This document shows, piece after piece, positions 1 to 64,000 of a DNA stretch of 64,000 nucleotides (position 1 is the first letter of the stretch; the number at the start of each line of letters is the position of its first letter). The stretch lies in assembly GCF_004104415.1 (NCBI RefSeq), contig NZ_CP034669.1; one strand, given 5' to 3'. The notes under the pieces are model-generated. The model had not been told where the DNA came from, ran no database searches, and saw nothing but the letters and a program-made list of their open reading frames with translations. Origin of the DNA: Corallococcus coralloides (lineage in GTDB: Bacteria; Myxococcota; Myxococcia; Myxococcales; Myxococcaceae). Position numbers and translations under genes: made by a program.

Positions 1-213
1 GTCCCCTCCAATCACTTCCGGCGCGGACGTTGCGAACTGCTGCAATTCGCCGTTGCCCAGCGAGCGGCGATCCTCCAGGTCCTGGATCCGCGCCTTGACC
101 CGCGCCTTCACCTGCGCGGCCGTCTCTGGCGGCGGAGCGGGCGCCGGCACCGAGCGGACACAGGCGCTCACGAGGAGGACTCCGGCGGACACGGCGGCGG
201 GCAGGCGAGCCAT
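1..213 (-). CDS. lipoprotein, N-terminal fragment (gene runs off the window start)
   Basis: Minus-strand ATG at 211-213 opens a frame reading MARLPAAVSAGVLLVSAC..., i.e. a signal peptide with an L-V-S-A-C lipobox. It is open to position 1 and is not in the ORF track because it is truncated. Confidence 0.45.
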   Translation of the reverse strand, partial: MARLPAAVSAGVLLVSACVRSVPAPAPPPETAAQVKARVKARIQDLEDRRSLGNGELQQFATSAPEVIGGD

Positions 214-336
214 GCTCGAATGGGCTAGGTCAATTCCCCGCGAAAATCCAGGGGTTATGCCGCTGAACAGGTTTGACAGCCGCGCGCCGGGGCCGGGAAG
301 ATATCGGGCCGTTTCCCCCCTCCCGGAGCACCGGCC

Positions 337-1278
337 CTGAACTGCCCAGGCTGCAATCGCAAGGTCGCGGAAGACACCGCCATCTGCCCCCACTGCGACC
401 ACATCATCGACGAGTCCTTCCTTGGGGGAACCGGGGATGAGGGGAACTCCGGCGGTGAAGAAGAGAGCACCGGCATCCGCCCTCCGCCGCGCTCGCGGCC
501 CCCTCCGGCCCGGGCCGCTCCGGAGCCTCGTGCACGCCCTGCTCCGGCCCGCGCCAGGACGGGCGCCCGCCCCGCCGCGCCGCCGCCGAGCGACGACGCC
601 ACCAACGTGCGGAGCATGGACGACATCGCCCGGGAGAAGGCCCAACGTACCGCGCCTCCCGCCCGGGGAGGTGGCGCGGCCAGGGCCGCTCGCGCGCCGG
701 CCCGTCGCGCCCCGGCGCCCGCTCCCGTCGAGGAGGAAGAGGACGACTCGGGCGACGCGGTGGCGGACCCCTGGTCCCGCGAGGCCCGGGAGCTGGAGTC
801 GCCCCGCTCGCCCATCGACGATCCGGAGGTCCTGCTGGACGACGCGCGCTCGTTCCTGCGCGAGCTGGAGGGCGGCGACCGCATCGCGTTCTGGGGCGCG
901 ACGCTGGTGGTGCTCTCCTGCTTCATGCCGTGGAAGGAGACGGCGGAGGGCGGCGACTTCCTGGGCCTCATCAGCCTGGGGTTCATCTCGTTCCTCTTCG
1001 CCGTCGCGACCATGGTCTTCGTGGGCCTGCGGGCGCGTCAGGTGATGACCTGGGTGAACCCCATGCTGCCGTGGGGCGCGCAGATGTTCTGCAGCGTGGT
1101 GACCCTCATCTGGTCGCTGGTGTTCCTGAAGCTGTCCTCGGACACCACGCTCGTGCCTTCGCCGCTGGGCAACGCGGAGATGATGAACTCGTCGCCGAGC
1201 ATCGGCTGTTTCCTGGGCATCCTCGGCGGCGTCATCGCGGTGCTGGGCAGCCTGATGGGCCTGAAGCGCCAGGAGTAG
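337..1278 (+). CDS. zinc-ribbon domain membrane protein with Pro/Arg-rich linker and C-terminal multi-TM domain
   Basis: Track ORF 607..1278 (GTG start) ends in about four hydrophobic helices. The same frame is open back to a stop at 274-276 and encodes CPGCNRKV-x11-CPHCDH (343-410), a zinc-ribbon motif, but no ATG/GTG/TTG precedes 607. The start is therefore uncertain (CTG at 337 or another non-canonical start). Confidence 0.5.
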   Translation: MNCPGCNRKVAEDTAICPHCDHIIDESFLGGTGDEGNSGGEEESTGIRPPPRSRPPPARAAPEPRARPAPARARTGARPAAPPPSDDATNVRSMDDIAREKAQRTAPPARGGGAARAARAPARRAPAPAPVEEEEDDSGDAVADPWSREARELESPRSPIDDPEVLLDDARSFLRELEGGDRIAFWGATLVVLSCFMPWKETAEGGDFLGLISLGFISFLFAVATMVFVGLRARQVMTWVNPMLPWGAQMFCSVVTLIWSLVFLKLSSDTTLVPSPLGNAEMMNSSPSIGCFLGILGGVIAVLGSLMGLKRQE

Positions 1279-1336
1279 GCCCGCGAGGATTTCGCTGCCG
1301 CGCCGGGCGTGAGGCGGGCTACCGTCGCCCGCCACC

Positions 1337-2272
1337 ATGTCCGACGCCACGCCCCTCTCCCGCCTCCTCGACGCGCTGGGCTCGGCCGTCGTGGGCCAGC
1401 CCCGCGTGCTGGCCGACCTGGTGACGGCCTTCCTCGCGCGCGGCCACGTGCTGCTGGAGGGCGTGCCCGGGGTCGCCAAGACGCTCACCGCGCGCAGCAT
1501 GGCGGGGGCGCTGGGCCTGTCCTTCTCCCGCGTGCAGTTCACCCCGGACCTGATGCCCGCGGACATCCTGGGCACCAACATCTTCCAGCCGCAGGAGCAG
1601 ACCTTCCGCCTGATGAAGGGCCCCGTCTTCACGGAGGTCCTGGTCGCGGATGAGATCAACCGCACGCCGCCCAAGACGCAGGCGGCGCTCCTGGAGGCCA
1701 TGGAGGAGCGGCAGGTCACCATCGACGGCGTCACGCACGCGCTGCCGCCGCACTTCTTCGTCGTCGCCACGCAGAACCCGCTGGAGCTGGAGGGCACCTA
1801 TCCCCTCCCCGAGGCGCAGCTGGACCGCTTCCTCATGCGCGTGCGCGTGGGCTACCCGGACGGCGACGCGGAGACGTCCCTCCTGCGCGCCTTCCACCAG
1901 CGCGAGGGCCGGCCGCCCGGTGTGTCCCGCGTGCTGGACGCTGGCACGCTGACGGAGCTGCAGGACCGCGCCGCGCGCGTCGCGTGTGACGACTCCATCC
2001 TCCAGTACGTGGTGCAGCTCGTGCGCGACACCCGTGCACATCCTCGCGTGCGGCTGGGCGCGAGCCCCCGCGCCGCGCAGGCCCTGCTCGCGGCGTCCAA
2101 GGCGCACGCGGCGCTCCGGGGCACCGACTTCGTCACCCCGGACGACGTGAAGTCCGTCACGCCCAGCGTCCTCAACCACCGCCTCCTCCTCAAGGCCGAG
2201 GCGGAGGTGGAGGGCGTCACCGCGGACGACGTGCTGAAGCAGATGCTCGAACGGGTGCGAGTGCCCCGGTGA
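1337..2272 (+). CDS. MoxR-family AAA+ ATPase
   Basis: Walker A GVPGVAKT, a Walker B-like VLVADEINR, sensor ATQNP and overall MoxR architecture, 311 aa. Confidence 0.95.
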
Positions 2273-3594
2273 GCCTCGGGCGCCCCGTCCCCAGCGGCCT
2301 CGCCGTGGCGCTGTTCGCCGGAGCGCTGGTGCCCGCCGCGCTCGCGGTGGCGAGCCCCGCCTTCGGGTGGCTGGCGCTCGCGGTGGACGTGGCCGTCCTG
2401 CTCCTGTGCGCGGTGGACTTCCTGCGCGCGCCCCATGCCCATGACGTCGACGCGCGCCGCGAGGTGGAGCCCATCCTCTCCTCCGGCGTGGACAACACCG
2501 TGCGCTGGGAGCTGCGTTCGCGCACGGACCTGCCCGTGCGCGGCGAGCTGCGCGACGAGCCGCCCCTGGACGTGGAGAGCCACGGCCACCGTCAGCCCTT
2601 CACGCTGGAGCCGAAAGACGCCACGCGGCTGACGTACCGCGTGCACCCGCCCTCCCGGGGTGACGCGCGCTTCGGCGACGTGAACCTGCGCCTGATGGGG
2701 CCGCTGGGCCTGTGCTCGCGGCAGGTGCGGCTGCCCGCGGGCCAGGACGTGAAGGTGTATCCGGACCTGCGCGCCCTGTCGCGCGAGGCGCTGACGCTGG
2801 CGCGCGCGTCGGAGGCCGTGTCCGCGCGCACGCTCCTGCGCAAGTCCGTGGAGGGCCGCGAGTTCGAGTCGCTGCGCGAGTACCGCCCCGGCGACGACTA
2901 CCGGCACATCGACTGGAAGTCCTCCGCGCGCCACGGCCACACGCTGGTGCGCACGTGGCAGCCGGAGCGCAACCAGCCGGTGCTGCTGCTGTTGGACTGC
3001 GGCCGTCACATGGCGGGCCGGGTGCAGGGGCGCCGGAAGCTGGACCACGCGGTGGACGCGGCGCTGCGGCTGGCGCGCGTGAGCCTGGACGCGGGCGACG
3101 TGGTGGGCGTGCTCGCGTTCGCCAGCGACGTGCGCGCCTTCCTGCCGCCTCGCAAGGGCGCGGAGCACCTGCGCCTCATCACCGAGTCCCTCTACCGCGC
3201 GGAGGCCGGCCTGGAGGAGAGCGACTACGGCCGCGCGTTCGACTTCGCCTTCGCCCGCCAGACGCGCCGCGCGCTGGTGGTGCTCTTCACCGACCTGGTG
3301 GATCCGGACGCGTCCTCCGCGCTCCTCACGCGCACGCTGGCCCTGCGCCCCCGGCACCTGCCCGTCGTCGCGTCGCTCCTGGACGAGGACCTGGAGGCCG
3401 CCGCCACGGACGTGCCCGGCGACGCGACGTCCGCCTACGCGCGGCAGGCCGCCTCCCGCATGGAGTCCGAGTACCGCCGCACCGCCACCACGCTGCGCGA
3501 CGCGGGGGCACTGGTGGTGCGCGCGCCGGCCCGCGGCTTCGGCGCCGCTGCACTCAACGTGTACCTGGACGTGAAGGCGCGCGGGCGCCTCTGA
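2269..3594 (+). CDS. DUF58 family protein (vWA-like, canonical MoxR partner)
   Basis: GTG start overlaps the MoxR stop by 4 nt. N-terminal TM helices, then [24 protein letters not shown] and a vWA-like core (LLLDCGRHM). Confidence 0.9.
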
Positions 3595-3728
3595 GCGCTC
3601 ACGACGCCTTCGTCAAGCCCTTTGAAACACTCCAGCGCTCGCGCGCGCATGCGCCGCTCCGCCGAACAGCACGCTTGCCAATCGCGCGGAGGCCGAGTTT
3701 TCGGCCTCCGGGAGGACCCCCTTTACAG

Positions 3729-6557
3729 ATGCGGATCGCTCCCCAGAATGGCGCGCCTCAACTGTTCGCGCGCACGCGCGCACGCTCCAAACCGGACGGG
3801 AGGCGGGACTTGGCGGAGGTCGCGAGGGGTTTGAAGCTGGAAGTGGAGGCGGACGCCGCGGCCATCGCGGCCCGTGCCGCGGAGGAACTCGTGGAGGCGG
3901 GGCTGACGCCCTTCCACGAGCGGCTCCTCGCCGAGGAACTGCTCGCGCGCAGCGGTGACACGCAGCAGCGGCTGGCGAACGCGCTGGCCGAGGCGAAGGT
4001 GGACCTCAACCCCCACCAGGTCGAAGCCGCGATGTTCGCGCTGGACGCCCTGTCGCGCGGCGGCTGCATGCTCGCGGACGAGGTGGGCCTGGGGAAGACC
4101 ATCGAGGCGGGCCTCGTCATCGCCCAGCTCATGGCGGAGGGAAAAAACCGCATCCTCATCCTCGCCCCCGCGGTGCTGCGCGCGCAGTGGAATGCCGAAT
4201 TGCGCGAGAAGTTCGACCTGGACAGCGTCCTCGTCGACGGCCGCGACGTGAAGAAGCACAACAACTGCTTCGATCAGCCCTTCCCCGTCATCTGCTCGCA
4301 CCCGTTCGCGGCGAACCGCTCCGCGCTCGTGTCGGAGATTCCGTGGGACCTGATCATCATCGACGAGGCCCACCGGCTCCGGAACGCGCACCGTCCCAAC
4401 AACAAGACGGGCCAGGCGCTGCGCGCGTCGCTGGCGGGCCGCCCCAAGCTGCTGCTCACCGCCACCCCGCTCCAGAATGACTTGATGGAGCTGTTCGGCC
4501 TGATGTCGCTGCTGGACGAGCAGATCCTGGGCCCCGAGCACGCCTTCCGCAGCCGCTACCGCGCGGACGAGGGCGGCGGCATGACGGAGGCCGCCGCGTG
4601 CGAGCTCAAGGAGCGGCTGGCCCCGGTGGTGCAACGCACGCTGCGCCGGCAGGTGCGCGAGTACGTCCGCTACACCAACCGCCGCAGCATCGTGGAGGAC
4701 TTCCTCCCCTCCCCCGAGGAGCACGACCTCTACGAGAAGGTCAGTGAGTACCTGCAGCGCTCGGAGGCCGCGGCCATCGAGCCGGGCAAGAAGACGCTCC
4801 TGACGCTGTGCTACCGCAAGCTGCTGGCCTCCTCCACGTTCGCCATCGCGCCCACGCTGCGGCGGCTGTCGGAGAACCTGGAGAAGCGCCTGTCGGCCGC
4901 GCGGCTGGGACAGCAGGCCCTGTCGCTCTTCGAGCCGGAAGAGGCCAGGCAGTTCGTGGAGGAAGGCGAGGAGTGGTCCGACGACCCCGCCAAGGCGCCC
5001 CAGGTCCGCACGCTGGAGCAGGAAGTGTGGGAGCTGCGTCAGTACGCGGACCTCGCGGACTCCATCCGCATCAACGCCAAGGGTGAGGCGCTCAAGCGCG
5101 CCCTGGACCGCACCTTCGCGGTGATGCGCACGCACTCCTGGCCGGAGAAGGCGCTCATCTTCACGGAGTCCAAGCGCACGCAGCAGTACCTCTTCAGGCT
5201 GCTGTCGGAGCACGGCTACAAGGACAAGATTTCGCTCCTGTCCGGCGACGCGGGTGGCACGCCCGAGGAGCGCCGGGCGCTGGTGGAGGAGTTCCGCCAC
5301 AAGACACAGATCCTCATCTGCACGGAGGCCGGCGCCGAGGGCCTCAACCTCCAGTTCTGCAACCTGGTGGTGAACTACGACCTGCCGTGGAACCCGCAGC
5401 GCGTGGAGCAGCGCATTGGCCGGTGCCACCGCTACGGCCAGCAGCGCGACGTGCTGGTGGTGAACTTCCTCAACCGGCAGAACGCGGCGGACGCGCGCCT
5501 GTTCGAGCTGCTGGAGAAGAAGCTCAACCTCTTCGACGGCGTGTTCGGCGCGTCCGACGAAATCCTGGGCGCGCTGGAGAGCGGCGTCGACTTCGAGCGC
5601 CGCGTGCTGGACATCTACCAGTCCTGCCGCGACCCGAAGGACATCAACGTCGCCTTCGACAAGCTGCGCGAGGAGCTGGAGGGCAGCATCAACCAGCGCA
5701 TGACGTCGATGCGCTCGGTGGTGCTGGAGCGCTTCGACGGCGACGTGCGCCGCCGGCTGCGCGTGGCGGGAGACGCGGCCAAGGAGGTCGTGGCCAAACG
5801 CCAGCAGGAGGCGAAGGCGCTCACCGGCTCCGTGCTGGGCAGCCGCACCTCCGGACGGCTCCAGGTGGCCAAGGCCGCCTACGCGGTGCGCGACCGCACC
5901 CAGGACACCGTCAGCTACCTGCAGCTGGACGCGGCGGGGCTCCCCTCGCGGCTGGCGCGGCTGGCCGGCAGCGAGGGCTGGTGGTTCGTCTACAAGTTCG
6001 AGACGACGGGCCTCAAGCCGGAGGAGAAGCTGGTCCACCTGGTGCTGGTGAAGGACCGGGACGGCGGCTTCCGCGCCCTGCCGCTGACGGACGGGGTCCA
6101 CTTCACGAAGCTCGACGCCAAGGAAGAGAAGCGCCGGCAGCCCGCGCCGGTGTCGGTCCAGCTCATGCAAGAGCAGTCGCTCATGACCGCCAAGGATGAG
6201 CTGATTCGGGCCGCGGAACGGCGCAACGCGTTGGAGCTGGACAAGGCCAAGGAGCGCGCGGACCGCTACGTCGAGGACTGCCTGATGGAGTCCCGCGAGG
6301 TGGTGGAGTCCGCCCGCCAGGCGTGGTTCGACGCGCGCAAGGAGGTCTCCGGCATCGAGGACATCGCGGAGCGCGCGAAGGCGCGGGCGCACGCGGACCG
6401 GCAGGAGCGCGACTACCGCCGCAAGCTGGCGTCGCTGCGCAACGAGGAGGAGAAGCGCTACGCCTCCAAGGACCGGCAGATGGCGGAGCTGGCGAACAAG
6501 GCGCGCGTGACGGAGAAGCGCACCCTCATCGCCTCCGCGTACTTCTGGCTGTCGTGA
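3729..6557 (+). CDS. SNF2-family DEAH-box helicase with long C-terminal coiled-coil region
   Basis: ATG at 3729 lies in the frame of track ORF 2712..6557, with GGGAGGA 14 nt upstream. Motifs: ADEVGLGKTIEAG (I), IIIDEAHRLRN (II), LLLTATPLQN (III), and a helicase C-terminal domain (ICTEAGAEGLNLQ...QRIGRCHRYGQ). The N-terminal 339 codons of the track ORF are low-complexity overlap with DUF58 and are rejected. Confidence 0.9.
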   Translation: MRIAPQNGAPQLFARTRARSKPDGRRDLAEVARGLKLEVEADAAAIAARAAEELVEAGLTPFHERLLAEELLARSGDTQQRLANALAEAKVDLNPHQVEAAMFALDALSRGGCMLADEVGLGKTIEAGLVIAQLMAEGKNRILILAPAVLRAQWNAELREKFDLDSVLVDGRDVKKHNNCFDQPFPVICSHPFAANRSALVSEIPWDLIIIDEAHRLRNAHRPNNKTGQALRASLAGRPKLLLTATPLQNDLMELFGLMSLLDEQILGPEHAFRSRYRADEGGGMTEAAACELKERLAPVVQRTLRRQVREYVRYTNRRSIVEDFLPSPEEHDLYEKVSEYLQRSEAAAIEPGKKTLLTLCYRKLLASSTFAIAPTLRRLSENLEKRLSAARLGQQALSLFEPEEARQFVEEGEEWSDDPAKAPQVRTLEQEVWELRQYADLADSIRINAKGEALKRALDRTFAVMRTHSWPEKALIFTESKRTQQYLFRLLSEHGYKDKISLLSGDAGGTPEERRALVEEFRHKTQILICTEAGAEGLNLQFCNLVVNYDLPWNPQRVEQRIGRCHRYGQQRDVLVVNFLNRQNAADARLFELLEKKLNLFDGVFGASDEILGALESGVDFERRVLDIYQSCRDPKDINVAFDKLREELEGSINQRMTSMRSVVLERFDGDVRRRLRVAGDAAKEVVAKRQQEAKALTGSVLGSRTSGRLQVAKAAYAVRDRTQDTVSYLQLDAAGLPSRLARLAGSEGWWFVYKFETTGLKPEEKLVHLVLVKDRDGGFRALPLTDGVHFTKLDAKEEKRRQPAPVSVQLMQEQSLMTAKDELIRAAERRNALELDKAKERADRYVEDCLMESREVVESARQAWFDARKEVSGIEDIAERAKARAHADRQERDYRRKLASLRNEEEKRYASKDRQMAELANKARVTEKRTLIASAYFWLS

Positions 6558-6572
6558 GAAGCATGGGCCCCG

Positions 6573-6905
6573 TCACAGGGGCTTGAGCCGCACCCACGTC
6601 GCGCCCCAGCCTCCGTCCGCCTCGGAGGCGGTCTGGAAGCCTTCCACCTCCGGCAGCGTGGGCAGCAGGGACTGCACGGTGCGCCTCAGCGCGCCCGTGC
6701 CCTTGCCGTGGATGATGCGCACGTCGAGCACGCCCTTCTGGCGGCAGGCCCAGAGGTACTCGGTGACGAGCTCCTTCACCTCGCGAGGCTGGAAGAGATG
6801 CAGGTCGAGGTTCCCATCGACCGGAATTTCTACCGCTTCCAGCTCATCGGGCGGCGGCTCCGGCCCCTCCGGTGGCAGGGGCGGGAGTGGCTTTCGGCGA
6901 GACAC
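6573..6905 (-). CDS. Smr domain protein (Smr domain portion)
   Basis: LDLHLFQPREVKELVTEYLWACRQKGVLDVRIIHGKGTGALRRTV is a classic Smr (MutS2 C-terminal-like) domain. The frame stays open upstream of the GTG start with no canonical start. Confidence 0.7.
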   Translation of the reverse strand: MSRRKPLPPLPPEGPEPPPDELEAVEIPVDGNLDLHLFQPREVKELVTEYLWACRQKGVLDVRIIHGKGTGALRRTVQSLLPTLPEVEGFQTASEADGGWGATWVRLKPL

Positions 6906-7155
6906 CGTAGCGGGCCTCCTCCTGGCGCTGCTTCTCCTCGGCCGCCAGACGCTGACGCTCGCGCGCCAGCCGGAACTGTTCCTTGAGGCTGGTGATCTCC
7001 CCCTTGAGCTGGTTGATGTCCTCCTTCACCGCTCGCGGGTGGCTTTCGCCAGTCCCATCCACGTGATTGCCCGCACGCCTGCCCTCCGAGCCGGCTCCAC
7101 CGGAGGAGGTCATCTGCATCAACAGCGCGGCCAGGGTCATCACCATCATGCCCAA
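6844..7155 (-). CDS. hydrophobic N-terminus plus coiled-coil ORF, probably the N-terminal part of the Smr protein in another frame
   Basis: MGMMVMTLAALLMQM... followed by a heptad-like EDINQLKGEITSLKEQFRLARERQRLAAEEKQRQEE. It overlaps the Smr ORF by 62 nt in a different frame, so a frameshift, an indel error or two overlapping genes are all possible. Confidence 0.4.
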   Translation of the reverse strand: MGMMVMTLAALLMQMTSSGGAGSEGRRAGNHVDGTGESHPRAVKEDINQLKGEITSLKEQFRLARERQRLAAEEKQRQEEARYGVSPKATPAPATGGAGAAAR

Positions 7156-7187
7156 TCACGTAAGCAAGCGCCGTGCTCGCGCGCAAG

Positions 7188-8246
7188 TCATGTTGCGTGA
7201 ACGGCGCCTCTCTGACCGCCCTCCTCCTTGTGTGACACGACGCGTTCGGCGAGCCGTACGGCGGACAGGGGGGCGCTGCCTTCCGCCTTGTTGTTGATGG
7301 TCACGAAGACGGGGCGGTCGCGCCGCACCGCGGCCATGCACACCCGGGCCAGCACGTCGCGGGTGCCCCCGTCCTCGTCCACCAGCCGGTTGAACGGCGC
7401 GTACCGGGCATAGGCCTCCTCGTAGCCCAGGTTCGGCGGCAGCATCCAACGCACCACCACGGCGCGAGCCTCGAAGGCGCGCGTGAGCTTCGCCTGCCGC
7501 GCGACGGGCGGCATGTGGGCCCACACCGCGAGCACCGGGCTCACGCCCGTGTCCGCGAGCGCCTGGGCGAAGCCCTCCGTGAGCAGCTCCTCGTTGCGCA
7601 CCTCCACCGCGTACAGCGGCCCGCGGGGCAGCGCGGAGAAGAACGCGTGCAGCCGCTCCACGAAGCGGCCCGCGCCGCCCAGTGCCGCGGGGTCCTGCGG
7701 CGGGAACTGGAAGACGAGCGGCCCGGCCTTGTCGCCCAGCCCTTCCAGGAACGGCGCCACCACGTGGTCCACCGCGTAGGCCGCCTGGAGGAAGCGGTCA
7801 TTCACCTGCCCCCGGTGCGCGCCGTACCGGTCGTGCACGGGGAAGCGCGCCAGCGTGCAGGCCTCGTGGGCCTTCACCAGGAAGCGGAAGCCGTCCGGCA
7901 CCTGCTGGGCGTACTCGGCGAAGGTGGTGGCCGGAACCGGCGCGTAGAACGTCCGGTCGATGCCCACCGTGCGCAGCACCGGGTGGTGCGAGTAGGCGGC
8001 CAGGCCCTCGCGCGCCAGCTGGGTGGTGCTGGCCTCATGGTCGTACACGAGCCCGTTCCAACCCGGGAAGGTCCACGACGACGTGCCCAGGTAGACGCCC
8101 CGCGGAAGCTGCTCGCCCAGCAGGCGCAGGCTGTCGGACGGCTCGGCGGGCCCCACCGGCTGGGTCCTGCGCCGCGACGACGCCGGGGGCTCCTCCACCG
8201 CGCCGGTGAAGAGGTCGAACTGCGCGGGTCTTCGCGGTGCGCTCAT
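7188..8246 (-). CDS. DUF72 (YecE/UPF0759) family protein
   Basis: GTSSWTFPGW motif and family-typical length and composition. Confidence 0.88.
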   Translation of the reverse strand: MSAPRRPAQFDLFTGAVEEPPASSRRRTQPVGPAEPSDSLRLLGEQLPRGVYLGTSSWTFPGWNGLVYDHEASTTQLAREGLAAYSHHPVLRTVGIDRTFYAPVPATTFAEYAQQVPDGFRFLVKAHEACTLARFPVHDRYGAHRGQVNDRFLQAAYAVDHVVAPFLEGLGDKAGPLVFQFPPQDPAALGGAGRFVERLHAFFSALPRGPLYAVEVRNEELLTEGFAQALADTGVSPVLAVWAHMPPVARQAKLTRAFEARAVVVRWMLPPNLGYEEAYARYAPFNRLVDEDGGTRDVLARVCMAAVRRDRPVFVTINNKAEGSAPLSAVRLAERVVSHKEEGGQRGAVHAT

Positions 8247-8379
8247 GCGTGCAGCTCCTCTCCCACGGCGGGGACGGCGGGGAAGCCCAGGGAGTAATTC
8301 CCGAGCCCAGGTGATGCAGCAGGTTGCCCGGATTCAGCGCGACGTTCCAGGTTTCCAGCACGCCCTCCAGGCGAACGGC

Positions 8380-8511
8380 CACACACGGACAGTCCTCTTC
8401 CCAGCACCACGGTATGTGATTGGACCTATGTCCAAATGCAAATGCAGCCGCTTCGATGTAAGCTACTCAAACCAAGAAATTCGGCACTACCCATGTAAAG
8501 CTTGAACGAGA
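8380..8511. promoter_or_regulatory. AT-rich divergent intergenic region upstream of the PAS-LuxR regulator
   Basis: Locally AT-rich (e.g. tatgtgattggacctatgtccaaatgcaaatgcagc) in an otherwise ~70 % GC context, between divergent genes. Confidence 0.25.
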
Positions 8512-9450
8512 TTGCAACGGCCGGGGGGCCTCATGGACTGGTCGTTGACCGCGTCGCTGCTCGCGGAGCGGGACACACGCCCCATCGTCGTGATGGACCG
8601 GCGCGGCCGCATCGAGCTGGCGAACGGCGCGTTCACGTCGCTGCTGGGCCGGCCCCGTGAGGAGTTGCTGGGGCGCCGCTGGACGGATGTCTGCACGCCA
8701 CGCGAGCACGGACGCGAGGTGGGCCAGGCGCTGCGGGCCATCTTCACCAGCGCGGAGACGCGGCTGGAGACGGAGGTGCTCACGCGCGACGGCGAGCGGC
8801 TGTCGGTGGAGCTGGACGTGGCCGCCGTGGGCCGCCCACCCCTGCGGCTGGTGGCCATCGTCACGCGCGCCTCGCCGCCCCTCTCCGTCCCCGAGCGCAC
8901 CGTCGTCCCGGAGCCGGCCCGGGACCCCCACCGGGACCTGAGCTACGAAATCTCCACCGAGCTGTCGTCGTTCGGGACGCTCAAGGCGGTGTGGACGTCC
9001 GGAGAGGCGCGGCAGGAGGAGATGGTGGGCCAGCCGTGCTTCGGCGCCTTCGCGCACCGCGACGCGCCCTGCCTGGACTGTCCGTTGACGGTGGCGGCGC
9101 CCGCCTCGTGGCCAAACACCATCGTGCGGCAGGCCGCCGAGCACGCCGAGGGCTATGAGGTCGTCACCGCCACGCCCACGGGCGCCGGCACCGCGCGTGT
9201 CAGCGTTCACACCATCAGGGATGAGACCCTCAGCGGCCTCTTCGAGGCGAAGGTGCGGCGCATGGCGCACGCCGCGCGGCTGTCCGAGCGGGAAGGCGAT
9301 GTGTTGCGATATCTCGCGCTCGGCCGCTCACCGGCCGACATTTCAACAGTGCTAGGAATTACCGAGCGCACTGTGAAATTCCACCAGAGCAACCTGCTCC
9401 GGAAGCTGGGCGCGGAGACTCGCTACGATTTGCTCCGCCTGTTCTTCTGA
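8512..9450 (+). CDS. PAS-domain LuxR-family transcriptional regulator
   Basis: N-terminal PAS-like region (IVVMDRRGRIELANGAFTSLLG...) and C-terminal LuxR HTH (EREGDVLRYLALGRSPADISTVLGITERTVKFHQSNLLRKLG). The true start may be the Met 7 codons in. Confidence 0.85.
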   Translation: MQRPGGLMDWSLTASLLAERDTRPIVVMDRRGRIELANGAFTSLLGRPREELLGRRWTDVCTPREHGREVGQALRAIFTSAETRLETEVLTRDGERLSVELDVAAVGRPPLRLVAIVTRASPPLSVPERTVVPEPARDPHRDLSYEISTELSSFGTLKAVWTSGEARQEEMVGQPCFGAFAHRDAPCLDCPLTVAAPASWPNTIVRQAAEHAEGYEVVTATPTGAGTARVSVHTIRDETLSGLFEAKVRRMAHAARLSEREGDVLRYLALGRSPADISTVLGITERTVKFHQSNLLRKLGAETRYDLLRLFF

Positions 9451-9654
9451 GCAGGGCGCCTGCCCTCCGGGACAGCTTTCACGGCGTTGACTTTGGAGGA
9501 TGCTGGGACTTCGACTCCGGAGTCTTGTGGGTCGGGGGGCCGTTGCCCATGGGCAGCGCCAGTCAAATCCGTCTCATCAAACACATACAGTCTGTCTGGA
9601 CTCTTGTCCCAGGGCGTCCTGTCCGTGAGTGACACTCCGGGCTGGGACGACGTG

Positions 9655-10183
9655 ATGCGGGAGTTCCTCCTCGAATCCCGCGAGCACGTGCAGAGCATCG
9701 AGGCGACGGGGCTGGAGCCCGCGGTGGACCACTCCGCGCTGCTTGCGCGCATGGCGGGCGCGGCGGCGGGCTCCGCGCCGCAGGAGGTGTCCGAGCCCCT
9801 GACGCCTCCGGGCGCCCTGCCCTGGCGCGGTGCCGCGACCGGGGCTGACGCCCGAGCTGCGCCAGCGCTACTTCCACCAGGAGCGCGACAGGTGGCGGCT
9901 GAGCGAACAGGTGCGCAAGCCGGTGGAGTTCCGGCCGCTCAACCTGATGGACGACGTCCCTCGGGAAGCGCCCGTGGACCTCGTCTTCCTGCGCAACGTG
10001 ATGATCTACTGGGACGCGCCCACCCGGCGCGCGGTGCTCGCCCGCGTGCGGCGGATGCTCCACGCGGACGGCTACCTGGTGCTGGGCGCCGCGGAGGCCT
10101 CGCCCCTGGTGGAGGACGGCTTCACGCGGCACCTGATTGGACAGACGAGCTGGTACCGCCCCACGCCCGCCGCTACACCTTGA
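9655..10183 (+). pseudogene. chemosensory gene remnant: Hpt-like N-terminal fragment lacking the His, joined out of frame to the C-terminal ~115 aa of a CheR methyltransferase
   Basis: Frame 1 reads DDVMREFLLESREHVQSIEATGLE...ALLARMAGAAAGSA, resembling the CheA P1 opening (DDLLQDFLIESRELL...HTIKGSSAS) but with no His. After a frame change near 9800, frame 2 reads LTPELRQRYF...VDLVFLRNVMIYWD...LHADGYLVLGAAE, which aligns with CheR residues ~176-288. The SAM-binding N-terminal two-thirds of CheR is absent. Confidence 0.5.
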
Positions 10184-11093
10184 GGCGGATGGCGCCCGGC
10201 AACAGCGTCATGGTGCAGGGCAGCCGGCCCGGCGTCTCGCCGTCCACGTCCAGGAACACGTCGCCCGTCAGCGGCTCCGCGTGGATCGTGCGGCAGCGCA
10301 GCCGCCGCGTGCCCTTCCAGGTGACGTGGTCGCCGTTGTAGACGCCCTTGGACTTGAGGACGAAGTCGGACAGGCCGTAGTTGGACCAGATGGTGACGTC
10401 GAAGAGGCCGTCGTGCGTCACCGCCTCCGGCGCCACGAACATGCCGCTGCCGAAGTAGCGGCCGTTGGCCACGGCCACCGCGGTGACGCTCACCACCTCC
10501 GGCTCGCCGCCGTCCACCGTGAGGCGCACCTGCTGCTCCTGGTACTTGATGAGGCCCTTCACGGTGCCCCACATGAAGCTCAGGTTGCCGCCCAGCGCCT
10601 TGCTGCCCTGGTTCACCTCGCGGGCCACCACCGCGCTCACGCCGAACGAGGCGATGTTGGCGAAGAAGCGCGTGGCCGGCTTGCCGTCGTTGCCGGTGAA
10701 CTCCAGCCGCCCCACGTCGAAGGGCTCGGTCTTCTCCGTGCGCAGCCGCTCCAGCGCGGACGTCAGCTCCAGGTCCCACCCGAAGGTGCGGCGGAAGTCG
10801 CCGCCCGTGCCTCGGGGCAGCAGGCCCAGCGTCGCCTGGGGGTTGATGACCTGTCCGTCGCGGAAGAAGCCGTTGGTGACCTCGTTGAGGGTGCCGTCGC
10901 CGCCCACCGCGACGATGCACTCGTAACCGTCGTCAATGGCCTGCCGCGCCAGACGCGCCGCATCCATGCCGCCGCTGGTGAAGCCGGACCCGAAGTCACC
11001 GAGCACCTTGCCCACCTGCGCGGAGATCTCCACCCATCGCTTCCCCGTCTGCCCGTTGGCGCTGCGCGGGTTGACCACGAGGAACGTCTTCAT
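10173..11093 (-). CDS. diacylglycerol-kinase catalytic domain family lipid kinase (YegS/BmrU-like)
   Basis: MKTFLVVNPRSANGQ..., AVGGDGTLNEV and GLLPRGTGGDF motifs of DAGK_cat. Confidence 0.9.
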   Translation of the reverse strand: MKTFLVVNPRSANGQTGKRWVEISAQVGKVLGDFGSGFTSGGMDAARLARQAIDDGYECIVAVGGDGTLNEVTNGFFRDGQVINPQATLGLLPRGTGGDFRRTFGWDLELTSALERLRTEKTEPFDVGRLEFTGNDGKPATRFFANIASFGVSAVVAREVNQGSKALGGNLSFMWGTVKGLIKYQEQQVRLTVDGGEPEVVSVTAVAVANGRYFGSGMFVAPEAVTHDGLFDVTIWSNYGLSDFVLKSKGVYNGDHVTWKGTRRLRCRTIHAEPLTGDVFLDVDGETPGRLPCTMTLLPGAIRLKV

Positions 11094-11191
11094 TCAGTGC
11101 CTTCTCCCTGCTGCCAGAACGGCCTGTTTACGCAATTGTGAGCCAAGGCTCCACTCCGTGACCCACGGGAGGGCCTCATTGCCCGGGGTGT

Positions 11192-11929
11192 TTGTCACCC
11201 GGCCCCGTCCATGCTGGGCTCTCCGCCCCCTGTTTTCGCCCCGGCCCCCGAGTGAAAGCCCCGTCCCCCGCCGAGCAGCTCACTCCCCACCGGGAGGCCA
11301 CGCGCGCCCTGGACTGGGCGCTGCCCTCGCTCCGGGCGGACCTGGCGGCGGCGGCGCGGCAGCCCTTCCGGGAGACAGGGGCCCAGGAGGACTTCCTCCA
11401 CCGCCATGACGCACCGGCCCATGAAGCCTGGGGGCTGGCGCGGACGGAGCGCTTCGAGCGGGCCCTGGCCCGGGTGCGGCGGCTCGCGGACGCGGGCGAG
11501 CCGCTGACCTTCGCCCGGATGGTGGAGGTCCAGTCGGAGCTGCTGGGCGGGCCCACGGGCTTCCGCACCGGGGACGCCTTCGCGTGGGGTGGCGCGCACC
11601 GCTATGCGCACGCGCCCGGCCTGGAGGCGGCCTTCCGCGACAAGGTGGAAGCGGACGCGCGGGAAGCGCGTCACCCGGTGGCACATGCCACGCGGTTGTA
11701 CCTGGACCTGTGCTTCTTCCACCCCTTCCCGGACGGCAACGCCCGCGCGGCGCGGCTGTGGCTGGAGTACATGCTGCGCCGGGGCCGGCTGCCCACGCCG
11801 CCGCTGGCGCCCGTGGTGCTGTGGCCCAAGCGGCCGGGAGACGCGGTGAACTACACGCGGTTGGCAAGGCTGCTGGCCCGGACCCTCGCGGGGCCGGACG
11901 CCCCGTGCCGCAACGAGGTGCCTGAATGA
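11192..11929 (+). CDS. Fic/DOC family protein with non-canonical motif HPFPDGNARAAR
   Basis: FFHPFPDGNARAARLWLEYML matches HxFx(D/E)GNGRxxR with the second Gly replaced by Ala. The start is uncertain, as the track start lies in a low-complexity N-terminus. Confidence 0.85.
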   Translation: MSPGPVHAGLSAPCFRPGPRVKAPSPAEQLTPHREATRALDWALPSLRADLAAAARQPFRETGAQEDFLHRHDAPAHEAWGLARTERFERALARVRRLADAGEPLTFARMVEVQSELLGGPTGFRTGDAFAWGGAHRYAHAPGLEAAFRDKVEADAREARHPVAHATRLYLDLCFFHPFPDGNARAARLWLEYMLRRGRLPTPPLAPVVLWPKRPGDAVNYTRLARLLARTLAGPDAPCRNEVPE

Positions 11930-12591
11930 GCAGTGACGCATCGGCTTTCACGTGGCGCCGCATCCGCGACAGCCTGGATGCCTACTCACCGCAATCGCTG
12001 GCGTCCCGGCTGAGGGAGGCGCTGGCCCCCCTGCGGACCGGAAGCATCCACACCAGCCGGCTCAAGCAGGCGAAGAACGCCGTGAAGGGCCTGCTCCAGG
12101 CCGAGCTGGGTCCCTGGTACATCGAGAGCGGCCTGCCCCTGGGCAATGAAGTGCTGGGGGGCTATTGCTGGTGCCACTCGTTCTTCAACCAGAACCCGCC
12201 GCATCGGACCTTGGATGTGGATGAGAACATCCAGCTCATGCTGGACGCGCTGGAGCGGATCCGTTCGTTCCTGTACGCGCTGGACGGCGTGTATCAGGCC
12301 TCGCGCCGTCAGCTCGAATTGGCGGCTGACGACAAGGCGCTCCGGGCGAAGGCGCTCGCGGAGGGGCTGGTGCGGACCGTGGACCTGACGGCGGAGACGA
12401 CGTCCTGCGAGGAGACCTGGTACCAGGTCGCGCAGGACGCCATGACGTGGTGCATCGAGGCGATGGGGCTGCCCTTGTCTGAGGCCACGCAGGAGCAGTT
12501 GGACACGGCCTTCGTCTTCACGTCCTGGATCGCGCCTCCCCCGGAGGCGCTCCGTGAGGCGGCGGCGCGGGTGGCGGTGGTGGCCGTATGA
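11926..12591 (+). CDS. hypothetical protein, Fic-associated paralog 1
   Basis: ATGA overlap with the Fic stop. It is paralogous to the next gene (WRRIRDSLDAYSPQSLASRLREALAP...LGPWYIESGLPLGNEVLGGY versus WLLIRDSLEGYDPEKLIRMLREYLAP...LGPWYTETGLSLGNESFGGY). Confidence 0.7.
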   Translation: MSSDASAFTWRRIRDSLDAYSPQSLASRLREALAPLRTGSIHTSRLKQAKNAVKGLLQAELGPWYIESGLPLGNEVLGGYCWCHSFFNQNPPHRTLDVDENIQLMLDALERIRSFLYALDGVYQASRRQLELAADDKALRAKALAEGLVRTVDLTAETTSCEETWYQVAQDAMTWCIEAMGLPLSEATQEQLDTAFVFTSWIAPPPEALREAAARVAVVAV

Positions 12592-13067
12592 GCCAGCCGG
12601 CCCTGGGGCACTGGCTGCTCATCCGCGACAGCCTGGAGGGGTATGACCCGGAGAAGCTCATCCGGATGCTGCGCGAATACCTGGCGCCGCGCGTGCCCCC
12701 GGGGACGCGCAAGCTCACGGACGAGCAGCACGACACGATGGCGAAACACCTCCAGCGGATGCTCCACCAGAACCTGGGGCCCTGGTACACGGAGACGGGG
12801 CTGTCTCTGGGCAATGAGAGCTTCGGCGGCTACTTCACCATGGACGCCACGGGCTGCGAGGAGGCCTGGTACACCTTCGCGGACGAGGCGCTGTCGTGGA
12901 TGTTCGACGCCATCGAGCTGCGCCCGGGCTATCAGGCCGGGAAGCTGATGCGGAAGCTGTTCGCCTTCGAGTCCTGGCACTCGCCTTCCGAGTGGGAGCT
13001 TCGCGCTTCATCGGAGAAGGTGGCGGCGGCCGTCGTGGAGGACGAGGGCCGCCGGCACACGCACTGA
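12588..13067 (+). CDS. hypothetical protein, Fic-associated paralog 2
   Basis: ATGA overlap with paralog 1. It is a shorter paralog of the upstream gene with the same conserved blocks. Confidence 0.7.
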   Translation: MSQPALGHWLLIRDSLEGYDPEKLIRMLREYLAPRVPPGTRKLTDEQHDTMAKHLQRMLHQNLGPWYTETGLSLGNESFGGYFTMDATGCEEAWYTFADEALSWMFDAIELRPGYQAGKLMRKLFAFESWHSPSEWELRASSEKVAAAVVEDEGRRHTH

Positions 13068-13079
13068 CGCACGCCCGTC

Positions 13080-13748
13080 TCAGTGGATGGGCTTCCCGCG
13101 CGTCATCCGACGGGCCTGCTCGCGCGAGCCTCCCTTCACCTCGATGCGCTTGCCCTGGGGCAGCTCCTCCGGGAGCTTCAGGGAGACCTCCAGGACGCCG
13201 TTCTCGAAGTGCGCCTGGACCGACTCCGTGTCGATGCCTTCCGGCAGCGGCACGGCGCGGCGGAACAGCCCGGTGCTGCGCTCCAGGCTCCAGATGCCTT
13301 CGGCCTCCTCCTCCTCTTCCAGCTCGAAGGAGCGCTCGCCTTCGATGATGAGCAGGTCCGGCTGCAGCTCGACGTAGATGTCCTCCTGCTTCATTCCCGG
13401 CAGGTCGGCCTTCACGATGAGGTTTCCGTTCCGCTCCAGCACGTCCACCTGTGGTGACCAGAAGCCCTCGTCCAGCACGCCGCTCCGGGCGGCAATGCCC
13501 CGGCCTCCGAAGCCGGTGACGAGTTGGTCCATGTCCTCCATCATCCGGCGCAGCAACCCGAACGGGCTCACGGGCGCGGCTTCCCTCCCGATGGCGGGGG
13601 CCTGGGACTCACGGCGGCTGATGCCAGCGCCCGTCCTGGGCTCCTGCCCCTGCGAGGTGGCGCCCGGCGCACCGGCCTGGGCGTTCTTCACGGCGGGCGA
13701 GGAGGAGGGCCCCCCCTGCGCGCCTGCGTTCCTGTTGTCGGTTGCCAT
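13080..13748 (-). CDS. Hsp20/alpha-crystallin small heat-shock protein with low-complexity N-terminal extension
   Basis: Alpha-crystallin domain WSPQVDVLERNGNLIVKADLPGMKQEDIYVEL...GVLEVSLKLPE. The start was taken at the internal Met (MATDNRNAG), and the track ORF extends to 13808. Confidence 0.85.
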   Translation of the reverse strand: MATDNRNAGAQGGPSSSPAVKNAQAGAPGATSQGQEPRTGAGISRRESQAPAIGREAAPVSPFGLLRRMMEDMDQLVTGFGGRGIAARSGVLDEGFWSPQVDVLERNGNLIVKADLPGMKQEDIYVELQPDLLIIEGERSFELEEEEEAEGIWSLERSTGLFRRAVPLPEGIDTESVQAHFENGVLEVSLKLPEELPQGKRIEVKGGSREQARRMTRGKPIH

Positions 13749-13902
13749 GACGTCCTCCCCCGGTGGAGCCGGCTGGCGCCCGGCCGCCGGACCGCACCGG
13801 TCACTCAAGCGGGGATGGGATCATCCCAACCCCAAACCTGGAGGCGCGCGGCGGGGCCATCAAGGGGCCCGGCCCCGCGGTCTGGCATTCACGGGCGCCC
13901 CG

Positions 13903-14790
13903 CTACGCGAGCAGCGTGGCGTCCATCACGGTGAGGGCCACCCCGCCGACGCGCGCGCGTTCGATGTGGCCTGGCCGGCCGGTGACCTGGATGTCGATTC
14001 GGCCCGGCTTGCCGAGCGTGTCGCCCTGTTCGATGCGGCTCGACACCGTGCCGCCGTGCTCCGGCAGGCGAAGGCTCCCGTGCTCGGCGAGCCAGGCCGC
14101 GAGCGGTCCCGCGGCGGAGCCCGTCACGGGGTCCTCCAGGATGCCGAAGCCCGGGACGAAGTAGCGCGCCTGGGCCACGCTCCCCTCCTCTTTCGCTTCG
14201 CGGGTGAAGAGGTAGACGCCGCGCAAGCCGTGCGGCATCAGCAGCGCGTTCATCGCCGCGCCTCGCGGCGTCAGGGCCTCCAGGTCCGCGAGCCGCCGGA
14301 GGGGCACCACCAGCCGGTGGCCCTGGCGGATCACCGGCAGCGACGATTCCACCTGCGACGCGGTCCCGCCCAGCGTGGCCATCAGTGCGTCCAGGGCCAC
14401 GGGGTTGGGCTGCGCGGGCGGCGGGGGCGTGGTGATCCACACCCGAGTCCCTCGCGTGCCCTGGGGCTCCAGCTCGATGCTGAACGTGCCACCGGGGCAC
14501 TCCAGCGTGTACGTCCCCGGGCTGCGCAGGAGCCCCTTCTCCGCGAGCAGGTGGAAGGTGGCCACCGTGGCATGGCCGCAGAAGGGAATCTCGTCCACGG
14601 GCGTGAAGTAGCGCAGGCGCACGGTGGCGTCGCCGGGCCGGGACAGCAGGAACGCGGTCTCTGACGCGCTGACGGCCGCGGCGGTCCGCTGCATCGTGGG
14701 GACCTCCAGCGCCGCAGCGTCGAGCACCACGCCCGCGCGGTTTCCTGCACCGGCGGTGCGGGTGAAGGCATCGATGATGTGAACCTGCAT
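13903..14790 (-). CDS. PhzF-family isomerase/epimerase
   Basis: MQVHIIDAFT...GNRAGVVLD...FCGHATVATFHLL and the duplicated DAP-epimerase-like fold. Confidence 0.9.
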   Translation of the reverse strand: MQVHIIDAFTRTAGAGNRAGVVLDAAALEVPTMQRTAAAVSASETAFLLSRPGDATVRLRYFTPVDEIPFCGHATVATFHLLAEKGLLRSPGTYTLECPGGTFSIELEPQGTRGTRVWITTPPPPAQPNPVALDALMATLGGTASQVESSLPVIRQGHRLVVPLRRLADLEALTPRGAAMNALLMPHGLRGVYLFTREAKEEGSVAQARYFVPGFGILEDPVTGSAAGPLAAWLAEHGSLRLPEHGGTVSSRIEQGDTLGKPGRIDIQVTGRPGHIERARVGGVALTVMDATLLA

Positions 14791-14932
14791 GGGCGGACTC
14801 CGGACAGGGCAAGGGCCAGGGGAACGTCGCAGGCATGCTCCGAGCCACCGCTGGCGTCAAGCGCTGGACCGACGCACCGGGGCCCCCACAACAAGGTTGA
14901 ACGAGAGCGCGCGAGCAGGCACAGCAAGAAGC

Positions 14933-15709
14933 ATGAATCTCCTGAAGTCGGGTGGGTGGGTGGTGCTGGTGGCGTTGCTCCACGCGAGCGGCGCGGCGGC
15001 GCAGATCGTCAACGTGCAGGCGCTCTTCGACGAGAAGGCGGAGCCGGGGCCAGCCGCGGCCATCGAGCTCGGAGGCGACTGGCGCACGGGCAGCACGGAG
15101 CTGTTCGCCATCCGGGGCTCGCTGGTGGGCCAGCTGCGCTCCGAGCGAGACGTCTGGCTGGGCGTCATCCGGGGTGAATATTCGTTCGCCAGCGGCGAGC
15201 GCATCGTCAGCCAGGTGCTGGAGCACGTGCGCTACCGGCGAAAGTTCACGGACACGGTGTCGGGCGAGGTCTTCGCGCAGCACGAATACAACGAGTTCCG
15301 CCGGCTCCAGCTCCGGGCCCTGCTGGGCGCGGGTCCGCGCTTCATCCTGCTCAACGAGGCCAGATTGGGGTTCACCTTCGGGGTGGCGCTGATGCTGGAG
15401 CACGAGCGGCTGCGCAAGGACGGCGAGCCGGACGCGGGAGACCGCTACACCGACCCGCGAGTCTCCAGCTATCTGCTGGGCCGGGTGAAGCTGATGGAGA
15501 ACATCGACCTCGTGGAGACGGTCTACTTCCAGCCGCGAGTCACCCGTCCCTCCGACCTGCGCGTGCTGAACGAGACGATCTTCGCGGTGACGCCCAATCC
15601 CCGCGTCACGGTGGGCATCGGATTCAACCTCACCTACGACAGCGCACCGCCCGCGACAGTGCCGCCCCTGGACACGCAGCTGCGCACCACGGTGGGCGTG
15701 AAATTTTGA
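14933..15709 (+). CDS. DUF481-like outer-membrane beta-barrel protein
   Basis: Signal peptide MNLLKSGGWVVLVALLHASGAAAQ, alternating amphipathic strands and a C-terminal Phe (…TVGVKF), typical of OM barrels. Internal Met chosen at codon 48 of the track ORF. Confidence 0.75.
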   Translation: MNLLKSGGWVVLVALLHASGAAAQIVNVQALFDEKAEPGPAAAIELGGDWRTGSTELFAIRGSLVGQLRSERDVWLGVIRGEYSFASGERIVSQVLEHVRYRRKFTDTVSGEVFAQHEYNEFRRLQLRALLGAGPRFILLNEARLGFTFGVALMLEHERLRKDGEPDAGDRYTDPRVSSYLLGRVKLMENIDLVETVYFQPRVTRPSDLRVLNETIFAVTPNPRVTVGIGFNLTYDSAPPATVPPLDTQLRTTVGVKF

Positions 15710-15830
15710 GTGGGTGGCCAGGAGTGCGTTGACGAATCCGGCGCGGAAACAAGGCTCGGGGGGACGCGGCTTCGCCAGCGTCAACGACTCATCCACGGCT
15801 ACCGCGCACCCCCGGGACGCATGCGCCGGA

Positions 15831-15857
15831 AACCTGTCCGACTGTCGGACAGGTTTT
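15831..15857 (+). terminator. rho-independent terminator-like hairpin after the DUF481 gene
   Basis: aaCCTGTCCGAcTGTCGGACAGGtttt: perfect 10-11 bp inverted repeat followed by a T4 run, 120 nt downstream of the stop. Confidence 0.55.
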
Positions 15858-16033
15858 GAGGGAACCGCCCCCGGACAGGCGCCTCGGATCGAGGGTCCGC
15901 GTTGCCGTCCGCTGCTTCATCCCGTCGAGCTTCGTTGCTGCGTCCAGCCAAGGCGCGTGCTGTCGCGGAGAACACCGGGTCACGGACTCTGTTGAGAACT
16001 CCTGGCGGCCCTGCTTGAGGGTAGGCTTCAGCG

Positions 16034-16885
16034 ATGGCTTCCCATTCCATCCCCGCCCCCGTCGTCCTCCTGGGCGGTAGCAAGATCGCAGAAGCCCTCA
16101 TCCAGGGACTGTTGCGGTCCGGCCACGTGCGTCCGTCGGACCTTCGAGTCACGGTGCGCCGGCCCGAACGCGGAGAGGAGCTGCGCTCCCGGCACGGCGT
16201 GCACGTCCTCATGGACAACGCGCAGGCGGTGCGGGGCGCGGGGGTGATCCTGCTCGCGGTGCGGCAGGCGCAGCTGCGGGAGCTGATGTCGGTCATCTCC
16301 CCTGCCCTGGAACAGGGGCAGACCGTGGTGTCGCTGTCCGCGGACGTGCGCCTCGCGCAGCTGGAAGCGGCGCTGCCCTCCTGCGTCTCCGTCATCCGCG
16401 CCCTGCCCCATACGCCCGTGCGCGTGGGAGCGGGCGTGACGCCCCTGACGGCCGGGACCCGGGCAACGGAGACCTCAAGGCTGGCCACCGAGTCCGTCTT
16501 CGCGGCGACGGGACGGCCCATGTGGATGACCGAGGAGGCGCTCACGGTCTGCACGGGGGTGTGCGGCACGGGCCCCGCGTATGTCTTCCGCTTCGTGGAG
16601 ACCCTGGCCCAGGCCGCGATGGCGCACGGGATGGACGCGACGGAAGCGGAGGCGCTCGCCAGGGAAACGCTCATTGGCGCGGCGAAGCTGCTGGCCGAAC
16701 CCGGCGCCACCACCCCTCGCCTCATCACGGAGATCGCGACCCCGGGAGGCATCACCGAGGCAGGGCTGAAGGCGATGGACGCCCACGGTCTGCCTCGCGT
16801 CGTGGGCGAAGCAGTCTCCGTCGCCATCCAGCGCACCCGCGAGCGCGCGGACGCGAACGCCGCGGCCTACAGCACGCCGAAGTGA
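16034..16885 (+). CDS. proC: pyrroline-5-carboxylate reductase
   Basis: N-terminal Rossmann region VVLLGGSKIAEALIQGL and the P5CR dimerisation domain with GVCGTGPAYVF...TPGGITEAGL. Confidence 0.92.
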   Translation: MASHSIPAPVVLLGGSKIAEALIQGLLRSGHVRPSDLRVTVRRPERGEELRSRHGVHVLMDNAQAVRGAGVILLAVRQAQLRELMSVISPALEQGQTVVSLSADVRLAQLEAALPSCVSVIRALPHTPVRVGAGVTPLTAGTRATETSRLATESVFAATGRPMWMTEEALTVCTGVCGTGPAYVFRFVETLAQAAMAHGMDATEAEALARETLIGAAKLLAEPGATTPRLITEIATPGGITEAGLKAMDAHGLPRVVGEAVSVAIQRTRERADANAAAYSTPK

Positions 16886-17550
16886 CGCTTGAGCCCCCGC
16901 TGGCCTCCCGGAGTGACGATGAGGCCGCGTGAGTCGGGCTGACGCTCCACCCATCCCAATGCGAACACCCGGGCCGCGAGCGCCGCGCCCAGCGCCCCCG
17001 CGAGGTGATCGCGCCGCTCACTCCAGTCCAGGCACCGGTGGGCGAAGTGGCGCCGCTGTTCGCGCACGGGCGCCAGGTCGATGCCGAAGTCCTGGAACCA
17101 CGCCTCGCCGCTCGGGGTGAGCGCGAACGCGCGCTTGCGAAGGGACAGGTGCCCGGCCCGCAGGAGCGCATCGGTGATGCCCATGCCCAGTCTGCCCGCC
17201 AGATGGTCGTAGCAGTAGCGCGCGGCCCTCAGGGGCTCCGGAGTCGCTGACACACGGGGGCCCCGGACCGCCACGGTCATCAGCGCCTCCACCATCCGCG
17301 CCACGGTGGGCGTGGCGAGCCGGAACACCTTGTTGCGCCCCTGACGGGTGGCGCGGACCAGCCGGGCCTGCTCCAACCGCTGGAGGTGCGCGGTCGCCGT
17401 CGCGGGGCTGACGCCCGTACCGAACGCGAGCTCCTTCGCGACGAGCGCCCGGCCCTCCATGAGCAACTCCAGCATCCGGATCCGCGTGGCATCCCCCACG
17501 GCCGTGGCCAGCGTCGCGAGGTCCGGCCCTGCATTCATCGTTCGGTCCAT
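16867..17550 (-). CDS. ArsR/SmtB-family winged-helix regulator with C-terminal extension
   Basis: IRMLELLMEGRALVAKELAFGTGVSPATATAHLQRLEQARLVRATRQGRNKVFRL is an ArsR-type HTH. Start taken at Met codon 88 of the track ORF. Its 3' end overlaps proC convergently by 19 nt. Confidence 0.8.
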   Translation of the reverse strand: MDRTMNAGPDLATLATAVGDATRIRMLELLMEGRALVAKELAFGTGVSPATATAHLQRLEQARLVRATRQGRNKVFRLATPTVARMVEALMTVAVRGPRVSATPEPLRAARYCYDHLAGRLGMGITDALLRAGHLSLRKRAFALTPSGEAWFQDFGIDLAPVREQRRHFAHRCLDWSERRDHLAGALGAALAARVFALGWVERQPDSRGLIVTPGGQRGLKRHFGVL

Positions 17551-17613
17551 GACGAACCATTTCCTAGCACACGGACACGGCAACGGCGGCAGAGTGCCCG
17601 GCCACGAGGACCG

Positions 17614-18735
17614 ATGACACCGCCGACCGACCCGTATCAAGCCGTCACCCACCCCGACCCCTACCCCTACTACTCGGAGCTTCGAGCCCGGGGCGGCCTG
17701 CATCGCGTCCCCGGCTTCGGGCCATGGATCGCGGCGGATGCTGCCACCGTCGGCGCGGTGCTCACCAGCGAGCACTGCCGGGTCCGGCCACGGTCGGAGC
17801 CGGTGCCTCCGCATCTGGTGGGCACCGCCGCTGGGGCCCTCTTTGGACGGCTGGTGCGGATGAACGATGGAGGCCCCTACCCCGCCGTGAAGCAGACACT
17901 TTCAAGTGCGCTGCCGTTGGCGCTGCGTGAAGTCGAAGCGGAGAGCCGCCGCTGGGCGGCACGGTTGCTCTCAACGCCCTCGCTGTCACGGCTGCCGGAC
18001 GCCGCCCTCCAGCTTCCCGTGTTCGTGCTGGGGTCGCTGCTGGGCTTCCCAGAATACACGCTGGAGGCGAGCGTGCGGGACGTGGAGGCCTATGTCCGCT
18101 CGGTCGCCGGGCCCCCTGCTGGCAGCGAGGGTGCGGCGAGGCTGAACGAACGCGTGGCGGCCTGTTTCCAGTCCACGTCGAGGACCGCGTTTACGGCCCG
18201 GATGATGGAAGGCTACGGCCCAGAGGACCTGCGCATTCCCAACGCCGTGGGCCTGCTCACCCAGGCGTATGAAGCGACGGCCGGTCTGCTGGGCGCGACG
18301 CTGCGGGCCTTCGCTCGCATGCCCGAGCTGCGTGAACAGCTCTCACGGGGCACCTGCACGATGGACGACGTGGTCCAGGAAGCAGCTCGTCACGATTCGC
18401 CGGTCCAGAACACACGGCGCTTCACCCATGCCGCCGCGGTCGTCGCAGGCCAGGCGCTGGAAGCCGGTGAGACCGTGGTCGTCGTGCTCGCCGCCGCGAA
18501 TCGGGATCCACTCGAGAATCCCCAGCCCGATGCCTTCCTTCCACGGCGCGCGGGGCGCAAGAGCTTCACCTTCGGCCTGGGCTCGCATGCCTGTCCTGGG
18601 CCTTTGCTCGCGATGACGATGGCCACGGCGGCGGCGGAGCGAGTGCTCGCGAATGGCCTGGACCTGTCGCCGCTGGCGGGCACCGTCACCTGGCGTGCCT
18701 CCACCAACACCCGCGTCCTGGGAGGACTGGAATGA
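17614..18735 (+). CDS. cytochrome P450
   Basis: Heme-binding loop FGLGSHACPG and an I-helix-like AGLLGATLRA. ATG at 17614 lies in the frame of track ORF 17386..18735. Confidence 0.92.
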   Translation: MTPPTDPYQAVTHPDPYPYYSELRARGGLHRVPGFGPWIAADAATVGAVLTSEHCRVRPRSEPVPPHLVGTAAGALFGRLVRMNDGGPYPAVKQTLSSALPLALREVEAESRRWAARLLSTPSLSRLPDAALQLPVFVLGSLLGFPEYTLEASVRDVEAYVRSVAGPPAGSEGAARLNERVAACFQSTSRTAFTARMMEGYGPEDLRIPNAVGLLTQAYEATAGLLGATLRAFARMPELREQLSRGTCTMDDVVQEAARHDSPVQNTRRFTHAAAVVAGQALEAGETVVVVLAAANRDPLENPQPDAFLPRRAGRKSFTFGLGSHACPGPLLAMTMATAAAERVLANGLDLSPLAGTVTWRASTNTRVLGGLE

Positions 18736-19076
18736 TTGCTGTCATCTTCGAGGTCCGGGCACACGAGTCGCATCGGCAGCGGTACCTGGACCTCGCCGCG
18801 GAGCTGCGGCCCCTGCTGGCGGACATCGACGGCTTCATCTCCATCGAGCGGTTCCAGAGCCTCAGCGAGCCGGGGAAGCTGCTGTCCCTGTCCTACTGGC
18901 GAGACGAGGCAGCGGTGGCGGAATGGCGGCGACTGGAGGCCCACCGTGAAGCCCAGCGCGAAGGCCGGGGAGGCGTGTTCAGCGACTACCGTCTGCGGGT
19001 GGCGCACGTCGTGAGGGACTACGGCTTGACGGACCGGGCGGCCGTGCCCGCTGACAGTCGCACCGTGCACGGCTGA
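18732..19076 (+). CDS. antibiotic-biosynthesis-monooxygenase (ABM) domain protein
   Basis: ABM/Dabb ferredoxin-like fold (IAVIFEVRAHESHRQRYLDL...SLSYWRDEAAVAEWRRLEAHREAQ) and a 4-nt overlap with the P450 stop. Confidence 0.85.
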   Translation: MIAVIFEVRAHESHRQRYLDLAAELRPLLADIDGFISIERFQSLSEPGKLLSLSYWRDEAAVAEWRRLEAHREAQREGRGGVFSDYRLRVAHVVRDYGLTDRAAVPADSRTVHG

Positions 19077-19159
19077 AGCGGCCGGCGCACGGCGGCTGTC
19101 TCCCCGCCCGTCCCTCCCATGCGGGCCATGACTCCCCCAGCTTCTGTAGGGGGTGAACG

Positions 19160-19558
19160 ATGAAGCGAGGCCAATGGAGACGTTGCTGGGGGCTGGCTGC
19201 CGCGCTGCTCGGGCTTCCGGCGGCGGGGCAACTGGAAGGCCCTCCCGAGGGTTCGTCGCAATACTCCTGCTTCGAAGCGGCGCGCCAGGGCAGCTCGGTG
19301 AGCGAGAGCATCGCGGCGCAGCTCTGCCAGGGTGCCCGTTCCGACACCCCAGCGCGGTGCTTCCTCCGGGTCCAGGAGAAGGGCTTCCTCGCCGACCCGC
19401 AGGCGCTCCAGCTCTGCCAGTACGCCACGCCCTCGGATGATCCCGCGTCCTGCTTCCTCAAGGCGCGGAGCTCCTCGTTCCTGGACGAGACACAGCTCCT
19501 GGAGCTCTGCCGCCCACCCATCGCGCAGATGCTGAAGATGTGTCCCTACGGTCCGTGA
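19160..19558 (+). CDS. secreted protein with three Cys-containing repeats
   Basis: Signal peptide MKRGQWRRCWGLAAALLGLPAAG, then three repeats of the pattern CF-x7-13-(A/L)xxQLC-x6-10 (CFEAARQGSSVSESIAAQLCQG / CFLRVQEKGFLADPQALQLCQY / CFLKARSSSFLDETQLLELCRP). Confidence 0.6.
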   Translation: MKRGQWRRCWGLAAALLGLPAAGQLEGPPEGSSQYSCFEAARQGSSVSESIAAQLCQGARSDTPARCFLRVQEKGFLADPQALQLCQYATPSDDPASCFLKARSSSFLDETQLLELCRPPIAQMLKMCPYGP

Positions 19559-19559
19559 G

Positions 19560-22244
19560 TCACCGGGCGCGGAGGAACGCCTTGATGCTCGGGGACTGGA
19601 GCTTCTGGGACTCGATGCACAGCCGGATGCCCTCCAGGGCCCGGGTCAGCGCGCGCGGACCGCCTTCGACCTTGTCCACGCGGGGCGTGAGGAACGTCTC
19701 CACCTGCGCCAGGTGGATGTCATCGCAGAGGCTCCCCGTCTGGCCAATCAGCCGGCCCAGCTCATCCGAGCGCAGCCGCTGGGTCAGCGCATCGAAGTGC
19801 GTCTGGTAGAAGTTCCACGCCAGCGATTGCGACTCCGGCGACATCAACGCCATCCGGAGGATGCCCTGCGAGTCCCGCACGTCGAAGTCCGGCGAGACCA
19901 CGAGCCCCAGCGCCCGCCACAGCAGGTCCGGGTTGCGGAAGTAGGCCAGCGACGTCAGCAGCCGGGACCGCTCGGTGCGGTCCTGCTCCTTCTTCGCCGC
20001 CTCCAGCAGCGCGTCGAACAGCGCCGCATCGCCGTGCGTCGCGGCTCGGGGCAGCGCGGCACTGAATGCCTCTGGATCCACCGACTTCCGGTCCGCCAGC
20101 CAGGCGCGCACCAGGGGCAGCGACTCCTTCACCAGTTGCGGGTCATCCCCCAGGCCGCCGGCCAGCCGGAGGAACAGGGAGCGTGAGTCCTTCACGGAGT
20201 CGTCCTCACCCGGCTTCGGCACCCAGCCCATGGCCCGCGCGCGCGCCGAGTAGAGCGAGGCCACCCACGCGCGGAAGCGCTGGCGCTCCTCGGGCGTGAG
20301 CTGATCCAGGCGCACGAGTTCCAGCAGCGAGGCGGCGCTCTGCACCACGAGCCGGTTCGGCGACTTCGCGGAGGCAGGCACCGCCTTCAGCGCCTCCCCC
20401 AGCGGCAGGTCGCCCCGAGTCACCGCCGCATCCACATCCGCCCAGAGCGCCACCTGCTCCGCGGGAGTGAAGGCAGCGACCGGAGTCGCGAGCAGCTTCG
20501 TCAACTGCTCGCGGGTGTAACCGCCGCGGTAGTAACCCGTGCCGCCCGCGTTGAGCAGCACCCACGCCGGGCACTGCGTCGTGGGCAACGCGACCTCCGC
20601 GGACGGCCCTTGCAGCATCGAGCACACCCGCGACGACTGCGTGCCCGTGCCCACGCGAAGACACACGGGCACCAGCCATTCCTGCCGCGCGTCCGCCTTG
20701 GACCCCACGGGCAGGTAACGCTCCTGAGACAGCTTCACGGATGGAGCACCGCCCGCCGGGCACGACACCTGCGCGGTGATCCGCGGCGCCCCGGTCCGCT
20801 CGATGAATCCGCCGAAGGACTGCGCCACCTCCGGCCCCGCCGCCTGGGACAGGTCCGCGAGGAAGTCCTCCATCGTCGCGACCTTCCACTCGTGCTTGCG
20901 GACATAGCCCCGGAGGAAGTCGCGGAAGCGCTCCGGCCCGAGCCAGGCCTCGTACATGGCGATGACGGACGAACCCTTGTCATACGTCGTCCCGTTGTCG
21001 AACGAGCCGACGATGTCGTCATTGCTCTCCACCGGTTTGCGCACGGGCAGCGCCGACGCCAGCTCATCCGACGCCAGCGCGGAGCGGGTCGCGGACATGG
21101 CGCGCTCCTGCTGGTAATCCCAGGACGGCTCCAGCCGGTCCACGGTCTGCCGGTCCAGCCACGCGGTGAAGGACTCGTTCAGCCAGATGTCGTTCCACCA
21201 GGAGCAGGTGACGACGTCACCGAACCAGTAGTGGCCCAGCTCATGGTTGGCGATGACCGCATACGACTTGCGGCGGGCCAGCGTCTCCTCACCGGGCGGG
21301 ATGAGCGTGAGCGGCTGCCCGAGCGCGACGAGGCCCGGGTGCTCCATGGTGCCCCAGTACCGGGGCACGACCGCGACATCGAGCTTCTCGTACGGATACG
21401 GCTGGTCGAAGAAGTCCTCCAGGCCCTTCACGATGCGAGGCGTGATGCTCGCGGCGTAGCGCGTCTCCGCGCCCCGGCCCTTGGGGACGACGAAGCGCAG
21501 CGGCACGTTCGTGCGGCCCACGGTGCCGGCCTCCACCACGTCGAACGGCCCCACCATGAAGGCCACGAGGTAGCTGGGCATCGGCTTGCTCTCCGCGAAG
21601 GTGACGCGCTCCAAGCCGTCCGGCAGGGGCTCGCGCGACACGACGGGATGGTTGGCCAGCGCCACGTGCCCGGCCTTCACGGTGAAGCGCAGGCGCCACG
21701 GCACCTTGAAGGTCGGCTCGTCGAAGCACGGGAAGGCGCGGCGCGCGTCGATGGGCTCGAAGAACGTGTAGAGGTAGGGCTCACCGCCCTCGTCCACCCC
21801 ATAGAGGCCCTGGCTGCGCTCGCGGTCCACCTTGCCGGTGAAGTCGAGCAGGAGCTGGGCCTTGCCCACCGGCAGCTCCTCCGGCAGGAGCAATCCCAGA
21901 CGTCCTTCAGGCGCGGTGACAGGCTTCGCGTCGAACGTGCGGCCCGCCACGGTGACGCGAGCCCGCGTCACGTCCAGGTCCTGAGCATGCAGCCACACCT
22001 GGCGCACGGGCTCGCGGACCTCCACGTCGATGGTGACGCTGCCCGGATACGTGTCCTCCGAGGGCACGAGCTTCAGGTCCAACGCGTAGTGCACGGGCCG
22101 CACGGTGTCCGGCAGCCGCAGCGCGGGAGGCAGGGCCTCCGGCCACGAAACAGCGGGCGGCGCGGAAGCAGCAGGCGCGGCCTCTGGCGCGTGGGCACAG
22201 CGGACGGTCAACACCACCAGGGCGAGGAGTGGGAGCAGTCGCAT
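19560..22244 (-). CDS. pepN: aminopeptidase N (M1-family zinc metallopeptidase), secreted
   Basis: HELGHYWFGD-x18-E (HExxH+E), an upstream GAMEH-type exopeptidase motif, and a signal peptide MRLLPLLALVVLTVRCAHA when started at Met codon 28 of the track ORF (the track start is TTG at 22328). Confidence 0.9.
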   Translation of the reverse strand: MRLLPLLALVVLTVRCAHAPEAAPAASAPPAVSWPEALPPALRLPDTVRPVHYALDLKLVPSEDTYPGSVTIDVEVREPVRQVWLHAQDLDVTRARVTVAGRTFDAKPVTAPEGRLGLLLPEELPVGKAQLLLDFTGKVDRERSQGLYGVDEGGEPYLYTFFEPIDARRAFPCFDEPTFKVPWRLRFTVKAGHVALANHPVVSREPLPDGLERVTFAESKPMPSYLVAFMVGPFDVVEAGTVGRTNVPLRFVVPKGRGAETRYAASITPRIVKGLEDFFDQPYPYEKLDVAVVPRYWGTMEHPGLVALGQPLTLIPPGEETLARRKSYAVIANHELGHYWFGDVVTCSWWNDIWLNESFTAWLDRQTVDRLEPSWDYQQERAMSATRSALASDELASALPVRKPVESNDDIVGSFDNGTTYDKGSSVIAMYEAWLGPERFRDFLRGYVRKHEWKVATMEDFLADLSQAAGPEVAQSFGGFIERTGAPRITAQVSCPAGGAPSVKLSQERYLPVGSKADARQEWLVPVCLRVGTGTQSSRVCSMLQGPSAEVALPTTQCPAWVLLNAGGTGYYRGGYTREQLTKLLATPVAAFTPAEQVALWADVDAAVTRGDLPLGEALKAVPASAKSPNRLVVQSAASLLELVRLDQLTPEERQRFRAWVASLYSARARAMGWVPKPGEDDSVKDSRSLFLRLAGGLGDDPQLVKESLPLVRAWLADRKSVDPEAFSAALPRAATHGDAALFDALLEAAKKEQDRTERSRLLTSLAYFRNPDLLWRALGLVVSPDFDVRDSQGILRMALMSPESQSLAWNFYQTHFDALTQRLRSDELGRLIGQTGSLCDDIHLAQVETFLTPRVDKVEGGPRALTRALEGIRLCIESQKLQSPSIKAFLRAR

Positions 22245-22380
22245 GGGGGCGCAGCGTAGACCATGCGCAAGTCGCGCACGGTGCCTACGGCTCGACCCGC
22301 ACCCACAGCAGTCTCGAGATGTCTCCAAGTCCGTGAATCAGTGCTTTCAACCCAGCGAGCCGCTACGGTCCGGATCCCCC

Positions 22381-22632
22381 CGCTTCAGCGACAAGCCGAG
22401 GAAAAACAGGTTTCGTCGCAGCAGCGATCTCCCATCCCTCTTCGTGTCCCTGCTTTTCGTCGTGGGCTTCGCGTCGTCGGCCAGCGCTGACACCTACCAG
22501 ACCTACGTGGTGCCCACGGTCAATGGCTTTCAGATTGGAACCCTCCTTCCCAACCAGGCCACCGTCGTGGGCACGAACGGCGTGGGCAACTGGAACACCA
22601 CCGGCAACGCCAACACCTGCATCACCTGGTAG
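22381..22632 (+). CDS. candidate small secreted Gly/Asn/Thr-rich peptide (start codon unresolved)
   Basis: In frame 1, after the pepN start region: KNRFRRSSDLPSLFVSLLFVVGFASSASA|DTYQTYVVPTVNGFQIGTLLPNQATVVGTNGVGNWNTTGNANTCITW*. This is a signal-peptide-like segment with an AxA site and a ~50 aa polar peptide, but no ATG/GTG/TTG is suitably placed. Confidence 0.25.
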   Translation, partial: RFSDKPRKNRFRRSSDLPSLFVSLLFVVGFASSASADTYQTYVVPTVNGFQIGTLLPNQATVVGTNGVGNWNTTGNANTCITW

Positions 22633-22794
22633 CCCCCAGCATGGACGAGGGGAGCCCCCGCGGCCCCCCTCCGCGGGGGTATTCACAGACCCTGATTGGG
22701 TTTGGACAGACACCTCAAAATCCCACAACATGTCTGTCTTCATGTTTTCAACCTGATAGATCGCCCTTTCCTCTCGCTGCGCCAGGAAGGTGCG

Positions 22795-25140
22795 ATGCGT
22801 CGACAAGGCACACTGTCTCGGGTTTTGTTTTGCGCTTTAATCAGTGCTGTCATTTCTGTCACGGCTTGTGACAATGGCAACGAACCGGAGCGGGAGACCG
22901 GCAACGTCCGGTTCGTCAGCGCGGTTCCCCAGGCGCTCGCGGGCGATGAGATCACCCGCGTGACCGTCACGCTGACGGCGTCCGGCGTGCCCTCCGCCAC
23001 CACCGTGCTCACCAAGGGCACGGAGGGCTGGAGCGGCACCATGTACCAGGTGCCCGCTGGCACCCAGCGCACCTTCACCGCGGAGGCCTTCGCCGCGGAC
23101 GGCGCCCTGCGCTACCGGGGCGTGGCCTCGGATGTCACCATCACCGCGGGCGCCACCTCCATCGTGGCCATCACCCTCCAGGCGCTGGATGTCCCGGGCC
23201 CGTTCGACAACTCGGCCCCGTGCATCGACTCGCTCGTGGCGTCCGCGAGCGCCGTCCTCCCCGGGGGCACCCTCTCCCTCCAGGCCACCGCGCATGATCC
23301 GGACGCGTCCGACTCCCTCACGTACGCCTGGACGGCGGCGGAGGGCACCTTCGGTTCGCCCACGCTCACGTCGACGACCTGGACGGCCCCCGCGACCCCG
23401 GGCGTGTACGCGCTGACGCTGACCGTCACCGACTCGCGCGGCGCCACGGCGACCATCCGCATCGACATCACGGTCATCTCCAAGGACGGCGGCACCACGG
23501 CCGGCACCGCGGAAGTGTCCGTCACGTTCAACATCTCCCCCGCCGTCACCCGCGTCACCGCGTCCCGGTCCCCCGTACCCGTGGGCCAGAGCACCACCGT
23601 CACCGCGGACGTGACGGATCCGGACGGCGACGCGCTGACCTACCAGTGGGCCGCGTCCTGCGCGGGCACCTGGGCGGATGCCACCTCCAACATCGCCTCC
23701 TTCACCCCGACCGCCGTGCCCGCTGGCGACGCGTGCGGCAACTGCGCGCTCACCGTCACCGTGAAGGACCCCAAGGGCGGACAGACGCAGGGCACGCTGC
23801 GCATCTGCGTGGGCGACGGCGCGAGCGCCAACGTCCCCCCGCGCATCGTCCTCGCGCACCAGAGCAGCGCGTCCGTGGTGGGCGACAACACCGTGACGTT
23901 CCGCGTCCTCGCGGAGGACGGCAACGGTGGCGCCCTCACCTTCAACTGGGCCTCGAGCACCGGCACGCTGGCGACGCCCGTGTCCGGGTTCACCTCCAGC
24001 GAGGTCTCCTGGAAGGCCCCCACCTGCGCGCCCACGGGCGGGAACGCGACCGTCACCGCCACCGTCACCAACGCCCAGGGCTTCTCCGCGTCCCAGGCCT
24101 TCACCGTGGCGGTGCAGAACGCCCCGGCGTGCACGCCGCCCACGACGGTCGCCCGGTGGGACTTGACGGCCAGCCTGACGCAGCGCCGCTTCGGCGCGAG
24201 CGTCATCCCCCTGGCCTCCGGGAAGATCCTCGTCTTCGGCGGGTCGGTGACCTCCAATCCCATCCTGGGCACCGCGGAGCTCTACGACCCCGCGACGGCG
24301 ACCTGGTCCGCGGCCGGAACCCTGGGCACCTCGCGCTACAACCCCGCGAGGACGCTGCTCCCCTCCGGCAAGGTCATGGTCACAGGCGGCTTCGCGTCGT
24401 ACCCGGCCACCACCCCGCTGCGCGCCGTGGAGTTCTACGACCCCGCGACCAACACCTGGACGGCTGGCCCGCAGATGGCCTTCGCGCGCGGCGCCCACAC
24501 CTCGACGCTGCTGCCCAACGGCAAGGTCCTGGTCATCGGCGGCGTCACCACGGGCGACAGCGTCAGCAACCGCTCCATCGAGCTCTACGACCCCGCCACG
24601 AACAACTGGGTGCCGGTGGCGAGCCCGACCTACGCCCGGTCCAACCACCGTGCCGTGCTGCTGCCGTCGGGCAAGGTGCTCACCGTGGGTGGCAACCTGC
24701 CGTCGGAGCTCTACGATCCATCCAACAACACCTGGAGCACCGCCACCGGCCTGACGACGCGGACGTTCACCGACGCCTTCCTCCAGCCGTCTGGCAAGCT
24801 GGTGCTGGTGGACGGGACGCTGGTCGCGACGTACGACCCGGTGCTCAACGTCCAGGCCACGCTGGGCCACTTCACCTACGAGCGCTCCAACTCCTCCCTG
24901 GTCCAGCTGAACTCCGGGAAGCTGCTGCTCGCGGGTGGCAACTCCACGGTGGGCCTGACGACGGAGGTGTTCGACCTGGCGACCGGCACGTCCGCGTTCT
25001 CCACCAGCATGGCGTCCAACCGCGACCTCATGACCACCACCGTGCTTCCCAGCGGCAAGGTGCTCTTCATCGGCGGCTATGACCGGGACGACGGAGCGAC
25101 CGTCAGCGCCGTGCTCGTCTACACGCCCGCGAGCCCCTGA
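22795..25140 (+). CDS. Kelch-repeat lipoprotein with N-terminal Ig-like/PKD-like domains
   Basis: Lipoprotein signal MRRQGTLSRVLFCALISAVISVTAC, a Thr/Ser/Ala-rich beta-sandwich repeat region, and at least six C-terminal Kelch-type blades (GGxxxxxxLxxAELYDPATxTW motifs). Confidence 0.88.
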   Translation: MRRQGTLSRVLFCALISAVISVTACDNGNEPERETGNVRFVSAVPQALAGDEITRVTVTLTASGVPSATTVLTKGTEGWSGTMYQVPAGTQRTFTAEAFAADGALRYRGVASDVTITAGATSIVAITLQALDVPGPFDNSAPCIDSLVASASAVLPGGTLSLQATAHDPDASDSLTYAWTAAEGTFGSPTLTSTTWTAPATPGVYALTLTVTDSRGATATIRIDITVISKDGGTTAGTAEVSVTFNISPAVTRVTASRSPVPVGQSTTVTADVTDPDGDALTYQWAASCAGTWADATSNIASFTPTAVPAGDACGNCALTVTVKDPKGGQTQGTLRICVGDGASANVPPRIVLAHQSSASVVGDNTVTFRVLAEDGNGGALTFNWASSTGTLATPVSGFTSSEVSWKAPTCAPTGGNATVTATVTNAQGFSASQAFTVAVQNAPACTPPTTVARWDLTASLTQRRFGASVIPLASGKILVFGGSVTSNPILGTAELYDPATATWSAAGTLGTSRYNPARTLLPSGKVMVTGGFASYPATTPLRAVEFYDPATNTWTAGPQMAFARGAHTSTLLPNGKVLVIGGVTTGDSVSNRSIELYDPATNNWVPVASPTYARSNHRAVLLPSGKVLTVGGNLPSELYDPSNNTWSTATGLTTRTFTDAFLQPSGKLVLVDGTLVATYDPVLNVQATLGHFTYERSNSSLVQLNSGKLLLAGGNSTVGLTTEVFDLATGTSAFSTSMASNRDLMTTTVLPSGKVLFIGGYDRDDGATVSAVLVYTPASP

Positions 25141-25174
25141 AGTCCACCTGAAACTCCGCTGAAGCACTGTCGAC

Positions 25175-25206
25175 GAGCGGCCGGTCCCACCCGGGTCCGG
25201 CCGCTC
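25175..25206 (+). terminator. GC-rich hairpin downstream of the Kelch lipoprotein gene (weak terminator candidate)
   Basis: GAGCGGCCGG-x12-CCGGCCGCTC is a 10-bp stem, with no T tract. Confidence 0.3.
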
Positions 25207-25247
25207 CGGGCATTGCGGCGCCGCGCGATTGAGCGAGGATGCGGCCC

Positions 25248-26069
25248 ATGTCCAACCTCCAAGGCAAGACCCTCTTCATCACCGGCGCCAGCCGCGGCAT
25301 CGGCAAGGCCATCGCGCTGCGCGCGGCCCGCGACGGCGCCAACATCGTCATCGCGGCGAAGACCACGGACCCGCACCCCAAGCTGCCCGGCACCATCTAC
25401 TCGGCGGCGAAGGAGATTGAAGAGGCCGGCGGCAAGGCGCTCCCCTGCGTGGTGGACATCCGCGACGAGGCGCAGATCCACGCCGCCGTCGCCAAGGCCG
25501 TGGAGACCTTCGGCGGCATCGACATCCTGGTGAACAACGCCAGCGCCATCAGCCTCACCGGCACGCTGGACACGCCGCTCAAGCGCTTCGACCTGATGCA
25601 CGGCATCAACACGCGCGGCACCTTCGCGTGCTCCCAGGCGTGCATCCCGTACCTCAAGAAGTCCTCCAACCCGCACATCCTCAACAACTCGCCGCCGCTC
25701 AACATGGAGCCGCGCTGGTTCGGCCCCCACGTGGCCTACACCATCGCGAAGTACGGCATGAGCCTGTGCGCGCTGGGCATGGCGGAGGAGCTCAAGGACG
25801 ACGGCATCGCCGTCAACACGCTGTGGCCCCGCACCGTCATCGCCACCGCCGCCGTGCAGAACCTGCTGGGCGGTGACGACACCATCAAGGGCAGCCGCAA
25901 GCCGGAGATCATGGCGGACGCCGCCTACGCCATCCTCACCAGGCCCAGCCGCTCCTTCACCGGCAACTTCTGCATCGACGATGAGGTGCTGCGCGCCGCC
26001 GGCATCACCGACCTGGACAAGTACCAGTCCGTCCCCGGCGCGGAGCTCCTGCCCGACTTCTTCCTCTAA
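25248..26069 (+). CDS. SDR-family oxidoreductase
   Basis: TGASRGIGKAIA (TGxxxGxG), NNAS, a YxxxK-like region and overall SDR length. Confidence 0.92.
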   Translation: MSNLQGKTLFITGASRGIGKAIALRAARDGANIVIAAKTTDPHPKLPGTIYSAAKEIEEAGGKALPCVVDIRDEAQIHAAVAKAVETFGGIDILVNNASAISLTGTLDTPLKRFDLMHGINTRGTFACSQACIPYLKKSSNPHILNNSPPLNMEPRWFGPHVAYTIAKYGMSLCALGMAEELKDDGIAVNTLWPRTVIATAAVQNLLGGDDTIKGSRKPEIMADAAYAILTRPSRSFTGNFCIDDEVLRAAGITDLDKYQSVPGAELLPDFFL

Positions 26070-26085
26070 GCGCGCCTCAGGCCCC

Positions 26086-27006
26086 ATGCCCCCGCGCAAG
26101 CTCCAGCGACACCTGGTCTGGCTCGAGTCCTTCACCGCCGCCGTGGAGGCCGGCAGCATCGACGCCGCGGCGGAGCACCTGGGCGTCGCCCGCTCCGTCG
26201 TGAGCGAGCACATCCGCGCCCTGGAGGAGGCGCTCGCGGACGGCGCCGCCCTGCTGGAGCGGGGGCCGGGCCGGCGCCTGCAACTGTCCGCGCGCGGAGA
26301 GCGCCTCTACGCGGGCACCCAGACGCCGCTGCACCAGCTGGACGTGAAGCGGCTGATGGACCTGGCCCGCGTGGAGCCCACCCTGCGCCTGGGCCTCAAC
26401 CCCACGCTGTCCATGTCGCTGTTGGGCGGCATCGCGCAGGACGCCGCCGCCACCGGCCTCAAGCTGGTGGTGGGCTTCGGCGGCTCGCACGAGCTCATGC
26501 GGCAGGTGCAGACGCGGCAGCAGGACCTGGTGCTCGACTTCACCCCCCTGCCCCCGCACGAGGGCGTGGACACCGAGTCCCTGCTGCGCATGTCCTTCGT
26601 CGTCATCGCGGGTCCCGACTCCGCGCTCGCCCGGGCGCACCCCTCCCGCCGCTCGCTGGACGTGAAGGACCTCCAGGGCCAGCGCTTCGTGGACTGGCTG
26701 CGGGACGACCCCTACGGCGGCGCCAACAGCGCGCGCTTCGCCGCGCACGGCGTGTCCGTCACCGAGGTCGGCCGCGTGGAGAGCTTCCTCCACCTCTACG
26801 AGCTGCTGCGCGCCTACAAGGCCTGCACCATCGCCCCCGACGTGCGCCCCACCCAGCCGTTCCCCCCCGACCTCCACGTCTGGCCCCTGCGCGAACAGGA
26901 GCCCCAGGTCGTGGAGGTGGTGGCCCTGTGGCCCTCCGGCGGCCTCAGCCCCGCGGTCCAGGCCATCCTTGACGGGGTGCGTCGCCGCCTGAACAAACGG
27001 CGATAA
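26086..27006 (+). CDS. LysR-family transcriptional regulator
   Basis: N-terminal HTH LQRHLVWLESFTAAVEAGSIDAAAEHLGVARSVVSEHIRALE and a LysR substrate-binding-like remainder. ATG at 26086 lies in the frame of track ORF 25873. Confidence 0.9.
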   Translation: MPPRKLQRHLVWLESFTAAVEAGSIDAAAEHLGVARSVVSEHIRALEEALADGAALLERGPGRRLQLSARGERLYAGTQTPLHQLDVKRLMDLARVEPTLRLGLNPTLSMSLLGGIAQDAAATGLKLVVGFGGSHELMRQVQTRQQDLVLDFTPLPPHEGVDTESLLRMSFVVIAGPDSALARAHPSRRSLDVKDLQGQRFVDWLRDDPYGGANSARFAAHGVSVTEVGRVESFLHLYELLRAYKACTIAPDVRPTQPFPPDLHVWPLREQEPQVVEVVALWPSGGLSPAVQAILDGVRRRLNKRR

Positions 27007-27099
27007 TCCGACGAAGACGTCGAATTCTGCCGGATTTCCGTCTTGCGGTGCGGTGCGTATTCTTCAGGAGTCCTGTTTCTCTTGAAGGAGCCGCCCGCG

Positions 27100-28695
27100 A
27101 TGACGCCCACGGAACGGACCATTGCCCGCCTTCCCGCCCACCTGCGCCGCTACGTGGTGAGCCAGGACTACGCGGCGTACACGCCCCGGGATCAGGCGGT
27201 GTGGCGGCACATCCTGGGGCAGCTGCGCGAGCACCTGAGCGACAAGGCGCACCCCGTCTACCTGGAGGGCCTGGAGGCCACGGGCATTGGCGCGGAGGCC
27301 ATCCCCAGCCTGGACGAGATGAACGAGAAGCTGTCCAAGCTGGGCTGGGCCTGCGTGGCGGTGCGCGGCTTCATCCCGCCGGCCGTCTTCACGGAGCTGC
27401 AGGCGCTGGGCGTGCTGGCCATCGCGGCGGACATCCGCACGCACGAGCACATCCAGTACACGCCCGCGCCGGACATCGTCCATGAGAGCGCGGGCCACGC
27501 GCCCATCATCGCCAACGCGCGGTATGCCCAATACCTCAAGGCCGTGGGGCTGGTGGGCTTCAAGGCCATCGCCAGCGTGGAGGACCAGGCCGTCTTCGAG
27601 GCCATCCGCAACCTCTCCGTGGTGAAGGAGGACCCCACCGCGACGGAAGAAGAGATCGCCCACGCCCAGGCCCGCCTGGAGGCCGCCAACGCCAGCCACC
27701 GCTACATCAGCGAGAGCACCCGCGCGAGCCGCCTGTACTGGTGGACCGCGGAGTACGGGCTGATTGGCGACCTGAAGCACCCGCGCATCTACGGCGCGGG
27801 CCTGCTGTCCAGCATCGGCGAGGCCCGGCACTGCCTGACGTCCGCCGTGCACAAGCTGCCCCTGGGCGTGGCGTGCGCGGACACGGACTACGACATCACC
27901 CGCATGCAGCCGCAGCTCTTCGTGGCGCGCGACTTCGAGCACCTCTTCGAAGTCCTGGCGGAGTTCGAGTCCACGCTCGCGTGGAAGCGCGGCGGGGACC
28001 ACGGCCTGAACGAGGCGCTGCGCGCGCGCACGGTGAACCACCTGGTGCTCGCGGACGGCCGCGAGGTGACGGGCAAGGTCGTGGAGCTGCTGCCCGCGGC
28101 GAAGGACGTGGCCCCGGGCCTGTCCACCGCGCTGGCCCGGCTGGAGGGCCCCATCCTCACGTCCGTGAACGGGCACGCCGTGGACAAGCCGTTCAGCGGC
28201 GCGGCGCTGGTCGCCTTTGGCCAGGGCACCCTGCCGGAGCGCGGGAGCTTCCAGCTCACGCTCGACAGCGGGCTGGTGCTGGAGGGCTTCGCGGTGGGCG
28301 GCGGCGAGGTGATTGCCCTGCGCGGCACGCTGGCCGGCCAGGAGCTGACGCTGCCGTCCATGGCGCGCCTGTACCTGACGGAGCGGCTGCCGTCCGTGGC
28401 GGGCGGCCCCGCCGACCCGGGCACGTGGGACGAGTGGTTCGGGGAGCTGGACGCCTTCACCGCGGGCGACGGCGAGGCCCAGGCGCGCGAGCGCAAGGCG
28501 CAGGCCCTGCCCCCGTCGCTGGCCGCCCTCTACACGGAGGTGCGCCGCATCCGCGAGGCGGGGCAGCTGGCCCCCGAGCGGCTGGAGCAGATCGCCCGGG
28601 CGAGCACGGACTTCCCTTCCGACTGGCTCCTGCGCGCCGAGGTCGCGGAGCTGCGCGGCGAGGTGCCCGCTCGGCGCGAGGCGGCGCACGCGTAG
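27100..28695 (+). CDS. phhA: phenylalanine-4-hydroxylase (biopterin-dependent aromatic amino acid hydroxylase) with ~250 aa C-terminal extension
   Basis: Aligns block-for-block with bacterial PhhA: YLEGLEATG..MNEKLSKLGWACVAVRGFIP, iron-binding PDIVHESAGHAPII and RLYWWTAEYGLIGD...RIYGAGLLSS. It has a GAAGGAG RBS. Total length is 531 aa versus ~270-300 for a typical bacterial enzyme. Confidence 0.85.
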   Translation: MTPTERTIARLPAHLRRYVVSQDYAAYTPRDQAVWRHILGQLREHLSDKAHPVYLEGLEATGIGAEAIPSLDEMNEKLSKLGWACVAVRGFIPPAVFTELQALGVLAIAADIRTHEHIQYTPAPDIVHESAGHAPIIANARYAQYLKAVGLVGFKAIASVEDQAVFEAIRNLSVVKEDPTATEEEIAHAQARLEAANASHRYISESTRASRLYWWTAEYGLIGDLKHPRIYGAGLLSSIGEARHCLTSAVHKLPLGVACADTDYDITRMQPQLFVARDFEHLFEVLAEFESTLAWKRGGDHGLNEALRARTVNHLVLADGREVTGKVVELLPAAKDVAPGLSTALARLEGPILTSVNGHAVDKPFSGAALVAFGQGTLPERGSFQLTLDSGLVLEGFAVGGGEVIALRGTLAGQELTLPSMARLYLTERLPSVAGGPADPGTWDEWFGELDAFTAGDGEAQARERKAQALPPSLAALYTEVRRIREAGQLAPERLEQIARASTDFPSDWLLRAEVAELRGEVPARREAAHA

Positions 28696-28800
28696 GGCTG
28701 TCGCTTCGAAGCACGGACGGCGGATGCGAAACGGCCCGGTCGACCTCCTCACGAGGCCGCCGGGCCGAAGCACTTCCAGGGGGCTGCTTTGCGCCAGGGA

Positions 28801-30402
28801 CTACGCGTTGCGGCGCACCATGGCCACGTCGTAGTGGCGCTCCGTCACGTAGCCGTTCGCGGCCTTGCCGGGGCGGTACATGTTCCCGGTCTTGTCATCC
28901 ACGTAGAAGCGGTTGTTCGGGTTCGTGTCCCGGCCCGTGCTGGCGTTCTTCGTGCCCGGGTCGTGGAACGTGTAGTAGGTGCGGCCCTTCTCGTCGACGC
29001 CGCGGCCCGTGATGGTCACGAAGTGGTCCGTGAGGCCGTCCGCGTTGTAGCTCGCGTCCTTGTGGCTCACGCCCACGACCACCGGCTTGCCGGCCTCCAG
29101 CTGCTTGTCGATGTAGTTGCGGCCCTCGGCGGCCTTCTTCGAGTCCACCTTCAGCGCGCCGGCGCCGTTCTCGCTCGTGCCCACCTGGATGCGGCGGTCG
29201 GGGCCCAGCACGGTCGCGCCCGCGTCGCGCGACATGGCCGTCGCGGCCTTGAAGCACGCCGTGTCGCTCGCCGTATAGCCGTGGCCGTTCTCGAACTGGC
29301 TGTAGTACGGCACCTTCACGTGCACCGCCGGCTTGTCCTTGGACGGGGCCACCTGCTCCGTGTTCGCGGGGGCCGCCTCCGTGGTGGGCTTGGACGTGTT
29401 CGTGCCCTGGCCTTCCGTGCGGCCCGGCTTCGAGTCGCCGCTCACGGACGGGGGGACCACGCCCGTGTTGGTGTTGGCCGGCTTCGTCGTGGCGCCCGAC
29501 TTCTCCTGCTTCAGCATCGCGAGCGCGTCCTTCGCCTCCGACTTGAAGCGGTTGGCCACGCCCTTCTGCACGTCCTTGGAGCTGCCGGAGAAGTGCACCA
29601 GGGTGCCGTTGCCGTTGGTGCGGCCGCGCTCGGCGTAGATGTCCTTGATGAGCTGCTCGTCGCTCACCTTCGAGGGGTCGCGCCCAGCCAGCGCCTTCTT
29701 GAAGATGTCATCCGCCTTGCCCGGGCCGTGCTGCACGGAGGTGGACCAGGCCACGTCCCGCAGCGCCGCGGAGCGCTTGTCCAGGTCGATGCCCGTCGCA
29801 CTCTTGATGTTGGCGGCGCCCTTGTCGTAGTGCGTGGCCTTGATGTAGTCGTGCTGCGCCTTGTCGAAGCCCTTCGGGTCCTTCGCCGCCAGCTGCTTCC
29901 ACGCGGCGGAGAACTGCGCGGAGCCCGGCTTGCTGCCCGACAGCGCCTGGTGGTACTCCGGGTGCGTCTTCTTCAGCGAGTTGACGAACGACTGCGCAGA
30001 CCCGTTCGCGGAGGCGAACTGGTAGGAGCCGTAGGACACGCCGCCCTTGTCGCCCTTGCCCGTGGACACGGTGCCGGGGCCGCGCGCCTCGTACTTGCGG
30101 CTCAGCCCGCCCAGCTCCCCGGTGGTCGCGCTGCTGGAGGACGTGTTCGTCGCGGGCGTCGTCGCCTTCGCGCCGTCGGTGGCCTGCGTGAAGCTGTCAC
30201 CCGAAGTCTTCGTCCCCGCGCTCGACTTCGTGGTGCCCTTCGTGTCGAAGCCGTCCTGCACCTTCAGCGTCTTGCCGGCCTGGATCTTGTTCGGATCCTT
30301 GATGTTGTTCGCCTTGGCCAGCGCGTCGACGGTCGTGTTGTAGCGCTTCGCGAGGCTGGTAAGCGTGTCACCCGACTTGATGCGGATATTGGAGACGGTC
30401 AC
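28801..30402 (-). CDS. LysM-domain effector-like protein with central unknown domain and C-terminal papain-fold (C39-like) cysteine-peptidase domain
   Basis: N-terminal LysM IRIKSGDTLTSLAKRYNTTVDALAKANNIKDPNKIQAGKTLKV directly at the start (no signal peptide), then a Lys/Thr/Ser/Gly-rich linker and a conserved-looking central domain (GVSYGSYQFASANGSAQSFVNSL...). The C-terminal domain opens VPYYSQFENGHGYTASDTACFKA...DHFVTITG...YTFHDPG, a Cys..His..Asp arrangement like C39-like/CHAP-like peptidases. Local GC is lower than the genome. Confidence 0.78.
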   Translation of the reverse strand: MTVSNIRIKSGDTLTSLAKRYNTTVDALAKANNIKDPNKIQAGKTLKVQDGFDTKGTTKSSAGTKTSGDSFTQATDGAKATTPATNTSSSSATTGELGGLSRKYEARGPGTVSTGKGDKGGVSYGSYQFASANGSAQSFVNSLKKTHPEYHQALSGSKPGSAQFSAAWKQLAAKDPKGFDKAQHDYIKATHYDKGAANIKSATGIDLDKRSAALRDVAWSTSVQHGPGKADDIFKKALAGRDPSKVSDEQLIKDIYAERGRTNGNGTLVHFSGSSKDVQKGVANRFKSEAKDALAMLKQEKSGATTKPANTNTGVVPPSVSGDSKPGRTEGQGTNTSKPTTEAAPANTEQVAPSKDKPAVHVKVPYYSQFENGHGYTASDTACFKAATAMSRDAGATVLGPDRRIQVGTSENGAGALKVDSKKAAEGRNYIDKQLEAGKPVVVGVSHKDASYNADGLTDHFVTITGRGVDEKGRTYYTFHDPGTKNASTGRDTNPNNRFYVDDKTGNMYRPGKAANGYVTERHYDVAMVRRNA

Positions 30403-30595
30403 GGAGAAGACCCCTCTATGTCAGGCCGCGAACAGACGCGCCGCGGACGTGCTTGGATTGCCCGGATTATCGGGAGGCAATGCGATCAGTTTCGTATTCC
30501 CAGTCACAATCGCGTCAAACCAGTGATTCCGGCAGCTTCAGTTTCAACGGACGGATCCGCTGATACTGAAGAACCTGCCCAGGAGGCCCAGTCGG

Positions 30596-31633
30596 ATGTC
30601 CAGGATCCAACCGGATTTCAAAAGTGTGGCATTGCTGTTTGCCATTTGCGTCACGAGCGCGGTCCCGGAGGCCTCGGCCCAGGGGCCCGAGGGACTCACG
30701 GGGGTCTATTCGAACAAGGGCGGGACGCTGGCCATCGTCGAGGGCAACAACGAGACGCTGGTGCACTTCTCCGGTTCGTTCCCGCAGGGGGAGAGCGCGG
30801 GCACCTGCGATTGCGCCCTGGTCGTCCAGAGGAAGAGCGCGACGAACTGGTCACTTCAGCAGGCGGGCGAGCAGGACGCATGGACGCTGCGCGTCAATCC
30901 CAAGCAGTTCGTGCTGGAGTCCGGTCCGTCACCGTCCTGTTGCGGAGCCGGCTACCCGGGCAAGGACACCTTCGCCCGGAGCACGGCCAGGCCGCTGGGC
31001 ATCTGCAAGGTGAAGGTGTCCAAGGCGGGCTTCCACGCGTCGGACGCGGCCAACACGCCGCGCAAGGCGTTCGTGGTGTCCGGCGACGCGGTGGAGGCCT
31101 ACGTCGACCCGGTGGAGCCGGACTTCCTCGCCGCGCGCTTCCAGGGGCCCCAGAAGGCCACGGCGGGGCTGCTCAAGCGCGAGGACCTGGACTGTGCGGC
31201 GGAGTCCGCGCCCAAGGCCGCCGTGAAGGCCCCCGTGGCCGCGGACAAGCTCCAGCCCTTCGCGGGGACGTGGGTGGAGCTGACGCGGCAGGGCAAGGGC
31301 TTCGTGGTGCTCAAGCCCTGCTCGGCCGCGACGCGCAGCTTCACGGTCAAGCCCGCCACGGGCGAGGTGGAGGTGCAGCTGGGCCAGGAGGCCACGACGC
31401 TGAAGGTGACGTCCGTGGAGCCCGGCAAGGGCGCCGGGGCCTGGGTGCTGGGGCTCACGGCCGCGGACGGCAAGCCGGAGGCGCTCCAATGGAAGACGGC
31501 CGACGCCGCGAAGGGCACCGTGTCCGTGAACAGCCCGGACCTCTTCTCCCAGAGCCACGACTACGTGCGCCAGGAGAAGAAGTCCGCCTTCCCGTCCAAG
31601 CAGGAGACGGGGTGCGACGAGTACGAGCGCTAA
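30596..31633 (+). CDS. secreted hypothetical protein (signal peptide), divergent partner of the LysM effector gene
   Basis: Signal peptide MSRIQPDFKSVALLFAICVTSAVPEASAQ, several Cys pairs (CDC, CCG) and no recognisable domain. Confidence 0.65.
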   Translation: MSRIQPDFKSVALLFAICVTSAVPEASAQGPEGLTGVYSNKGGTLAIVEGNNETLVHFSGSFPQGESAGTCDCALVVQRKSATNWSLQQAGEQDAWTLRVNPKQFVLESGPSPSCCGAGYPGKDTFARSTARPLGICKVKVSKAGFHASDAANTPRKAFVVSGDAVEAYVDPVEPDFLAARFQGPQKATAGLLKREDLDCAAESAPKAAVKAPVAADKLQPFAGTWVELTRQGKGFVVLKPCSAATRSFTVKPATGEVEVQLGQEATTLKVTSVEPGKGAGAWVLGLTAADGKPEALQWKTADAAKGTVSVNSPDLFSQSHDYVRQEKKSAFPSKQETGCDEYER

Positions 31634-32640
31634 CGCGCCCGTGAGCGACGCCGGGCCCGCAGGCCCCCGCCGAGCAGCAGCGCGACGAGCGCACCGGACA
31701 GGGGGCCCCCCCGCGTCGACGGTCCCCGCACCGACAATCCACGCTCTGCAGTTCGATGAGGGATTGGCGCTCCGCCTCTGACTTGCGGTGGCTGGCGATG
31801 TCCGCGAGCTGCTTCTCCTCCTCGCTGCGGATGCGCTTGAGCTCCACGGCGGCCTGGGCCTCCTGGCGTGAGGCGTCCAGCTGGATCTGGATGTTGGTGT
31901 CGATGGCCTCGCGCAGCTTCAGGGCTGTCTTCTCATCGACGGGGGCGATGTCCTTGATGTCGATGTCGATGATGCGCAGCTGGTTCTCGGAGAAGAGGCG
32001 GTCCTTGCGCGCGCGGCCCGCGTCATCCATGCCGAAGATGGCGCGGCGGATGAGCACGCTGGCGTTCTTGTGGAAGGTCTCGAACTCGTTCTCCGCGGCG
32101 ACCTGGCGGATGCGCGACGCGAGGTTCTCACACACGTACCCGATGAAGTCGTTCACCCGGAAGATGGACTTGTCCTTCTCCGGGTCGCCCTGCACGTCGA
32201 ACTGCCACTTGTAGGAAAGCTTGATGCGCAGCCGCGCGTGGTCGCGCGTGGCCACCTCGAACAGATCCGTGGCGAAGTCCGGCCCCAGCCGCAGCATCAG
32301 CACCTTGAGCTGGCGCGGACGCTTGGGCGTGCTGCCGGACAGGTCCAGCACGGTGACGTCCTCGTACGGGCGCAGCATCACCTTCGCGGGGCCGAACTCC
32401 ACGCGCGCGTGGTTGGTCTCGAAGTCGTTGATGAGGACCGCCGTGTTGTCCTCGATGCGCAGCACGATGGCGCGCGTGCGGTCCCCCTTCTCCGTCGCGA
32501 TCATGGGGCGAGGAGCGCGTGAGCACGCGCGGGCCGACTTCCATCAGCACGACGCCGCGGTTGGCGTCTTCGATGTATGCGTACTCGCGGTTCTTCAGGG
32601 AGATGCGCTGGATGGCTTCGGTGCTGGGGGCGGACGGCAT
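31630..32640 (-). pseudogene. major-vault-protein (MVP) repeat / SPFH-shoulder-like protein, read in three frames (two frameshifts)
   Basis: From ATG at 32640: RISLKNREYAYIEDANRGVVLMEVGPRVLT; then in another frame RAIVLRIEDNTAVLINDFETNHARVEFGPAKVMLRPYEDV. Both match the Vault repeat consensus (vRLxPgEyvhVlDxnTgxxRvevGPqtyvL). This is followed by a band-7/shoulder-like domain (IIDIDIKDIAPVDEKTALKLREAIDTNIQIQLDASRQEAQAA), a coiled coil, and in a third frame a hydrophobic tail LSGALVALLLGGGLRARRRSRAR*. Frame changes occur near 32505 (run of Gs) and near 31700-31745 (gggggccccccc run). Confidence 0.55.
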
Positions 32641-32883
32641 GGCACACCTGCTCGCGGGGGTGGGGTTCGGCCGTGAGACATTGCGAGCCCCATGCCGTCA
32701 CCGCTCCGCCCTGGAACGGCCCCGCACCGCGCCGGACTGGCATGGGTGCTCGCTCCAGTCCGGTGCGTGGTGTTCCAGACTGGAGCGCCTGCCGAGCTTG
32801 GAACGCTGCTCGGCGTCTGTTCGAATGCATCCTGTGCGCGGGCGGGGATGCTCCGGCCCGATGGCACCCACCCCGGAGGAAAC

Positions 32884-33114
32884 ATGAAGGCATCGCGACT
32901 GAAGCAGATGGTTCCTGGATTCGCGCTGATCATCGGCATCATGGCGGGCACGGCGCTGGCCATGGTTCCCGGCTCGACGGCGGAGACGAGCGAGAATCAG
33001 ACGTCTGCTGTCCAGATGATCTGTTCCCGCACCTGTAAGCCGTGCTCGACCCAGTTTGAGTGTGGAACGAACGGGGGTTCATGCGGGGTCTGGCGCTGCA
33101 CCAATCCTCAGTAG
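32884..33114 (+). CDS. small secreted cysteine-rich peptide precursor (76 aa, 6 Cys in mature part)
   Basis: MKASRLKQMVPGFALIIGIMAGTALAMVPGSTA|ETSENQTSAVQMICSRTCKPCSTQFECGTNGGSCGVWRCTNPQ*. Its 3' end is the first bases of the tandem repeat unit. Confidence 0.6.
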   Translation: MKASRLKQMVPGFALIIGIMAGTALAMVPGSTAETSENQTSAVQMICSRTCKPCSTQFECGTNGGSCGVWRCTNPQ

Positions 33115-33140
33115 ACACCTGAAAGAAGCGCCCCCATCCG

Positions 33141-33164
33141 CCTCCGAGTCCCAGGGCTCGGAGG
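33141..33164 (+). promoter_or_regulatory. 24-nt palindrome upstream of toxin gene copy 1
   Basis: CCTCCGAGtcccagggCTCGGAGG followed by ctttcc, 22 nt before the ATG. It is conserved in all three repeat units and could act as a hairpin, attenuator or operator. Confidence 0.35.
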
Positions 33165-33185
33165 CTTTCCAATTGTTGCGAAGAG

Positions 33186-34115
33186 ATGGCCATGCGTCTC
33201 CGGACATGCGGTGCCCTTTTGCTGCTGCTCGTTTTCTCGGCCTGCGCCACGACGGAGCCACGCGCCCGTGCGCCAGCGGCCCGCGGCACGAGGGCTGCCA
33301 ACCTCCAACGAGCGGCGGCGCTGCCCTGGAAGGATGATGGGCGGTGCGTTGTCCGCGAGGCGTCCCAGCCTTGGCCCGTGCTGGTGGAGCGGTGCTATCC
33401 GGCGCTCGACCATGACCGCGTCGAGTTCCGTGACACCACGGGAAGATGCACGGTCGCCTCCGCTGCCGCCGCGACCTTGGGAATCGGGTTCTGCGTGCTG
33501 GCGGCCCCTGAAATCGCCGTGGGAGCCGTCATCGTCCTGGGCGTGGTGGTGGTCGGCGTCGCCATCAAGGATGCACTGGATGCGTACGAGTTCCGCCACC
33601 ACTACCCCGAGGAAGCGGGAACCTCACGGGGGACGAAGGTCGCGTCCCGAGATGCCGCAGCGAAGCCGAAGCCCAAGCTGCAACCGGAGCCAGCGGGCCA
33701 GGGCAGACAGCCCCCGGTGCCGCCAGTGCCCGTGGACAGGACGGGCCGCGCCAGCTGCGAGCCTGTTCCCGTGCGTCACGCAGGCGAGGATCGTGCGCAT
33801 AACGAGTGTGCCGATAAGTTTCCGCCCAACCGTTATCCCGGGATGGATGTGCTTGTTGGCGGTGTACGCTTCGATGCGCTGCAAGTCGGTGTCCGCAAAC
33901 TGTGGGAGATCAAGACCCACCAATTCGATTCGTACAATGATTTCATCCGCGACAGGGAAATTGAAAAGGAACTGATTCAACTAGAGAGTGAGCGAAGAGT
34001 CGCTGAGGCTTGTGGATATGACTTCATCGTTGGGGTGAGTACCGAGGCGCACAAAGCGGCGCTGGAGGAACTGGAACCCACTCTCATTATCGTCGTCACA
34101 GGGTGTCAACGATGA
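33186..34115 (+). CDS. lipoprotein polymorphic toxin with C-terminal PD-(D/E)xK-like nuclease domain (copy 1)
   Basis: Lipobox MAMRLRTCGALLLLLVFSAC, a Cys-containing N-domain, a ~35 aa hydrophobic TM hairpin-like segment, a Pro-rich linker, and a C-terminal GMDVLVGGVRFDALQVGVRKLWEIKTHQFDSY (D...E-x-K arrangement of restriction-endonuclease-fold toxins). The last ~60 aa differ between copies. Confidence 0.8.
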   Translation: MAMRLRTCGALLLLLVFSACATTEPRARAPAARGTRAANLQRAAALPWKDDGRCVVREASQPWPVLVERCYPALDHDRVEFRDTTGRCTVASAAAATLGIGFCVLAAPEIAVGAVIVLGVVVVGVAIKDALDAYEFRHHYPEEAGTSRGTKVASRDAAAKPKPKLQPEPAGQGRQPPVPPVPVDRTGRASCEPVPVRHAGEDRAHNECADKFPPNRYPGMDVLVGGVRFDALQVGVRKLWEIKTHQFDSYNDFIRDREIEKELIQLESERRVAEACGYDFIVGVSTEAHKAALEELEPTLIIVVTGCQR

Positions 34116-34867
34116 CTACGCGAAAAAGACTCACTCTCATTGTCTACGGGCCTGCGCTCTTGGTTGACGACAGCCGCCCCGTCGCCATCGTCAATGGGCT
34201 GGAGAAGGCGTTGCCCAGCTTACGACTGGAGTGGGAAGTCGGAGAAGGCGGGCGCCTTATTGCATTGCCACGGCGCGACGAATGGCTCTTGGCGAGCATT
34301 GAGGATGGAGGATTCCCTCTCATATGCAACGGGGACGAGAGTTATCCCGTGACGGTCAATGGAAGGGACCGGTCCGAGCTCTTCAGTCCCGGCGGCCAGG
34401 CCCAATTTGAAGTTCATGCCAAGCTGCCACTCGACGCACCTGTAATCGCTGCAGCGGCGGCTCTGCTTGAGGCCGTGGCGGAAGGGGCTCGTGCGTTCTG
34501 GGGGCACGCGTCGCCGTATGGTTACGGCTCGGAAGTAGCGAAGCAGTTCCGCCGCTCACCGGATGGGCCCGATCTCTCACCCCGTGGGCTTCCCATGCTC
34601 AACCTTCCCCAGAAAAGCCCCAGGCCTGAGACGCCCTATTTCCTGGGGTGGCTGAACTACTGGTCCGCTGCCGCCGCGGAGGTCATCGGGTTCCCGGATC
34701 CTGCTCGCGATGCCGAGCTGCTCTCGCGGGCGCGTCGCACTCCGTCGGGCGGGTGGATCGTGCAGCTCACGGAGACACCGCTCGATTACGACAACCCCCT
34801 GCACGTGGAAGCGCTCAAGCGGACCTATGAGCGCTTCCCGGAGATCGGTGGACGCGAGGGGCCCTGA
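34112..34867 (+). CDS. cognate immunity-like protein (copy 1)
   Basis: ATGA overlap with the toxin stop. The N-terminal ~110 aa are variable between copies and the C-terminal ~130 aa are nearly identical (…WLNYWSAAAAEVIGFPDPARDAELLSRARRTPSGGWIVQLTETPLDYDNPLHVEALKRTYERFPEIGG). Confidence 0.75.
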   Translation: MTTRKRLTLIVYGPALLVDDSRPVAIVNGLEKALPSLRLEWEVGEGGRLIALPRRDEWLLASIEDGGFPLICNGDESYPVTVNGRDRSELFSPGGQAQFEVHAKLPLDAPVIAAAAALLEAVAEGARAFWGHASPYGYGSEVAKQFRRSPDGPDLSPRGLPMLNLPQKSPRPETPYFLGWLNYWSAAAAEVIGFPDPARDAELLSRARRTPSGGWIVQLTETPLDYDNPLHVEALKRTYERFPEIGGREGP

Positions 34868-34989
34868 TGCCCCGTTGCCGTTACCGCGCGTCCGCGCTCA
34901 GCGCCGTGCTTGTCGCGTACTCGGCCGTGACCAGGGCGAGGGCTCCTGCGGGGGGGGTGGCGCTGCACCAACCCGATGTAGACACCTGA
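34867..34989 (+). pseudogene. degenerate remnant of the Cys-rich peptide gene (unit 1/2 junction)
   Basis: tgATG overlap with the immunity stop. It encodes MPRCRYRASALSAVLVAYSAVTRARAPAGGVALHQPDVDT*. Its 3' DNA is homologous to the 3' end of the 32884..33114 gene. Confidence 0.3.
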
Positions 34990-35008
34990 CGGGAAGCATT
35001 CCCATCAG

Positions 35009-35032
35009 CCTCCGAGTCCCAGGGCTCGGAGG
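35009..35032 (+). promoter_or_regulatory. 24-nt palindrome upstream of toxin gene copy 2
   Basis: Identical CCTCCGAGtcccagggCTCGGAGG, 22 nt before the ATG at 35054. Confidence 0.35.
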
Positions 35033-35053
35033 CTTTCCAATTGTTGCGAAGAG

Positions 35054-35983
35054 ATGGCCATGCGTCTCCGGACATGCGGCGCCCTTTTGCTTCTGCTCAT
35101 TCTTTCGGCCTGCGCCACGACGGAGCCACGCCCCAGGGCGTCAGCGGCCCGCGGCACGAGGGCTGCCAACCTCCAACGAGCGGCGGCGCTGCCCTGGAGG
35201 GATGACGGGCGGTGCGTTGTCCGCGAGGCGTCCCAGCCCTGGCCCGTGCTGGTGGAGCGGTGCTATCCGGCGCTCGATCATGATCGCGTCGAGTTCCGTG
35301 ACACCACGGGAAGATGCACGGTCGCCTCCGCTGCCGCCGCGACCGTGGGAATCGGGTTCTGCGTGCTGGCGGCCCCTGAAATCGCCGTGGGAGCCGTCAT
35401 CGTCCTGGGCGTGGTGGTGGTCGGCGTCGCCATCCAGGAAGAATGGGACGCCTATGAGCTCCGCCATCTCTACCCCGAGGAAGCAGGAACCTCACGGGGG
35501 ACGAAGGTCGCGTCCCGAGATGCTGTAGAGAAACCGAAGCCCAAGCTGGAACCGGAGCCAGCGGGCCAGGGCAGACAGCCCCCGGTGCCGCCTGTGCCCG
35601 TGGACAGGACGGGCCGCGCCAGCTGCGAGCCTGTTCCCGTGCGTCACGCGGGCGAAGATGATCCCCATAACGAGTGTGCCGATAGGTTTCCGCCCAACCG
35701 TTATCCAGGGATGGACGTACTTGTGGGCGGTGTACGCTTCGATGCGTTGCAAGTCGGCGCGCGTGTGTTGTGGGAGATCAAGACCCATCAATTTGATTCG
35801 TACAATTCCTATATCCAAAAAAGAGAGATCGCGAAGGAACTCAAGCAATTGGACAAGGAGCGAGCCGTCGCATTGGCATGTGGATATCGCTTCGTTATTG
35901 GGGTGAGCACCCAAGCGCACAAAGACGCGCTACTCGAAGCAGATTCCTCATTCGATGTCGTCGTCACGGGATGCACACGATGA
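35054..35983 (+). CDS. lipoprotein polymorphic toxin, PD-(D/E)xK-like C-terminus (copy 2)
   Basis: 309 aa. It is near-identical to copy 1 through residue ~230, and its C-terminal tail diverges (…YNSYIQKREIAKELKQLDKERAVALACGYRFVIGVSTQAHKDALLEADSSFDVVVTGCTR). Confidence 0.8.
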   Translation: MAMRLRTCGALLLLLILSACATTEPRPRASAARGTRAANLQRAAALPWRDDGRCVVREASQPWPVLVERCYPALDHDRVEFRDTTGRCTVASAAAATVGIGFCVLAAPEIAVGAVIVLGVVVVGVAIQEEWDAYELRHLYPEEAGTSRGTKVASRDAVEKPKPKLEPEPAGQGRQPPVPPVPVDRTGRASCEPVPVRHAGEDDPHNECADRFPPNRYPGMDVLVGGVRFDALQVGARVLWEIKTHQFDSYNSYIQKREIAKELKQLDKERAVALACGYRFVIGVSTQAHKDALLEADSSFDVVVTGCTR

Positions 35984-36735
35984 CCAGACCTGGACGCCTC
36001 ACCTTCATTGTCTACGCGCCTGCTCTCGTGGGTAAAGATGGCCGCACGCTCGATGTCGTCCATGGGATGGAAAGGGCCTTCCCTGGCTTGCGGCTGGCGT
36101 GGCGGCTCTCGGATGGCGGTCGCCCCATCGCGCTGCCGCGACGCGACGATTGGCTCGTGGAAAAGATTGAGGACGGGGGATTCCCCATTGTGTGCAACGG
36201 GGACGAGGGTTACCCCGTGACGGTGATGGGGTGGGGAAGACTGGGAATCCTCAAGCCGGGCGGTCAGCCCCAGTTCGAAGTGCATGCAGAAATGCCTTTA
36301 GACGAGCCAGTGATCGCGGCGGCGGCGGCCGTGCTTGAGGCCATGGCGGAGGGAGCACGCTCATTCTGGGGCCACGCGTCGCCGTATGGTTACGGCTCGG
36401 AAGTAGCGAAGCAGTTCCGCCGTTCGCCGGACGGACCTGAGCTCTCCCCCCGTGGGCTTCCCATGCTCACCCTTCCCGAAAAGAGCCCCAGGCCGGAGAC
36501 GCCCTCTTTCCTGGGCTGGGTGAACTATTGGTCCGCTGCCGCCGCGGAGGTCATCGGGTTCCCCGATCCTGCTCGCGATGCCGAGCTGCTCTCGCGGGCG
36601 CGTCGCACTCCGTCGGGCGGGTGGATCGTGCAGCTCACGGAGACACCGCTCGATTACGACAACCCCCTGCACGTGGAAGCGCTCAAGCGGACCTATGAGC
36701 GCTTCCCGGAGATCGGTGGACGCGCGGGGCCCTGA
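35980..36735 (+). CDS. cognate immunity-like protein (copy 2)
   Basis: ATGA overlap. Its N-terminus diverges (MTRPGRLTFIVYAPALVGKDGRTLDVVHGMERAFPGLRLAWRL...) and its C-terminus is identical to copy 1. Confidence 0.75.
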   Translation: MTRPGRLTFIVYAPALVGKDGRTLDVVHGMERAFPGLRLAWRLSDGGRPIALPRRDDWLVEKIEDGGFPIVCNGDEGYPVTVMGWGRLGILKPGGQPQFEVHAEMPLDEPVIAAAAAVLEAMAEGARSFWGHASPYGYGSEVAKQFRRSPDGPELSPRGLPMLTLPEKSPRPETPSFLGWVNYWSAAAAEVIGFPDPARDAELLSRARRTPSGGWIVQLTETPLDYDNPLHVEALKRTYERFPEIGGRAGP

Positions 36736-36848
36736 TGCCCCGTTGCCGTTACCGCGCGTCCGCGCTCAGCGCCGTGCTTGTCGCGTACTCGGCCGTGACC
36801 AGGGCGAGGGCTCCTGCGGGGGTGTGGCGCTGCACCAACCCGATGTAG
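36735..36848 (+). pseudogene. degenerate remnant of the Cys-rich peptide gene (unit 2/3 junction)
   Basis: MPRCRYRASALSAVLVAYSAVTRARAPAGVWRCTNPM* retains the GVWRCTNP C-terminus of the intact peptide gene. Confidence 0.3.
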
Positions 36849-36875
36849 ACACCTGACGGGAAGCATTCCCATCAG

Positions 36876-36899
36876 CCTCCGAGTCCCAGGACTCGGACG
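36876..36899 (+). promoter_or_regulatory. palindrome variant upstream of toxin gene copy 3
   Basis: CCTCCGAGtcccaggaCTCGGACG, a slightly degenerated copy. Confidence 0.3.
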
Positions 36900-36920
36900 C
36901 TTTTCAATTGTTGCGAAGAG

Positions 36921-37850
36921 ATGGCCATGCGTCTCCGGAGCTGCGGCGCCCTTTTGCTTCTGCTCGTTTTCTCGGCCTGCGCCACGACGGAGCCACGCCC
37001 CAGGGCGTCAGCGGCCCGCGGTAAGAGGGCTGCCAACCTCCAACGAGCAGCGGCGCTACCCTGGAAGGATGATGGGCGGTGCGTTGTCCGCGAGGCGTCC
37101 CAGCCCTGGCCCGTGCTGGTCGAGCGGTGCTACCCGGCACTCGACCATGACCGGGTCGAGTTCCGCGACACCACGGGAAGATGCACGGTCGCCTCCGCTG
37201 CCGCCGCGACCGTGGGAATCGGGTTCTGCGTGCTGGCGGCCCCTGAAATCGCCGTGGGAGCCGTCATCGTCCTGGGCGTGGTGGTGGTCGGTGTCGCCAT
37301 CCAGGAGGAATGGGACGCATATGAACTGCGCCACCACTACCCCGAGGAAGCTGGGACCTCACGAGGGACGAAGGTTGCGTCCCGAGACGCTGTAACGAAG
37401 CCGAAGCCCAAGCTGGAACCGGAGCCAGCGGGCCAGGGCCGGCAGCCCCCAGTGCCGCCTGTGCCCGTGGACTGGACGGGCCGCGCCAGTTGCGAGCCTG
37501 TTCCCGTGCCTCACGCGGGCGAAGATGATCCCCATAACGAGTGTGCCGATAAGTTTCCTCCCAACCGTTATCCAGGGATGGACGTACTTGTGGGCGGTGT
37601 ACGCTTCGATGCGCTGCAAGTCGGCGTGCGCAAACTGTGGGAGATCAAGACCCACCAATTCGATTCATATAACGCCTTTGTCCAGGATCAGGAGATTGCG
37701 AAGGAAGTGATACAACTGAAGAAGGAGCGAGCTGCCGCAGCGGCATGTGGATACGACTTCGTCGTGGGGGTGAGTACCCAAGCGCATAAAGACGCGCTAC
37801 GCGAAGAAGTTCCCGCGATCGATGTCGTCGTTACGGGGTGTGCACGATGA
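36921..37850 (+). CDS. lipoprotein polymorphic toxin, PD-(D/E)xK-like C-terminus (copy 3)
   Basis: 309 aa, with a third variant of the C-terminal tail (…YNAFVQDQEIAKEVIQLKKERAAAAACGYDFVVGVSTQAHKDALREEVPAIDVVVTGCAR). Confidence 0.8.
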   Translation: MAMRLRSCGALLLLLVFSACATTEPRPRASAARGKRAANLQRAAALPWKDDGRCVVREASQPWPVLVERCYPALDHDRVEFRDTTGRCTVASAAAATVGIGFCVLAAPEIAVGAVIVLGVVVVGVAIQEEWDAYELRHHYPEEAGTSRGTKVASRDAVTKPKPKLEPEPAGQGRQPPVPPVPVDWTGRASCEPVPVPHAGEDDPHNECADKFPPNRYPGMDVLVGGVRFDALQVGVRKLWEIKTHQFDSYNAFVQDQEIAKEVIQLKKERAAAAACGYDFVVGVSTQAHKDALREEVPAIDVVVTGCAR

Positions 37851-38608
37851 CCAGGCGGAGAGCCCTTACCCTTATCGTCTACGCGCCTGCGCTCATGGGT
37901 AACAACAGCCGCACAGTCGCCGTCGTCCATGGGATGGAGAAAGCGTTCCCCGGCCTACGCCTGGAGTGGAAACTAGATGAAGGCGGGCGCCCCATTGCAT
38001 TGCCACAGCGCGATGCATGGCTCTTGGCGAGCAACAAGGACGGTGGATTCCCAATCGTGTGCAACGGCGATGAGAGTTACCCCGTGACGGTCTGGGGAAT
38101 GGAAAGCTCAGGCATCCTCAGCCCAGGCGGTCAGGCCCAGTTTGAAGTCCACGCAAAGCTGCCCTTGGACGAGCCTGTAATCGCGGCAGCGGCGGCTCTG
38201 CTTGAGGCCGTGGCGGAGGGGGCACGTTCATTCTGGGGGCACGCGTCGCCGTACGGCTACGGCTCGGAAGTCGCGCAGCAGTTTCGCCGATCACCGGACG
38301 GACCTGAGCGTTCCCCTCGTGGGCTTCCCATGCTCAAGCTTCCAGAGACACTCCCAGCGCCTGAGATTCCCTGTTTCCTCGGGTGGCTGAACTATTGGTC
38401 CGCGGCAGCCGCGGAGGTCATCGGGTTCCCGGATCCTGCTCGTGATGACGAACTGCTCTCGCGGGCACGCCGCACTCCGTCGGGCGGGTGGATCGTGCAG
38501 CTCACGGAGACTCCGCTCGATTACGACAACCCCGTGCACTTGGACGCGCTCAAGCGGGCCTACGAACGCTTTCCAGCAATCGGCGGGCGCACAGCGCCTT
38601 TGCCCTGA
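37847..38608 (+). CDS. cognate immunity-like protein (copy 3)
   Basis: ATGA overlap. N-terminal variant (MTRRRALTLIVYAPALMGNNSRTVAVVHGMEKAFPGLRLEWKL...). Confidence 0.75.
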   Translation: MTRRRALTLIVYAPALMGNNSRTVAVVHGMEKAFPGLRLEWKLDEGGRPIALPQRDAWLLASNKDGGFPIVCNGDESYPVTVWGMESSGILSPGGQAQFEVHAKLPLDEPVIAAAAALLEAVAEGARSFWGHASPYGYGSEVAQQFRRSPDGPERSPRGLPMLKLPETLPAPEIPCFLGWLNYWSAAAAEVIGFPDPARDDELLSRARRTPSGGWIVQLTETPLDYDNPVHLDALKRAYERFPAIGGRTAPLP

Positions 38609-38614
38609 AACAGG

Positions 38615-38650
38615 ACAGCCGCCCGTCACCTCTCCGGCGCGGGCGGCTGT
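38615..38650. terminator. GC-rich hairpin between convergent genes (bidirectional terminator candidate)
   Basis: ACAGCCGCCCG-x14-CGGGCGGCTGT is an 11-bp stem, located between the immunity copy 3 stop (38608) and the rdgC 3' end (38667). Confidence 0.45.
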
Positions 38651-38666
38651 TCCATCAATCTCCCAC

Positions 38667-39993
38667 TCAGCCCCGGGCAGCGCGGGCGTCACGGCCCTTG
38701 GCGCGGGCGGCCTTGGAGAGCAGGTCGCTCCCCTTCTCCTCGCCCTTCATCCACGCCTTCAGCGCGGGCACCACCTGCTTGCTCCAGGCGCGTCCGGCGC
38801 GCACGGCCAGGAAGTCCTGCACCAGCGCGTCCACGATGGCGGAGAGCTGCTCGGTCAACTCCAGACGCTCGGAGAGCTGATCATCCTCTTCCTCCGTCAT
38901 GAGCGCGGGCAGCTTGGCGGCGCGAATGTCCAGGAACTCGGAATCCAGCGTGACTTCGTATTCGCGCTCGCCGTGCGAGATGCGCAGCCGCGCCTGGGAC
39001 ACCAGCAGGCCCCGGTCCAGCGAGTGGCGCACGTTCTCCGAATACGGCGCCAGCGTGCCCTTGGCGCTCATCTCCGTGACGTCGCCGGCCACGCCGCGCA
39101 GCACCACCTTGCCCAGGTAGAGCACCACGACGCCCGCGCCGTCGTGCTCGACCAGCGGGTCGCCCGACTCCGAGCGCCACAACAGCCAGGTCATGAACTC
39201 GCGGCCCAGGTAGGCCCGGCCGCGCAAGAGCTGTTCGCGCGCCTTGCCCTTTTCGACTTCGGCTTCGTCCTTCTCCTCCTCCGTGGCGGCACCATCCACG
39301 CCGACATCGCCCCGGGCGAACGCCGCCTCTTCCCTCGCCTGCTCACGCCTCGCCATGGGTGTCCTCCACCGAAGCCGTCGCCGGCAGGTCCATGCCAATG
39401 AGCTCCGCCGTGGGGCCCAGGGCCTTCTCGTCGATGCCCGCGCGCTGCGCCATGGACGCGGGCGTGATGCCAATCACCTTCACCGCGAGGGCGCCTTCCA
39501 GCGCCACGCAGATCTCATCCACCGTCTTGCGCGACGCGGCCCAGACCTGCACCGTGTGCGTCTTCAGGTTCCACGTCACGTCCAGCGTGCTGGTGCGCGG
39601 CACCGCGCGCTGACGCAACAGCTGCTTGAGCTCCGCGCGCTGCTTGTTCTTCTCCGCGCGCGCGGGCGGCCGGCCGTTCTCCTTGCCGAAGGCGGCGGCC
39701 CACTTGTCCAGCTCCGACTTCATCATCGACGCGGGCACCTTCAGCGTGTCGATGCGGAAGGAGAACAGGGCGTACTCGCCATAGAAGAGGTTGCCGGTGG
39801 CGAACTCGGAGGACTCCGGGTTCTCCAGCTCGACAAACCCTGCGGCGCGCTCCTCCTCGGAGCGGCGGTCGATGGGCTCGAACGCATGGGACTTGAGTCC
39901 CTTGGTCATCCAGCGCTTCACGTCGGACGGCGCATCCTTGGCCGGCTCGGTCCGGAAGCGCGAAAAGGTCACGGCACCACGTAGGACAGGCAT
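38667..39993 (-). pseudogene. rdgC: recombination-associated protein RdgC homologue, split into two overlapping frames
   Basis: The N-terminal two-thirds (39343..39993, MPVLRGAVTFSRFR...ELKQLLRQRAVPRTSTLDVTWNLKTHTVQVWAASRKTVDEICVALEGAL) and the C-terminal third (38667..39356, ...MTWLLWRSESGDPLVEHDG...LSERLELTEQLSAIVDALVQDFL) each align with consecutive parts of RdgC. They lie in different frames and overlap at 39343-39356. Confidence 0.6.
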
Positions 39994-40144
39994 GGGGCGC
40001 GGCAGGATGGGGGTCCTGTGGCGTCGCGTCAAGGCACTCGGTGTGGCTGGACGTGAAGCGCCGGGAATAGCCCCCGCCGAAAGCCGTTTGCCCGGGCGCC
40101 GTCCAACCGTGCACTTCTTCCGCCCCACCCGCTGGCGGGAATCC

Positions 40145-41671
40145 ATGACACTCCCAGGCACGCGACATACGGTGGCCGCCGCCATGCGCCGCGCCCTCCT
40201 TCCCGCCAGCGTCGTTGCCCTCTTCCTGTCCGCCTGCACCCACACGGCCGCCACGCCGGACGGCGCCCCGCGCGACACCCTGCCCGGGGTGACGAAGGCC
40301 CTGCTGGAGACCCTGGAGGCGGACGGCGCGCTCGCGGGCGCGTACGTGGTGGACGCGCGCACCGGCGAGCCCCTCTTCACCCACCGCGAGAACGTGCGGC
40401 TGCTGCCCGCGTCCACCATGAAGGTGGTGTCCACGTCCGCCGTGCTGTCCGCGCTGGGCGCGGACTTCCGCTTCACCACGCCGGTGTTCCTGGAGGGCTC
40501 GCAGGCGGGAGGCCTGTTCCTGGGCGACGTGGTGGCGCAGGCGTCCGGGGACCCGTCGCTGGGCTCGTGGCGCTTCCCGGAGACGGCGCTCGCGTGCGAC
40601 CGCATCGCGGAGGCCTTCCAGGCGCGCGGCATCCACCAGTGGCGCGGCAACGTGCGCATCTCCGGCACGGACGGCCTGGACGGCGGCATGGGCCCGGGCT
40701 GGGCCTGGGATGACGCGGCCTATGCCTACAGCGCGGCGCCCACGCCCTTCGTCTTCCGCGAGAACGTGGTGGACCTGGCGCTGGCGCGCGCCCCCGGCGC
40801 CACCTGCGCGGACGCGCCCTCCGTCCAGTGGACGCCCACCTTCGCCACGCTGTCCGCGGTGGTGAACGTGGACGTCAACGCCGAGCGCGCGAACCTGGCC
40901 TGCGTGCGCGGAGGCGGCGGAGTGCGCTGCACGTGGCGCTCGCCCACGGGCGGGCCGTGCCCCCAGGCCGCCGCGGTGAAGCTGTCCGTGGACGCGCCGG
41001 AGGCCCTCTTCGCCGCGTGCGTGGACGACGCGCTGGCGCGGCACGGAGTCACGCGGCTGCCGCTGTCCCTGGAGGCCCCCACCCCGCCCCTGCCCCCCTT
41101 GCCGTCACCGCTGGTGGAGCTGACCAGCCCGCCCCTGTCGGAGCTGGTGCGCGTGACGAACAAGGAGAGCCTCAACCTGTACGCGGAGCGGCTGGGCATG
41201 CGCTTCGCTCGCGAGCGCACCGGCCAGGAGGGCTACACCGCGCTGCGCACGGCCCTGGTGGCGGAGCTGGCGCGCCGGGGCGTGCCCACCAAGGACCTGC
41301 GTCCCGTGGATGGCAGCGGCCTGTCCCGCTACAACCTGGCGTCGCCCCGGGGCATGGCGCGCGTGCTGCTCACCAGCCTCCAGGAGCCGTATGGCGCCGC
41401 GCTGGTGGACAGCCTGCCGGTGCTGGGCGTGGACGGGACGCTGGCGGGCCGCAAGACGAAGCCGTCCACCGCGGGCCGCATCCGCGCGAAGACGGGCACG
41501 CTCACGGGCCAGAAGTGCTTCGTGGGCGTGGCGGAGCGGCCCAATGACACGGAGCACCCGCGCGTCGTCTTCGCGCTGATGCTCGGCAACATGGACGAGG
41601 GCACGAAGCCCAACGCCAACGAGACCTTCGACACCTTCTCCACCGCCCTGGTGGAGCTGCCCCTGCGATGA
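40145..41671 (+). CDS. dacB: D-Ala-D-Ala carboxypeptidase/endopeptidase, PBP4 family (peptidase S13)
   Basis: Active-site LLPASTMKVVSTSAVL (SxxK), a later SGL-like motif and a KTG triad (RAKTGTLTG). The signal/lipoprotein-like N-terminus MTLPGTRHTVAAAMRRALLPASVVALFLSAC is at Met codon 118 of the track ORF. Confidence 0.88.
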   Translation: MTLPGTRHTVAAAMRRALLPASVVALFLSACTHTAATPDGAPRDTLPGVTKALLETLEADGALAGAYVVDARTGEPLFTHRENVRLLPASTMKVVSTSAVLSALGADFRFTTPVFLEGSQAGGLFLGDVVAQASGDPSLGSWRFPETALACDRIAEAFQARGIHQWRGNVRISGTDGLDGGMGPGWAWDDAAYAYSAAPTPFVFRENVVDLALARAPGATCADAPSVQWTPTFATLSAVVNVDVNAERANLACVRGGGGVRCTWRSPTGGPCPQAAAVKLSVDAPEALFAACVDDALARHGVTRLPLSLEAPTPPLPPLPSPLVELTSPPLSELVRVTNKESLNLYAERLGMRFARERTGQEGYTALRTALVAELARRGVPTKDLRPVDGSGLSRYNLASPRGMARVLLTSLQEPYGAALVDSLPVLGVDGTLAGRKTKPSTAGRIRAKTGTLTGQKCFVGVAERPNDTEHPRVVFALMLGNMDEGTKPNANETFDTFSTALVELPLR

Positions 41672-41708
41672 GCGTCCCGCAGGGGAACACCCGCATGCGA
41701 GGTGAACC

Positions 41709-43889
41709 ATGAAGTCCAGAATCGCAGTCACGGCCGCCGCGCTGCTGTTGCCGCTCGTGTCCACAGCCGCGGGGAAGGCTCCCGCGAAGCCCGCCGCGGC
41801 GGAAAAGCAGCCCGTGGAGAACACCTACCACGGCACCACCGTGGCGGACCCGTACCAGTGGATGGAGTCCGCGACGGATCCGAAGGTGCAGCAGTGGACC
41901 GACGCGCAGAACGCCTTCACGCGCACGTACCTGGACAAGCTCCCGGGCCGCGAGCCCCTGCGCCAGCGCATCACGGAGCTGTTGTCCTGGAAGTCGCCCT
42001 CCTACGGCGCCCTGGACGAACAGGGCGGCACGCTCCTGGGGCTGAAGTTCCAGCCGCCCAAGCAGCAGCCCACGCTCATCGTGGTGGGCTCGCTGGACGA
42101 CACGTCGAAGGAGCGCGTGCTGGTGGACCCCACGGTCGTGGACACGTCCGGCAAGACGACCATCGACTGGTTCCAGCTGTCGCACGACGGCAAGAAGGTC
42201 GCCGTGTCCATGTCCAAGGGCGGCACGGAGAGCGGTGACGTCAGCGTGTGGGACGTGGCCACGGCGAAGGCGATGGCCAACGAGCGGGTTCCGCGCGTCA
42301 ACGGCGGCACGGCGGGCGGCAGCCTCGCGTGGAACGCGAAGGGCACGGGCTTCTTCTACACGCGCTACCCGCGCGGCGAGGAGCGCCCGCCCGTGGACCG
42401 CGAGGTGTACCAGCAGGTGTACTTCCACGCGCTGGGCACGCCCACGGAGAAGGACACGTACGCGCTGGGCAAGGACTTCCCGCGCATCGCGATGACGGAC
42501 CTGGAGTCCAGCGACGACGGCCAGTACACCTTCGCGCGCGTGGCCAACGGCGACGGCGGCGAGTTCGACCTGTACCTGCACGGCCCCAAGGGCGCCTGGA
42601 CGCAGGTGGCGAAGTACGCGGACAAGGTGGTGTCGGCGCGCTTCGGCAGCGACGGCGCGGCGTACCTGCTCAGCCGCAAGGACGCGTCGAAGGGCAAGGT
42701 GCTGCGCCTGCCGCTGGCCACGCCCACGCTGGACAAGGCGACCGTGGTCGTCCCCGAGGGCCAGGCGACGGTGCAGGCCGTGGTGCCCACGAAGGGCCGC
42801 CTGTACCTGCTGGAGCAGCTGGGGGGCCCCTCGCAGCTGCGCATGGTGGACCTGACGGGCAAGGCGCTGGGGCTGGTGCCCACGCTGCCGGTGTCTTTCG
42901 TGGGCGGCCTGGTGCGCCAGGGCGCGGATGACGTGCTCTTCGTCAACGGCAGCTTCACCCAGCCGGCCGCGTGGTTCCGCTTCACGGCGGCGGACGGCAA
43001 GGTGACGAAGACGGCGCTGGCGCGCACGGCGCCCATCGACATGAGCGACGTGGAGGTGGTGCGCACGGAGGCCACGTCCAAGGACGGCACGAAGGTGCCG
43101 CTCTCCATCCTGAAGAAGAAGGGCACGAAGCTGAACGGGAAGAACCCCACGTGGCTCACCGGCTACGGCGGCTTCAACGTGTCCATCAACCCGGGCTACA
43201 GCCCGCTGACGGGCATGTGGCTGGAGCAGGGCGGCGTGTTCGCGGTGGCGAACCTGCGCGGCGGCTCGGAGTTCGGCGAGGAGTGGCACAAGGCCGGCTC
43301 GCTCACGAACAAGCAGAACGTGTTCGACGACTTCTACGCGTGCGCGAAGCTGCTGGTGGACCAGAAGTACACGCAGCCCAAGAAGCTGGCCATCCAGGGC
43401 GGCAGCAACGGCGGCCTGCTGATGGGCGCGGCGCTGACGCAGCACCCGGAGCAGTACGGCGCGGTGGTGGCGCGCGTGGGCATCTACGACATGCTGCGCA
43501 CGGAGCTGACGCCCAACGGCCAGTTCAACGTCACGGAGTACGGCTCGGTGAAGGACCCGGAGCAGTTCAAGGCGCTGTATGGCTATTCGCCGGTGCACCG
43601 CGTGAAGGACGGGACGAAGTACCCGCCGGTGCTCTTCACCTCCGGCGCCAACGACCCGCGCGTGGATCCGTTCCACTCGCGCAAGATGGTGGCCCGGATG
43701 CAGGCGGCCACGGCGTCCCCCAAGCCCATCCTGCTGCGCGCCAACGCGGAGACGGGCCACGGCATGGGCACGCCGCTGTCCGCGCGCATCGAGGAGGAGG
43801 TGGACGTCTACTCCTTCGTCTTCAACGAGCTGGGCATGACGTACAAGCCCAACGCGACGAAGAAGGTCACCGCGCCCGCGCCGCAGTAG
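41709..43889 (+). CDS. prolyl oligopeptidase (S9A) family serine peptidase, secreted
   Basis: Signal peptide, beta-propeller N-domain (YHGTTVADPYQWMES), and catalytic GGSNGGLL nucleophile elbow with downstream Asp/His regions. Confidence 0.92.
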   Translation: MKSRIAVTAAALLLPLVSTAAGKAPAKPAAAEKQPVENTYHGTTVADPYQWMESATDPKVQQWTDAQNAFTRTYLDKLPGREPLRQRITELLSWKSPSYGALDEQGGTLLGLKFQPPKQQPTLIVVGSLDDTSKERVLVDPTVVDTSGKTTIDWFQLSHDGKKVAVSMSKGGTESGDVSVWDVATAKAMANERVPRVNGGTAGGSLAWNAKGTGFFYTRYPRGEERPPVDREVYQQVYFHALGTPTEKDTYALGKDFPRIAMTDLESSDDGQYTFARVANGDGGEFDLYLHGPKGAWTQVAKYADKVVSARFGSDGAAYLLSRKDASKGKVLRLPLATPTLDKATVVVPEGQATVQAVVPTKGRLYLLEQLGGPSQLRMVDLTGKALGLVPTLPVSFVGGLVRQGADDVLFVNGSFTQPAAWFRFTAADGKVTKTALARTAPIDMSDVEVVRTEATSKDGTKVPLSILKKKGTKLNGKNPTWLTGYGGFNVSINPGYSPLTGMWLEQGGVFAVANLRGGSEFGEEWHKAGSLTNKQNVFDDFYACAKLLVDQKYTQPKKLAIQGGSNGGLLMGAALTQHPEQYGAVVARVGIYDMLRTELTPNGQFNVTEYGSVKDPEQFKALYGYSPVHRVKDGTKYPPVLFTSGANDPRVDPFHSRKMVARMQAATASPKPILLRANAETGHGMGTPLSARIEEEVDVYSFVFNELGMTYKPNATKKVTAPAPQ

Positions 43890-43978
43890 CCGTGCTTCTC
43901 TTCACGCCCGTCTCCAAAGCCACCCTGGCTCGGAGACGGGCGTTTCTTCTTTCAAGTTTCGTGGCAGCCTGCCGCCCC

Positions 43979-44401
43979 ATGAGCCCGCTCATCCCCTACT
44001 TCATCCTTTCGCCCCTCCTCGCGGGCGGCCTGGCCTGGTGGACGCTCACCCGTCTTGGAAAGAAGCGGAACGCACGCGCGAAGGGCTCGCTGGACGCGGT
44101 GGTGGAGAGGCTGCGTGGGCAGAAGGTGCTGGGCGCGGTGGACCTCTTCGTCCACGACGTGTCCTGGTCCGGGGAGACGGAGCTGTCGCCGCAGAACTGC
44201 CGCATCCGCGTGGTGATGGGCGGCCGGGACGCCGAGGCCATTCCCCCGCGCTTCCAGGTGGAGAGCGCGCCGGGCGCCCCCCGACCGCCCGCGGACGTGC
44301 TCGCGGCGCTGCGCGTGCTGGATGCGCAGGCGACGGAGGCCTTGAAGGGCGGCGGCTGGAGCTGGCAGCGGCCCACGGTGAGCTTCGAGCCGGTGGCGTA
44401 G
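43979..44401 (+). CDS. hypothetical small membrane protein
   Basis: MSPLIPYFILSPLLAGGLAWWTLTRL is a TM helix and the rest is non-repetitive. Internal Met at codon 336 of track ORF 42971..44401. Confidence 0.45.
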   Translation: MSPLIPYFILSPLLAGGLAWWTLTRLGKKRNARAKGSLDAVVERLRGQKVLGAVDLFVHDVSWSGETELSPQNCRIRVVMGGRDAEAIPPRFQVESAPGAPRPPADVLAALRVLDAQATEALKGGGWSWQRPTVSFEPVA

Positions 44402-44457
44402 TCCCGCGAACGCAAGGCCAGGGATTCGGATGACGGGGCGAGGAGCGCGGTGCCAGC

Positions 44458-45552
44458 ATGCGCCGCATGTCCTCGACCTTCCTCGACTCGCTCGACACGC
44501 CCGCCCCCCTCGTGGACCTGGACCGCGTGGAGCGGAACCTCCAGCGCGTCGCGGCCTATGCCCGCGAGCATGGCCTGCGCTGGCGCCCCCATACGAAGAC
44601 GCACAAGACGGCGGAGCTGGGCGCGCTGCAGGTCGCGGCGGGCGCCTCTGGCGTCACGGTGGCCACCGTCCTGGAAGCCGAGGTCATGGCGTCCGTGTCC
44701 GACGACGTGCTGCTCGCGTATCCGCCCGTGGGTGCGCGCAAGCTGGCGCGGCTGATGGCCCTGCCCTCGCGCGTGCGGCTCACCGTGGCGCTCGACTCTC
44801 ATGAGGTGCTGGAGGGGCTGGCGCGCGCGGCGCGGGACGCCGGGCGCACCGTGGGCGTGCTCGTGGAGGTGGACCTGGGCATGCGCCGCGTGGGACTGCG
44901 CACGCCGGAGGACGCCGTGGCCCTGGCTCGCTCGGCGGCGTCCACGTCCGGTGTGGTGTTTCGCGGGCTGACCTTCTACGCGGGCCACATCCGCGTCCCC
45001 CAGGCGGAGCTGCCCGCCGTGATGCAGGCCCAGTCCGATGCGGTCGCGACGTTCGTGGACGCCCTGGAGAGCGCGGGCCTGCCGCCGGAGGTGGTCAGCG
45101 GCGGCTCCACGCCGACGCTCTGGCAATCCCACGCCGTGAAGGGCCTCACGGAGATCCGCCCTGGACTCAACGTGCTGAACGACCGCAACGCCGCCGTCAT
45201 TGGCGCCTGTGATTGGACGGAATGTGCTTATTCGGTCCTGGCCACGGTGGTGAGCGCGGCCGTGCCGGGTCAGGTGGTCATCGACGCGGGAGGCAAGGCG
45301 CTGGTGAAGGAGGAAGGGCTGGCGCCGGGCTATGGCGTCCTGCTGGACCGGCCGGAGGTCGTGGTGAAGAACCTGTCGGAGGAGCACGGCCTGCTGGACG
45401 TGTCCGGCACGACGTGGCGCCCGCGCCTTGGCGACCGGGTGCGCGTGGTGCCCAACCATGTCTGTGTTTCCGTCCCGCAGCATCCGCGGCTGCACGTCGT
45501 GCGGGGCGACGTGAGCGTGGCGACGTGGGAGGTCGCGGCGCGCGGTTGGTGA
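44458..45552 (+). CDS. alanine-racemase-N-domain family PLP enzyme (D-serine dehydratase-like / D-threonine aldolase-like)
   Basis: N-terminal TIM-barrel with HTKTHKT (PLP-Lys) and a C-terminal D-serine-dehydratase-like beta domain. Confidence 0.85.
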   Translation: MRRMSSTFLDSLDTPAPLVDLDRVERNLQRVAAYAREHGLRWRPHTKTHKTAELGALQVAAGASGVTVATVLEAEVMASVSDDVLLAYPPVGARKLARLMALPSRVRLTVALDSHEVLEGLARAARDAGRTVGVLVEVDLGMRRVGLRTPEDAVALARSAASTSGVVFRGLTFYAGHIRVPQAELPAVMQAQSDAVATFVDALESAGLPPEVVSGGSTPTLWQSHAVKGLTEIRPGLNVLNDRNAAVIGACDWTECAYSVLATVVSAAVPGQVVIDAGGKALVKEEGLAPGYGVLLDRPEVVVKNLSEEHGLLDVSGTTWRPRLGDRVRVVPNHVCVSVPQHPRLHVVRGDVSVATWEVAARGW

Positions 45553-45677
45553 CAGCCCGTACCGCCCAGATGTCATCCACTGGTCTGCGCGCTGCCACTG
45601 GCAGGCAGGGATGCCGCTGACGGTGCAGTGTCTAGCATTTCGCCGGTCGCCGGAAGGACTTCCGGCCGGGAGGCGGA

Positions 45678-46847
45678 ATGCACAAGGCAGAGGGCTTCTT
45701 CGTCACGATGGCCATCGCGGGACTGTCCCTGGGAGCGCCCCCGGCGCTCGCGGCGGACAGGGAGCCGCTCGACGCCCGATTCCAGCAGGCGAAGCCTGTC
45801 GCGTGCGACGTCCAATGCGGTGACGTCATCACGCAGCACACGAAGCTCACGCATGACCTCTCCTGCCCGGGCACGGACGAGCCCGCGCTCCGCATCGAAG
45901 GTGACGGCGTCGTCCTCGATCTGGGTGGCCACACCGTGCGCCGCTCGAGTCCCGTCCAGCAAGACACCCTGGGCATCGTGGTCACCAGCACCAGCATGGT
46001 GCGCAACGGCACGATTCGCGGCTTCGCACGAGGCGTCCAGACCGAGGGGGTCGACTCCCTGCGGGTGCACAAGCTCACGTTCGCCGACAACGGCACTGCC
46101 ATCTACAACTACTTCTCCACCACCTACTTCCTCATCACGAATTCGCGTTTCATCGGCAATGACGCCGGGTTGGGAAGCGAGATCGACGCGTCCACCGGTA
46201 CGTTCGACGTGAGGTCGAGCCACTTCGAGAACAACAGCCTCGGCATCTACCTGGATACCCACGCGGCCGACGTCCTCGATTCCACCTTCATTGGGAACGG
46301 GCTCGGCATCTACTGCTTCGCCGGAGGCGCCCGCGTCCGGTCGAGCACCTTCGCGCGAAACGCGGCCGTCGCCACCACGACCGTGCCCATCGGGGGCCGC
46401 GACATCTGCGATGTGTTCCGTTTCGAGGACACGCTCATCGCGGACAACGCGTCGTTCGCCCCAGCGGAGATACCCATCTGGAATGTGGTCCAGCTCGACA
46501 TGATCAACAACTGGATCGTGGGCAATGACAATGGGCTTACAGCCGGCTCATTCCAGGTCTACATCCAGGGCAATACCTTCTGGGACAATGCGGGCGGACT
46601 GACTTTGGGAGACACTCCCATTGTCAGCCTCCCACAGACAGGCATCATCCGAGCCAACCGGTTCCTACGGAACGACGGTGACGGCCTCCGCGTCCTCCCG
46701 GCCAGCACGCCCACGGTGATTGGCAACGTGGCCCTGGGAAACACGGGCTGGGGCATCCACGCGCCTACCGCCTTCGACGGGGGCGGCAACGTCGCGCGAG
46801 ACAACGGCGCCGGCAACTGCGAGGGCATCGTCTGCGCCCCCTACTGA
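45678..46847 (+). CDS. secreted right-handed parallel beta-helix repeat protein
   Basis: Signal peptide, then a periodic ~22-residue repeat rich in G/N/I/V (…IGNDAGLGSEID…NNSLGIYLD…IGNGLGIYCF…), typical of NosD/pectate-lyase-like beta helices. Confidence 0.78.
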   Translation: MHKAEGFFVTMAIAGLSLGAPPALAADREPLDARFQQAKPVACDVQCGDVITQHTKLTHDLSCPGTDEPALRIEGDGVVLDLGGHTVRRSSPVQQDTLGIVVTSTSMVRNGTIRGFARGVQTEGVDSLRVHKLTFADNGTAIYNYFSTTYFLITNSRFIGNDAGLGSEIDASTGTFDVRSSHFENNSLGIYLDTHAADVLDSTFIGNGLGIYCFAGGARVRSSTFARNAAVATTTVPIGGRDICDVFRFEDTLIADNASFAPAEIPIWNVVQLDMINNWIVGNDNGLTAGSFQVYIQGNTFWDNAGGLTLGDTPIVSLPQTGIIRANRFLRNDGDGLRVLPASTPTVIGNVALGNTGWGIHAPTAFDGGGNVARDNGAGNCEGIVCAPY

Positions 46848-46860
46848 CCCCTCGCCCATC

Positions 46861-47856
46861 TCAACCGATGCGCTTCAACTCCTGGGTCAGCAGCTCCTCC
46901 AGGTGCCGGATGTTCCGGTACACGAGACACCGGTAGCTGGACACGTCGAAGCGCAATTCCTTCACGTCGCGCACCAGCAGCAGGGTGGGCTTGCCGCGTC
47001 CCCAGGCATAGCCCACCTCCAGATAGACATTGGGGTTCGCCAATGACAGGTCCGCGATGACAACCTTCGCGGTGTCGATGCGGTCCCGGATGCGCTGGAT
47101 GATGGGCCCGTCGAAGACGGCCTGGTCCACCCGCTCGCACAGGAGCCCCGCCGCCTTCACGGGGTTCAGGATGCCGTAGTGGTAGGTGTCTTCCAGTTCC
47201 TGCGCGAAGGGCATCGCCACGAAGGCGTGGGGCTTCTCGTGGGAGTTCGCGCCCGCGGAGGCCATGGGCAGCGCCTGGACGAAGCGCGACGTCCTCCGCA
47301 CGCGGAAGCCCGTGGCCCCCATCAGCGGCTCCACGCCCGGCGTGAGCCCCAACCCCAGCGCCAACGCCTTGCGCAGCCGCTCCACCCGCTTGGGGTTGAG
47401 CTCCACCACCGTGATGCGCTCCAGGGCGCGGGGGCCACTGCCCCGCTGGAACGCGTCCACGAAGCCGCCCACCAGGGCCAGCACGGCCTCGTCCTCGTCC
47501 AGGCCGTAGTTGGGGCCGTGCACCGTGCACGCCAGGTGACGCACCTCGTGCCGGGGCTCCAGCAGTTGGAGCGCGCGCACGGAGAACTGGCGGATCTCGT
47601 GGTAGCCGAACTGCCGCAGCCGCACCGTGCCCAGGAAGAGCACCCACGGGGCGCCCAGGCTCCGGCGCGACTCGATGAAGCGGTGGTCCCCGGGGAGCAG
47701 GTCGAAGGCCTCCATGCCCACACCCGCCCCCTCCAGCCGGCGCGCCACCGCGCCGTCCGCCCCATGGAAGCCCTGCGCGTACTTCAGCAGCACGGCGTCC
47801 GCGGCCGTCTCTCCCACATCCCCCAGGTCCACCACGACGTCCAGCGTGTCTCCCAT
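46861..47856 (-). CDS. two-domain protein: N-terminal Macro-like domain + C-terminal nucleoside-2-deoxyribosyltransferase-like (SLOG/TIR-like Rossmannoid) domain
   Basis: N-terminus LDVVVDLGDVGETAADAVLLKYAQGFHGADGAVARRLEGAG resembles the Macro signature (GDIT..DAIVNAAN..GGGGVdgAI). C-terminus HAFVAMPF...DRIDTAKVVIADLSLANPNVYLEVGYAWGRGKPTLLL has the NDT/SLOG-type pattern (d.gt.fE.GyA.a.gKP). The overlapping alternative-frame ORF 46841..47896 is Arg/Gly-rich and rejected. Confidence 0.6.
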   Translation of the reverse strand: MGDTLDVVVDLGDVGETAADAVLLKYAQGFHGADGAVARRLEGAGVGMEAFDLLPGDHRFIESRRSLGAPWVLFLGTVRLRQFGYHEIRQFSVRALQLLEPRHEVRHLACTVHGPNYGLDEDEAVLALVGGFVDAFQRGSGPRALERITVVELNPKRVERLRKALALGLGLTPGVEPLMGATGFRVRRTSRFVQALPMASAGANSHEKPHAFVAMPFAQELEDTYHYGILNPVKAAGLLCERVDQAVFDGPIIQRIRDRIDTAKVVIADLSLANPNVYLEVGYAWGRGKPTLLLVRDVKELRFDVSSYRCLVYRNIRHLEELLTQELKRIG

Positions 47857-48069
47857 GGGCCCGGGACTGTAGGGTGTCCCGGTCCGCCCACGCCATCCCC
47901 GGCGCCCGTCCCGCCGCGTCAGGTGGGATGAACCCAGACGTGCCGAACGCCCCTCAATCCCTGCTCAAGGACGCCTCCTGGCTGCCTGGCTGTCTTTCAG
48001 GCCGCCTCCACGCCGCCTGTGAAGCGCTTCACAGTTTCCGCCCGGGCGGGCCGGTAGCATTTGCGCACC

Positions 48070-48963
48070 ATGTCCCTGTTCGCGCGCCTGCAGGCCCTGC
48101 TGTCCGCCCACCCGTCCGCCCCGGCCGCCGCCGGACAGACGCCCGCGACTCCCGCCGCGCCCCCGGCGGCGACCAGCGCCCCGGCGGAGGCGGAAGGTGC
48201 CTCCGAGCAGCAGCCGGTCTGCACACGCTACCTGCCCGCGGGACAGGTGGTGGTGCGCGAGGGCGACCCGGGACACTCGATGTTCGTGGTGCTGGAGGGC
48301 CGCGTCGCGGTGCTTCGCGGCGGCGACCCCGGCGGCAACACGGAGGTGGGCCGCCTGGGGGCTGGCGAGTTCTTCGGAGAGCTGGCGCTGCTCACCGGCA
48401 CGCAGCGCACCGCCACCATCGTGACGGTGGAGGACGCCGTGCTGCTGGAGCTCACCCAGGCCGGCGTCCGGGAGCTGGGCAAGGACTACGGCGTGAAGGG
48501 GGAGCAGATGCAGGTCGCCGCCCGGGAGCGCCTGCTCGCGGACGCGCTGCGCAGCAACCCGCTCATCGCCGCCCTGCCTCCGGAGGTGCAGCACGAGCTG
48601 GGAGACTCCTTCGTCCCCTGCACCGTCCCCGCCGGGGAGACGCTGCTCACCCGGGGCCAGCCGGGTAACGCGCTCTACATCCTCATCCGGGGCCAGTGCG
48701 AGGTCTTCCACACGCACAGCGACGGCCGCCAGTCCGCCTATCCCAAGCTGGAGGAGGGCGCCCTGTTCGGGGAGATCTCCCTGCTGCGCAGCCGGCTGGC
48801 CACCGCCACCGTGCGCACCGTGACGCCCTGCACGCTCCTCAAGCTGGAGCGCGACGTGTTCAAGAAGGCCTTCCTGGGCCAGCCCGACCTGCGCGGCGCC
48901 CTGGTGCGCCTGGGCCTGGAGCGGCTCAAGCACACGATCGAAGTCATGGGCGAAGCGAAGTAG
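48070..48963 (+). CDS. tandem cyclic-nucleotide-binding (cNMP) domain protein
   Basis: Two CAP-family cNMP-binding domains with FGELALLTGTQRTATIV and FGEISLLRSRLATATV phosphate-binding cassettes. Confidence 0.88.
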   Translation: MSLFARLQALLSAHPSAPAAAGQTPATPAAPPAATSAPAEAEGASEQQPVCTRYLPAGQVVVREGDPGHSMFVVLEGRVAVLRGGDPGGNTEVGRLGAGEFFGELALLTGTQRTATIVTVEDAVLLELTQAGVRELGKDYGVKGEQMQVAARERLLADALRSNPLIAALPPEVQHELGDSFVPCTVPAGETLLTRGQPGNALYILIRGQCEVFHTHSDGRQSAYPKLEEGALFGEISLLRSRLATATVRTVTPCTLLKLERDVFKKAFLGQPDLRGALVRLGLERLKHTIEVMGEAK

Positions 48964-49110
48964 TCCGCCGTCCCGCGCAATCCCAGACAGCCTGAAGCCC
49001 TGGGTCTACCGCAACGCCTTATCCAGGCCGAACGCGGCGAGGCGCTTGTCGACCCGCGCGCACCTCATCACGGGCAGCGCATCCTGCCGTAGCCGCTCGT
49101 CGCGACCTGC

Positions 49111-49698
49111 TCAGCCGCGGCTCAGCTCCCCGGCCTCCAGCATCGCGACGTACTTCTCCACCCAGCGCATGCGCGTCTCCGGCTTCTTCGAGTCGTGGAG
49201 CCGGAAGAGGATGGCGTAGCGGTTGGCGCCCTTGAGCGCGGCGAAGGCCGCCTTCGCCTTCGGGCTCTTCTCCAGCGCGAGCTTCAGGTCCTCCGGCACC
49301 TCCATGGTCCGCTGCCCCGCGTACGCCGCCTCCCAGCGGCCATCCGCGCGGGCGGATTCCACCTCCCGCAGGCCCGCGGGCTTCATGCGTCCGGAGGCGA
49401 CCAGGACCTCCACCTTGCCGCAGTTGATCTTCGACCACTTGCTGCGCGGCTTGCGGGGCGTGAAGCGCTGGAGCCAGTACTCCGAGTCGAACGCGCCCTT
49501 CTGCCCGTCGATCCAGCCGTAGCAGAGCGCCACCTCCAGCGCCTGCGCATACGTCACGGATGGGATGCCGGACTCGAACTTGGCGAGCTTCACCCAGACG
49601 CCCGGCGCGTCGACGTGGTTCTTCTCCAGCCACTTCTCCCACGCCTTCTCGGACGCGAAGGGCACGACGGGGAGCTCCTGCTTCGCCTTCGCCTTCAT
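49111..49698 (-). CDS. YdeI/OmpD-associated family protein
   Basis: ALCYGWIDGQK, FTPRKPRSKWSKIN and a C-terminal RYAILFRL motif, typical of this family. Start taken at MKAKAKQ. Confidence 0.8.
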   Translation of the reverse strand: MKAKAKQELPVVPFASEKAWEKWLEKNHVDAPGVWVKLAKFESGIPSVTYAQALEVALCYGWIDGQKGAFDSEYWLQRFTPRKPRSKWSKINCGKVEVLVASGRMKPAGLREVESARADGRWEAAYAGQRTMEVPEDLKLALEKSPKAKAAFAALKGANRYAILFRLHDSKKPETRMRWVEKYVAMLEAGELSRG

Positions 49699-49789
49699 GC
49701 AGTGCAACGCCTTTCCCTGCCCCGCGCCTCGCGCCGGGTTCATGACAATCCCACTCTACCGGAGGAAGGCAGCGCGGGCGGAAGCGGTT

Positions 49790-50551
49790 ATGAAACACGC
49801 CATGGCCGAAACCACCGACGCCCGTCCGCCGAACGCCGTGCCGCCCTCGCTCGCCCGCGTGGCCTTCCACGCCGTGGCGGCCGGGCTCACCCCGCTCATC
49901 CCCGTGCCCTTCCTGGACGACTACGCCCTGCGCCAGGTGCGCGAGCAGTCCGTGCGCGACCAGCTCAAGGAGAAGGGCCTGAAGGCGCCGGAAAAGGCCG
50001 TGGCGGTGCTCGCCGGCTCGTACGACGGGCGCAGCCTGGGCGGACGGCTGGTGTCCTACCTCAAGGCCGTGGCGCTCTTCCCCGTGCGCAAGGTGTTCCG
50101 CAAGGTCTTCTTCGTCCTCTGGGTGAAGGACTGCGTGGACCTGACGAGCGTGTGCCTGCACCACGGCTACCTGCTGCACCACGCGCTGGAGCGCGGCGAC
50201 CTGGACGCGGCCTCGCTCCAGGGGGATGCGCCCCAGAAGGTGCAGGCCGCCATCGTCGCCGCCTGCGCGGAGATGGACGCCCGCCCCATCAATCAGGCCC
50301 TGCGCCGCCTCTTCCGCAGCAGCCGGGTGTTGATGGCCGAGGCCACCCGCGTCTTCCTGGAGCCGAAGCGCGGCGGCACCCGCGTGCCCGACCCGAAGAC
50401 CGAGAACGCGGAGGTGAAGTCGCTCACCGACCGGCTCCTCCAGGAGATGTGGGAGGAGCGCGGCTACTTCACCGCGCTGCAAGCCCACTACGACAAGCAC
50501 CTGAAGCGCGGCCCCGCGTCCACCGAGCCCCAGCCCGCGACGGGCACCTGA
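49790..50551 (+). CDS. hypothetical protein
   Basis: Non-repetitive composition from MKHAMAET (internal Met of track ORF 49565..50551). It is divergent from the YdeI gene and no domain was recognised. Confidence 0.45.
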   Translation: MKHAMAETTDARPPNAVPPSLARVAFHAVAAGLTPLIPVPFLDDYALRQVREQSVRDQLKEKGLKAPEKAVAVLAGSYDGRSLGGRLVSYLKAVALFPVRKVFRKVFFVLWVKDCVDLTSVCLHHGYLLHHALERGDLDAASLQGDAPQKVQAAIVAACAEMDARPINQALRRLFRSSRVLMAEATRVFLEPKRGGTRVPDPKTENAEVKSLTDRLLQEMWEERGYFTALQAHYDKHLKRGPASTEPQPATGT

Positions 50552-51559
50552 TCAGGGCGCGGGCGCGGCGGCGGTCTCCAGCGGCGCGCGGATGCGGGCG
50601 GAGAAGTCGTCCCGCCCCTGCGCGGCCAGCGCTCGCGCGTTGATGTGGTAGCGCTGGCGGACCTGCTCCAGCGGCACGTCCGTGTCGATGATGCCCAGCT
50701 CGTACGCGAGCGCATCCGAGAACGCCGGCATCAGCGTGCGGTGGTCATACGGCACGTTCTTCGTGGCCACCTTCTCGAAGTGGCGCACCAGGTTGGTGGT
50801 GCAGTTGCTGGTGAGCGTGTCGTAGAACTCCGGCTGCGCGTGCAGCCCGTTCATCCGCTGCACCATGTCCATGAAGAACGCGGTGATGCGCTCCTTCGAC
50901 GCGTTCACCGGATACACATACACGTCGTCATGGCGGAAGTTGGAGCGCAGCTGCACCAGGTCCCGCTCGTCGCCCACGACGTAGGTGATTTCAAAGCGGC
51001 GGAACAGGCCGCCCAGCGCGGAGAACGTCTCGCCCTGCTCGCGCCGCACCTCCACGGAGAACACCACGTGGCGGCCGTCCTGGAAGCCGAAGCTCACCAT
51101 CGTGTGCGCGGCGCCATAGAAGCCGGAGAACGGCTCCACGATGAACGACGCGCCCGTGAGCGCGTCCGTGTCGTAGGTGGCCGTGTACCAGGCGGGGTCC
51201 CAGTCCGTGGTGCCGCGGTAGCGGAAGTCGCGCACGTCGTGCAGCGTCACCTGCGTCCCGGCCACCTCCGCCCACGGCGCCCGCGCCAGGTCCGGCGCCC
51301 AGTCCCGCGTGTTGGAGGGCTGGAACGTCCGCCCCCACCCGTACACGGACAGGCAGCCCAGCAGCATCACCGCCACGCCCCAGCGCCGGGAACGCCACCG
51401 CCAGGCCGCCACCGCCAGGGCCACCAGGGCCACCGCCACGAGGCTCCGCGCCACGTGCGACCCCTCCGGCCCCGCCCCCGTCAGGGCCAGGGCCAGCGAG
51501 GCCCAGACGCCCCCCACGAGGAGCACGAGCCCCGACACGGCGTTCTTCCAGATGCGCAT
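50552..51559 (-). CDS. DUF4105-like membrane protein
   Basis: Two N-terminal TM helices, then a periplasmic domain (NTRDWAPDL...[16 protein letters not shown]...[10 protein letters not shown]) resembling the DUF4105 family. Family assignment is from memory of the motif pattern. Confidence 0.6.
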
Positions 51560-51746
51560 GCGGCCGAGTATCCGCGCCCCACGCCGCTCGTGTCACGGAC
51601 GCGCATCGCGGGTGCAGCCCCGGCGGGCGGCCGGGCTGCACCCGCCCTCCCAGGAAGGCCCCGGATTTGTCGCAACCGCCTACCTTGACCGCTTTTCCCC
51701 GGGTGTGCGACGAAAGGGGGGTCCCCAGCTTCAGGAGTCACACCCC

Positions 51747-51974
51747 ATGAGCGACGAGCGCGAAGACACGACCGTTTACAAGGTCGTCGTCAATCACGAA
51801 GAGCAGTACTCCATCTGGCCCGCGGACCGTGAGAACGCGCTGGGCTGGAAGGACGCCGGCAAGCAGGGCCTGAAGGCCGAGTGCCTGGAGTACATCAAGG
51901 AGGTCTGGACGGACATGCGCCCCCTGAGCCTCCGCAAGAAGATGGAAGAGGACGCGGCCCGCAACAAGAACTGA
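51747..51974 (+). CDS. MbtH-like protein
   Basis: [49 protein letters not shown] carries the MbtH signature (N-x-E-x-Q-x-S-x-WP...GW) and is 75 aa. Internal Met at codon 146 of track ORF 51309. Confidence 0.88.
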
Positions 51975-52035
51975 AGGCCGCGTGCGCTTCCCACCGCGCC
52001 CTCCCCGCTTCAACGGGGAGGGTGGGCCGGCCCCG

Positions 52036-52722
52036 CTAGAGGTCCGGCGGAGGCCTGACGCCCAGGTGGCAGGCGCGCAGGGCGAGCTGGGTGCGGTTCT
52101 CCGCGCCCAGCTTGCGGTAGAGCTGCGTGACGTGTGACTTCACCGTGCGCTCGGCGATTTGCAGGTGCGCGGCGATCTTCAGGTTGTCCGCTCCGCCCGC
52201 CACGTACTGCAGCACCTCGCGCTCGCGCTGCGTGAGCAGCAACAGGACGCTCGCCGTGGGTGACGTCACCGGCGGATGCTCGAAGTCGTTGCGCAAGAGC
52301 TGCACCGGGAAGAGGCGCTCACCCCGCACCAGCGACTGCACCGCGGAGGACACCGCGTTCACGCCCAGCCCCGCGCGGAAGAGGTAACCCGAAGCCCCTT
52401 CGTCGAAGCACTGGGAGATGACCTCCGGCGTGCTCACCGCGGACAGCAGCAGCATGCGCACCTCCAGCCGGCGCTTGCGGGCCTCACGCAGCAGGTTGAG
52501 CCCCTCTGTCACGGAGCATCCGATGGCGGCTTCGCCGTCGCTCTCCACGTCCAGGATGGCCACCTGCGGTGGATCCGTGCCAAGCCCGTCCAGGAAGCCG
52601 CGCACGTCGCGCGTCACTGAAGTGGAATGACCCTCACCCCGAAGCCCGTCGGACAAGCCCTGCCAGGCCGCCCACGGTCCTTCGAGAATCGAAATACGAA
52701 CTGCCGATTGATTCGCTGCCAT
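52036..52722 (-). CDS. LuxR-family response regulator (receiver-like domain + LuxR HTH)
   Basis: C-terminal LTQREREVLQYVAGGADNLKIAAHLQIAERTVKSHVTQLYRKLG, and an N-terminal receiver-like fold (VAILDVESDGE…). Confidence 0.8.
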   Translation of the reverse strand: MAANQSAVRISILEGPWAAWQGLSDGLRGEGHSTSVTRDVRGFLDGLGTDPPQVAILDVESDGEAAIGCSVTEGLNLLREARKRRLEVRMLLLSAVSTPEVISQCFDEGASGYLFRAGLGVNAVSSAVQSLVRGERLFPVQLLRNDFEHPPVTSPTASVLLLLTQREREVLQYVAGGADNLKIAAHLQIAERTVKSHVTQLYRKLGAENRTQLALRACHLGVRPPPDL

Positions 52723-53206
52723 GCGATGGCCCCCCAGCCGTCGTGGCGAATTGCTTTCAATGCTACCTGTCGACTTCAACCTGCCCCGGAGTCGGTGGAA
52801 CCGCGGCGGAACTTCCGCCTGTGCTGAGCGTGCGAGAACCGCGCTTCAACTCCATCCGGGGGTCCTGTCACTGCTGCCCTGCGAACTGCGCCTGCGACTG
52901 CCGAACTGGCCCGTCCGGGCCGAACCTCCTTTTTCGTTTCAAGCAAATCCAGCCAACCGAGACCCTAACATCATCCAAGGCCTCATGCGAACGGCCCCGC
53001 GCAGGACTGTCAATTGCGCATGGAACGCATGGAAATCCAGGGCCTCGTCCGTCAGGTCGTGATCGCTGTCGTCCCTGGGACATCCGTCCCGCGTCCACAT
53101 TCGGATGTTTTACCCGGTGTTTCGTCCAATGCCCGGGGGCAGCGCCCGCATGCGCGCGGATGGCGCGTCCTGGATGGCAAAGGCGTATGCTGTGCGTCCC
53201 GCGCGC

Positions 53207-53977
53207 ATGACTCCCTCCGCCCCCGCACCCCATGTCGACGTCGCCACGCCCGAGCGGGTGGCCCTGTCCCTGCCCGTGGCCGGCATCGGCTACCGCTGTC
53301 TTGCGTGGCTGGTGGACGCGAGCCTGCTGTTCTTCTTCTGGGTGGCGCTCTACTTCGTCATCACCCTGCTCGTCTCCGACGTGCTGGGGGCCTTCCAGGC
53401 GCTGTCGGGGCTCACGCAGACACTGCTCGCGGTGGGCCTCTTCGCCACGCAATGGCTGTACTGGACGGTGGCGGAGGTTTTCTTCCATGGACAGACGCCC
53501 GGCAAGCGCGCGCTGCGCATCCGGGTGGTGCGCGAGGATGGCTCACCGGTGGGCTTCTTCGAGAGCGCGGTGAGGAACCTGTGTCGCGCGGTGGACTTCC
53601 TGCCGGTGCTCTACGCCACCGGCTGCATCACCATGCTGCTGGACTCGCGCCACCGCCGGTTGGGCGACATGCTCGCCGGCACCGTGCTGGTGCGTGAGGA
53701 GGCCATCGACCTGGACAAGTACACGCAGGCGCCCCCGGTGGACGCGCCCGCCACGGACGCGGGCGTGCAGCGCCCGCTGGACGCGGAGGACGTGGAGCTG
53801 GTGCTGGCGTTCCTCGCGCGCGCGCCCGGCCTGGAGCCGGAGGTGCGGCGGCGGCTGGGCACGAGGCTGGTGGACCGCGTGGGCGCGTCCCTGACGGACG
53901 AGGAGCGCACGCGCGTGCTCCAGTCGCCGGAGGCCACGGAGGCCTTCCTGCGCACGCGCGCGAAGGCGGTCCACTGA
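53207..53977 (+). CDS. RDD-family membrane protein
   Basis: Three TM helices with RCLAWLVDASLLFFFW, HGQTPGKRALRIRVV and RRLGDMLAGT (RDD motif region). Confidence 0.8.
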   Translation: MTPSAPAPHVDVATPERVALSLPVAGIGYRCLAWLVDASLLFFFWVALYFVITLLVSDVLGAFQALSGLTQTLLAVGLFATQWLYWTVAEVFFHGQTPGKRALRIRVVREDGSPVGFFESAVRNLCRAVDFLPVLYATGCITMLLDSRHRRLGDMLAGTVLVREEAIDLDKYTQAPPVDAPATDAGVQRPLDAEDVELVLAFLARAPGLEPEVRRRLGTRLVDRVGASLTDEERTRVLQSPEATEAFLRTRAKAVH

Positions 53978-53978
53978 C

Positions 53979-54989
53979 ATGGCCGCGCCCCTGCCCACGT
54001 TCGTCACGCGGCGCCGGCCGGACTGGGACGCGCTCCAGGCCCTGCTGACGCGCCAGCGCGCGGGCCGCCTGAGCCTGGCGGAGCTGCGCACGCTGGACAC
54101 GCTGTACCGGCGCGCGGCCGCGGACCTGGCGCAGGCGCAGACGTTCTATCCGGGCACGGACGCGCACCGCTTCCTCAACCAGTTGTGCGCGCAGGCGTAT
54201 GGCGCCATCTACCAGCCGCCGCGCGAGCGCTGGGCCTCCACGCGCGACTTCTTCCGGCGGGACTTCCCCGCCACCCTGCGCCGCGAGGCGCGCTTCGTGG
54301 GCGTGAGCGCGGGCCTGCTGGTGCTGGGGCTGCTGCTGGGCGCGCTGGTGGTGACGCTGGAGCCGCGCGGCGCGGAGCTGCTGGTGCCGGAGGGCGTGCG
54401 GCGCTACGTGGCGCAGGGGCGCATGTGGACGGATGACCTGCTGTCCGTGGCGCCGCCCAACGCCGTGGCCTCCGGCATCGCGACCAACAACCTCACCGTC
54501 ACGCTGTTCGCGTTCGCGTCCGGCATCCTCCTGGGCATCGGGCCCGTCTTCACGCTCGTGAACAACGGCGTGCTGATTGGGGCCGTGGGGGCGCTGTGCT
54601 TCCGCGAGGGCATGGCGGCGGGCTTCCTGGACTTCATCGCCGCGCACGGGCCCGTGGAGCTGTCCATCATCGTCATCGCGGGCGGCGCGGGGCTGATGGT
54701 GGGCCAGGCGCTCATCGACCCGGGGGAGCTGCCGCGCGCGCAGGCGCTCCAGGCGCGCGGCCGTGAAGCCGTGAAGCTGGTGGTGGGCTGCGCGCCCTTC
54801 CTCGCCGGCATCGGCTTCGTGGAGGGCTTCATCTCCCCGGGCCACCTGTTCCCCACCTGGGCCAAGGTGGGGCTGGGCCTGTCGCTGGGAGTCCTCTTCT
54901 GGTGCTACCTGCTGCGCGCGGGCAGGACGGACGCGGGCGTGGCGCGCGTGGACGTGCCGGACGCCATGGCCTCCAGCCGCTTGCGCTGA
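53979..54989 (+). CDS. SpoIIM-like (DUF95) integral membrane protein
   Basis: Five to six TM helices, and IATNNLTVTLFAFASGILLGIGPVFTLVNNGVLIG, characteristic of the stage II sporulation M / DUF95 family. Confidence 0.78.
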   Translation: MAAPLPTFVTRRRPDWDALQALLTRQRAGRLSLAELRTLDTLYRRAAADLAQAQTFYPGTDAHRFLNQLCAQAYGAIYQPPRERWASTRDFFRRDFPATLRREARFVGVSAGLLVLGLLLGALVVTLEPRGAELLVPEGVRRYVAQGRMWTDDLLSVAPPNAVASGIATNNLTVTLFAFASGILLGIGPVFTLVNNGVLIGAVGALCFREGMAAGFLDFIAAHGPVELSIIVIAGGAGLMVGQALIDPGELPRAQALQARGREAVKLVVGCAPFLAGIGFVEGFISPGHLFPTWAKVGLGLSLGVLFWCYLLRAGRTDAGVARVDVPDAMASSRLR

Positions 54990-55420
54990 CGGTGCTTGAG
55001 GATGCGCTCGTAGGCGTCGTTGACCTCGCGCATCTGCTCCGCGGAGCCGCCCCGGTCCGGGTGCCGCTCCAGGGCCAGCGCGTGGAAGCGCGCGCGAATC
55101 ACGTCCGGCGTATCCAACGGCGACACGCCCAGCGTCTGGTACGGGCACTGCTCCTGGACGGCGGAGAGCCACTTGTCCAGCCGGTCCTTCACCTCCACGA
55201 AGCGCGCGTCCGCGTCCGAGGTGTCCTTCACCGGGTGCGTGCGCATCTTCGCGTCCGCGCGAAACACCTCGCTGTAGGTGCTGGACACCCAGCGGTGGCA
55301 TGAACCGCACCGGTAGTACTTCACCCGGGTTCCGGGCTGGAGTGTCATCATCACGCCGCAGTGGGTGCACTCCACCGTGACGTTCTCCAGTGTCTGCCAG
55401 CTCGCGACCGCCGCACCCAT
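54905..55420 (-). CDS. zinc-ribbon + C-terminal J-domain (DnaJ-like) protein
   Basis: CTHCG...YYRCGSCHRW zinc ribbon, and a J domain PYQTLGVSPLDTPDVIRARFHALALERHPDRGGSAEQMREVNDAYERI with HPD. Its 3' end overlaps the SpoIIM-like gene convergently by 85 nt. Confidence 0.78.
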   Translation of the reverse strand: MGAAVASWQTLENVTVECTHCGVMMTLQPGTRVKYYRCGSCHRWVSSTYSEVFRADAKMRTHPVKDTSDADARFVEVKDRLDKWLSAVQEQCPYQTLGVSPLDTPDVIRARFHALALERHPDRGGSAEQMREVNDAYERILKHRQRKRLEAMASGTSTRATPASVLPARSR

Positions 55421-55564
55421 GGTGACTTCGACCTCCGTTCGCAACACGCCTGTAGCACCGGCAAACTCCCACAGCCGGCGATCCCGTCAAGAAAATGTCG
55501 CGAACGACCCGGTGGGTACCGCGGCGCGCTGCCGGGCTTCCCGGGATTCGGGTAGAACGCACCC

Positions 55565-56143
55565 ATGCGACCGCTCCTCGCCGCCGCCCTGCTCCTGACC
55601 GCCGCCGCGCACGCCCAGGCCCCGTCGGCCCCTCCGGCCGCGGCGCCCAAGGCCGCCCCGAAGCCAGAGAAGGCCCCCGCGGAGCGCGCCGCCCCCGCCC
55701 GGCCCCCGGCGGATACCGGAACCTCCGGCGCCGCGGACCAGCCCCTCCTGAGGGGCCTCTTGTGGGCCGCGGAGCCCGCGCCGGAGGAGATCCGCTCGCT
55801 CGCCATCGAGGACCTGGCGCTCCTGGGTGACGCGCGCGCCCTGGACCCGCTGGCCGCGTTCATCTGGGACCCCAACCCGCGCATCCAGCAGGCCGCGTTG
55901 CGCGCGGTGGCCCTCTTCCAGCACCGCCGCGCCGAAGAGATCCTGGGCAACGTCGTGCGCCACCCGCGCCTGCCGGACGCGCTGAAGATTCAAGCGCTGG
56001 GCGGTCTTCTGTATCAGCGCACCCCCACCGCCCGCCGGGTGGTGCAGGACGTGGCCGCGGACAGCCGCGTGGGCTACGCGGTGCAGAACGCCGCGCGCTC
56101 GGTGGCGTCGCAGTGGGAGGCCGCCCCGGCCGCCGCGCCCTGA
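55565..56143 (+). CDS. secreted HEAT-repeat protein
   Basis: Signal peptide MRPLLAAALLLTAAAHAQA, an Ala/Pro-rich linker, and HEAT/PBS-type repeats (LAIEDLALLGDARALDPLAAFIWDPNPRIQQAALRAVAL). Confidence 0.7.
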   Translation: MRPLLAAALLLTAAAHAQAPSAPPAAAPKAAPKPEKAPAERAAPARPPADTGTSGAADQPLLRGLLWAAEPAPEEIRSLAIEDLALLGDARALDPLAAFIWDPNPRIQQAALRAVALFQHRRAEEILGNVVRHPRLPDALKIQALGGLLYQRTPTARRVVQDVAADSRVGYAVQNAARSVASQWEAAPAAAP

Positions 56144-56238
56144 GACACGCCTGCCTGTCTGCCCTCCAGGCCTGACGCCGCCCTGGCCCGCCGGGCCGAT
56201 TCCTGGAGTGCGCGCGTGTATGGGTTAGACTGGGGCGC

Positions 56239-56766
56239 ATGAAGATCACCCCCCTCGACATCCGGCAGAAGCGCTTCGAGACGGTGATGCGCGGCTTCGC
56301 GCGTCCCGAAGTCGGCGCGTACCTGGAGCTGATCGCCGGCGAGTTCGAGGAGGTGGTGAAGGAGAACATCGCGCTCAAGGAGGAGCTGAAGCGCACGCAG
56401 GCGCGGCTCGAGCAGCATCAGGAGCGCGAGCGCACCCTCCAGGAGACGATGGTCACCGCCCAGCGCATCAGCGAGGACCTGAAGGACGCCGCGAAGAAGG
56501 AAGCGGAGATCATCATCGCGGACGCGGAGCACCAGGCGGAGAAGATCGTCCACGGCGCGCACCAGCGGCTGGTGCAGGTGGTGGAGGACATCAACGAGCT
56601 CAAGCGCCAGCGCACGCAGTTCGAGTCGCAGGTGCGCTCCGTGGTGGAGGCCCACCGCAAGCTGCTGGAGACGTTCGCCGCGCCCACCTTCGCGGACCGC
56701 GACTACGCGCGCGTGGAGGACAACGTCGCGTTCCTGTCGCAGAAGAAGGCCACCTCCAACGACTAG
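56239..56766 (+). CDS. divIVA: DivIVA-domain protein
   Basis: MKITPLDIRQKRFETVMRGFARPEVGAYLELIAGEFEE is the canonical DivIVA N-terminus, followed by a coiled coil. Confidence 0.9.
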   Translation: MKITPLDIRQKRFETVMRGFARPEVGAYLELIAGEFEEVVKENIALKEELKRTQARLEQHQERERTLQETMVTAQRISEDLKDAAKKEAEIIIADAEHQAEKIVHGAHQRLVQVVEDINELKRQRTQFESQVRSVVEAHRKLLETFAAPTFADRDYARVEDNVAFLSQKKATSND

Positions 56767-56775
56767 CGCCCGCGA

Positions 56776-57075
56776 ATGCCCGCCCCCTGGCTCAAGGCCA
56801 TACCCGCAGGGGTGGAGCTGACGGTGCTCGTCCAGCCGCGCGCGTCCCGCACCCGGGTGGTGGGCGAGCATGACGGCCAGCTGAAGATCCAACTCGCCGC
56901 GCCGCCCGTGGATGGCGAAGCGAATGCGGCCCTGGTGGAATTCATCGCCAAAACGCTGGGCGTGCCGCGTCGGCAGGTGACACTCGTGGCGGGTGACACG
57001 TCGCGCCGTAAGCGATTGAGGGTGGAAGGGGTTGATGCGGCGGCGGCCGAGGCTGTTATCTCTGGTGGACCGTGA
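56776..57075 (+). CDS. DUF167 (YggU) family protein
   Basis: [45 protein letters not shown] matches YggU-like proteins, 99 aa. Confidence 0.85.
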
Positions 57076-58367
57076 GGCCACGCATGCTCCGCCTGTTCGC
57101 CTTCCTGATGATGCTGCTGGCCTCGCCGGGCGTGTTCGCGCAGGAGGCAGGTCCGCGGGGCATCCACGCCACGGAGGCCGTCGTCACGGACACCGCGCTC
57201 GTGCCCCACGCCCGCCCGGCCATCGTCGCGGGGGAGCTGAAGACGCAGCGCTTCGTCATCCTGCACACCGCGAAGGCGGCGGGCGCGGCCCGGGCGCTGG
57301 CCGGACAGATTGAAGGCGTGCGGGACGCCTTTGGCGCGATGCTGGGGCGAGACTGGCCGGGCACCACCGAAATCCGCCTGGGCGTGGGCCGCCAGGAGTT
57401 CGAGGCGCTGGCGCTCCCCGGTGGCAGGCCTCCGGGCTGGGCCGTGGCGCTCGCCTACCCCGGGCATCAGATCATCCTGCTGGACGCGCTCAGCCTGAGC
57501 GACGCGGAGGGGCCCACCACGCTGAGGCACGAGCTGGCGCACGTGGCGCTGGGCCAGCTGGCGAAGGACTGGCCCCGCTGGTTCCAGGAGGGCGTGGCGC
57601 AGAACCTCACCGACGAGCGCTACTCCGTCGCCCACTACAGCGCCCTCTTCCGCGCGGTGACGCAGGAGCGCGTCTTCCACTTCGAGGACCTGGCCGACGA
57701 CTGGCCGGACGTGCCCGCGGACGTCGAGATCGCCTACGCGCAGAGCGCCGCGTTCGTGGCCTTCCTCACCGGCAAGCACGGCTCGCACGCCATGGGCCTG
57801 CTGGTGGACGGCGTGCGCGCGGGTGAGCCGTTCGAGCAGGCCTTCGGCAAGGCCTTCCGCACGTCGCTGCTGCTGGAGGAGCAGGACTGGCGCGAGGGGC
57901 TCGCGGCCCGCTACGGCTGGCTGCCGCTCACCACCAGCTCCGCGCTCCTGTGGCTCACCGCCTCCGTGCTGTGCGTGGCCGCCTTCGTGCGCCGCATGCG
58001 CCAGAAGTCCGCGCGGATGACGGAGCTGGCCGCGGAGGACGCCGCCGAGGACGCCGCGCTGCGCCTGCTCGCCGCCGCCCGCGCCGCGGGGCCCGTCCCC
58101 GTGGACGGCGCCGAGCCGCTGTCCCCCGCCCTCCCCTGGCCGGAATGGCCCGGCGCCACCCCGCCCGTCGCCCCGCCCAATCCGTCCGCCCCCACCCAGC
58201 CGGAGGCCCTGGAGGGCGCGCCGGAAGCCCTGGAGTCGGGCGCTGGCCATCCGGAAGGCCCGGACGGCTCGGACATGGACGACGAGGAGCCGGAGTCCTC
58301 CAGCGGCGAGTACGAGCTGGACGGCGAGGCCCCGTCGGGCCGCCCGCCCAAGCCGACGCTCCACTGA
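57072..58367 (+). CDS. peptidase-MA-like (HExxH) protein with signal peptide, C-terminal TM helix and acidic tail
   Basis: Signal peptide [33 protein letters not shown] (HExxH) plus downstream EGVAQN, a TM helix [16 protein letters not shown] and a Pro/Glu-rich tail. Confidence 0.7.
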
Positions 58368-58534
58368 GGGGCGCCGCGTGCCCAGACAGGGAAGCAACTT
58401 CCCCTGCCCCCCGCCTTTCAACATCCGCCCCGTAGGATTTACGTCCTCCGGCCGCCCTTCAGGGCACCCCCATTGCCCAAGTGGGCGGATTCATTGGGAA
58501 CCAGCAACCGTCTGGCGTTGGCAAAGCCCTTGCT

Positions 58535-59092
58535 ATGTCTTTGTTCGCGATGCGGACGACAACGGACATGGCGGCGGAGCGGGGACGGAAGAAGGCCGGG
58601 GCGGCCCGGGTCTTCAGCAAGCAGCCGGAGCGCATCGCGGCCCTGTGGCGGCGGATGCGGCTGGCGGCGCACGAGGGCCAGGGCGTTCCGGGCGCGAGCC
58701 TGCTGGACGGACTGGTGGAGCCCTTCGTCCGGGAGCTGGGGCTGACGCTGGAGGGCGTGGAGTCCAGCCCCTGGAGCCGCACCCGCGCGGTGCTGCGCCT
58801 GGCGCCGGAGCGTGGCGCGCGGGCCCTGCACGACGAGTTCGCACTGCTGCGGCGGTGCCTGGTGGACGCCCTGGAGGTGCTGGGCGGCGGCGACACGGAG
58901 CGCCAGCGCATCAACCGCGCGATTGACGAGGCCGTGGACAGCGCGGTGGCGCTGCTCCAGCGGATGGCGGACCCGAAGGCGGATGGGCCCCGGGTGCCGT
59001 TCGGCGGCCTGGTGGTGGAGTACTTCGAGCGGCCGTCCCACGCGCGCCGGGCCCCCATGGGCCGCCGCGACGAGCGGTCCGCCATGCACTGA
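58535..59092 (+). CDS. hypothetical protein
   Basis: Internal Met (MSLFAMRTTTDM) of track ORF 58481..59092. No domain was recognised and the start is uncertain (58481-58550). Confidence 0.4.
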   Translation: MSLFAMRTTTDMAAERGRKKAGAARVFSKQPERIAALWRRMRLAAHEGQGVPGASLLDGLVEPFVRELGLTLEGVESSPWSRTRAVLRLAPERGARALHDEFALLRRCLVDALEVLGGGDTERQRINRAIDEAVDSAVALLQRMADPKADGPRVPFGGLVVEYFERPSHARRAPMGRRDERSAMH

Positions 59093-59388
59093 GTTTGAAG
59101 TCGACACACAGGGATTCGACGGCGCGCGGGAAGGCGCCAGGGTTTTGTTGCAAGGGTTTGCCGATCCGTCCGGCTTGACACTCCTCACTGAGGAAGGGTC
59201 CGGGGGCTGGCGGGAGGGTGCGCTGTCATGGATGGGGGTCCGTGACGCGCCTTGAGGGTGCGTGTTCCCGCTCGGGGGAGCGGTGAGCCGCACACAGTCG
59301 AACGCCGGAACGCGTGGATGGGGGTCCGCGCGCTCCGCCGGTCGGACGGATCGGCATGTTTTGTCGGGGGGATTGGGGATGGGGCAGC

Positions 59389-59429
59389 GGGAGGGCGCCT
59401 ACGGGGGTGGGCGCTCTCCCGCATTTTTT
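59389..59429 (+). terminator. rho-independent terminator (plus-strand orientation) just 3' of polA
   Basis: GGGAGGGCGCC-tacgggggtg-GGCGCTCTCCC-gca-TTTTTT: an 11-bp stem with one G·U pair and a T6 run. It sits 6 nt from the polA stop on the opposite strand. Confidence 0.6.
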
Positions 59430-59434
59430 CGTGC

Positions 59435-62140
59435 TCAGTGCGCGTCCGCCCAGCTCTTCCCCGCGCCCACGTCCACCTTGAGCGGCACCTTCAGCTCGGC
59501 GACGGAGGCCATGCTCTTCACGGCCAGGGCCTTCACGGCCTCCACCTCCGCGTCCGGCGCCTCGAAGAGCAGTTCGTCGTGCACCTGCAGGAGCACGCGC
59601 GTCTTCAGCTTCTGCTCGCGGAGCGCGGCGTCCACGGCCAGCATGGCCTTCTTCATCAGGTCCGCGGCGGTGCCCTGGATGGGCATGTTGATGGCGGCGC
59701 GCTCGGCGGCCTGGGCCACCGCCCGGTTCTTGGAGAGCAGGTCCCCCATCAGGCGGCGGCGGCCGTAGAGCGTCTCCACGTAGCCCACCTTGCGCGCCCG
59801 CTCCACGGTGTCCTCCAGGTACTGGCGGATGCCCGCGTACCGGATGAAGTACCGCTCGATGACGTCGCGCGCGTTCTCCTGGGAGATGCCCAGGCGCGTG
59901 GACAGGCCGTGCGCGGACAGGCCATACGCGATGCCGAAGTTCACCATCTTCGCCACGCGGCGCTGCTCGCGGTCCACGTCCTTGGGGTCCACGCCAAAGA
60001 CTTCCGCCGCCGTGCGGCTGTGGATGTCCTCGTCGTTGCGGAAGGCGTCGATGAGGACCGGGTCCTCCGCGATGTGCGCCAGCAGCCGCAGCTCAATCTG
60101 CGAGTAGTCCGCGCTCACCAGCTGGTGCCCCGCGTCCGCCACGAAGGCGCGGCGGATTTCGCGCCCCAGCTCCGTGCGGACAGGGATGTTCTGCAGGTTC
60201 GGGTCGGACGAGGACAGCCGGCCGGTGGCGGTGGCCGCCTGGTGGTACGTGGTGTGGATGCGCCCGTCCTTCGCGACCAGCGTGGGCAGCGTGTCCAGGT
60301 AGGTGCTCTTGAGCTTGGACAGGCCCCGGTACTCGATGAGCGCGCGCGCGAGCACGCTGTCGTGCTCCTCCGCCAGCTTCTCCAGCACCTCCTGGTCCGT
60401 GGACGGGCCCGTCTTGCCGCGCTTGAGGATGGGCAGCTTCTGCTCCTCGTAGAGCACCTGCGCCAGCTGCGGGTTGGAGCCCAGGTTGAAGACGTGGCCC
60501 GCGGCCTGGTGGCACTCGGCCTCCTTCGCCTTCACCTCCACGTCCACGCGTTCAGAGGTGCGGCCCAGCTCCGTCACGTCCAGCTTCACGCCCTCGCGCT
60601 CCATGCGCGCGAGCACAGGCAAGAGCGGCAGCTCCAGCGTGCGCGCCAGCTCCGAGAGCCCGCCCAGCTCCAGCTCCTTCCACAGCTCCGGCGCCATCCT
60701 GCGCGCCGCGTCCGCGCGCACCGCGTACGCCGCGGCCACCTCTTCCGGCCCGTGGTCCGCCAGCGGCCGCCCCTTCTTGCCGCCCACGGACGCGGGCAGC
60801 GCCGGCAGCTCCGAGCGCAGCCGCTCGCGCGCCAGGTCCGCGAGCGCGTGCTCCCGGCGCGACGGGTTGAGCAGGTAGCTGAGCAGCTCCACGTCGTCGT
60901 GCGCGCCCTCCAGCGTCAGCCCTTCGTTGGCCAGCACCAGCGTGAGCGCCTTGAGGTCGTGGCCGCCCTTCTTCACCGCCGCGTCGGAGATGACGTCCTT
61001 CATCGCCGCGGTGAAGGCCGCCACCGGCACCTGCGTGGCGCCCAGCTGCTGGTGCCTCAGCGGCACGTAGCGCGTGGTGCCGTCCGGCAGCGCCACGCCC
61101 AGGCCCACCAGCGGCGCCGCGAAGGGCATGCCCTCGTAGGCGGGCACCAGGGTGAGGGCCCCGGCCGCCTTCGCCGCGTCCGCCAGCGCCTTCAGCTCCG
61201 CCTCGGTGGAGATCAGCGTGGTGGTGGTGGCGAGCGGCGCCACGTCCGGCCGGGCCGGGGCCTCCTCCGCGGGCAGGTCGCGCAGGAGCGCGAAGAACTC
61301 CAGCTCCGTGAACAGGTCCCGCGCGCGCGTGGCGTCCGGCGCGCGGCGGATGAGTTCCTCCAGCTTCACGCCCAGGGGCAGCGCGGTGTTGAAGGTGACG
61401 AGCTGCTTGGCGCGCGTCAGGCTCTCACGGTGGGACTCCAGGGCCGCGCGGATCTTCGGCTTCTTCACCTCCTCCACGCGCGCGAGCAGCGTCTCCACGT
61501 CGCCGAACTGGTGGAGCAGCTCCACCGCCGTCTTGTCGCCCACGCCGGGCACCTTGGCGACGTTGTCCACCGCGTCGCCCACCAGGGCCAGGAAGTCGCG
61601 CACCTGCCCGGGCAGGATGCCCATCTTCTCCTGCACGTCCGCGATGCCGATGCGCTTGTTCTTCGCGGGGTCGAAGAGGGTGATGTCCTCGTCGACGATC
61701 TGCATGAAGTCCTTGTCGCTGGTGACGACCAGGACCTGGAAGCCCTCCGCCTTGGCCTGCATCGCCAGCGTGCCGATGACGTCGTCCGCCTCCCACCCCT
61801 CCGCGTCCAGCGAGGGCAGGTTCAGCACGTCCCCCACCTTGCGGATGAGGGGGAACTGGGGCGTCAGGTCCTCCGGCGGCGCCTTGCGGTTCGCCTTGTA
61901 CGTGGGGTCTATCTTCTGACGCTCCACGCGGCCGGACTTGTCGAACGCCAGCGCCACGTGCGTGGGCTTCAGCTCCAGCAGGGCCTTGAGCACCATGCGG
62001 GTGAAGCCCAGCACCGCGTTGGTCGGCACCCCCTTGCTCGTCGTGAGCGGGGGGATGGCGTGGTAGGCGCGGAAGATGAAGCCGGAGGCGTCGAAGAGCG
62101 CCAAGCGGCGCTCGGAGCGCGGGGGGCTGGTGTCGGCCAT
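59435..62140 (-). CDS. polA: DNA polymerase I
   Basis: 5'-3' exonuclease N-terminus (LALFDASGFIFRAYHA), a 3'-5' exo-like region and a polymerase domain with DYSQIELR, RRxAKxxNFGxxYG and VHDE motifs. 901 aa. Confidence 0.97.
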   Translation of the reverse strand: MADTSPPRSERRLALFDASGFIFRAYHAIPPLTTSKGVPTNAVLGFTRMVLKALLELKPTHVALAFDKSGRVERQKIDPTYKANRKAPPEDLTPQFPLIRKVGDVLNLPSLDAEGWEADDVIGTLAMQAKAEGFQVLVVTSDKDFMQIVDEDITLFDPAKNKRIGIADVQEKMGILPGQVRDFLALVGDAVDNVAKVPGVGDKTAVELLHQFGDVETLLARVEEVKKPKIRAALESHRESLTRAKQLVTFNTALPLGVKLEELIRRAPDATRARDLFTELEFFALLRDLPAEEAPARPDVAPLATTTTLISTEAELKALADAAKAAGALTLVPAYEGMPFAAPLVGLGVALPDGTTRYVPLRHQQLGATQVPVAAFTAAMKDVISDAAVKKGGHDLKALTLVLANEGLTLEGAHDDVELLSYLLNPSRREHALADLARERLRSELPALPASVGGKKGRPLADHGPEEVAAAYAVRADAARRMAPELWKELELGGLSELARTLELPLLPVLARMEREGVKLDVTELGRTSERVDVEVKAKEAECHQAAGHVFNLGSNPQLAQVLYEEQKLPILKRGKTGPSTDQEVLEKLAEEHDSVLARALIEYRGLSKLKSTYLDTLPTLVAKDGRIHTTYHQAATATGRLSSSDPNLQNIPVRTELGREIRRAFVADAGHQLVSADYSQIELRLLAHIAEDPVLIDAFRNDEDIHSRTAAEVFGVDPKDVDREQRRVAKMVNFGIAYGLSAHGLSTRLGISQENARDVIERYFIRYAGIRQYLEDTVERARKVGYVETLYGRRRLMGDLLSKNRAVAQAAERAAINMPIQGTAADLMKKAMLAVDAALREQKLKTRVLLQVHDELLFEAPDAEVEAVKALAVKSMASVAELKVPLKVDVGAGKSWADAH

Positions 62141-62199
62141 CCCCCGTCCCTAGCGCGCCTACCGCTGTCTGTCCACGAAGCCCCGCACCGGAGCGCCGC

Positions 62200-63903
62200 T
62201 CAGCGGCACTTCATTTCGGCCTTCTTCGCGGCCATCTGCTCGGCGATGCCGTCACCCGGCACGGCGTAGTCCTCCACCGCCTGGAAGTCCGAGCAGCTGC
62301 CCGCGGCGTTCAACGCGTTCTGCGCCTGCGTGGAGCAGAAGGCCACCACGCGGTTCAGGCTCGTGTTGCCCTTGTAGAAGTCGAAGCCCATCTTCCAGAT
62401 GCGGCAGCCGCGGCGGCGATCCTCCCGGTCGGCGAAGTGCTTGCCCCGCTGGAAGGCGGCGGTCGCCAGGTCCTGGAACATGTTCTTCCGGTAGAAGGAC
62501 AGGTGCGACTCCGCCAGCTCCGCCATGATGCGCTTGTCCGTCGCCAGCGCGTCCTTGAACGGCGCCACCGCGCGCTCGGGGTCGTCGTTGGTGATCAAGC
62601 TCTGGCCCGTCTTGAAGAGCTGATCCACGTTGGACACGTCGCGGATGAGGTCGTCCGCCAGCTGGTGGTACTGCGCCTGGTCTTCCTTCGAGCGCAGCTT
62701 CTGCAGCGTCGCCATGGCCTCGCTGCCGCGGCCATTCCAGTAGTCCATCAGCGCCGCCTGGACGAGCTTCGGGACGTAGCGCTTGGCGAACATGGCGCGC
62801 ACCTCGGTGGCCTGATCCACGCCCAGCCCGTCCTCCTGGAGGATGTCCGAGACCGGGCACGTCCACGGCGCGGCGTCGCGCTCCACGCGCTTGCGGGCCA
62901 CCAGGAACTTCACGAACATGGCGTCCTTGGGGCGCCACTCGTTCCTGCGCAGGCGGCCCTCCAGGCGGAGCGTCTGACCGATGGGCGGCTCCAGGTCCTC
63001 CTTGCTCTGCTTCTGGCACCACACTTCCATGTACTGCTGGCAGCGCTGGACCGCGGGGCCCCACTGCGAGTTGTTCAGGTAGCGATTGCAGTCGAACTTC
63101 GCGCGCTCCACGAACTGCTCGGCCGTCTCCTTCGCCTTGGAGCGGGCGCGGCGGAAGTACTCGCTCTCCTTCGGAATCTTGCGCAGGAACTCCAGGGCGT
63201 CCTTCTCGCGGTTGAGCTCGATGGCCTTCTTCGCGGCCTCGAAGTTGTCGAAGGCCTCCTTCTCCAGCTTGATGCGCCGCGCGAGGGTGTTCGCCTCGGC
63301 GTTGATGGGGTCCATGTCCAGCGCCTGCTCGCACGCCTTTTCGGCGCGGCCCCAGTCAGGAGCCCCCGTCTCATTGGAGGCGTAGGAGCGGCACTCGCTG
63401 AGGAACTCCTGCACCTGCTGCGCGGGATCCATCGGCGCGGCGGGCCCCGTCTTCGGCGCCTTCTGCGGCGCCCCGACGGAGGACTTCACCACCGCCGCCA
63501 CCGCCAGCAGCGCCACCACGCCGCCCGCGATCACCAGCAGCTTGCGCTTCTTGTCCGCCTCGGGTGCCGCCCTGCCCCCACGACGGGCCGGCGCCGCGCC
63601 CGTACGGCGCGCGGGCGTGTCGGAGGACTCGTAGGTCATCTCCACCACGCCGAACTGGAGGACGTCCCCGGGCTGCAGGTCGACGAACTCCTCGCCCAGC
63701 AATTCGCCGTTGAGCAGGGTGCCGTTGGCGCTGCCCAGGTCGCGCGCGAGCACGCCGGAGCCCTCGCGCTTCACCTCCGCGTGCTTCCGGCTCACGGAGT
63801 CGTCATCCAGGATGACCGCCGCCGGAGGCGCCCGGCCCACCAGCAACGTGCCGTGGATGGGATAGGACTTGCCCGCCCACGGCCCCGTCATGCCCTTGAG
63901 CAT
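62200..63903 (-). CDS. FHA-domain membrane protein with large Cys-containing periplasmic domain
   Basis: N-terminal FHA (GTLLVGRAPPAAVILDDDSVSRKHAEVKREGSGVLARDLGSANGTLLNGELL), a single TM helix (LLVIAGGVVALLAVAAVV), then a ~400 aa domain with TPR-like helices. Confidence 0.85.
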   Translation of the reverse strand: MLKGMTGPWAGKSYPIHGTLLVGRAPPAAVILDDDSVSRKHAEVKREGSGVLARDLGSANGTLLNGELLGEEFVDLQPGDVLQFGVVEMTYESSDTPARRTGAAPARRGGRAAPEADKKRKLLVIAGGVVALLAVAAVVKSSVGAPQKAPKTGPAAPMDPAQQVQEFLSECRSYASNETGAPDWGRAEKACEQALDMDPINAEANTLARRIKLEKEAFDNFEAAKKAIELNREKDALEFLRKIPKESEYFRRARSKAKETAEQFVERAKFDCNRYLNNSQWGPAVQRCQQYMEVWCQKQSKEDLEPPIGQTLRLEGRLRRNEWRPKDAMFVKFLVARKRVERDAAPWTCPVSDILQEDGLGVDQATEVRAMFAKRYVPKLVQAALMDYWNGRGSEAMATLQKLRSKEDQAQYHQLADDLIRDVSNVDQLFKTGQSLITNDDPERAVAPFKDALATDKRIMAELAESHLSFYRKNMFQDLATAAFQRGKHFADREDRRRGCRIWKMGFDFYKGNTSLNRVVAFCSTQAQNALNAAGSCSDFQAVEDYAVPGDGIAEQMAAKKAEMKCR

Positions 63904-64000
63904 CGGACCCGAAGCCGCGCCCGCCGCCGCGTCACCCGCACCCGCGCCCGCCCGCGAGGCCGTGGAGCGCGCGGGCCGTTTCGCCAGCGCGCCCTCGGGC

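Follow-up and report, generated by a model that had tools for sequence, protein, structure and literature searches.

A hypervariable hotspot of interbacterial-conflict genes between phhA and rdgC of Corallococcus coralloides, with three tandem predicted toxin-immunity cassettes

Between phhA and rdgC, the chromosome of Corallococcus coralloides carries a block of genes (positions 28801-38700) that is poorer in GC than its surroundings, which raises the question of whether this block is one horizontally acquired island, as the original prediction held, or a set of parts with separate histories. In the 64-kb stretch of DNA analyzed here (64,000 nucleotides; hereafter the window), the 9.9-kb block had a GC content of 0.657, the lowest in the whole window, compared with a mean of 0.703 (sd 0.005, minimum 0.693, n = 345) for non-overlapping 9.9-kb windows. 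The reported GC depletion was thus confirmed, and the description of the block as accessory, effector-like, and odd in composition was also supported. The interval differs between genomes and encodes effector-type domains. The features of the locus are listed in Table 1.

Table 1. Features of the phhA-rdgC interval and its right flank (positions in the window)
Feature	Position	Strand	Evidence and remarks
LysM hydrolase gene, 533 aa	28801..30402	-	Pfam and PDB sequence matches; native codons, GC3 0.976
Divergent intergenic region	30403..30595		193 bp, GC 0.58; between hydrolase gene and 345-aa gene
Gene for 345-aa secreted protein	30596..31633	+	Signal peptide; GC3 0.94
Major-vault-protein (MVP) homologue, pseudogene	31745..32640	-	Pfam Vault_3 and MVP_shoulder; native codons
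Atypical accessory slot	32788..38666		GC 0.642, GC3 ~0.70; between MVP upstream region and rdgC
pep76, 76-aa peptide gene	32884..33114	+	ORF and sequence
Toxin copy 1, 309-aa DUF6310 lipoprotein	33186..34115	+
Immunity copy 1, 251 aa, DUF5953	34112..34867	+	Pfam DUF5953 1.8e-113; start overlaps toxin stop (ATGA)
Inter-unit spacer 1	34868..35053		3' remnant of a different pep76 allele, then toxin upstream region (blastn to L001, L058)
Toxin copy 2, 309 aa, DUF6310	35054..35983	+	Pfam 1.5e-56; distinct allele in C-terminal 70 residues
Immunity copy 2, 251 aa, DUF5953	35980..36735	+	Pfam 7.7e-113; distinct allele in N-terminal ~112-130 residues
Inter-unit spacer 2	36736..36920		Nearly identical to spacer 1
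Toxin copy 3, 309 aa, DUF6310	36921..37850	+	Pfam 2e-57
Immunity copy 3, 253 aa, DUF5953	37847..38608	+	Pfam 1.4e-119
GC-rich hairpin ACAGCCGCCCG ... CGGGCGGCTGT	38615..38650		Sequence inspection; between convergent immunity-3 and rdgC genes
RdgC-like gene pair, 229 aa + 216 aa	38667..39993	-	Pfam RdgC on upstream ORF; conserved right flank

Codon usage did not agree with one uniform foreign cause for the low GC. Atypical codon usage was confined to about 32650-38620, and GC3 was 0.70-0.71 in all six array genes, compared with 0.77-0.98 in the remaining ORFs of ≥200 aa. The A/T-rich string quoted earlier lies at position 33927, within the variable segment near the C-terminus of the first toxin. 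By contrast, the LysM gene, the 345-aa gene, and the vault-protein remnant, which together make up ~40% of the block, use native codons. The lower GC of the LysM gene (0.679, with a GC1 of 0.56) is explained by a protein rich in Lys, Thr, Ser, and Asn, not by foreign codon usage, and the third-position GC of the vault remnant was ~0.96 over its coding stretch in a frame plot (0.86 for the whole listed ORF). The GC dip therefore has two causes, one in genes with native codons (amino-acid content in the case of the LysM gene) and one in the toxin slot, and only the 5.9 kb of 32788-38666 are compositionally foreign. DUF6310/DUF5953 toxin and immunity genes that lie at unrelated loci elsewhere in Corallococcus and in Myxococcus share a GC3 of 0.63-0.77, which indicates a property of the gene family rather than the timestamp of a recent import. 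In this rapidly turning-over family, low GC3 is a lasting trait and not a sign that an island was recently inserted.

Synteny also argued against a single import. phhA, which is 99% identical to that of C. coralloides KYC2213, and rdgC were never adjacent in other genomes and, outside Corallococcus, did not lie within 10 kb of each other. Four C. coralloides strains each had a configuration of their own, with 0, 1, or 3 toxin genes, and whether the LysM and 345-aa pair was kept, deleted, or replaced did not depend on the state of the toxin slot. Between these two variable slots, MVP is conserved in the genus, and CA049B, CA054B, C. terminator, and C. praedator have intact versions that encode 755-763 aa. 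In other species the toxin slot holds GDSL lipase genes; its boundaries were defined by blastn against loci L008 and L009, which have two GDSL-type lipase genes there. The toxin slot is occupied in at least six Corallococcus species, and in several species of the genus a single DUF6310/DUF5953 pair sits between MVP and rdgC, which points to a long-standing polymorphism and not to a strain-specific insertion.

The original prediction further took the adjacent rdgC to be disrupted. However, its two minus-strand ORFs (38667-39356 and 39343-39993) overlap by 14 nt (ATGGCGAGGCGTGA), with GGAGGA just before the overlap, and the same arrangement is kept in every Corallococcus locus, including those that are free of the toxin array. 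Other assemblies call the same two CDS of 229 and 216 aa, as seen in L083, L084, and L009; rdgC is thus an intact pair of overlapping, translationally coupled ORFs. The reported lack of an integrase, transposase, or tRNA anchor held: the ORFs of the block had no Pfam match to an integrase or transposase, ARAGORN found no tRNA gene in the 64-kb window, and no flanking repeats were present besides the tandem units. A single island inserted between phhA and rdgC would account for the GC minimum, the effector-like content, and the variation from genome to genome, but native third-position GC over ~40% of the block, an MVP gene conserved between independently varying slots, an undisturbed rdgC, and the lack of mobility features make it very unlikely, and we regard this model as largely refuted. 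The compared loci instead indicate independently varying slots around a genus-conserved MVP gene, and the interval is best described as a hypervariable chromosomal hotspot of interbacterial-conflict genes with separately evolving parts.

The first of these parts would be a cell-wall hydrolase with a probable immunity partner. The 533-aa hydrolase lacks a signal peptide and has three domains, namely, LysM (Pfam 1.7e-15), a VgrG3-like C-terminal muramidase (T6SS_VgrG3-like_C, 9.9e-53; PDB 4noo, VgrG3C, 3e-27), and a C39-like peptidase (9jdd, 4e-22). The divergently transcribed 345-aa protein matched nothing in Pfam, NCBIfam, or PDB and has no known domain, but its gene was present, truncated, or absent along with the LysM gene at loci L001-L011, L057, L058, L083, and L084. 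From this co-occurrence, it is probably the periplasmic immunity partner of the hydrolase, and the promoters of both genes presumably lie in the intergenic region between them. The pair resembles VgrG3-TsiV3 of Vibrio cholerae in its homologous muramidase domain and in a neighboring secreted protein that co-varies as a periplasmic immunity protein would; however, the hydrolase here lacks a VgrG spike domain and instead carries additional domains of the LysM and C39-like peptidase types, no similarity of the 345-aa protein to TsiV3 or any other protein could be detected, and the two genes are divergent instead of forming one operon. The second part is a decayed vault-protein gene, with a 905-bp frameshifting internal deletion at 32518/32519 (blastn breakpoints) and a lost 3' end (junction 31711-31745).

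The third part, the foreign slot, contains the pep76 gene for a Cys-rich peptide and three 1.87-kb tandem units, each encoding a 309-aa DUF6310 lipoprotein and a DUF5953 protein of ~251 aa. Toxin copy 1 has a lipobox (VFSAC, Cys20), a four-Cys N-terminal domain, a 40-aa hydrophobic stretch at residues 89-128 (Kyte-Doolittle up to 2.7), a Pro-rich linker, and a C-terminal PD-(D/E)xK nuclease domain at residues 186-309; AF2 gave no confident model for residues 82-187. The lipobox with its invariant Cys predicts that the DUF6310 toxins are exported as lipoproteins. Immunity copy 1 has no signal peptide, and its AF2 model (pLDDT 89) matched TsiT (9oz0_A, 7dym_B), PA0821, and BPSL2088 in Foldseek with E values from 6e-9 to 6e-6, the sole matches below 1e-3. 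The AlphaFold models of the two partners reciprocally matched the TseT-TsiT pair of Pseudomonas, and immunity copy 2 gave a weak Pfam match to Imm52 (E 0.058). Tox-REase-5 effectors are known to pair with Imm52 proteins (bioRxiv 10.1101/835710). By fold and by an invariant D...E-x-K, the DUF6310 C-terminus appears to be a Tox-REase-5/TseT-type PD-(D/E)xK domain with predicted nuclease activity, although DUF6310 had no Pfam match to Tox-REase-5 even at E 10, so that the connection is structural only. The translationally coupled, cytoplasmic DUF5953 protein would by its fold be an Imm52/TsiT-type immunity protein, presumably specific for its own toxin.

TseT-TsiT (P. aeruginosa PA3907-PA3908), a Tox-REase-5 nuclease effector with an Imm52-type immunity protein, provides the closest solved structures for both partners, and a VgrG3-type hydrolase gene lies 3 kb away, as might be expected if the DUF6310 toxins were likewise type VI secretion effectors. 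However, identity to the TseT-TsiT pair is 7-16%. TseT lacks a signal peptide and requires PAAR, VgrG, and a DUF4123 chaperone, whereas the DUF6310 proteins have their own N-terminal module and a predicted Sec/lipoprotein export route; a protein with a cleavable lipoprotein signal peptide could not be loaded onto the T6SS in the cytoplasm, and no PAAR, VgrG, Hcp, or DUF4123 chaperone gene lies beside the pairs at this locus or at four others that were inspected. Type VI delivery is thus extremely unlikely.

DUF6310 also occurs at the C-terminus of proteins with eCIS core (PF13699, extracellular contractile injection system), transglutaminase-like, and CBM2 domains, and the lipoprotein N-module is joined elsewhere to Ntox16, HExxH, and other C-termini; this recombination of both parts with other partners suggests a polymorphic toxin-immunity system. 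As in Rhs, CdiA-CT, and eCIS cargo toxins (eCIS core domain/DUF4157), the C-terminal toxin domain can be swapped and recurs on other delivery scaffolds, toxin and immunity protein co-vary at their interface, and orphan immunity genes and tandem cassette arrays occur; the scaffold here is, however, a very short lipoprotein rather than a large filamentous or Rhs-type protein, and the arrays are built from whole toxin genes in place of displaced C-terminal "orphan" fragments. KYC2213 has an orphan immunity gene, C. exercitus SDU142 a truncated toxin with intact immunity, and RDP092CA an immunity remnant.

A closer parallel in delivery may be SitA/SitI, myxobacterial lipoprotein toxins of the families SitA1/2-SitA7 that are delivered by TraAB outer-membrane exchange (PMC8546572, PMC5562445). 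Both systems combine a lipobox signal, a conserved N-terminal module, and a C-terminal nuclease toxin with an immunity gene directly 3' in the same operon, and both occur as many polymorphic copies per genome at chromosomal loci that differ between close strains. There were >900 toxin clusters and >1400 immunity clusters, and the named ones came almost entirely from Myxococcaceae/Archangiaceae, whose genomes each hold several copies. DUF6310 pairs lie within ~7 kb of SitA5 and SitA6 loci in HW-1 and M. virescens. The differences are that the N-module here has ~140-185 aa, including the 40-residue hydrophobic stretch, compared with ~375 aa reported for SitA escort domains, that it matched neither the SitA5_escort nor the SitA6 model of NCBIfam, and that no sitB is present. 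We consider the pairs a polymorphic toxin-immunity system, plausibly acting in SitA-like kin discrimination.

The hydrophobic stretch resembles an inner-membrane anchor and fits badly with an outer-membrane lipoprotein passed on by outer-membrane exchange. Together with an immunity protein that lacks a signal peptide, its weak PADLOC match to the candidate defense protein PDC-M17B (E 0.0057), the absence of secretion-system genes near the pairs, and the proposed origin of Tox-REase-5/Imm52 pairs from toxin-antitoxin systems (10.1101/835710), it would suit an intracellular toxin-antitoxin or phage-defense system, in which an anchored nuclease faces its own cytoplasm, a cytoplasmic antitoxin restrains it, and nothing is delivered. 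We consider this unlikely because the lipobox and invariant Cys20 point to export, DUF6310 is a cargo-type C-terminus on eCIS-core proteins, the N-module bears several unrelated toxin C-termini, and the PADLOC match is insignificant; orphan immunity genes, toxins that have decayed while their immunity genes persist, and stacked divergent alleles fit warfare between strains.

The three units repeat with a period of 1868/1867 bp and show a mosaic pattern of identity. The 5' part of the toxin gene and the 3' part of the immunity gene are 91-100% identical between units, whereas identity is 62-82% over the 3' end of the toxin gene and the 5' half of the immunity gene; dS is 0.65-1.09 in this variable module versus 0.17-0.49 in the conserved parts. 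The dN/dS values were 0.12-0.30 throughout, indicating purifying selection on all six genes. Each variable module had its nearest match in another strain or species rather than in a neighboring unit of the array: that of unit 1 resembled CA054B/CA049B/C. carmarthensis, that of unit 2 AB049A/C. interemptor, and the immunity gene of unit 3 KYC2213. The specificity module (~70 C-terminal residues of the toxin and ~112-130 N-terminal residues of the immunity protein) belongs to allele classes that are old and recur in other strains and species. A recent in-place triplication without functional differentiation, or an assembly artifact, would explain the regular period and the almost identical spacers; it is nevertheless highly improbable, since the units differ by 18-38% of nucleotides across this module, each module matches a different allele class of other genomes, none of the six ORFs is broken and their dN/dS stays below 0.3, and toxin copy 3 and immunity copy 2 are 100% identical to the consecutively numbered EJ065_4681 and EJ065_4680 of C. 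coralloides B035 on a 9.59-Mb contig. Together with the phhA identity, these two matches identify the window as DNA of strain B035. The array would instead have grown by unequal recombination, as suggested by two identical junctions that carry the remnant of a foreign pep76 allele. Immunity copy 3 is contiguous with the rdgC flank, as the lone copy is in relatives; blastn showed this continuity with L001, L002, and L003. In C. exiguus and HW-1, arrays of two units are found at other loci.

Overall, we favor, with a probability of roughly 0.6, a conflict-gene hotspot with no recent island, in which three allelically distinct lipoprotein nuclease toxin-immunity cassettes use SitA-like delivery and form an array grown by recombination; it is a polymorphic-toxin hotspot, ordinary in kind. 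The toxins would pass to neighboring myxobacteria, most plausibly by TraAB outer-membrane exchange as SitA toxins do, the N-terminal module, which is conserved and contains the 40-residue hydrophobic hairpin, would carry the nuclease across the recipient inner membrane, and DNA would be cut unless the recipient held the matching immunity allele. If so, this strain, with three non-identical pairs, would have a wider kill-and-protect barcode than relatives with one pair or only an orphan immunity gene.

Two smaller features border the array. The pep76 peptide has an N-terminal hydrophobic leader, a six-Cys C-terminal core, and a good Shine-Dalgarno sequence but no family match; orthologues occupy the same place at L001, L002, L058, L083, and L084 and are absent from L003 and L004. 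The hairpin downstream of immunity copy 3 is likely a terminator, although a simple terminator scan did not call it, and it is also found in strain CA049B.

The block at 28801-38700 contains a polymorphic array of predicted lipoprotein nuclease toxin and immunity genes in a long-standing variable slot (32788-38666). The array adjoins a putative cell-wall effector pair, which varies independently of it, and an apparently decaying gene for a major-vault-protein (MVP) homologue. The system is of a known kind, and its specific families are still annotated as of unknown function. Three tandem units (U1, U2, and U3) with a period of 1868/1867 bp occupy the slot. Each consists of a gene for a 309-aa DUF6310 lipoprotein, the toxin, and a gene for a 251-253-aa DUF5953 protein, the immunity partner, which has no signal peptide and is translationally coupled to the toxin, its ATG overlapping the toxin stop codon (ATGA) in all three units. 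Toxin copy 3 is 100% identical to EJ065_4681, and immunity copy 2 is 100% identical to EJ065_4680. The same genome encodes a DUF6310 paralogue, EJ065_4949, in a second DUF6310 cluster.

Features in and around the block between phhA and rdgC
Feature	Position	Strand	Remarks
Phenylalanine-hydroxylase-like protein	27097-28695		99% identity to a C. coralloides KYC2213 protein
LysM/VgrG3-C-terminal muramidase/C39-like peptidase, 533 aa	28801-30402	-	no signal peptide; Pfam and PDB sequence searches
345-aa secreted protein	30596-31633		divergent to the LysM gene; Pfam and PDB sequence searches
MVP homologue, pseudogene	31745-32640	-	905-bp frameshifting internal deletion at 32518/32519; 3' end lost
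pep76, 76-aa peptide	32884-33114		first gene of the slot; hydrophobic leader and 6-Cys core, C-x3-C-x2-C-x6-C-x6-C-x4-C
pep76 remnant	~34927-34980		truncated 3' end of a different allele, in an inter-unit spacer
pep76 remnant	~36795-36850		as the preceding remnant, in the other inter-unit spacer
RdgC-like gene	38667-39993	-	two overlapping ORFs (14-nt overlap): 216 aa with the Pfam RdgC N-half, then 229 aa

The toxin begins with a lipoprotein signal (LLLLVFSAC), whose lipobox Cys20 does not vary among 89 homologues. Behind the signal lies a domain in which Cys54, Cys70, and Cys88 are conserved, and a fourth conserved cysteine, Cys103, lies inside a very hydrophobic 40-residue stretch (residues 89-128; Kyte-Doolittle up to 2.7) that leads into a Pro-rich linker. 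The C-terminal domain (residues 186-309) has a PD-(D/E)xK restriction-endonuclease fold with an intact catalytic D...(D/E)xK motif and invariant D221, D230, E241, and K243. Pfam Tox-REase-5 (PF15648) did not match the toxin even at E 10, and NCBIfam returned nothing for the toxin or the immunity protein. By sequence, Pfam places the two proteins in separate families, DUF6310 and DUF5953. Searching PDB sequences with a profile of each family gave nothing meaningful, and matches came only from fold comparison. The DUF5953 model (pLDDT 89, pTM 0.89) had only six Foldseek matches below 1e-3, namely BPSL2088, PA0821 (a T6SS protein), and the two TsiT chains, 9oz0_A and 7dym_B (probability 1.0 for TsiT); TsiT is the Imm52-type immunity protein of the Pseudomonas aeruginosa Tox-REase-5 effector TseT. 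Thus, a protein of TsiT/Imm52 fold is encoded directly downstream of the toxin. In addition, Pfam Imm52 (PF15579) gave a weak in-register match to DUF5953 (E 0.058, short of its cut-off), and some UniRef names also point to an Imm52-type identity. Imm52 proteins are established partners of Tox-REase-5 effectors (bioRxiv 10.1101/835710). The strongest support for reading the units as toxin-immunity pairs is that both predicted structures match, reciprocally, a single solved effector-immunity complex. DUF6310 and DUF5953, for which Pfam gives "unknown function" and a full-text literature search found no papers, would thereby gain a concrete and testable assignment as a Tox-REase-5-like nuclease toxin and an Imm52-like immunity protein.

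A HMMER scan of 1.84 billion cluster representatives found only 370 relatives, and architecture classes were taken from the best 150 of these. Among these 150, both the lipoprotein N-module and DUF6310 were present in 25, whereas 18 carried DUF6310 as the C terminus of unrelated, longer proteins, including proteins with an extracellular contractile injection system (eCIS) core domain (PF13699), ~1050-aa transglutaminase-like proteins, and one CBM2 protein. About 10 of the same 150 joined the lipoprotein N-module to other C termini, for example, Ntox16 or an HExxH domain, and at least one of these resembles a frameshifted DUF6310 copy. These architectures retain the catalytic residues, together with three of the four cysteines of the C-domain. 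The toxin domain is therefore modular and occurs on different delivery N termini. It is recurrent at the C terminus of eCIS core (PF13699) proteins (the profile-search homologues P0280, P0331, P0365, P0366, and P0387), and the DUF6310 nuclease is probably also a cargo toxin of such systems. Clustering at 90% identity gave >900 clusters for the lipoprotein form and >1400 for the immunity protein. Nearly all named members come from Corallococcus, Myxococcus, Pyxidicoccus, Stigmatella, Hyalangium, and Archangium, where a genome holds several copies; no M. xanthus DK1622 protein was among the top 120 matches to the M. virescens homologue. Two-unit arrays stand at unrelated loci in C. exiguus and strain HW-1.

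The original prediction suggested that the block, visibly less GC-rich than its flanks, is a horizontally acquired island. The GC dip itself is genuine: the block has a GC of 0.657, the global minimum of the window, whereas 345 non-overlapping 9.9-kb windows had a mean of 0.703 (sd 0.005) and a minimum of 0.693. To separate the causes of the dip, we used a frame-resolved GC plot and gene-based GC3, which was preferred over a window-based "maximum-phase GC," a measure depressed by gene junctions. The dip has two different causes. The LysM gene (GC3 0.976, GC1 0.56) is lower in GC because its protein is rich in Lys, Thr, Ser, and Asn, and its codon usage is native; the 345-aa gene has a GC3 of 0.94, and the third-position GC of the MVP remnant is ~0.96 in the frame plot. 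From ~32650 to 38620, third-position GC drops to ~0.70. The six array genes (GC3 0.70-0.71) rank below every other ORF of 200 aa or more in the window, the others lying between 0.77 and 0.98. Atypical composition thus holds for 32788-38666 (GC3 ~0.70) but not for 28801-32640 (third-position GC 0.94-0.98). The lowest GC of the array (0.49-0.54, with GC3 0.57-0.58) is found in the variable module at the toxin C terminus, and the A/T-rich string quoted in the original prediction lies within this module, at 33927. At every examined locus in Corallococcus and Myxococcus, the DUF6310/DUF5953 genes had a GC3 of 0.63-0.77, against 0.83-0.98 for their neighbors; low GC3 is a trait of this gene family. 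The most A/T-rich DNA of each unit (33900-34450, 35770-36320, and 37640-38180; GC 0.49-0.62) coincides exactly with its most divergent segment, which would determine specificity. Decay of GC3 where homologous recombination and GC-biased gene conversion are rare is a possible alternative to a foreign origin of the A/T-rich segments. These results advise caution in island calling in 70%-GC genomes, in which a dip can stem from amino acid composition, as in the LysM gene, and a family of fast-evolving conflict genes can have persistently low GC3 as a trait of its own rather than as a mark of recent import. A weakened third-position signal or a local GC of 0.61-0.65 was also seen in short stretches at ~17200-19500 (including the ORF at 18390-19070, GC3 0.77), ~22000-23000, ~46200-46800, and ~52300-53000, all of them shorter than the toxin slot or less low in GC.

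The absence of an integrase, transposase, or tRNA anchor, already noted in the original prediction, was borne out: the 64 kb contain no tRNA gene, and Pfam found no mobility-gene domain among the ORFs of the block. No flanking direct or inverted repeats were found around it. Synteny was examined at eighty phhA loci (one genome per species, 10-kb flanks) by tblastn and blastn mapping, and further loci were fetched by exact protein look-up. phhA and rdgC were never adjacent; in Corallococcus, the MVP gene always lies between them, and outside Corallococcus, no MVP, rdgC, or LysM gene occurs within 10 kb of phhA in the fetched loci. Most relatives have a filled toxin slot, and within C. coralloides the number of toxin genes is 0, 1, or 3. 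The rdgC gene, which had been thought disrupted, shows the same two-ORF split in all Corallococcus loci, toxin-free ones included, and is called as two CDS; the array does not disrupt it. One genomic island spanning the whole block is thus very unlikely, since codon usage, synteny, and an rdgC that is intact all speak against it, and the proposal fails in both extent and mechanism.

Four C. coralloides strains displayed four configurations. CA049B, with flank proteins 96-100% identical, has the LysM gene, the 345-aa gene, an intact 755-aa MVP gene, pep76, one toxin-immunity pair, and rdgC. The present strain, B035 or one indistinguishable from it, has the same order, but with three pairs and an MVP gene carrying the 905-bp internal frameshifting deletion and a 3' deletion. 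In CA054B, the LysM and 345-aa genes are cut by a deletion, and two extra genes, an intact MVP gene, and one pair are present, whereas KYC2213 has only pep76 and an orphan immunity gene. In C. exercitus SDU142, the toxin is truncated and the immunity gene intact, and RDP092CA has an immunity remnant only. The slot of C. terminator and C. praedator is occupied by a tandem pair of GDSL-type lipase genes (GC3 0.94; L009 17460-19255 and L008 19141-20999 in the fetched loci), and in these species other genes replace the LysM and 345-aa genes. Because these native-codon lipase genes fill the space between MVP and rdgC, the slot is a general cargo site. The series within one species, from orphan immunity through one pair to three pairs, is suited to tests of how toxin and immunity repertoires define kin boundaries among social bacteria.

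The units are mosaic, with 91-100% identity over the 5' 720 nt of the toxin gene and the 3' part of the immunity gene but 62-82% over the toxin 3' end and the 5' half of the immunity gene. dS was 0.65-1.09 in the variable module, compared with 0.17-0.49 in the conserved parts. Since dN/dS was 0.12-0.30 throughout the array, selection maintains all six genes, and what sets the variable module apart is simply its much greater age. That the three copies reflect a trivial duplication or an artefact is highly improbable, as the deep, structured divergence of the units contradicts it. The nearest alleles of the variable modules are found in other strains and species, not in neighboring units: the U1 module is similar to those of CA054B, CA049B, and C. 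carmarthensis, and the U2 module to those of AB049A and C. interemptor; in U3 the immunity protein resembles that of KYC2213, and the toxin bears a distant likeness to its C. exercitus counterpart. The spacers between the units are nearly identical to each other, and their pep76 3' end is of the "QGEGSCG" type, as in C. exercitus SDU142, and differs from the intact pep76 upstream of U1. The stacked units may have arisen by one junction-forming recombination, after which the array would have expanded by unequal crossing-over, and the specificity module may have been exchanged via the conserved flanks. Scans of the slot found no promoter and no terminator matches above chance.

The toxin would pass between cells and its nuclease would cut DNA in the recipient cytoplasm, where the immunity protein may block it in an allele-specific manner. 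SitA/SitI of myxobacteria is the closest functional analogue of these pairs, whose own route between cells is uncertain. In SitA/SitI, TraAB outer-membrane exchange transfers the toxin, a lipoprotein, and an escort domain specific to its family carries the nuclease across the inner membrane (PMC8546572). The DUF6310 pairs fit well in architecture and operon structure, in copy number and taxonomic range, and in their variation between strains: they share a type II (lipoprotein) signal at the N terminus, including the lipobox Cys, a C-terminal predicted nuclease, an immunity gene directly downstream in one operon, and many polymorphic copies per genome in myxobacteria that, according to the literature, bear traAB. 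By contrast, the DUF6310 N-module is short (~140-185 aa, compared with ~375 aa reported for the SitA escort domain, of which six families are described), holds an apparent inner-membrane hairpin, and matches neither of the two models with which it was compared, NCBIfam SitA5_escort (NF050093) and SitA6 (TIGR02269). Both models do recognize neighboring genes in two fetched loci, L086 and L081. In HW-1 and M. virescens, DUF6310 pairs lie within ~7 kb of SitA5 and SitA6/SitI6 genes (NCBIfam; L086 15135-16916, L081 15925-16917), and therefore toxin loci cluster in those genomes. The HW-1 pairs fall between 1,090,744 and 1,107,661 of CP002830. The SitA5 locus has an escort domain, its toxin matches Pfam AHH, and the gene after it matches Imm11.

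Judged from sequence, the toxin has no Lys at +2 after the lipobox Cys; its 40-residue hydrophobic segment, however, argues for retention at the inner membrane. The same segment sustains an alternative in which the units are an intracellular toxin-antitoxin or defence module, a reading we consider unlikely; PADLOC gave an insignificant match only. TseT-like delivery by a T6SS is barely credible, as it is contradicted by the toxin signal peptide and no PAAR, VgrG, or chaperone gene occurs here or at L081 and L083-L086. M. xanthus has T6SS nuclease pairs linked to PAAR (MXAN_0050/0049; PMC12077131), which we weighed as counterparts and rejected because the locus has no PAAR gene. As for intercellular transfer, we tentatively propose, at roughly one chance in three, that the ~305-aa DUF6310 lipoproteins form an undescribed, two-way modular family of myxobacterial polymorphic toxins, in which the N-module (lipobox, four-Cys domain, and conserved 40-residue hydrophobic hairpin) is a self-contained device to exit one envelope and cross the inner membrane of the next cell, distinct from the published SitA escort domains. 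If so, the tandem stacking of old allele classes in one slot would show kin-recognition "barcodes" growing by recombination without a mobile element.

The genes beside the array vary in their own ways. The LysM hydrolase and 345-aa genes are always jointly present, truncated, or absent (28801-31633; L005 11711-12014; L083 3547-4584), and two genomes retain only their 3' ends, fused by one deletion. Pfam, PDB sequence, and NCBIfam searches found no known relatives of the 345-aa protein. The joint variation suggests that this protein and the hydrolase, which lacks a signal peptide, are an effector-immunity pair. Intact MVP genes (755-763 aa, GC3 0.92-0.95) are present in CA049B, CA054B, C. terminator, and C. 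praedator, and the damage in the window could be real decay or an assembly collapse of vault repeats. In rdgC, the upstream ORF ends in ...VEDTHGEA-TGA, and the downstream ATG lies 14 nt before this stop, with GGAGGA upstream of it. The two ORFs are translationally coupled, and they may encode a natural two-subunit RdgC or mark a conserved recoding site. pep76, for which NCBIfam returned nothing, is conserved immediately upstream of the toxins in several genomes of Corallococcus and is absent at DUF6310 loci elsewhere; it may act as a bacteriocin-like peptide or as an accessory factor. A third variable position, from the 345-aa gene to MVP, is empty in the window and holds two genes, of 513 and 321 aa and without Pfam domains, at L083 (4581-7087), as well as ~3.1 kb at the related-genome loci L004, L005, and L058.

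Follow-up and report, generated by a model that had tools for sequence, protein, structure and literature searches.

Probable deletion scars of a major vault protein gene in Corallococcus coralloides B035

In Corallococcus coralloides B035, the minus strand from 32640 to 31630 of the 64,000-nucleotide stretch of contig NZ_CP034669.1 analysed here (the window) very probably carries a pseudogene, the scar of at least three deletions at a locus that in other Corallococcus holds genes for a 755-aa major vault protein (MVP), a lipoprotein and a metalloprotease. A 905-nt out-of-frame deletion joined MVP codon 41 to codon 343, and a second deletion of ~3 kb brought MVP codon 600 up against the final ~110 nt of the metalloprotease gene. 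A third, of ~65 nt, took the Gly-Cys part of the metalloprotease MYXO-CTERM signal. With these three deletions, the three frames in which the region is read are two fragments of the MVP gene and one fragment of another gene.

Translation of the window confirmed three successive reading frames from 32640 to 31630 on the minus strand, as a preliminary description of this DNA had quoted them. Frame A starts at the ATG at 32640 and gives MPSAPSTEAIQRISLKNREYAYIEDANRGVVLMEVGPRVLT, followed by Arg/Gly/Pro-rich nonsense up to a stop at 32128. Frame B is a clean stretch from ~32519 to 31745 (…RAPRPMIATEKGDRTRAIVLRIEDNTAVLINDF…SLIELQ), and frame C closes with GGPLSGALVALLLGGGLRARRRSRAR ahead of its stop codon at 31630-31632. 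MVP codons 1-41 (32518-32640, minus strand) comprise the native start and encode the N-terminal half of vault repeat one. They open an ORF of 170 aa (32128-32640, minus strand) that turns out of frame after these residues, and translation from the native ATG would be expected to yield 41 native and 129 nonsense residues.

In frame B, the last vault repeat, Vault_3 (PF17795, E 8.2e-18), lies at 32286-32468 of the minus strand and covers residues 13-73 in the ORF opening at 32504. It is followed at 31935-32285 by MVP_shoulder (PF11978, E 5.4e-46), which spans residues 74-190 and the full profile from 1 to 118, with a Pfam score of 155.9 bits against a cut-off of 25. Next comes the start of the cap-helix coiled coil, ~64 residues long (31745-31934, minus strand); it aligns with the cap-helix region of rat MVP and ends at MVP codon 600 (…SLIELQ). 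The profile search had been set beforehand as the test of the vault assignment, and since both Vault_3 and MVP_shoulder scored far above their cut-offs, the objection that the region is related to SPFH proteins only fails. The preliminary description had proposed a band-7/shoulder-like domain and then a coiled coil: the shoulder and the coiled coil were both recovered, while Pfam found MVP_shoulder and Vault_3 as the only families in frame B and gave no match to Band_7 (PF01145) at E <= 1.

It had also named two vault-repeat segments. The second is Vault_3, the one scoring repeat among the vault-repeat families (PF01505, PF17794, PF17795 and PF17796) in the window. The first, 41 aa long, has no Pfam match when taken alone, and its identity was therefore settled through the intact orthologue of C. 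coralloides KYC2213 (L015:5134-7398; loci of the comparison are numbered with the letter L). In tblastn it is 100% identical to residues 1-41 of this 755-aa protein, of which residues 8-41 can be aligned with repeat one of rat MVP. A search of the window with the whole orthologue recovered residues 1-41 (100%, 32640-32518) and residues 342-601 (96.9%, 32522-31743) and nothing else. Vault_2, Vault and Vault_4 are all missing from the window and the repeat array is incomplete, codons 42-342 being deleted; the complete cap helix and the C-terminal region are likewise absent with codons 601-755. An artificially rejoined protein of 334 aa gave nothing more in Pfam than the middle frame did. Judged by these domain and orthologue matches, the MVP identity of the B035 sequence is real.

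The state of the locus in relatives provides the reference for what has been lost. A scan of species-representative genomes yielded 25 related loci, and tblastn with the 755-aa protein found the MVP orthologue in one continuous frame in 21 of them. Among these, the syntenic gene of C. coralloides KYC2213 is uninterrupted over all 755 codons. Pfam divides the intact protein into two Vault_2, two Vault, one Vault_4, one Vault_3 and one MVP_shoulder domain, and these are accompanied by a long C-terminal helix. With rat MVP, this intact myxobacterial protein gives an alignment (E 3e-139) that starts in the first repeat and reaches the C-terminus. Conservation among the orthologues ranges from 85 to 99% identity, and the parts kept in B035 share 97-100% protein identity with intact Corallococcus orthologues. 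The preliminary description took bacterial MVP-like proteins to be rare, an opinion that is difficult to maintain: a protein search with the full-length orthologue returned 538 clusters at E <= 1e-20, many of them cyanobacterial. Dozens of relatives of 752-766 aa, from Corallococcus, Archangium, Vitiosangium, Melittangium and Hyalangium, were found among the matches listed, which are the best 120 of the 538. Within these best 120 matches the B035 contig (9,587,888 bp) is not represented by a second MVP protein, and B035 is probably a natural MVP-null strain. The native protein being 755 aa long, and the window lacking codons 42-342 and 601-755, the suggestion of a short MVP of ~335 aa has to be abandoned.

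The first junction lies at 32517-32521 (~32519) of the minus strand, where 905 nt are absent and MVP codons 42-342 are gone; in the intact orthologue these codons account for five vault-repeat domain matches. The blastn alignment to the KYC2213 locus breaks at 5256 and restarts at 6160, and identical breakpoints were obtained against L011, L019, L021, L024, L008 and L016. The bases at the junction (left parent …GTGCTCA-CGC-TGG; right parent …GCC-CGC-GCGCCG; window …GTGCTCA-CGC-GCTCCT) share a microhomology of 3 nt (CGC). A 9-nt direct repeat (GCCCGCGCG) flanking the junction was considered as the crossover point and rejected, for the window keeps 8 nt past the left copy. As 905 equals 3 x 301 + 2, the deletion alone shifts the frame at this position. 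The 905-nt deletion thus puts the two MVP fragments into different frames, and no single uninterrupted frame connects them. The homopolymer run closest to the junction, five bases at 32483-32487, is 32 nt off in the downstream direction.

At the second junction (31745/31744, extending to 31730, minus strand), MVP nucleotide ~1801 is joined to the 3' part of another gene and ~3 kb are deleted, namely 3004, 3032 and 2872 nt relative to L011, L019 and L024. Downstream of MVP, the loci L011, L019, L021 and L024 carry a lipoprotein gene and then a metalloprotease gene, both on the MVP strand. The former encodes a 345-aa HmuY-like lipoprotein (PF14064, E 2e-14) and the latter a 522-aa MXAN_6640-family HExxH metalloprotease (NF045524, E 2.4e-72). 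What B035 has lost at this junction is the end of the MVP gene (codons 601-755), the lipoprotein gene in its entirety and the greater part of the metalloprotease gene. Its right-hand breakpoint is placed to within ~15 nt, as the ~15 nt at 31730-31744 match nothing. Immediately beyond them, 31703-31729 of the minus strand is a remnant of the D-A-G-T repeat of the metalloprotease gene (92.6% identical to L011 9939-9965 and 95% to L019 9970-9989). This repeat region beside the junction varies among strains.

The third junction coincides with a G7C5 run (31701-31712, minus strand), which marks a ~65-nt deletion inside the metalloprotease remnant. The stretch 31630-31711 of the minus strand is the orphaned 3' end of the metalloprotease gene; it encodes two parts of a MYXO-CTERM-type signal, the transmembrane helix and the Arg cluster, and ends with the stop at 31630-31632. 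Read as 31711-31630, this segment gave a 97-98% DNA match by blastn-short to a site lying 2.6 kb downstream from MVP in L011, L019, L021 and L024 (97% identity to L011 10022-10103), and in the same loci 31729-31703 matches a site ~60 nt further upstream. Alignment to L011, L019 and L021 indicated that what was removed between the two is the Gly-Cys part (…DDGGCQAT) of the sorting signal. The metalloprotease of L011 terminates in …DDGGCQATGGPLSGALVALLLGGGLRARRRSRAR*, a MYXO-CTERM-type sorting signal that falls marginally short in TIGR03382 (15.0 bits against a cut-off of 15.85). The last 26 residues of frame C, GGPLSGALVALLLGGGLRARRRSRAR, correspond in 26 of 26 positions to the C-terminus of this protein (L011:8535-10103, Corallococcus sp. 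RDP092CA), and this identifies the hydrophobic tail with its poly-Arg end as an orphaned piece of another gene. The parts of a MYXO-CTERM protein do not stand together here, the Gly-Cys being deleted and the tail belonging to another gene and another frame. We also considered the 103-nt tail as a degraded MVP 3' end and discarded this idea, because its global alignment to KYC2213 gave scattered matches as opposed to 97-98% with the metalloprotease gene. The tail itself exists as first reported, and its stop (31630-31632) overlaps the stop of the convergent gene at 30596-31633. Its interpretation as a membrane anchor of MVP has to be given up, the tail being the sorting signal of a deleted downstream gene of the MXAN_6640 family.

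The convergent neighbour (30596-31633, plus strand) encodes a predicted secreted protein of 345 aa for which no family match was found; it is syntenic in all Corallococcus loci and served as the anchor of the locus comparison. On the opposite strand, the gene annotated as EJ065_4675 (31455-32504, minus strand, 349 aa) starts at an internal ATG, continues through MVP codons 348-600 and ends with ~95 out-of-frame residues, Arg/Pro-rich and antisense into this neighbour. The ORF at 31455-32504 is 100% identical to EJ065_4675, which UniRef names 'Band 7 domain-containing protein', and the protein database contains this allele just once, as a cluster of one member from one contig. No Shine-Dalgarno-like sequence precedes the ATG at 32504 (CGCTCCTCGCCCCATG), which itself sits within the out-of-frame ORF opened by the native start. 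A promoter and terminator scan of 31400-33200 detected no promoter-like site and nothing else of note. EJ065_4675 is a chimeric pseudo-ORF and is unsuitable as an example of a short bacterial MVP.

Several other explanations of the three frames deserve consideration. The preliminary description had placed the frame changes at G/C homopolymer runs and had supposed that the gene might be intact, with single-base errors left by the assembly. The B035 genome was indeed assembled from PacBio RS II reads only, and both the G7C5 run (31701-31712) and the 5-base run (32483-32487) are present, yet this explanation is highly improbable. The frame changes occur at the 905-nt and ~3-kb deletions, the G7C5 run belongs to the ~65-nt deletion in the metalloprotease remnant, and the first junction sits 32 nt from the nearest run. 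No single-base correction can restore the large losses: repairing the frame would still leave residues 42-342 and 601-755 missing, and the third frame comes from another gene. The assembly rests on 350x coverage with a mean read length of 11.7 kb, HGAP4 and consensus polishing (PMC6486236). Reads of 11.7 kb span the locus, which makes it very unlikely that 0.9 and 3 kb of non-repetitive sequence were lost spuriously; judging from coverage and read length, the same holds for assembly error as the cause of the deletions. A genuine short, membrane-anchored MVP produced through two programmed ribosomal frameshifts would account for the three consecutive frames and for the G/C run near the second shift, the only features that speak for it, and is scarcely credible. 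The relatives are single-frame and possess neither a frame change at the equivalent sites nor such a tail, the junctions are deletion breakpoints, in seven related loci the tail forms the C-terminus encoded by a separate gene, and the sorting signal has no Gly-Cys motif.

The remnant could alternatively still be useful, with the ATG at 32504 leading into the last vault repeat, the SPFH-like shoulder and a short coiled coil to form a small oligomerising scaffold. Its 349 open codons with complete Vault_3 and shoulder domains, and the in-frame 'mini' alleles known from two other loci (L026 and L027, described below), are compatible with such a protein. Over the 246 retained codons (DRTRAIV…SLIELQ), dN/dS against intact orthologues is 0.02-0.06, compared with 0-0.045 among the intact orthologues themselves, and the retained codons carry two private nonsynonymous changes in the window lineage, as they likewise do in intact KYC2213. 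This low dN/dS implies that most of the divergence arose under constraint and fits recent deletions; from these retained codons, the deletions would appear to be recent. It fits a functional fragment equally and cannot separate it from a recent pseudogene, a recent deletion predicting the same low values. On the other hand, the ATG at 32504 lacks a Shine-Dalgarno-like sequence and lies inside the out-of-frame ORF from the native start, the final ~95 residues are out-of-frame, Arg/Pro-rich and antisense to the neighbour, the allele is unique in the protein database, and the mini alleles of L026 and L027 retain other parts of the protein. All in all, a working remnant is very doubtful, and the B035 copy is best classed as a pseudogene of the known MVP family.

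Vault assembly in the rat is driven by the cap helix; the barrel and the waist contact are formed from the N-terminal repeats. The product of the B035 copy could not be expected to form a vault-like shell, since it lacks five repeat-domain matches and the C-terminal ring region and has less than half of the cap helix left. Compared with eukaryotic MVP (rat; PDB 4V60, 4HL8 and 2QZV), whose chain in the rat counts 861 aa and exceeds the myxobacterial protein by ~100 residues, B035 keeps the first half of repeat one, along with the final repeat, the shoulder and the opening part of the cap helix. It cannot encode the repeats and cap regions that in the rat build the barrel and the cap. With the MVP homologues of other myxobacteria, the B035 copy shares its chromosomal place, Vault_3 and MVP_shoulder. 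These homologues are intact, of 752-766 aa and in one frame, whereas the B035 copy is in two frames and fused to a foreign 3' end. Of the MYXO-CTERM and NF045524 metalloproteases B035 keeps the last ~110 nt only, a fragment that has neither a catalytic domain nor its own start codon. The shoulder domain of MVP has an SPFH-like fold; unlike SPFH/band-7 proteins such as stomatin, flotillin and HflK/C, the B035 sequence matches MVP_shoulder specifically and has no N-terminal membrane anchor.

Putative bacterial homologues of MVP, including one from C. coralloides (UniProtKB H8MNI3), were described by Daly et al. in 2013 (PMC3762200). Those of Myxococcales, Cytophagales and Oscillatoriales were discussed by Sokolskyi in 2019 (bioRxiv 10.1101/872010), where a link of bacterial MVPs to gliding was proposed, and a 2023 preprint on phage MVPs again made use of C. 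coralloides (bioRxiv 10.1101/2023.11.10.566534). The family has thus been known in myxobacteria since 2013, and the B035 allele is an ordinary decayed copy. Our search of the literature, which extended to cryo-EM of bacterial vaults, found no experimental work on myxobacterial vaults. To our knowledge, the assembly of a vault particle or vault-like shell has been demonstrated for no myxobacterial MVP.

B035 is cultivated, fully sequenced and appears to be without functional MVP, which argues that the protein is dispensable for growth and development. The strain also offers a natural control for tests of the proposed link between MVP and gliding. That the recurrent loss of MVP should reflect selection for the loss or remodelling of a bacterial vault-like shell, instead of neutral decay, is unlikely; if it were so, B035 would be a ready natural null strain for asking what bacterial MVP does.

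The MVP locus readily undergoes insertions and deletions. Seven loci have the lipoprotein-metalloprotease cassette and five do not, and in C. interemptor (L008) it is reduced to its last 68 nt. C. llansteffanensis (L026) has an in-frame MVP deletion of ~1.35 kb across a 17-nt direct repeat, and a soil metagenome contig (L027) has another in-frame MVP deletion of ~1.0 kb. In C. sicarius (L022) the 5' 1.2 kb are replaced, the first 411 codons are gone and there is a frameshift in addition. The MVP deletion alleles of B035, L026, L027 and L022 are independent events.

The major vault protein (MVP) gene carries deletions in other genomes as well. In Corallococcus llansteffanensis (L026:4001-4912), about 1.35 kb has been lost in frame across a 17-nt direct repeat (CTGGAGAAGGCCCGCGT), and a soil metagenome allele (L027:174-1415) lacks about 1.0 kb, also without a change of frame. 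In C. sicarius (L022:6001-7036), 1.2 kb at the 5' end is replaced and a 1-nt frameshift is present; the allele of an Archangium metagenome-assembled genome (MAG; L025) displays several gaps, which may reflect misassembly of the MAG. The deletions differ among these four alleles, pointing to independent events. Orthologues also occur in two MAGs without a myxobacterial label, one assigned to Planctomycetota (L020, 68% identity to the Corallococcus protein) and the other labelled as a beta proteobacterium (L023, 84%); mis-binning or horizontal transfer could explain both.

In the window, the annotated ORF EJ065_4675 (31455-32504, minus strand), named 'Band 7 domain-containing protein' in UniRef, is a chimeric pseudo-ORF, the final ~95 residues of which are out-of-frame sequence, antisense to the neighbouring gene and extending into it.

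Immediately 3' of the MVP gene, Corallococcus sp. RDP092CA carries a two-gene cassette (L011:7498-10103) that encodes an HmuY-like lipoprotein and an HExxH metalloprotease of the MXAN_6640 family ending in a MYXO-CTERM tail. The cassette was found in seven related loci (L011, L012, L013, L014, L019, L021 and L024) and is missing from five. Its deletion left remnants of different lengths in C. interemptor (L008:7430-7497) and in the window.

Divergently from the MVP start, a 76-aa ORF (32884-33114, plus strand) preceded by a GGAGG ribosome-binding site combines a signal-peptide-like N-terminus with a Cys-rich C-terminus (…CSRTCKPCSTQFECGTNGGSCGVWRCTNPQ); it had no match in a Pfam search and is also kept in C. 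coralloides KYC2213 (L015). An overlapping plus-strand pair follows, a DUF6310 gene (33186-34115, E 8e-57) and a DUF5953 gene (34103-34867, E 2e-113), and a homologue of the latter adjoins the MVP gene in L015 too. On the minus strand, the gene at 28801-30402, which is syntenic in L015 and L026, probably encodes a peptidoglycan hydrolase: its 533-aa product contains a LysM domain and, at the C-terminus, a T6SS_VgrG3-like domain (E 1e-52).

Follow-up and report, generated by a model that had tools for sequence, protein, structure and literature searches.

Three tandem lipoprotein toxin–immunity cassettes of probable SitA/SitI type in Corallococcus coralloides

Why does Corallococcus coralloides carry, side by side, three copies of a gene pair that encodes a lipoprotein and a translationally coupled partner, and what would these proteins do? 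We examined this locus within a 64,000-nucleotide stretch of contig NZ_CP034669.1 (assembly GCF_004104415.1), referred to here as the window. In our reading the locus is probably an array of three cassettes of polymorphic toxin and immunity genes, of the kind known in myxobacteria as SitA/SitI, in which a nuclease would be delivered by outer-membrane exchange (OME) and neutralized in kin by the partner. A repeat search places three tandem units in register on the plus strand, at 33083..34950, 34951..36817 and 36818..38608; their starts are spaced by 1868 and 1867 bp, and no fourth copy was found in the 64-kb window. The initial annotation had described three near-identical units of ~1867 bp that ended at 38700. 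The tandem arrangement and the period stand, but the array stops at 38608 and the units are not near-identical, as their cores share 66–80% DNA identity (flanks, 94–99%) and represent three distinct alleles. Each unit encodes a lipoprotein of 309 aa counted from the first ATG (33186..34115, 35054..35983 and 36921..37850; pairwise identity 86–87%), followed by a partner of 251, 251 and 253 aa, respectively (34112..34867, 35980..36735 and 37847..38608; pairwise identity 79–80%). The partner ATG (at 34112, 35980 and 37847) overlaps the toxin TGA as ATGA in every unit, which bears out the coupled pairs seen at first. In most homologues the second Met is the start, and a GAAGAG Shine-Dalgarno-like element lies 7 nt upstream; both observations suggest that the toxin is probably 307 aa rather than 309 aa, with toxin 1 starting at 33192.

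Upstream of the array lies a 76-aa gene (32884..33114, plus strand), an open reading frame with a signal-like N-terminus that would encode a small secreted peptide with six cysteines. This neighbour stands outside the toxin family. Its last eight codons (GVWRCTNP) mark where the repeat unit begins on the left, remnants of its tail recur at 34952–34975 and 36819–36842, and its orthologues are found upstream solely at syntenic loci (L002, L056 and L078). A GC-rich 11-bp hairpin followed by UUUCC (33140..33165, plus strand; RNA-fold z-scores −2.5 to −3.0) precedes the toxin start by 20 nt and is present in each unit (also at ~35008–35033 and ~36875–36900). The hairpin may terminate transcription of the gene before it, or act as an element of the 5' UTR. 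The composition of the array is atypical, with 64.3% GC against 70.3% in the remainder of the window, and with GC3 of 0.70–0.75 in the cassettes (0.57 in the toxin C-domain) against 0.87–0.98 in the flanking genes, in agreement with the lower GC reported initially.

The N-terminal half of the toxin combines a lipoprotein signal, a cysteine module and a membrane helix. In toxin 1, the type II signal peptide (33186..33245) ends in the lipobox LVFSA-C20, with Ala at +2 and Arg at +7; the variants within the array are L-V-F-S-A-C and L-I-L-S-A-C, and all of 39 homologues keep C20. Of 60 proteins, 57 have a lipobox, with Ala at +2 in 56 and Thr in one. Among these 57, Lys is never found at +2, and position +7 is occupied by Ser, Arg, Gly, Pro, Leu, Thr or Ile, never by Ala; the sorting rule described for the outer membrane is the absence of Lys at +2 and of Ala at +7 (PMC5562445). 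A conserved N-module of low entropy follows (residues ~39–107; 33300..33506; NLQRAAxLPWxDxGxC...ERC...C...C), in which C54, C70, C88 and C103 are invariant, and this four-cysteine module is a candidate escort or delivery domain. Beyond it runs a single strongly hydrophobic TM-like helix, residues 110–127 (IAVGAVIVLGVVVVGVAI; 33513..33566), with a Kyte-Doolittle 19-residue mean of up to 2.7. The hydrophobic stretch of the array toxins spans residues 91–127, which had been taken for a hairpin; in divergent relatives the helix 110–127 is kept, whereas the preceding arm carries D/E/R and an invariant Cys and is not hydrophobic, so that the conserved TM helix is probably residues 110–127 alone. The disordered Pro/Lys-rich linker (residues 128–190; 33567..33755; pLDDT 27–39) is the most variable region of the toxin, with a mean p-distance of 0.53. 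The lipobox, the Cys-containing N-domain, the hydrophobic stretch, the linker rich in Pro and the FDAL...LWEIKT motif of the initial annotation were all found, and they are conserved in 39 homologues.

The C-terminal domain (33756..34112 in toxin 1) matches DUF6310 (PF19829) at 190–193 bits in all three copies, against a gathering cut-off of 27. It is modelled with pLDDT 84–93 as a PD-(D/E)xK fold, in which the predicted elements follow an alpha-beta-beta-beta-alpha-beta order (H203–211, E221–224, E227–233, E238–243, H252–275 and E279–284), and its best fold matches are all PD-(D/E)xK enzymes. The putative catalytic residues D230, E241 and K243 are invariant in homologues and are retained also in other architectures. 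These predictions agree with the restriction-endonuclease fold and D...E-x-K arrangement proposed earlier. Tox-REase-5 (PF15648) gave no match at E values up to 1; DUF6310 is the model matched above its cut-off. In the predicted model the domain shares the three-dimensional fold of TseT, and it appears to be a distant structural relative of this T6SS DNase, a kinship that rests on predicted structures. A profile search with the toxin over PDB sequences did not retrieve TseT. Two Cys pairs are conserved in the domain (C191/C276 and C208/C307), one of which is lost as a pair in one protein (P0365); such paired cysteines would suit an oxidizing compartment. The differences among the paralogues concentrate at residues 251–309, within the variable part of the domain (~250–309).

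The partner has no signal peptide and matches DUF5953 (PF19378) at 376–398 bits in all three copies, against a cut-off of 25. Imm52 (PF15579) is reached below threshold (E 0.056–0.058, with 0.058 for copy 2; 13 bits against a cut-off of 25) by copy 2 and by 3 of 46 homologues. The predicted fold of the partner is the same as that of TsiT (PA3908), its best PDB sequence match is 4rho, a weak sequence echo, and some of its UniRef homologues are named 'Immunity protein 52' or 'DUF3396'. In our reading the partner would be an Imm52-like protein of the cytoplasm, distantly related to TsiT. With the toxin resembling TseT and the partner resembling TsiT, each of the two proteins, independently of the other, matches one chain of a single solved effector–immunity complex. 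The pairing of Tox-REase-5 with Imm52 has been documented (bioRxiv 10.1101/835710).

Where the specificity of each pair might reside is suggested by the variable core, which comprises toxin residues ~250–309 and partner residues 1–100 and is an allele mosaic across the array. The core of unit 1 is the allele of the single cassette in Corallococcus sp. CA049B (92–98% DNA identity to locus L078), that of unit 2 is closest to the C. interemptor AB047A allele (85–88% to locus L002 versus 66–72% to units 1 and 3), and unit 3 contributes a third allele. The end of imm3 and the sequence downstream match L078 (91% and 75%), which those of units 1 and 2 do not, and the 3' end of unit 3 appears to be the native end of the locus. 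The same locus is found in five other Corallococcus genomes, syntenic and with a single cassette. Over 60 pairs, distances in the toxin C-domain follow those of immunity residues 1–100 (r 0.5–0.6) and not those of the toxin N-part (r 0.1–0.2); the N-module evolves independently of the toxin domain. Specificity would most likely lie in the C-terminal ~60 residues of the toxin and the N-terminal ~100 of the immunity protein, where the interface may be positioned. As the co-varying regions differ among the three cassettes, the strain carries three 'barcodes' where its relatives carry one. A direct signal of positive selection was not found at the level of regions, dN/dS being <1 in every one.

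The wider family displays the same organization. Toxin and partner genes adjoin in 77 of 77 loci, mostly with a start/stop overlap, and in ~13 loci the toxin gene is truncated or frameshifted beside an intact partner; the toxin–immunity architecture recognized at the outset is thereby strengthened. Further arrays are seen at two of these loci, one with three cassettes (L024) and one with two (L038). All 77 loci are confined to the Myxococcaceae/Archangiaceae (the Myxococcus/Corallococcus/Archangium lineage), with many loci per genome and unlinked copies. Such a distribution would be compatible with transfer and killing that depend on TraA/TraB, with SitI giving allele-specific protection. Both halves of the toxin recur in other settings. 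DUF6310 is found at the C-terminus of proteins with eCIS_core/DUF4157, transglutaminase-core or CBM2 N-termini, among which DUF4157 is known to mark N-terminal regions that carry toxins at the C-terminus (PMC8213781), and the module of TM helix, linker and DUF6310 occurs also in proteins without a signal peptide. The lipoprotein N-module with its TM helix is fused elsewhere to Ntox16, to an HExxH-like domain and to others, including a 65-aa 6-Cys domain that is then followed by a different partner gene of 187 aa; the Ntox16 fusion, too, comes with another partner. Pairing, modularity and the three alleles together lend support both to the interpretation as toxin and immunity genes and to a restriction-endonuclease fold.

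As we envisage the mechanism, the toxin would carry a type II signal peptide when synthesized and receive its lipid on Cys20, and the partner would bind and block its own toxin. TraAB-dependent outer-membrane exchange between kin is the most likely route of transfer; the N-module and the TM helix would carry the nuclease across the inner membrane of the recipient, and the DNA of recipients without the matching immunity gene would be damaged. A puzzle is posed by the TM helix that separates the lipoprotein N-domain from the toxin domain, as it is hard to reconcile with outer-membrane sorting. Outer-membrane exchange is known to move outer-membrane proteins, not inner-membrane ones, and while the sorting residues of the toxins predict the outer membrane, helix 110–127 predicts inner-membrane retention. 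At this hydrophobicity the 18-residue helix should act as a stop-transfer sequence, so that the protein would stay in the inner membrane of the producer and its nuclease would lie in the cytoplasm; the K+R counts (0 before the helix, 2.6 after it) point to the same location. The toxins could then be bitopic inner-membrane lipoproteins with a periplasmic N-domain, which take no part in OME and serve a cis toxin–antitoxin or abortive-infection-like module, or leave the cell by a vesicle or lysis route. Besides the helix with its positive-inside bias, such a scheme would accommodate an immunity protein without signal peptide, the faint match that PADLOC gave between the partner and PDC-M17B, a candidate defence protein (E 0.0056), and the occurrence of the TM, linker and DUF6310 module in proteins without signal peptide. 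We judge it improbable nonetheless: the lipobox is conserved together with its outer-membrane-type sorting residues, the N-module serves as a carrier for various toxin domains (Ntox16 among them), DUF4157-type secreted toxins use DUF6310, conflict between strains is typically accompanied by arrays of alleles and orphan immunity genes, and PADLOC returned no match for the toxin. If the family is SitA7, experiments have moreover shown TraA/TraC-dependent killing (PMC8546572). An ordinary duplicated housekeeping lipoprotein family with a conserved partner and no toxin function, already disfavoured, would be compatible with the synteny of the locus in several Corallococcus species and with dN/dS <1. 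It is very hard to credit, given that the cassette proteins are merely 73–86% identical between flanks of 94–96%, that one and the same site holds anywhere from 1 to 3 copies, that genomes hold many unlinked copies and decayed toxins beside intact partners, and that nuclease and immunity folds are predicted in genes of foreign codon usage.

For the preferred reading, OME-delivered toxin–immunity cassettes, the question is then which Sit family is at hand. The fit in outline to SitA/SitI noted initially holds, with a lipobox that has Ala at +2 and lacks it at +7, the disorder after the lipobox that has been described for SitA (PMC8546572), and the multiplicity and lineage restriction of the loci. 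SitA4 and SitA6 were considered and rejected: the Pfam search found no AHH nuclease domain (PF14412) in the toxins, and neither PF09533/DUF2380 nor PF09535 was matched (Pfam, NCBIfam), SitA6 being a PF09533/DUF2380 toxin whose immunity protein is of the CXXCG type, PF09535 (PMC12077181). SitA7, in published accounts a 'predicted DNase' that is non-AHH and comes without SitB, resembles the window family in lacking a sitB gene, in its many loci per genome and in its restriction to the same lineage. The SitA7 genes of DK1622 are MXAN_6560 and the unannotated ORF '598.5' (PMC13310138, Table S4). A DUF6310/DUF5953 cassette of M. virescens lies at ~8.057 of 9.196 Mb (fraction 0.876), and MXAN_6560, of ~7,500 locus tags, at 0.873, a match that assumes the same record origin and orientation. 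The M. virescens cassette is ~10 genes from a TonB-dependent receptor on its lower-coordinate side, and MXAN_6547 is a TonB-dependent receptor. On this match, made by genome position alone, there is a good chance that the window family is the published SitA7 family. It is less likely, yet conceivable, that the same biology belongs to a further Sit-like family outside the six published SitA families, with a short 4-Cys N-module and a TM helix of its own. In its favour, the N-part of the window toxins has ~180 aa compared with ~375 aa for SitA escort domains (PMC8546572); rare relatives carry Ntox16, 6-Cys or other C-termini, whereas SitA7 is described as non-modular; no Myxococcus xanthus protein is among the 360 homologues listed; and SitA6 and AHH are absent. 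Against it stand the position of the M. virescens cassette, the good fit of the window toxins to the description of SitA7, and at least three DUF6310/DUF5953-type loci in M. fulvus HW-1, from which sitAI7(Mf1) comes; a dedicated lipoprotein-toxin screen would also be unlikely to overlook a family so large. The suggestion that the toxin founds a new family probably does not hold, in view of the position match and of the large curated Pfam families to which both proteins belong (at least 900 and at least 1493 clusters at 90% identity).

Comparison with known systems places the cassettes among several that share parts of them. CdiA-CT PD-(D/E)xK toxins with CdiI (such as PDB 4zqu, 4g6u and 4g6v) give a much weaker structural match than TseT and differ in their two-partner secretion delivery and unrelated immunity folds. 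DUF4157 (eCIS_core) toxins of extracellular contractile injection systems have the DUF6310 warhead in common with the window toxins, usually after a hydrophobic helix and a Pro-rich linker, but they lack the lipoprotein signal and use another N-terminal carrier. In TseT–TsiT of Pseudomonas aeruginosa (PA3907–PA3908; PDB codes 7dym and 9oz0), a Tox-REase-5 T6SS DNase is paired with Imm52; identity to the window proteins is merely 7–16%, neither Pfam model is reached by them at threshold, delivery proceeds through PAAR, a chaperone and the T6SS instead of a Sec/lipoprotein signal, 4-Cys N-module and TM helix, and the four paired cysteines conserved in DUF6310 are a further difference. SitA3(Mf1), of the SitA3 family, is likewise a lipoprotein toxin of myxobacteria, and its C-terminal module (PF15648) has a restriction-endonuclease fold of the TseT type (PMC8546572, Fig. 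3 legend), although it belongs to another escort family and the window toxins do not match that profile. With SitA/SitI at large, the cassettes share a conserved N-terminal carrier, a C-terminal nuclease (here predicted) and an immunity gene directly downstream in the same operon; a TM helix such as theirs goes unmentioned in the SitA paper PMC8546572. The cassettes are probably a well-formed example of the kin-discrimination weapons known in myxobacteria, not a new kind of system.

The repeat search of the window resolves three direct repeats in register, starting at 33083, 34951 and 36818 (spacing 1868 and 1867 bp), and no fourth copy of the unit occurs within the 64 kb. The triple tandem lipoprotein and partner array described in the initial annotation is confirmed by these three in-register units, each with its ATGA overlap; of the span proposed there (33090-38700), the array itself holds, with its start at 33083, and the right end falls at 38608. 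The lipoprotein ORFs, of 309 aa each (33186-34115, 35054-35983 and 36921-37850, + strand), end in a TGA overlapped by the ATG of the partner ORF (34112, 35980 and 37847, + strand). The partners measure 251, 251 and 253 aa, against 251-254 aa as first estimated, and the 309 aa of the toxin is probably 307, as the likely start is the second ATG, which has a GAAGAG element 7 nt upstream and is the start used in most homologues. Identity among the three copies is 86-87% for the lipoproteins and 79-80% for the partners. The lower GC reported earlier is borne out (64.3% in the array versus 70.3% in the rest of the window), and GC3 is 0.70-0.75 in the array (0.57 in the toxin C-domain) versus 0.87-0.98 in the flanking genes. 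Plasmid and phage collections hold no relatives of the toxin, so there is no direct evidence for a mobile element.

In HMM profile searches the toxin returned Pfam DUF6310 (residues 184-307, E about 1e-57), and the partner returned DUF5953 (E about 1e-113) together with an Imm52 signal that stays below threshold. NCBIfam has no family for either protein. Profile searches against PDB sequences gave chance-level matches for the toxin and 4rho at E 0.36 for the partner. PADLOC found a faint PDC-M17B match for the partner and nothing for the toxin, which is insufficient for a defence-system call. Neither DUF6310 nor DUF5953 is mentioned in any paper found by the literature search.

The AlphaFold model of the toxin (39 homologues in the alignment) is confident over residues 190-309 (pLDDT 84-93) and presents a nuclease-type fold with the order alpha-beta-beta-beta-alpha-beta. 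In a fold search with this model, XisH, AF1548, NucS, restriction enzymes and PD-(D/E)xK CdiA-CT toxins rank behind the best match, and Foldseek is in agreement, with probability 0.99 for 9oz0_B. The putative catalytic residues D230, E241 and K243 (FDAL...LWEIKT) are invariant in homologues and retained in distant architectures. Model, fold matches and invariant residues together support the restriction-endonuclease-fold toxin claimed at the outset. The partner was modeled with pTM 0.81, and the fold searches led toxin and partner, each independently, to a different chain of the same solved effector–immunity complex, the TseT/TsiT pair of the Pseudomonas aeruginosa T6SS; Tox-REase-5 and Imm52 are a documented pair (bioRxiv 10.1101/835710). 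At the sequence level the kinship of DUF6310/DUF5953 to TseT/TsiT is invisible or marginal. The models support DUF6310 as a predicted TseT-like PD-(D/E)xK toxin domain and DUF5953 as a predicted Imm52-like immunity protein. Two large Pfam families without known function gain a supported functional reading, and a myxobacterial lipoprotein toxin family is thereby tied to a T6SS effector–immunity pair of solved structure.

Counted as clusters at 90% identity, relatives number at least 900 for the lipoprotein and at least 1493 for the partner. Nearly all of the named ones belong to Corallococcus, Myxococcus, Pyxidicoccus, Stigmatella, Archangium, Cystobacter, Hyalangium or Vitiosangium, with several family copies per genome and tandem arrays also at other loci. 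The DUF5953 gene lies directly 3' of the DUF6310 gene in 77/77 genomic loci, about 13 of which carry a truncated or frameshifted toxin beside an intact partner. An exhaustive profile search places DUF6310 also at the C-terminus of longer proteins whose N-termini are eCIS_core/DUF4157, transglutaminase-core or CBM2; a DUF4157 domain at the N-terminus is known to mark proteins with C-terminal toxins (PMC8213781). Conversely, the lipoprotein N-module (lipobox, 4-Cys domain and TM helix) is fused elsewhere to Ntox16, 6-Cys, HExxH-like and other C-termini. Across 60 intact pairs, distances within the N-part (residues 21-190) are mutually correlated (r 0.6-0.66) and barely correlate with those of the toxin domain (r 0.1-0.2), while distances in the toxin domain follow those of immunity residues 1-100 (r 0.5-0.6). 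Polymorphic toxins are organised in this way, with a conserved carrier, a warhead that can be exchanged and an antidote that matches it. The pairing, the modularity and both folds support the original interpretation of a Sit-type toxin–immunity array.

Other warheads on the same carrier were seen along the way. A 6-Cys variant is common, in which a C-terminal domain of about 65 aa (…W.ERC..HYVRC…GES.CQ.C…C.R.G.WP.E….PCPG) replaces DUF6310 behind N-module, TM helix and linker; it occurs on a metagenome contig (L079, 5001-6295) and in the proteins P0398, P0405, P0412, P0415, P0420, P0440, P0457 and P0473. The gene 3' of it encodes an unrelated 187-aa helical protein without a Pfam match, and the two may form an undescribed toxin–immunity pair. 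Further metagenome proteins (P0281, P0397, P0332, P0274/P0330 and P0336) join the N-module to Ntox16 (E 4.6e-06), an HExxH-like domain (HEMAHTCGWDH) and two more unannotated domains.

In five other Corallococcus genomes (loci L001, L002, L056, L075 and L078) the locus has one cassette each, and both flanks are 94-96% identical to the window. Among the three units the toxin N-half is 94-99% identical, as are the immunity C-terminus and junction of units 1 and 2, whereas the core, from toxin tip through immunity N-half, reaches only 66-80%. Unit 1 carries the core allele of strain CA049B (92-98% identical), unit 2 a core nearest to the C. interemptor allele (85-88%), and unit 3 a core with no close match among the compared loci. 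The native end of the locus is the 3' end of unit 3. Simple duplication followed by drift in place is not what the synonymous distances indicate: dS among the copies is close to 0 for the flanks and reaches 0.5-1.3 across the core, a mosaic that argues for recombination or allele import. In no region with dS above 0 does dN/dS among the copies rise above 1, so positive selection is not claimed. The final eight codons of the small gene upstream persist at each junction, a remnant that marks the duplication breakpoint. The 83-bp segment from immunity stop to this remnant (34868-34950 and 36736-36817) is 98% identical between units 1 and 2, and is unmatched in all 81 related loci and downstream of unit 3. 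The three alleles appear to have been built by exchange of the core between conserved flanks. The array is a new allele set and tandem expansion of a known kind of system, and the locus offers a clean natural example of the growth of a toxin 'barcode', from one cassette in five relatives to three alleles here.

The small gene itself is a 76-aa ORF (32884-33114, + strand; GC3 0.77) with a signal-peptide-like N-terminus, a 6-Cys C-terminal half (…CSRTCKPCSTQFECGTNGGSCGVWRCTNPQ) and no Pfam match; its product could be a small secreted peptide. Only the syntenic Corallococcus loci L002, L056 and L078 have it next to the cassette on the 5' side, and for this confinement we rejected it as a family-wide SitB-like accessory. 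Some 20 nt before each toxin start codon comes an 11-bp GC-rich hairpin (GCCUCCGAGUC…GACUCGGAGGC) with UUUCC after it (33140-33165, ~35008-35033 and ~36875-36900, + strand; fold z-scores -2.5 to -3.0). It may terminate the preceding gene or act as a 5'-UTR/processing element. A sigma-70 scan detected no promoter, and terminator-like sites showed no excess over shuffled expectation. On the - strand, 31455-32640 holds the remnant of a bacterial major vault protein homologue (Vault_3, MVP_shoulder). Of the 755 residues in the CA049B protein it keeps only 1-41 and 342-601, at 98-100% identity, which indicates internal and C-terminal deletions in a gene directly beside the expanded array. The cassette locus is bounded by this remnant and an RdgC-like gene. 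A 533-aa protein (28801-30402, - strand) with an N-terminal LysM and a peptidoglycan-hydrolase-type T6SS_VgrG3-like_C domain (E 1e-52), also conserved at the CA049B syntenic locus, may be a secreted cell-wall-degrading enzyme.

The hydrophobic segment of the toxin requires a different description from the hairpin first proposed. Within the stretch 91-127, the first part is charged in divergent relatives and contains an invariant Cys of the N-domain; only residues 110-127 stay hydrophobic there, as a single conserved TM-like helix (Kyte-Doolittle mean up to 2.7), and the hairpin was rejected. Sec translocation should stall at such a helix. The flanking K+R counts (0 ahead of the helix, 2.6 behind it) predict that the protein sits N-out/C-in in the inner membrane with a cytoplasmic nuclease, a topology in conflict with Lol sorting to the outer membrane. 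The toxin domain, on the other hand, has conserved cysteine pairs, one of which is lost together in P0365, a feature better suited to an oxidising compartment. Helix, linker and DUF6310 also occur in this arrangement in carriers that are not lipoproteins, DUF4157 among them, which suggests that the helix belongs to the entry mechanism of the warhead. It is conceivable, though we consider it rather unlikely, that the toxin module brings its own means of entering the inner membrane, a single very hydrophobic helix and a Pro-rich tether immediately upstream of the nuclease. Once in the envelope of a neighbour, the helix would integrate into the inner membrane and pass the nuclease through to the cytoplasm, with no need for a host receptor. 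For SitA7, a saturating resistance screen yielded no envelope entry factor, and killing requires TraC and TraA (PMC8546572); both are compatible with self-entry and do not prove it. Self-entry, if true and if the family is SitA7, would explain the entry factor missing from that screen, and one would then have to ask how a lipoprotein that is exported by Sec and bears a helix of stop-transfer grade gets to the outer membrane at all. The TM helix between carrier and warhead is a feature that bears on inner-membrane crossing by these toxins.

The possibility of a new family, raised in the initial annotation, is probably wrong. Among described sitA/sitI loci, SitA4 and SitA6 were rejected as their Pfam domains do not fit: SitA6 is PF09533/PF09535 (PMC12077181), and both carry AHH domains (PMC8546572). 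SitA7, which we approached through genome position, is described only as a 'predicted DNase' that is not modular and has neither an AHH domain nor SitB (PMC8546572). In DK1622 its genes are MXAN_6560 and the unannotated ORF '598.5', between MXAN_0598 and MXAN_0599 (2026 supplement, PMC13310138 Table S4); apart from that listing, the literature search found no paper mentioning MXAN_6560 or its neighbours. The complete M. virescens genome has a DUF6310/DUF5953 cassette at about 8.057 of 9.196 Mb (0.876), about 10 genes above a TonB-dependent receptor, and MXAN_6547 is likewise a TonB-dependent receptor. M. virescens is a close relative of M. xanthus, and MXAN_6560 lies at 0.873 of the DK1622 locus tags, which we take to number roughly 7,500. 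At least three DUF6310 loci are present in M. fulvus HW-1, from which the tested sitAI7 allele was taken; two of these loci stand in tandem. LILAB_04570 and LILAB_04580 are the candidates for the cloned sitA7(Mf1) of this strain. The window family is probably SitA7, an identification that is unproven because the positional argument assumes two collinear genome records. In M. virescens (CP183923.1) a SitA6-type cassette (PF09533 DUF2380 and PF09535 CXXCG; 16925-18337 of locus L081) lies about 7 kb from the DUF6310/DUF5953 cassette, so toxin loci cluster in that region of the Myxococcus chromosome.

The best-supported reading is that each cassette would encode a PD-(D/E)xK DNase neutralised by a cytoplasmic Imm52-like protein, with specificity residing in the co-varying core and the lipoprotein N-module serving as the delivery part. 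To this we add two modest points, the link of DUF6310/DUF5953 to TseT/TsiT and the unexplained TM helix. Like SitA (PMC5562445; PMC8546572), the window toxins have a lipobox with Ala at +2 and no Ala at +7, followed by a disordered, variable stretch; they likewise lack a sitB gene, occur at many loci per genome and span the same taxonomic range. We infer that TraAB-dependent outer-membrane exchange would deliver them. Apart from the TM helix, the system is of a kind already well described in myxobacteria.

Follow-up and report, generated by a model that had tools for sequence, protein, structure and literature searches.

SCIFF peptides, about 45 residues long and with six cysteines, are not known to carry a Sec signal and, as far as described, are always encoded beside a radical-SAM maturase. 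Among polymorphic toxins, TseT is delivered by the type VI secretion system. The myxobacterial lipoprotein toxin SitA comes with an accessory protein, SitB, which carries a type I signal, is encoded upstream of sitA and boosts toxin transfer (PMC5562445). SitB is a predicted outer-membrane beta-barrel, its gene overlaps sitA by 11 bp, and it accompanies 66 of the 69 sitA genes in M. xanthus isolates (PMC5562445). Here, we analysed a stretch of 64,000 nucleotides from Corallococcus coralloides (contig NZ_CP034669.1; hereafter the window), in which the gene for a small six-Cys peptide (32884..33114, plus strand) precedes a tandem array of DUF6310 and DUF5953 genes.

An earlier note, made from the sequence alone, had counted this peptide gene as part of the ancestral duplicated unit of the array. 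We arrived at a different account, to which we assign a probability of roughly 0.78: the gene encodes an autonomous secreted peptide and lies outside the toxin-immunity cassette, and the short ORFs behind the immunity genes are scars of duplication. The facts in the note were partly right, and the link that it proposed between peptide and array was mostly wrong.

The most constant neighbour of the peptide orthologues is a gene for a major-vault-protein-like product, which is divergent from the peptide gene and degraded in the window (31743..32640, minus strand). In the window this gene has lost 900 nt internally, is frameshifted and is truncated at its 3' end; residues 1-41 of its product are joined out of frame to residues 342-601, and the C-terminus is missing. 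Intact copies of 755-759 aa occur in L001 (5490-7757), L003, L081, L082 (7482-9758) and L087 (2334-4610) to L092. Corallococcus thus has a conserved homologue of the eukaryotic major vault protein, with Pfam Vault repeats and MVP_shoulder; bacterial or myxobacterial vault proteins were not mentioned in the literature searched. Elsewhere, at 28801-30402 (minus strand), the window encodes a 533-aa protein with LysM and a T6SS_VgrG3-like C-terminal domain (peptidoglycan-targeting), which is syntenic in other Corallococcus.

As the vault-like gene lies next to or close to the peptide gene in every Corallococcus orthologue locus examined, the peptide could be functionally tied to it and not to the toxins. 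We regard this as unlikely, although it is the best of the alternatives. The vault-like gene is broken in the window while the peptide gene is intact; L093 and all paralogues of the peptide have no vault gene, whereas L004 and L078 have the vault gene without the peptide; and extra genes lie between the two in L003 and L087-L092.

To relate the peptide to the cassette, we surveyed 77 loci encoding DUF6310 relatives in Myxococcaceae and Archangiaceae. A DUF5953 gene lies 3' of the DUF6310 gene in every one of them, usually with an overlap of about 10 nt. The peptide gene, searched with the family profile described below, was found upstream in only two (L005 and L059), both of which represent the same vault-gene-linked locus. 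Upstream of the other 75, no Cys-rich small ORF was detected, only GC-rich noise frames. The search proposed in the earlier note, for Cys-rich homologues next to toxin-immunity pairs in other myxobacteria, therefore returned none outside one syntenic position. At this vault-linked position, three states were observed: peptide plus pair (the window, L001, L002, L003, L005, L059 and L081), pair only (L004 and L078), and peptide only (L082, L083 and the six C. exiguus assemblies L087-L092). In L093, furthermore, the surroundings of the peptide orthologue contain no vault gene and no pair. The cassette, too, forms tandem arrays with no peptide, namely in L027 (4007-8919, C. terminator), with three toxin copies of which one is truncated, and in L041 (2-5718, Vitiosangium), with two toxin copies. 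Membership of the peptide in the ancestral duplicated unit is contradicted by its presence at only two of 77 pairs, by the peptide-only and pair-only states, by its own hairpin and by its solitary paralogues. Judged by synteny, the two modules abut, with the peptide module at 32796-33175 and the cassette from 33176 onwards, and each is present or absent irrespective of the other.

The same survey bears on a possible role of the peptide as a SitB-like accessory or co-secreted partner that would aid export or delivery of the adjacent DUF6310 lipoprotein toxin. Such a role would be in keeping with the position of the peptide gene on the same strand, 48-77 nt 5' of the toxin gene, in seven Corallococcus genomes, with the export signals on both the peptide and the DUF6310 protein, and with the precedent of sitB. 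It is nevertheless improbable. Besides the 75 of 77 DUF6310-DUF5953 loci that have neither the peptide nor any Cys-rich small ORF upstream, at least nine genomes have the peptide but no pair, and two have the pair at the same locus but no peptide. Between the peptide and toxin genes lies a conserved hairpin, whereas sitB overlaps sitA, and a mature peptide of 43-50 aa is too small for the beta-barrel predicted for SitB. The systematic toxin linkage of SitB, as an overlapping cistron, is not shared by the peptide.

The boundaries of the peptide module could be read from two genomes. In L004 (C. carmarthensis), the segment corresponding to about 32796-33175 is cleanly absent, and about 32795 is joined directly to about 33176, such that the conserved intergenic sequence on the vault side abuts the ribosome-binding region of the toxin gene, TTGCGA(A/G)GA..GGCCATG. 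In L082 (Corallococcus sp. AB011P), homology to the window spans the peptide gene and its hairpin and ends at 33175. The module (32796..33175, plus strand) consequently behaves as a single presence/absence unit, composed of 88 nt of upstream sequence, a ribosome-binding site, the ORF and the hairpin. The putative ribosome-binding site, GGAGG (32875..32879, plus strand), lies 4 nt 5' of the ATG and is kept in L001 and L082. The terminator-like hairpin (33140..33165, plus strand) starts 25 nt past the peptide stop codon and has an 11-bp stem and a CCAG loop, followed by TTTCCAATTGTT. It is GC-rich, with a fold energy of -28.4 kcal/mol and a z-score of -2.6. It is kept 3' of every peptide orthologue examined, even where the flanks have diverged, and its stem shows a compensatory A-U to G-C change in L005 and L082. 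Among all fetched loci, the hairpin is confined to those with the peptide gene or a fragment of it. In the array it recurs at 35008..35033 (plus strand), on the junction 1 side before toxin 2, and at 36875..36900 (plus strand), with one stem mismatch. An Rfam scan of 32000-39500 gave no match, and a simple terminator scan did not detect the peptide hairpin because its U-tract is weak. On these features, the peptide gene is an autonomous single-gene unit with its own ribosome-binding site and terminator-like hairpin. The GC content of the peptide gene (61%), the first toxin gene (64%) and the first immunity gene (63%), which together span 32884-34867, is below the window mean of 70%, which fits an accessory or mobile origin of both modules.

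A scan for sigma-70-like promoters found nothing between the peptide and toxin genes. Together with the weak U-tract, this makes read-through co-transcription of peptide and toxin possible, and in pair-only strains the toxin gene lies directly behind the shared intergenic region. Array transcription in the window may therefore begin ahead of the peptide gene and continue across the hairpins. Wherever both modules are present, the peptide and the toxin array may be co-transcribed through a leaky hairpin. Such co-transcription would reflect insertion history and would be no evidence of shared function.

The same observations could be taken to mean that the ORF is a leader or regulatory uORF whose translation governs whether transcription passes the hairpin and enters the toxin-immunity genes: the hairpin stands between ORF and toxin gene, a promoter-like site is absent there, and array transcription might cross the peptide module. 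We find this reading very improbable, given the conservation of the product at the protein level, the invariant cysteines and dN/dS values below 1, the retention of gene and hairpin where no toxin gene follows, and the solitary paralogues. The hairpin is also unlike an attenuator, because it lies well past the stop codon and alternative pairing is not evident.

The autonomous secreted-peptide gene that we favour is supported by the peptide itself. The 76-aa ORF with six cysteines translates exactly as the earlier note gave it. Its N-terminus is Sec-like, as had been claimed, with a net charge of +3 followed by a 15-aa hydrophobic window of mean Kyte-Doolittle value 2.3. By inspection, both ALA|M (A26|M27) and STA|E (A33|E34) suit as cleavage sites; the 43 aa stated for the mature peptide agrees with the second of these, and the length is better given as 43-50 aa. 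Close homologues number 12 in Corallococcus (E-values 1e-24 to 1e-43, 59-96% identity), and a profile search of 1.84 billion representative proteins added six more distant small peptides of the same architecture. With another profile search the family grew to 31 clusters (90% identity), matched by the profile at E-values of 1e-18 to 1e-32; its members come from Corallococcus, Pyxidicoccus and metagenomes, and none is named. The six cysteines are invariant across the family and their spacing is constant except in P0139 and P0141, where x4 replaces x5. In the alignment, six positions of the signal peptide (G12, A14, L15, G18, G22 and L25) are invariant as well, while the linker between signal and core differs in length by more than 20 residues. 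The resident peptide has all three parts that define the family, namely a conserved signal, a variable linker and the core C-x3-C-x2-C-x(4-5)-C-x6-C-x4-C, here with x5 in the third interval. It matched none of the Pfam, NCBIfam and PADLOC models. The paralogues are solitary genes in four unrelated neighbourhoods. In L085 (a Myxococcaceae metagenome-assembled genome), the paralogue P0135 is followed after 118 nt by a second small gene (8344-8577), whose 77-aa product has a lipobox (LSAC) and four cysteines in the C-terminal 25 residues and is unrelated in sequence to P0135.

Six cysteines in about 30 residues, including a CX3CX2C stretch, and an unusually well conserved N-terminal region would also suit a RiPP precursor, for example of the SCIFF/ranthipeptide type, in which the N-terminal part serves as leader for a maturase. 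However, a gene for a radical-SAM enzyme, cyclase, peptidase-transporter or other maturase is adjacent in none of the 12 neighbourhood types, and the N-terminus is built like a Sec signal, with a charged part, a hydrophobic part and an AxA-like site, which leaves an origin as a RiPP precursor, lanthipeptides included, about as improbable as the leader ORF.

An open frame by itself is weak evidence for a gene in this region, because 12 kb of it hold 123 ORFs of at least 30 aa. Further signs of coding are the GC3 of the annotated frame (0.77, compared with 0.49 and 0.58 for the two others) and the dN/dS among seven orthologues, which is 0.31 for the signal, 0.98 for the linker and 0.40 for the core. 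Hence a chance reading frame in GC-rich DNA, for which only the abundance of ORFs speaks, is a negligible alternative, already refuted by the homologues, the invariant cysteines, dN/dS, the ribosome-binding site and the GC3 signal. The same evidence bears out the earlier claim that the small secreted six-Cys peptide is encoded by a real gene, and by these comparative measures the ORF is a genuine, conserved gene whose scaffold is under constraint.

As to function, we propose that Sec would export the precursor and that signal peptidase I would cut it at A26|M27 or A33|E34. The core of about 30 aa would then fold into a small knot with three disulfides, with inter-Cys loops that vary between strains, and the peptide would act outside the cytoplasm, independently of the toxins. 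The knottin fold has three disulfides in a knotted arrangement on a small beta-sheet core; an AlphaFold2 model of the peptide has little secondary structure, with a pLDDT of 74-85 in the core and 63 overall; a Foldseek search of the PDB with this only moderately confident model returned nothing below E = 1. The peptide is most likely Sec-exported, disulfide-stabilised, extracellular and toxin-independent, a view that rests on its sequence features. The earlier suggestion of a bacteriocin-like peptide may still apply to a secreted product whose function is separate from the array. Beyond that, the peptide might serve this predatory soil bacterium as an antimicrobial, a toxin-like agent or a signal, a guess that we offer with considerable reservation.

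The array itself consists of three tandem units of about 1868 nt each, all on the plus strand. Each unit encodes a 307-309 aa protein with a lipobox and a C-terminal DUF6310 domain (Pfam E-value about 1e-57) and an overlapping 254-256 aa DUF5953 protein (Pfam E-value about 1e-113). The first toxin gene (33192..34115, alternative ATG at 33186) encodes a DUF6310 lipoprotein with the lipobox LVFSAC and a C-terminal PD-(D/E)xK nuclease-like domain. It overlaps by 13 nt the gene for immunity candidate 1 (34103..34867; DUF5953, E = 1.8e-113), whose product ends in the tail …GGREGP. The second unit comprises toxin 2 (DUF6310, 35060..35983) and immunity candidate 2 (DUF5953, 35971..36735). The third comprises toxin 3 (DUF6310, 36927..37850) and immunity candidate 3 (DUF5953, 37838..38608), which has the native tail …GGRTAPLP and native downstream sequence. 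By fold comparison, the DUF6310 domain has a restriction-endonuclease fold with a D...(D/E)xK motif, as expected of a Tox-REase-5-like domain; an alignment profile of DUF6310 matched no PDB sequence, and only the fold comparison succeeded. The literature searched contained no mention of DUF6310 or DUF5953. From the modelled fold, the DUF6310 and DUF5953 proteins are predicted to be a nuclease toxin-immunity pair. The N-terminal half of the toxin was modelled at pLDDT below 50. At residues of about 91-137 (33462-33600 in the window), the DUF6310 protein has a long, strongly hydrophobic and invariant stretch, GFCVLAAPEIAVGAVIVLGVVVVGVAI, followed by a proline-rich linker; this stretch looks like a transmembrane helix within a lipobox protein.

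Nucleotide identity between units is 93-99% in the flanks and falls to 65-80% in a segment (33863-34462 in unit 1) made up of the toxin domain's 3' end and the immunity gene's 5' half. Correspondingly, protein identity between units is 76-81% in the toxin C-terminal domain and 63-74% in the N-terminal half of the immunity protein. This divergent segment implies that the array carries three distinct toxin-immunity alleles, which lends support to the labels "toxin" and "immunity" that the genes had been given. The placement of a low-identity segment amid flanks of 93-99% identity and junctions of 100% identity amounts to a mosaic, which points to allele replacement or to strong diversifying selection after amplification.

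We next consider the repeat junctions. The repeat boundary does fall within the 3' end of the peptide gene, as had been noted, about 54 nt before the stop codon, so that the last part of the gene (33061..33114, plus strand) lies inside repeat unit 1. The two short ORFs reported behind immunity genes 1 and 2 (34867..34989 and 36735..36848) are also present, and each begins on the A of the TGA stop codon of the immunity gene. Both products had been said to end in (V)WRCTNPM. This holds for the second, which ends in GVWRCTNPM, but the first ends in ...PAGGVALHQPDVDT / ...GGVALHQPDVDT. Their description as degenerate copies of the peptide gene could not be upheld, because only the last ~54 nt are derived from it and these are frameshifted in both. 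At junction 1, a filler (34856..34926, plus strand) takes in the tgATG start and the final codons of immunity gene 1. It is followed by copy 1 of the 3' fragment of the peptide gene (34927..34980, plus strand), a TNPM-type allele with 2 additional nt at a G run, which puts the tgATG ORF out of frame. At junction 2, the filler (36724..36794, plus strand) and the adjoining sequence are 100% identical to junction 1 over 75 nt, and fragment copy 2 (36795..36848, plus strand) has 1 additional nt at the G run. Of the parental codons, the tgATG ORF thus reads in frame only the last nine (GVWRCTNPM) in copy 2 and none in copy 1. The ORFs have neither the signal nor the Cys core of a functional copy, and the peptide-family profile detected neither remnant. 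Frameshifted scars of this kind are not what purifying selection on the remnants would leave, and its absence had been named in the earlier note as grounds for giving up the idea.

The filler of about 71 nt does not resemble the peptide gene (local score 12, against 10.3 +/- 1.6 for shuffled sequences, with 59 of 300 shuffles reaching 12), and it had no match as to source in the window or in the 90-odd fetched loci. The fragments are closest to the L003/L001 allele (…QGEGSCG(I/V)WRCTNPM), with an alignment score of 96; against the resident leading TNPQ allele (…TNGGSCGVWRCTNPQ) the score is only 61. Homology of unit 1 to single-copy loci stops 12 nt before the stop codon of immunity gene 1, and in place of the native tail ...G(G/A)RSxPLP the first two immunity proteins end in the altered ...GGR(E/A)GP. 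We envisage a tandem duplication of the cassette whose left breakpoint lay within the peptide gene, about 54 nt short of its stop codon, and whose right breakpoint fell among the final codons of the immunity gene; the ~71-nt filler joined the two. Since the junctions are identical over 75 nt, they go back to a single junction, which unequal crossing-over later copied, and this would have given the third unit. By their sequence, the short ORFs are scars of these duplication junctions and most likely non-functional. One piece of the scar that may still be relevant is the hairpin copied behind each immunity gene.

These results have several implications. The peptide is an uncharacterised and modestly interesting member of a small, hitherto unannotated family of secreted six-Cys peptides in predatory myxobacteria (Myxococcaceae), and such peptides are cheap to synthesise and can be assayed for antimicrobial or signalling activity. 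Annotations should leave out the short ORFs that follow the immunity genes. The array can do without a small-peptide partner, which disposes of an attractive but mistaken link. There is now structure-level evidence for Pfam DUF6310/DUF5953 as a nuclease toxin-immunity pair, and the locus shows clearly that recognisable scars stay behind at the junctions when a polymorphic toxin cassette is amplified in tandem.

Compared with described systems, the DUF6310 array recalls SitA/SitI. Like them, it has a lipobox, a nuclease-like C-terminal domain and, downstream and overlapping, an immunity-like gene, and it is restricted to myxobacteria (PMC5562445, PMC8546572). As in SitA/SitI and TseT/TsiT, each genome has many alleles, with variation concentrated in the toxin C-terminal domain and the N-terminal half of the immunity protein. 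The N-terminal region of the DUF6310 proteins, however, comprises about 186 aa, compared with about 375 aa for the family-defining SitA escort domains (PMC8546572), and also has the transmembrane-like helix. SitA toxins pass between cells by outer-membrane exchange, in a TraAB-dependent manner. Like SitB, which has a type I signal and is encoded directly upstream of lipoprotein toxin and immunity genes (PMC5562445), the peptide carries an export signal and precedes such a pair. It differs in its length of 76 aa, in the hairpin and 71-nt gap before the toxin gene, in its association with only two of 77 cassettes and in its existence without them. With SCIFF and other ranthipeptides it shares the six cysteines, but it has a Sec-type signal and no radical-SAM maturase gene. 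Differences from knottin- and conotoxin-type precursors are its bacterial origin, its restriction to Myxococcaceae and its spacing C-x3-C-x2-C-x5-C-x6-C-x4-C, and no structural match was found. These precursors likewise join a conserved signal through a variable linker or pro-region to a short core, in which six cysteines are fixed and the loops vary, and they likewise form small paralogous families scattered over genomes. The architecture of the peptide family, with its conserved signal, fast-evolving pro-region, fixed six-Cys frame and diversifying loops, can by this analogy be called conotoxin-like. It is a tentative suggestion, but the family might represent a previously undescribed, Myxococcaceae-only group of extracellular disulfide-rich mini-proteins of conotoxin-like architecture that serve in predation, cell-cell signalling or interbacterial antagonism.
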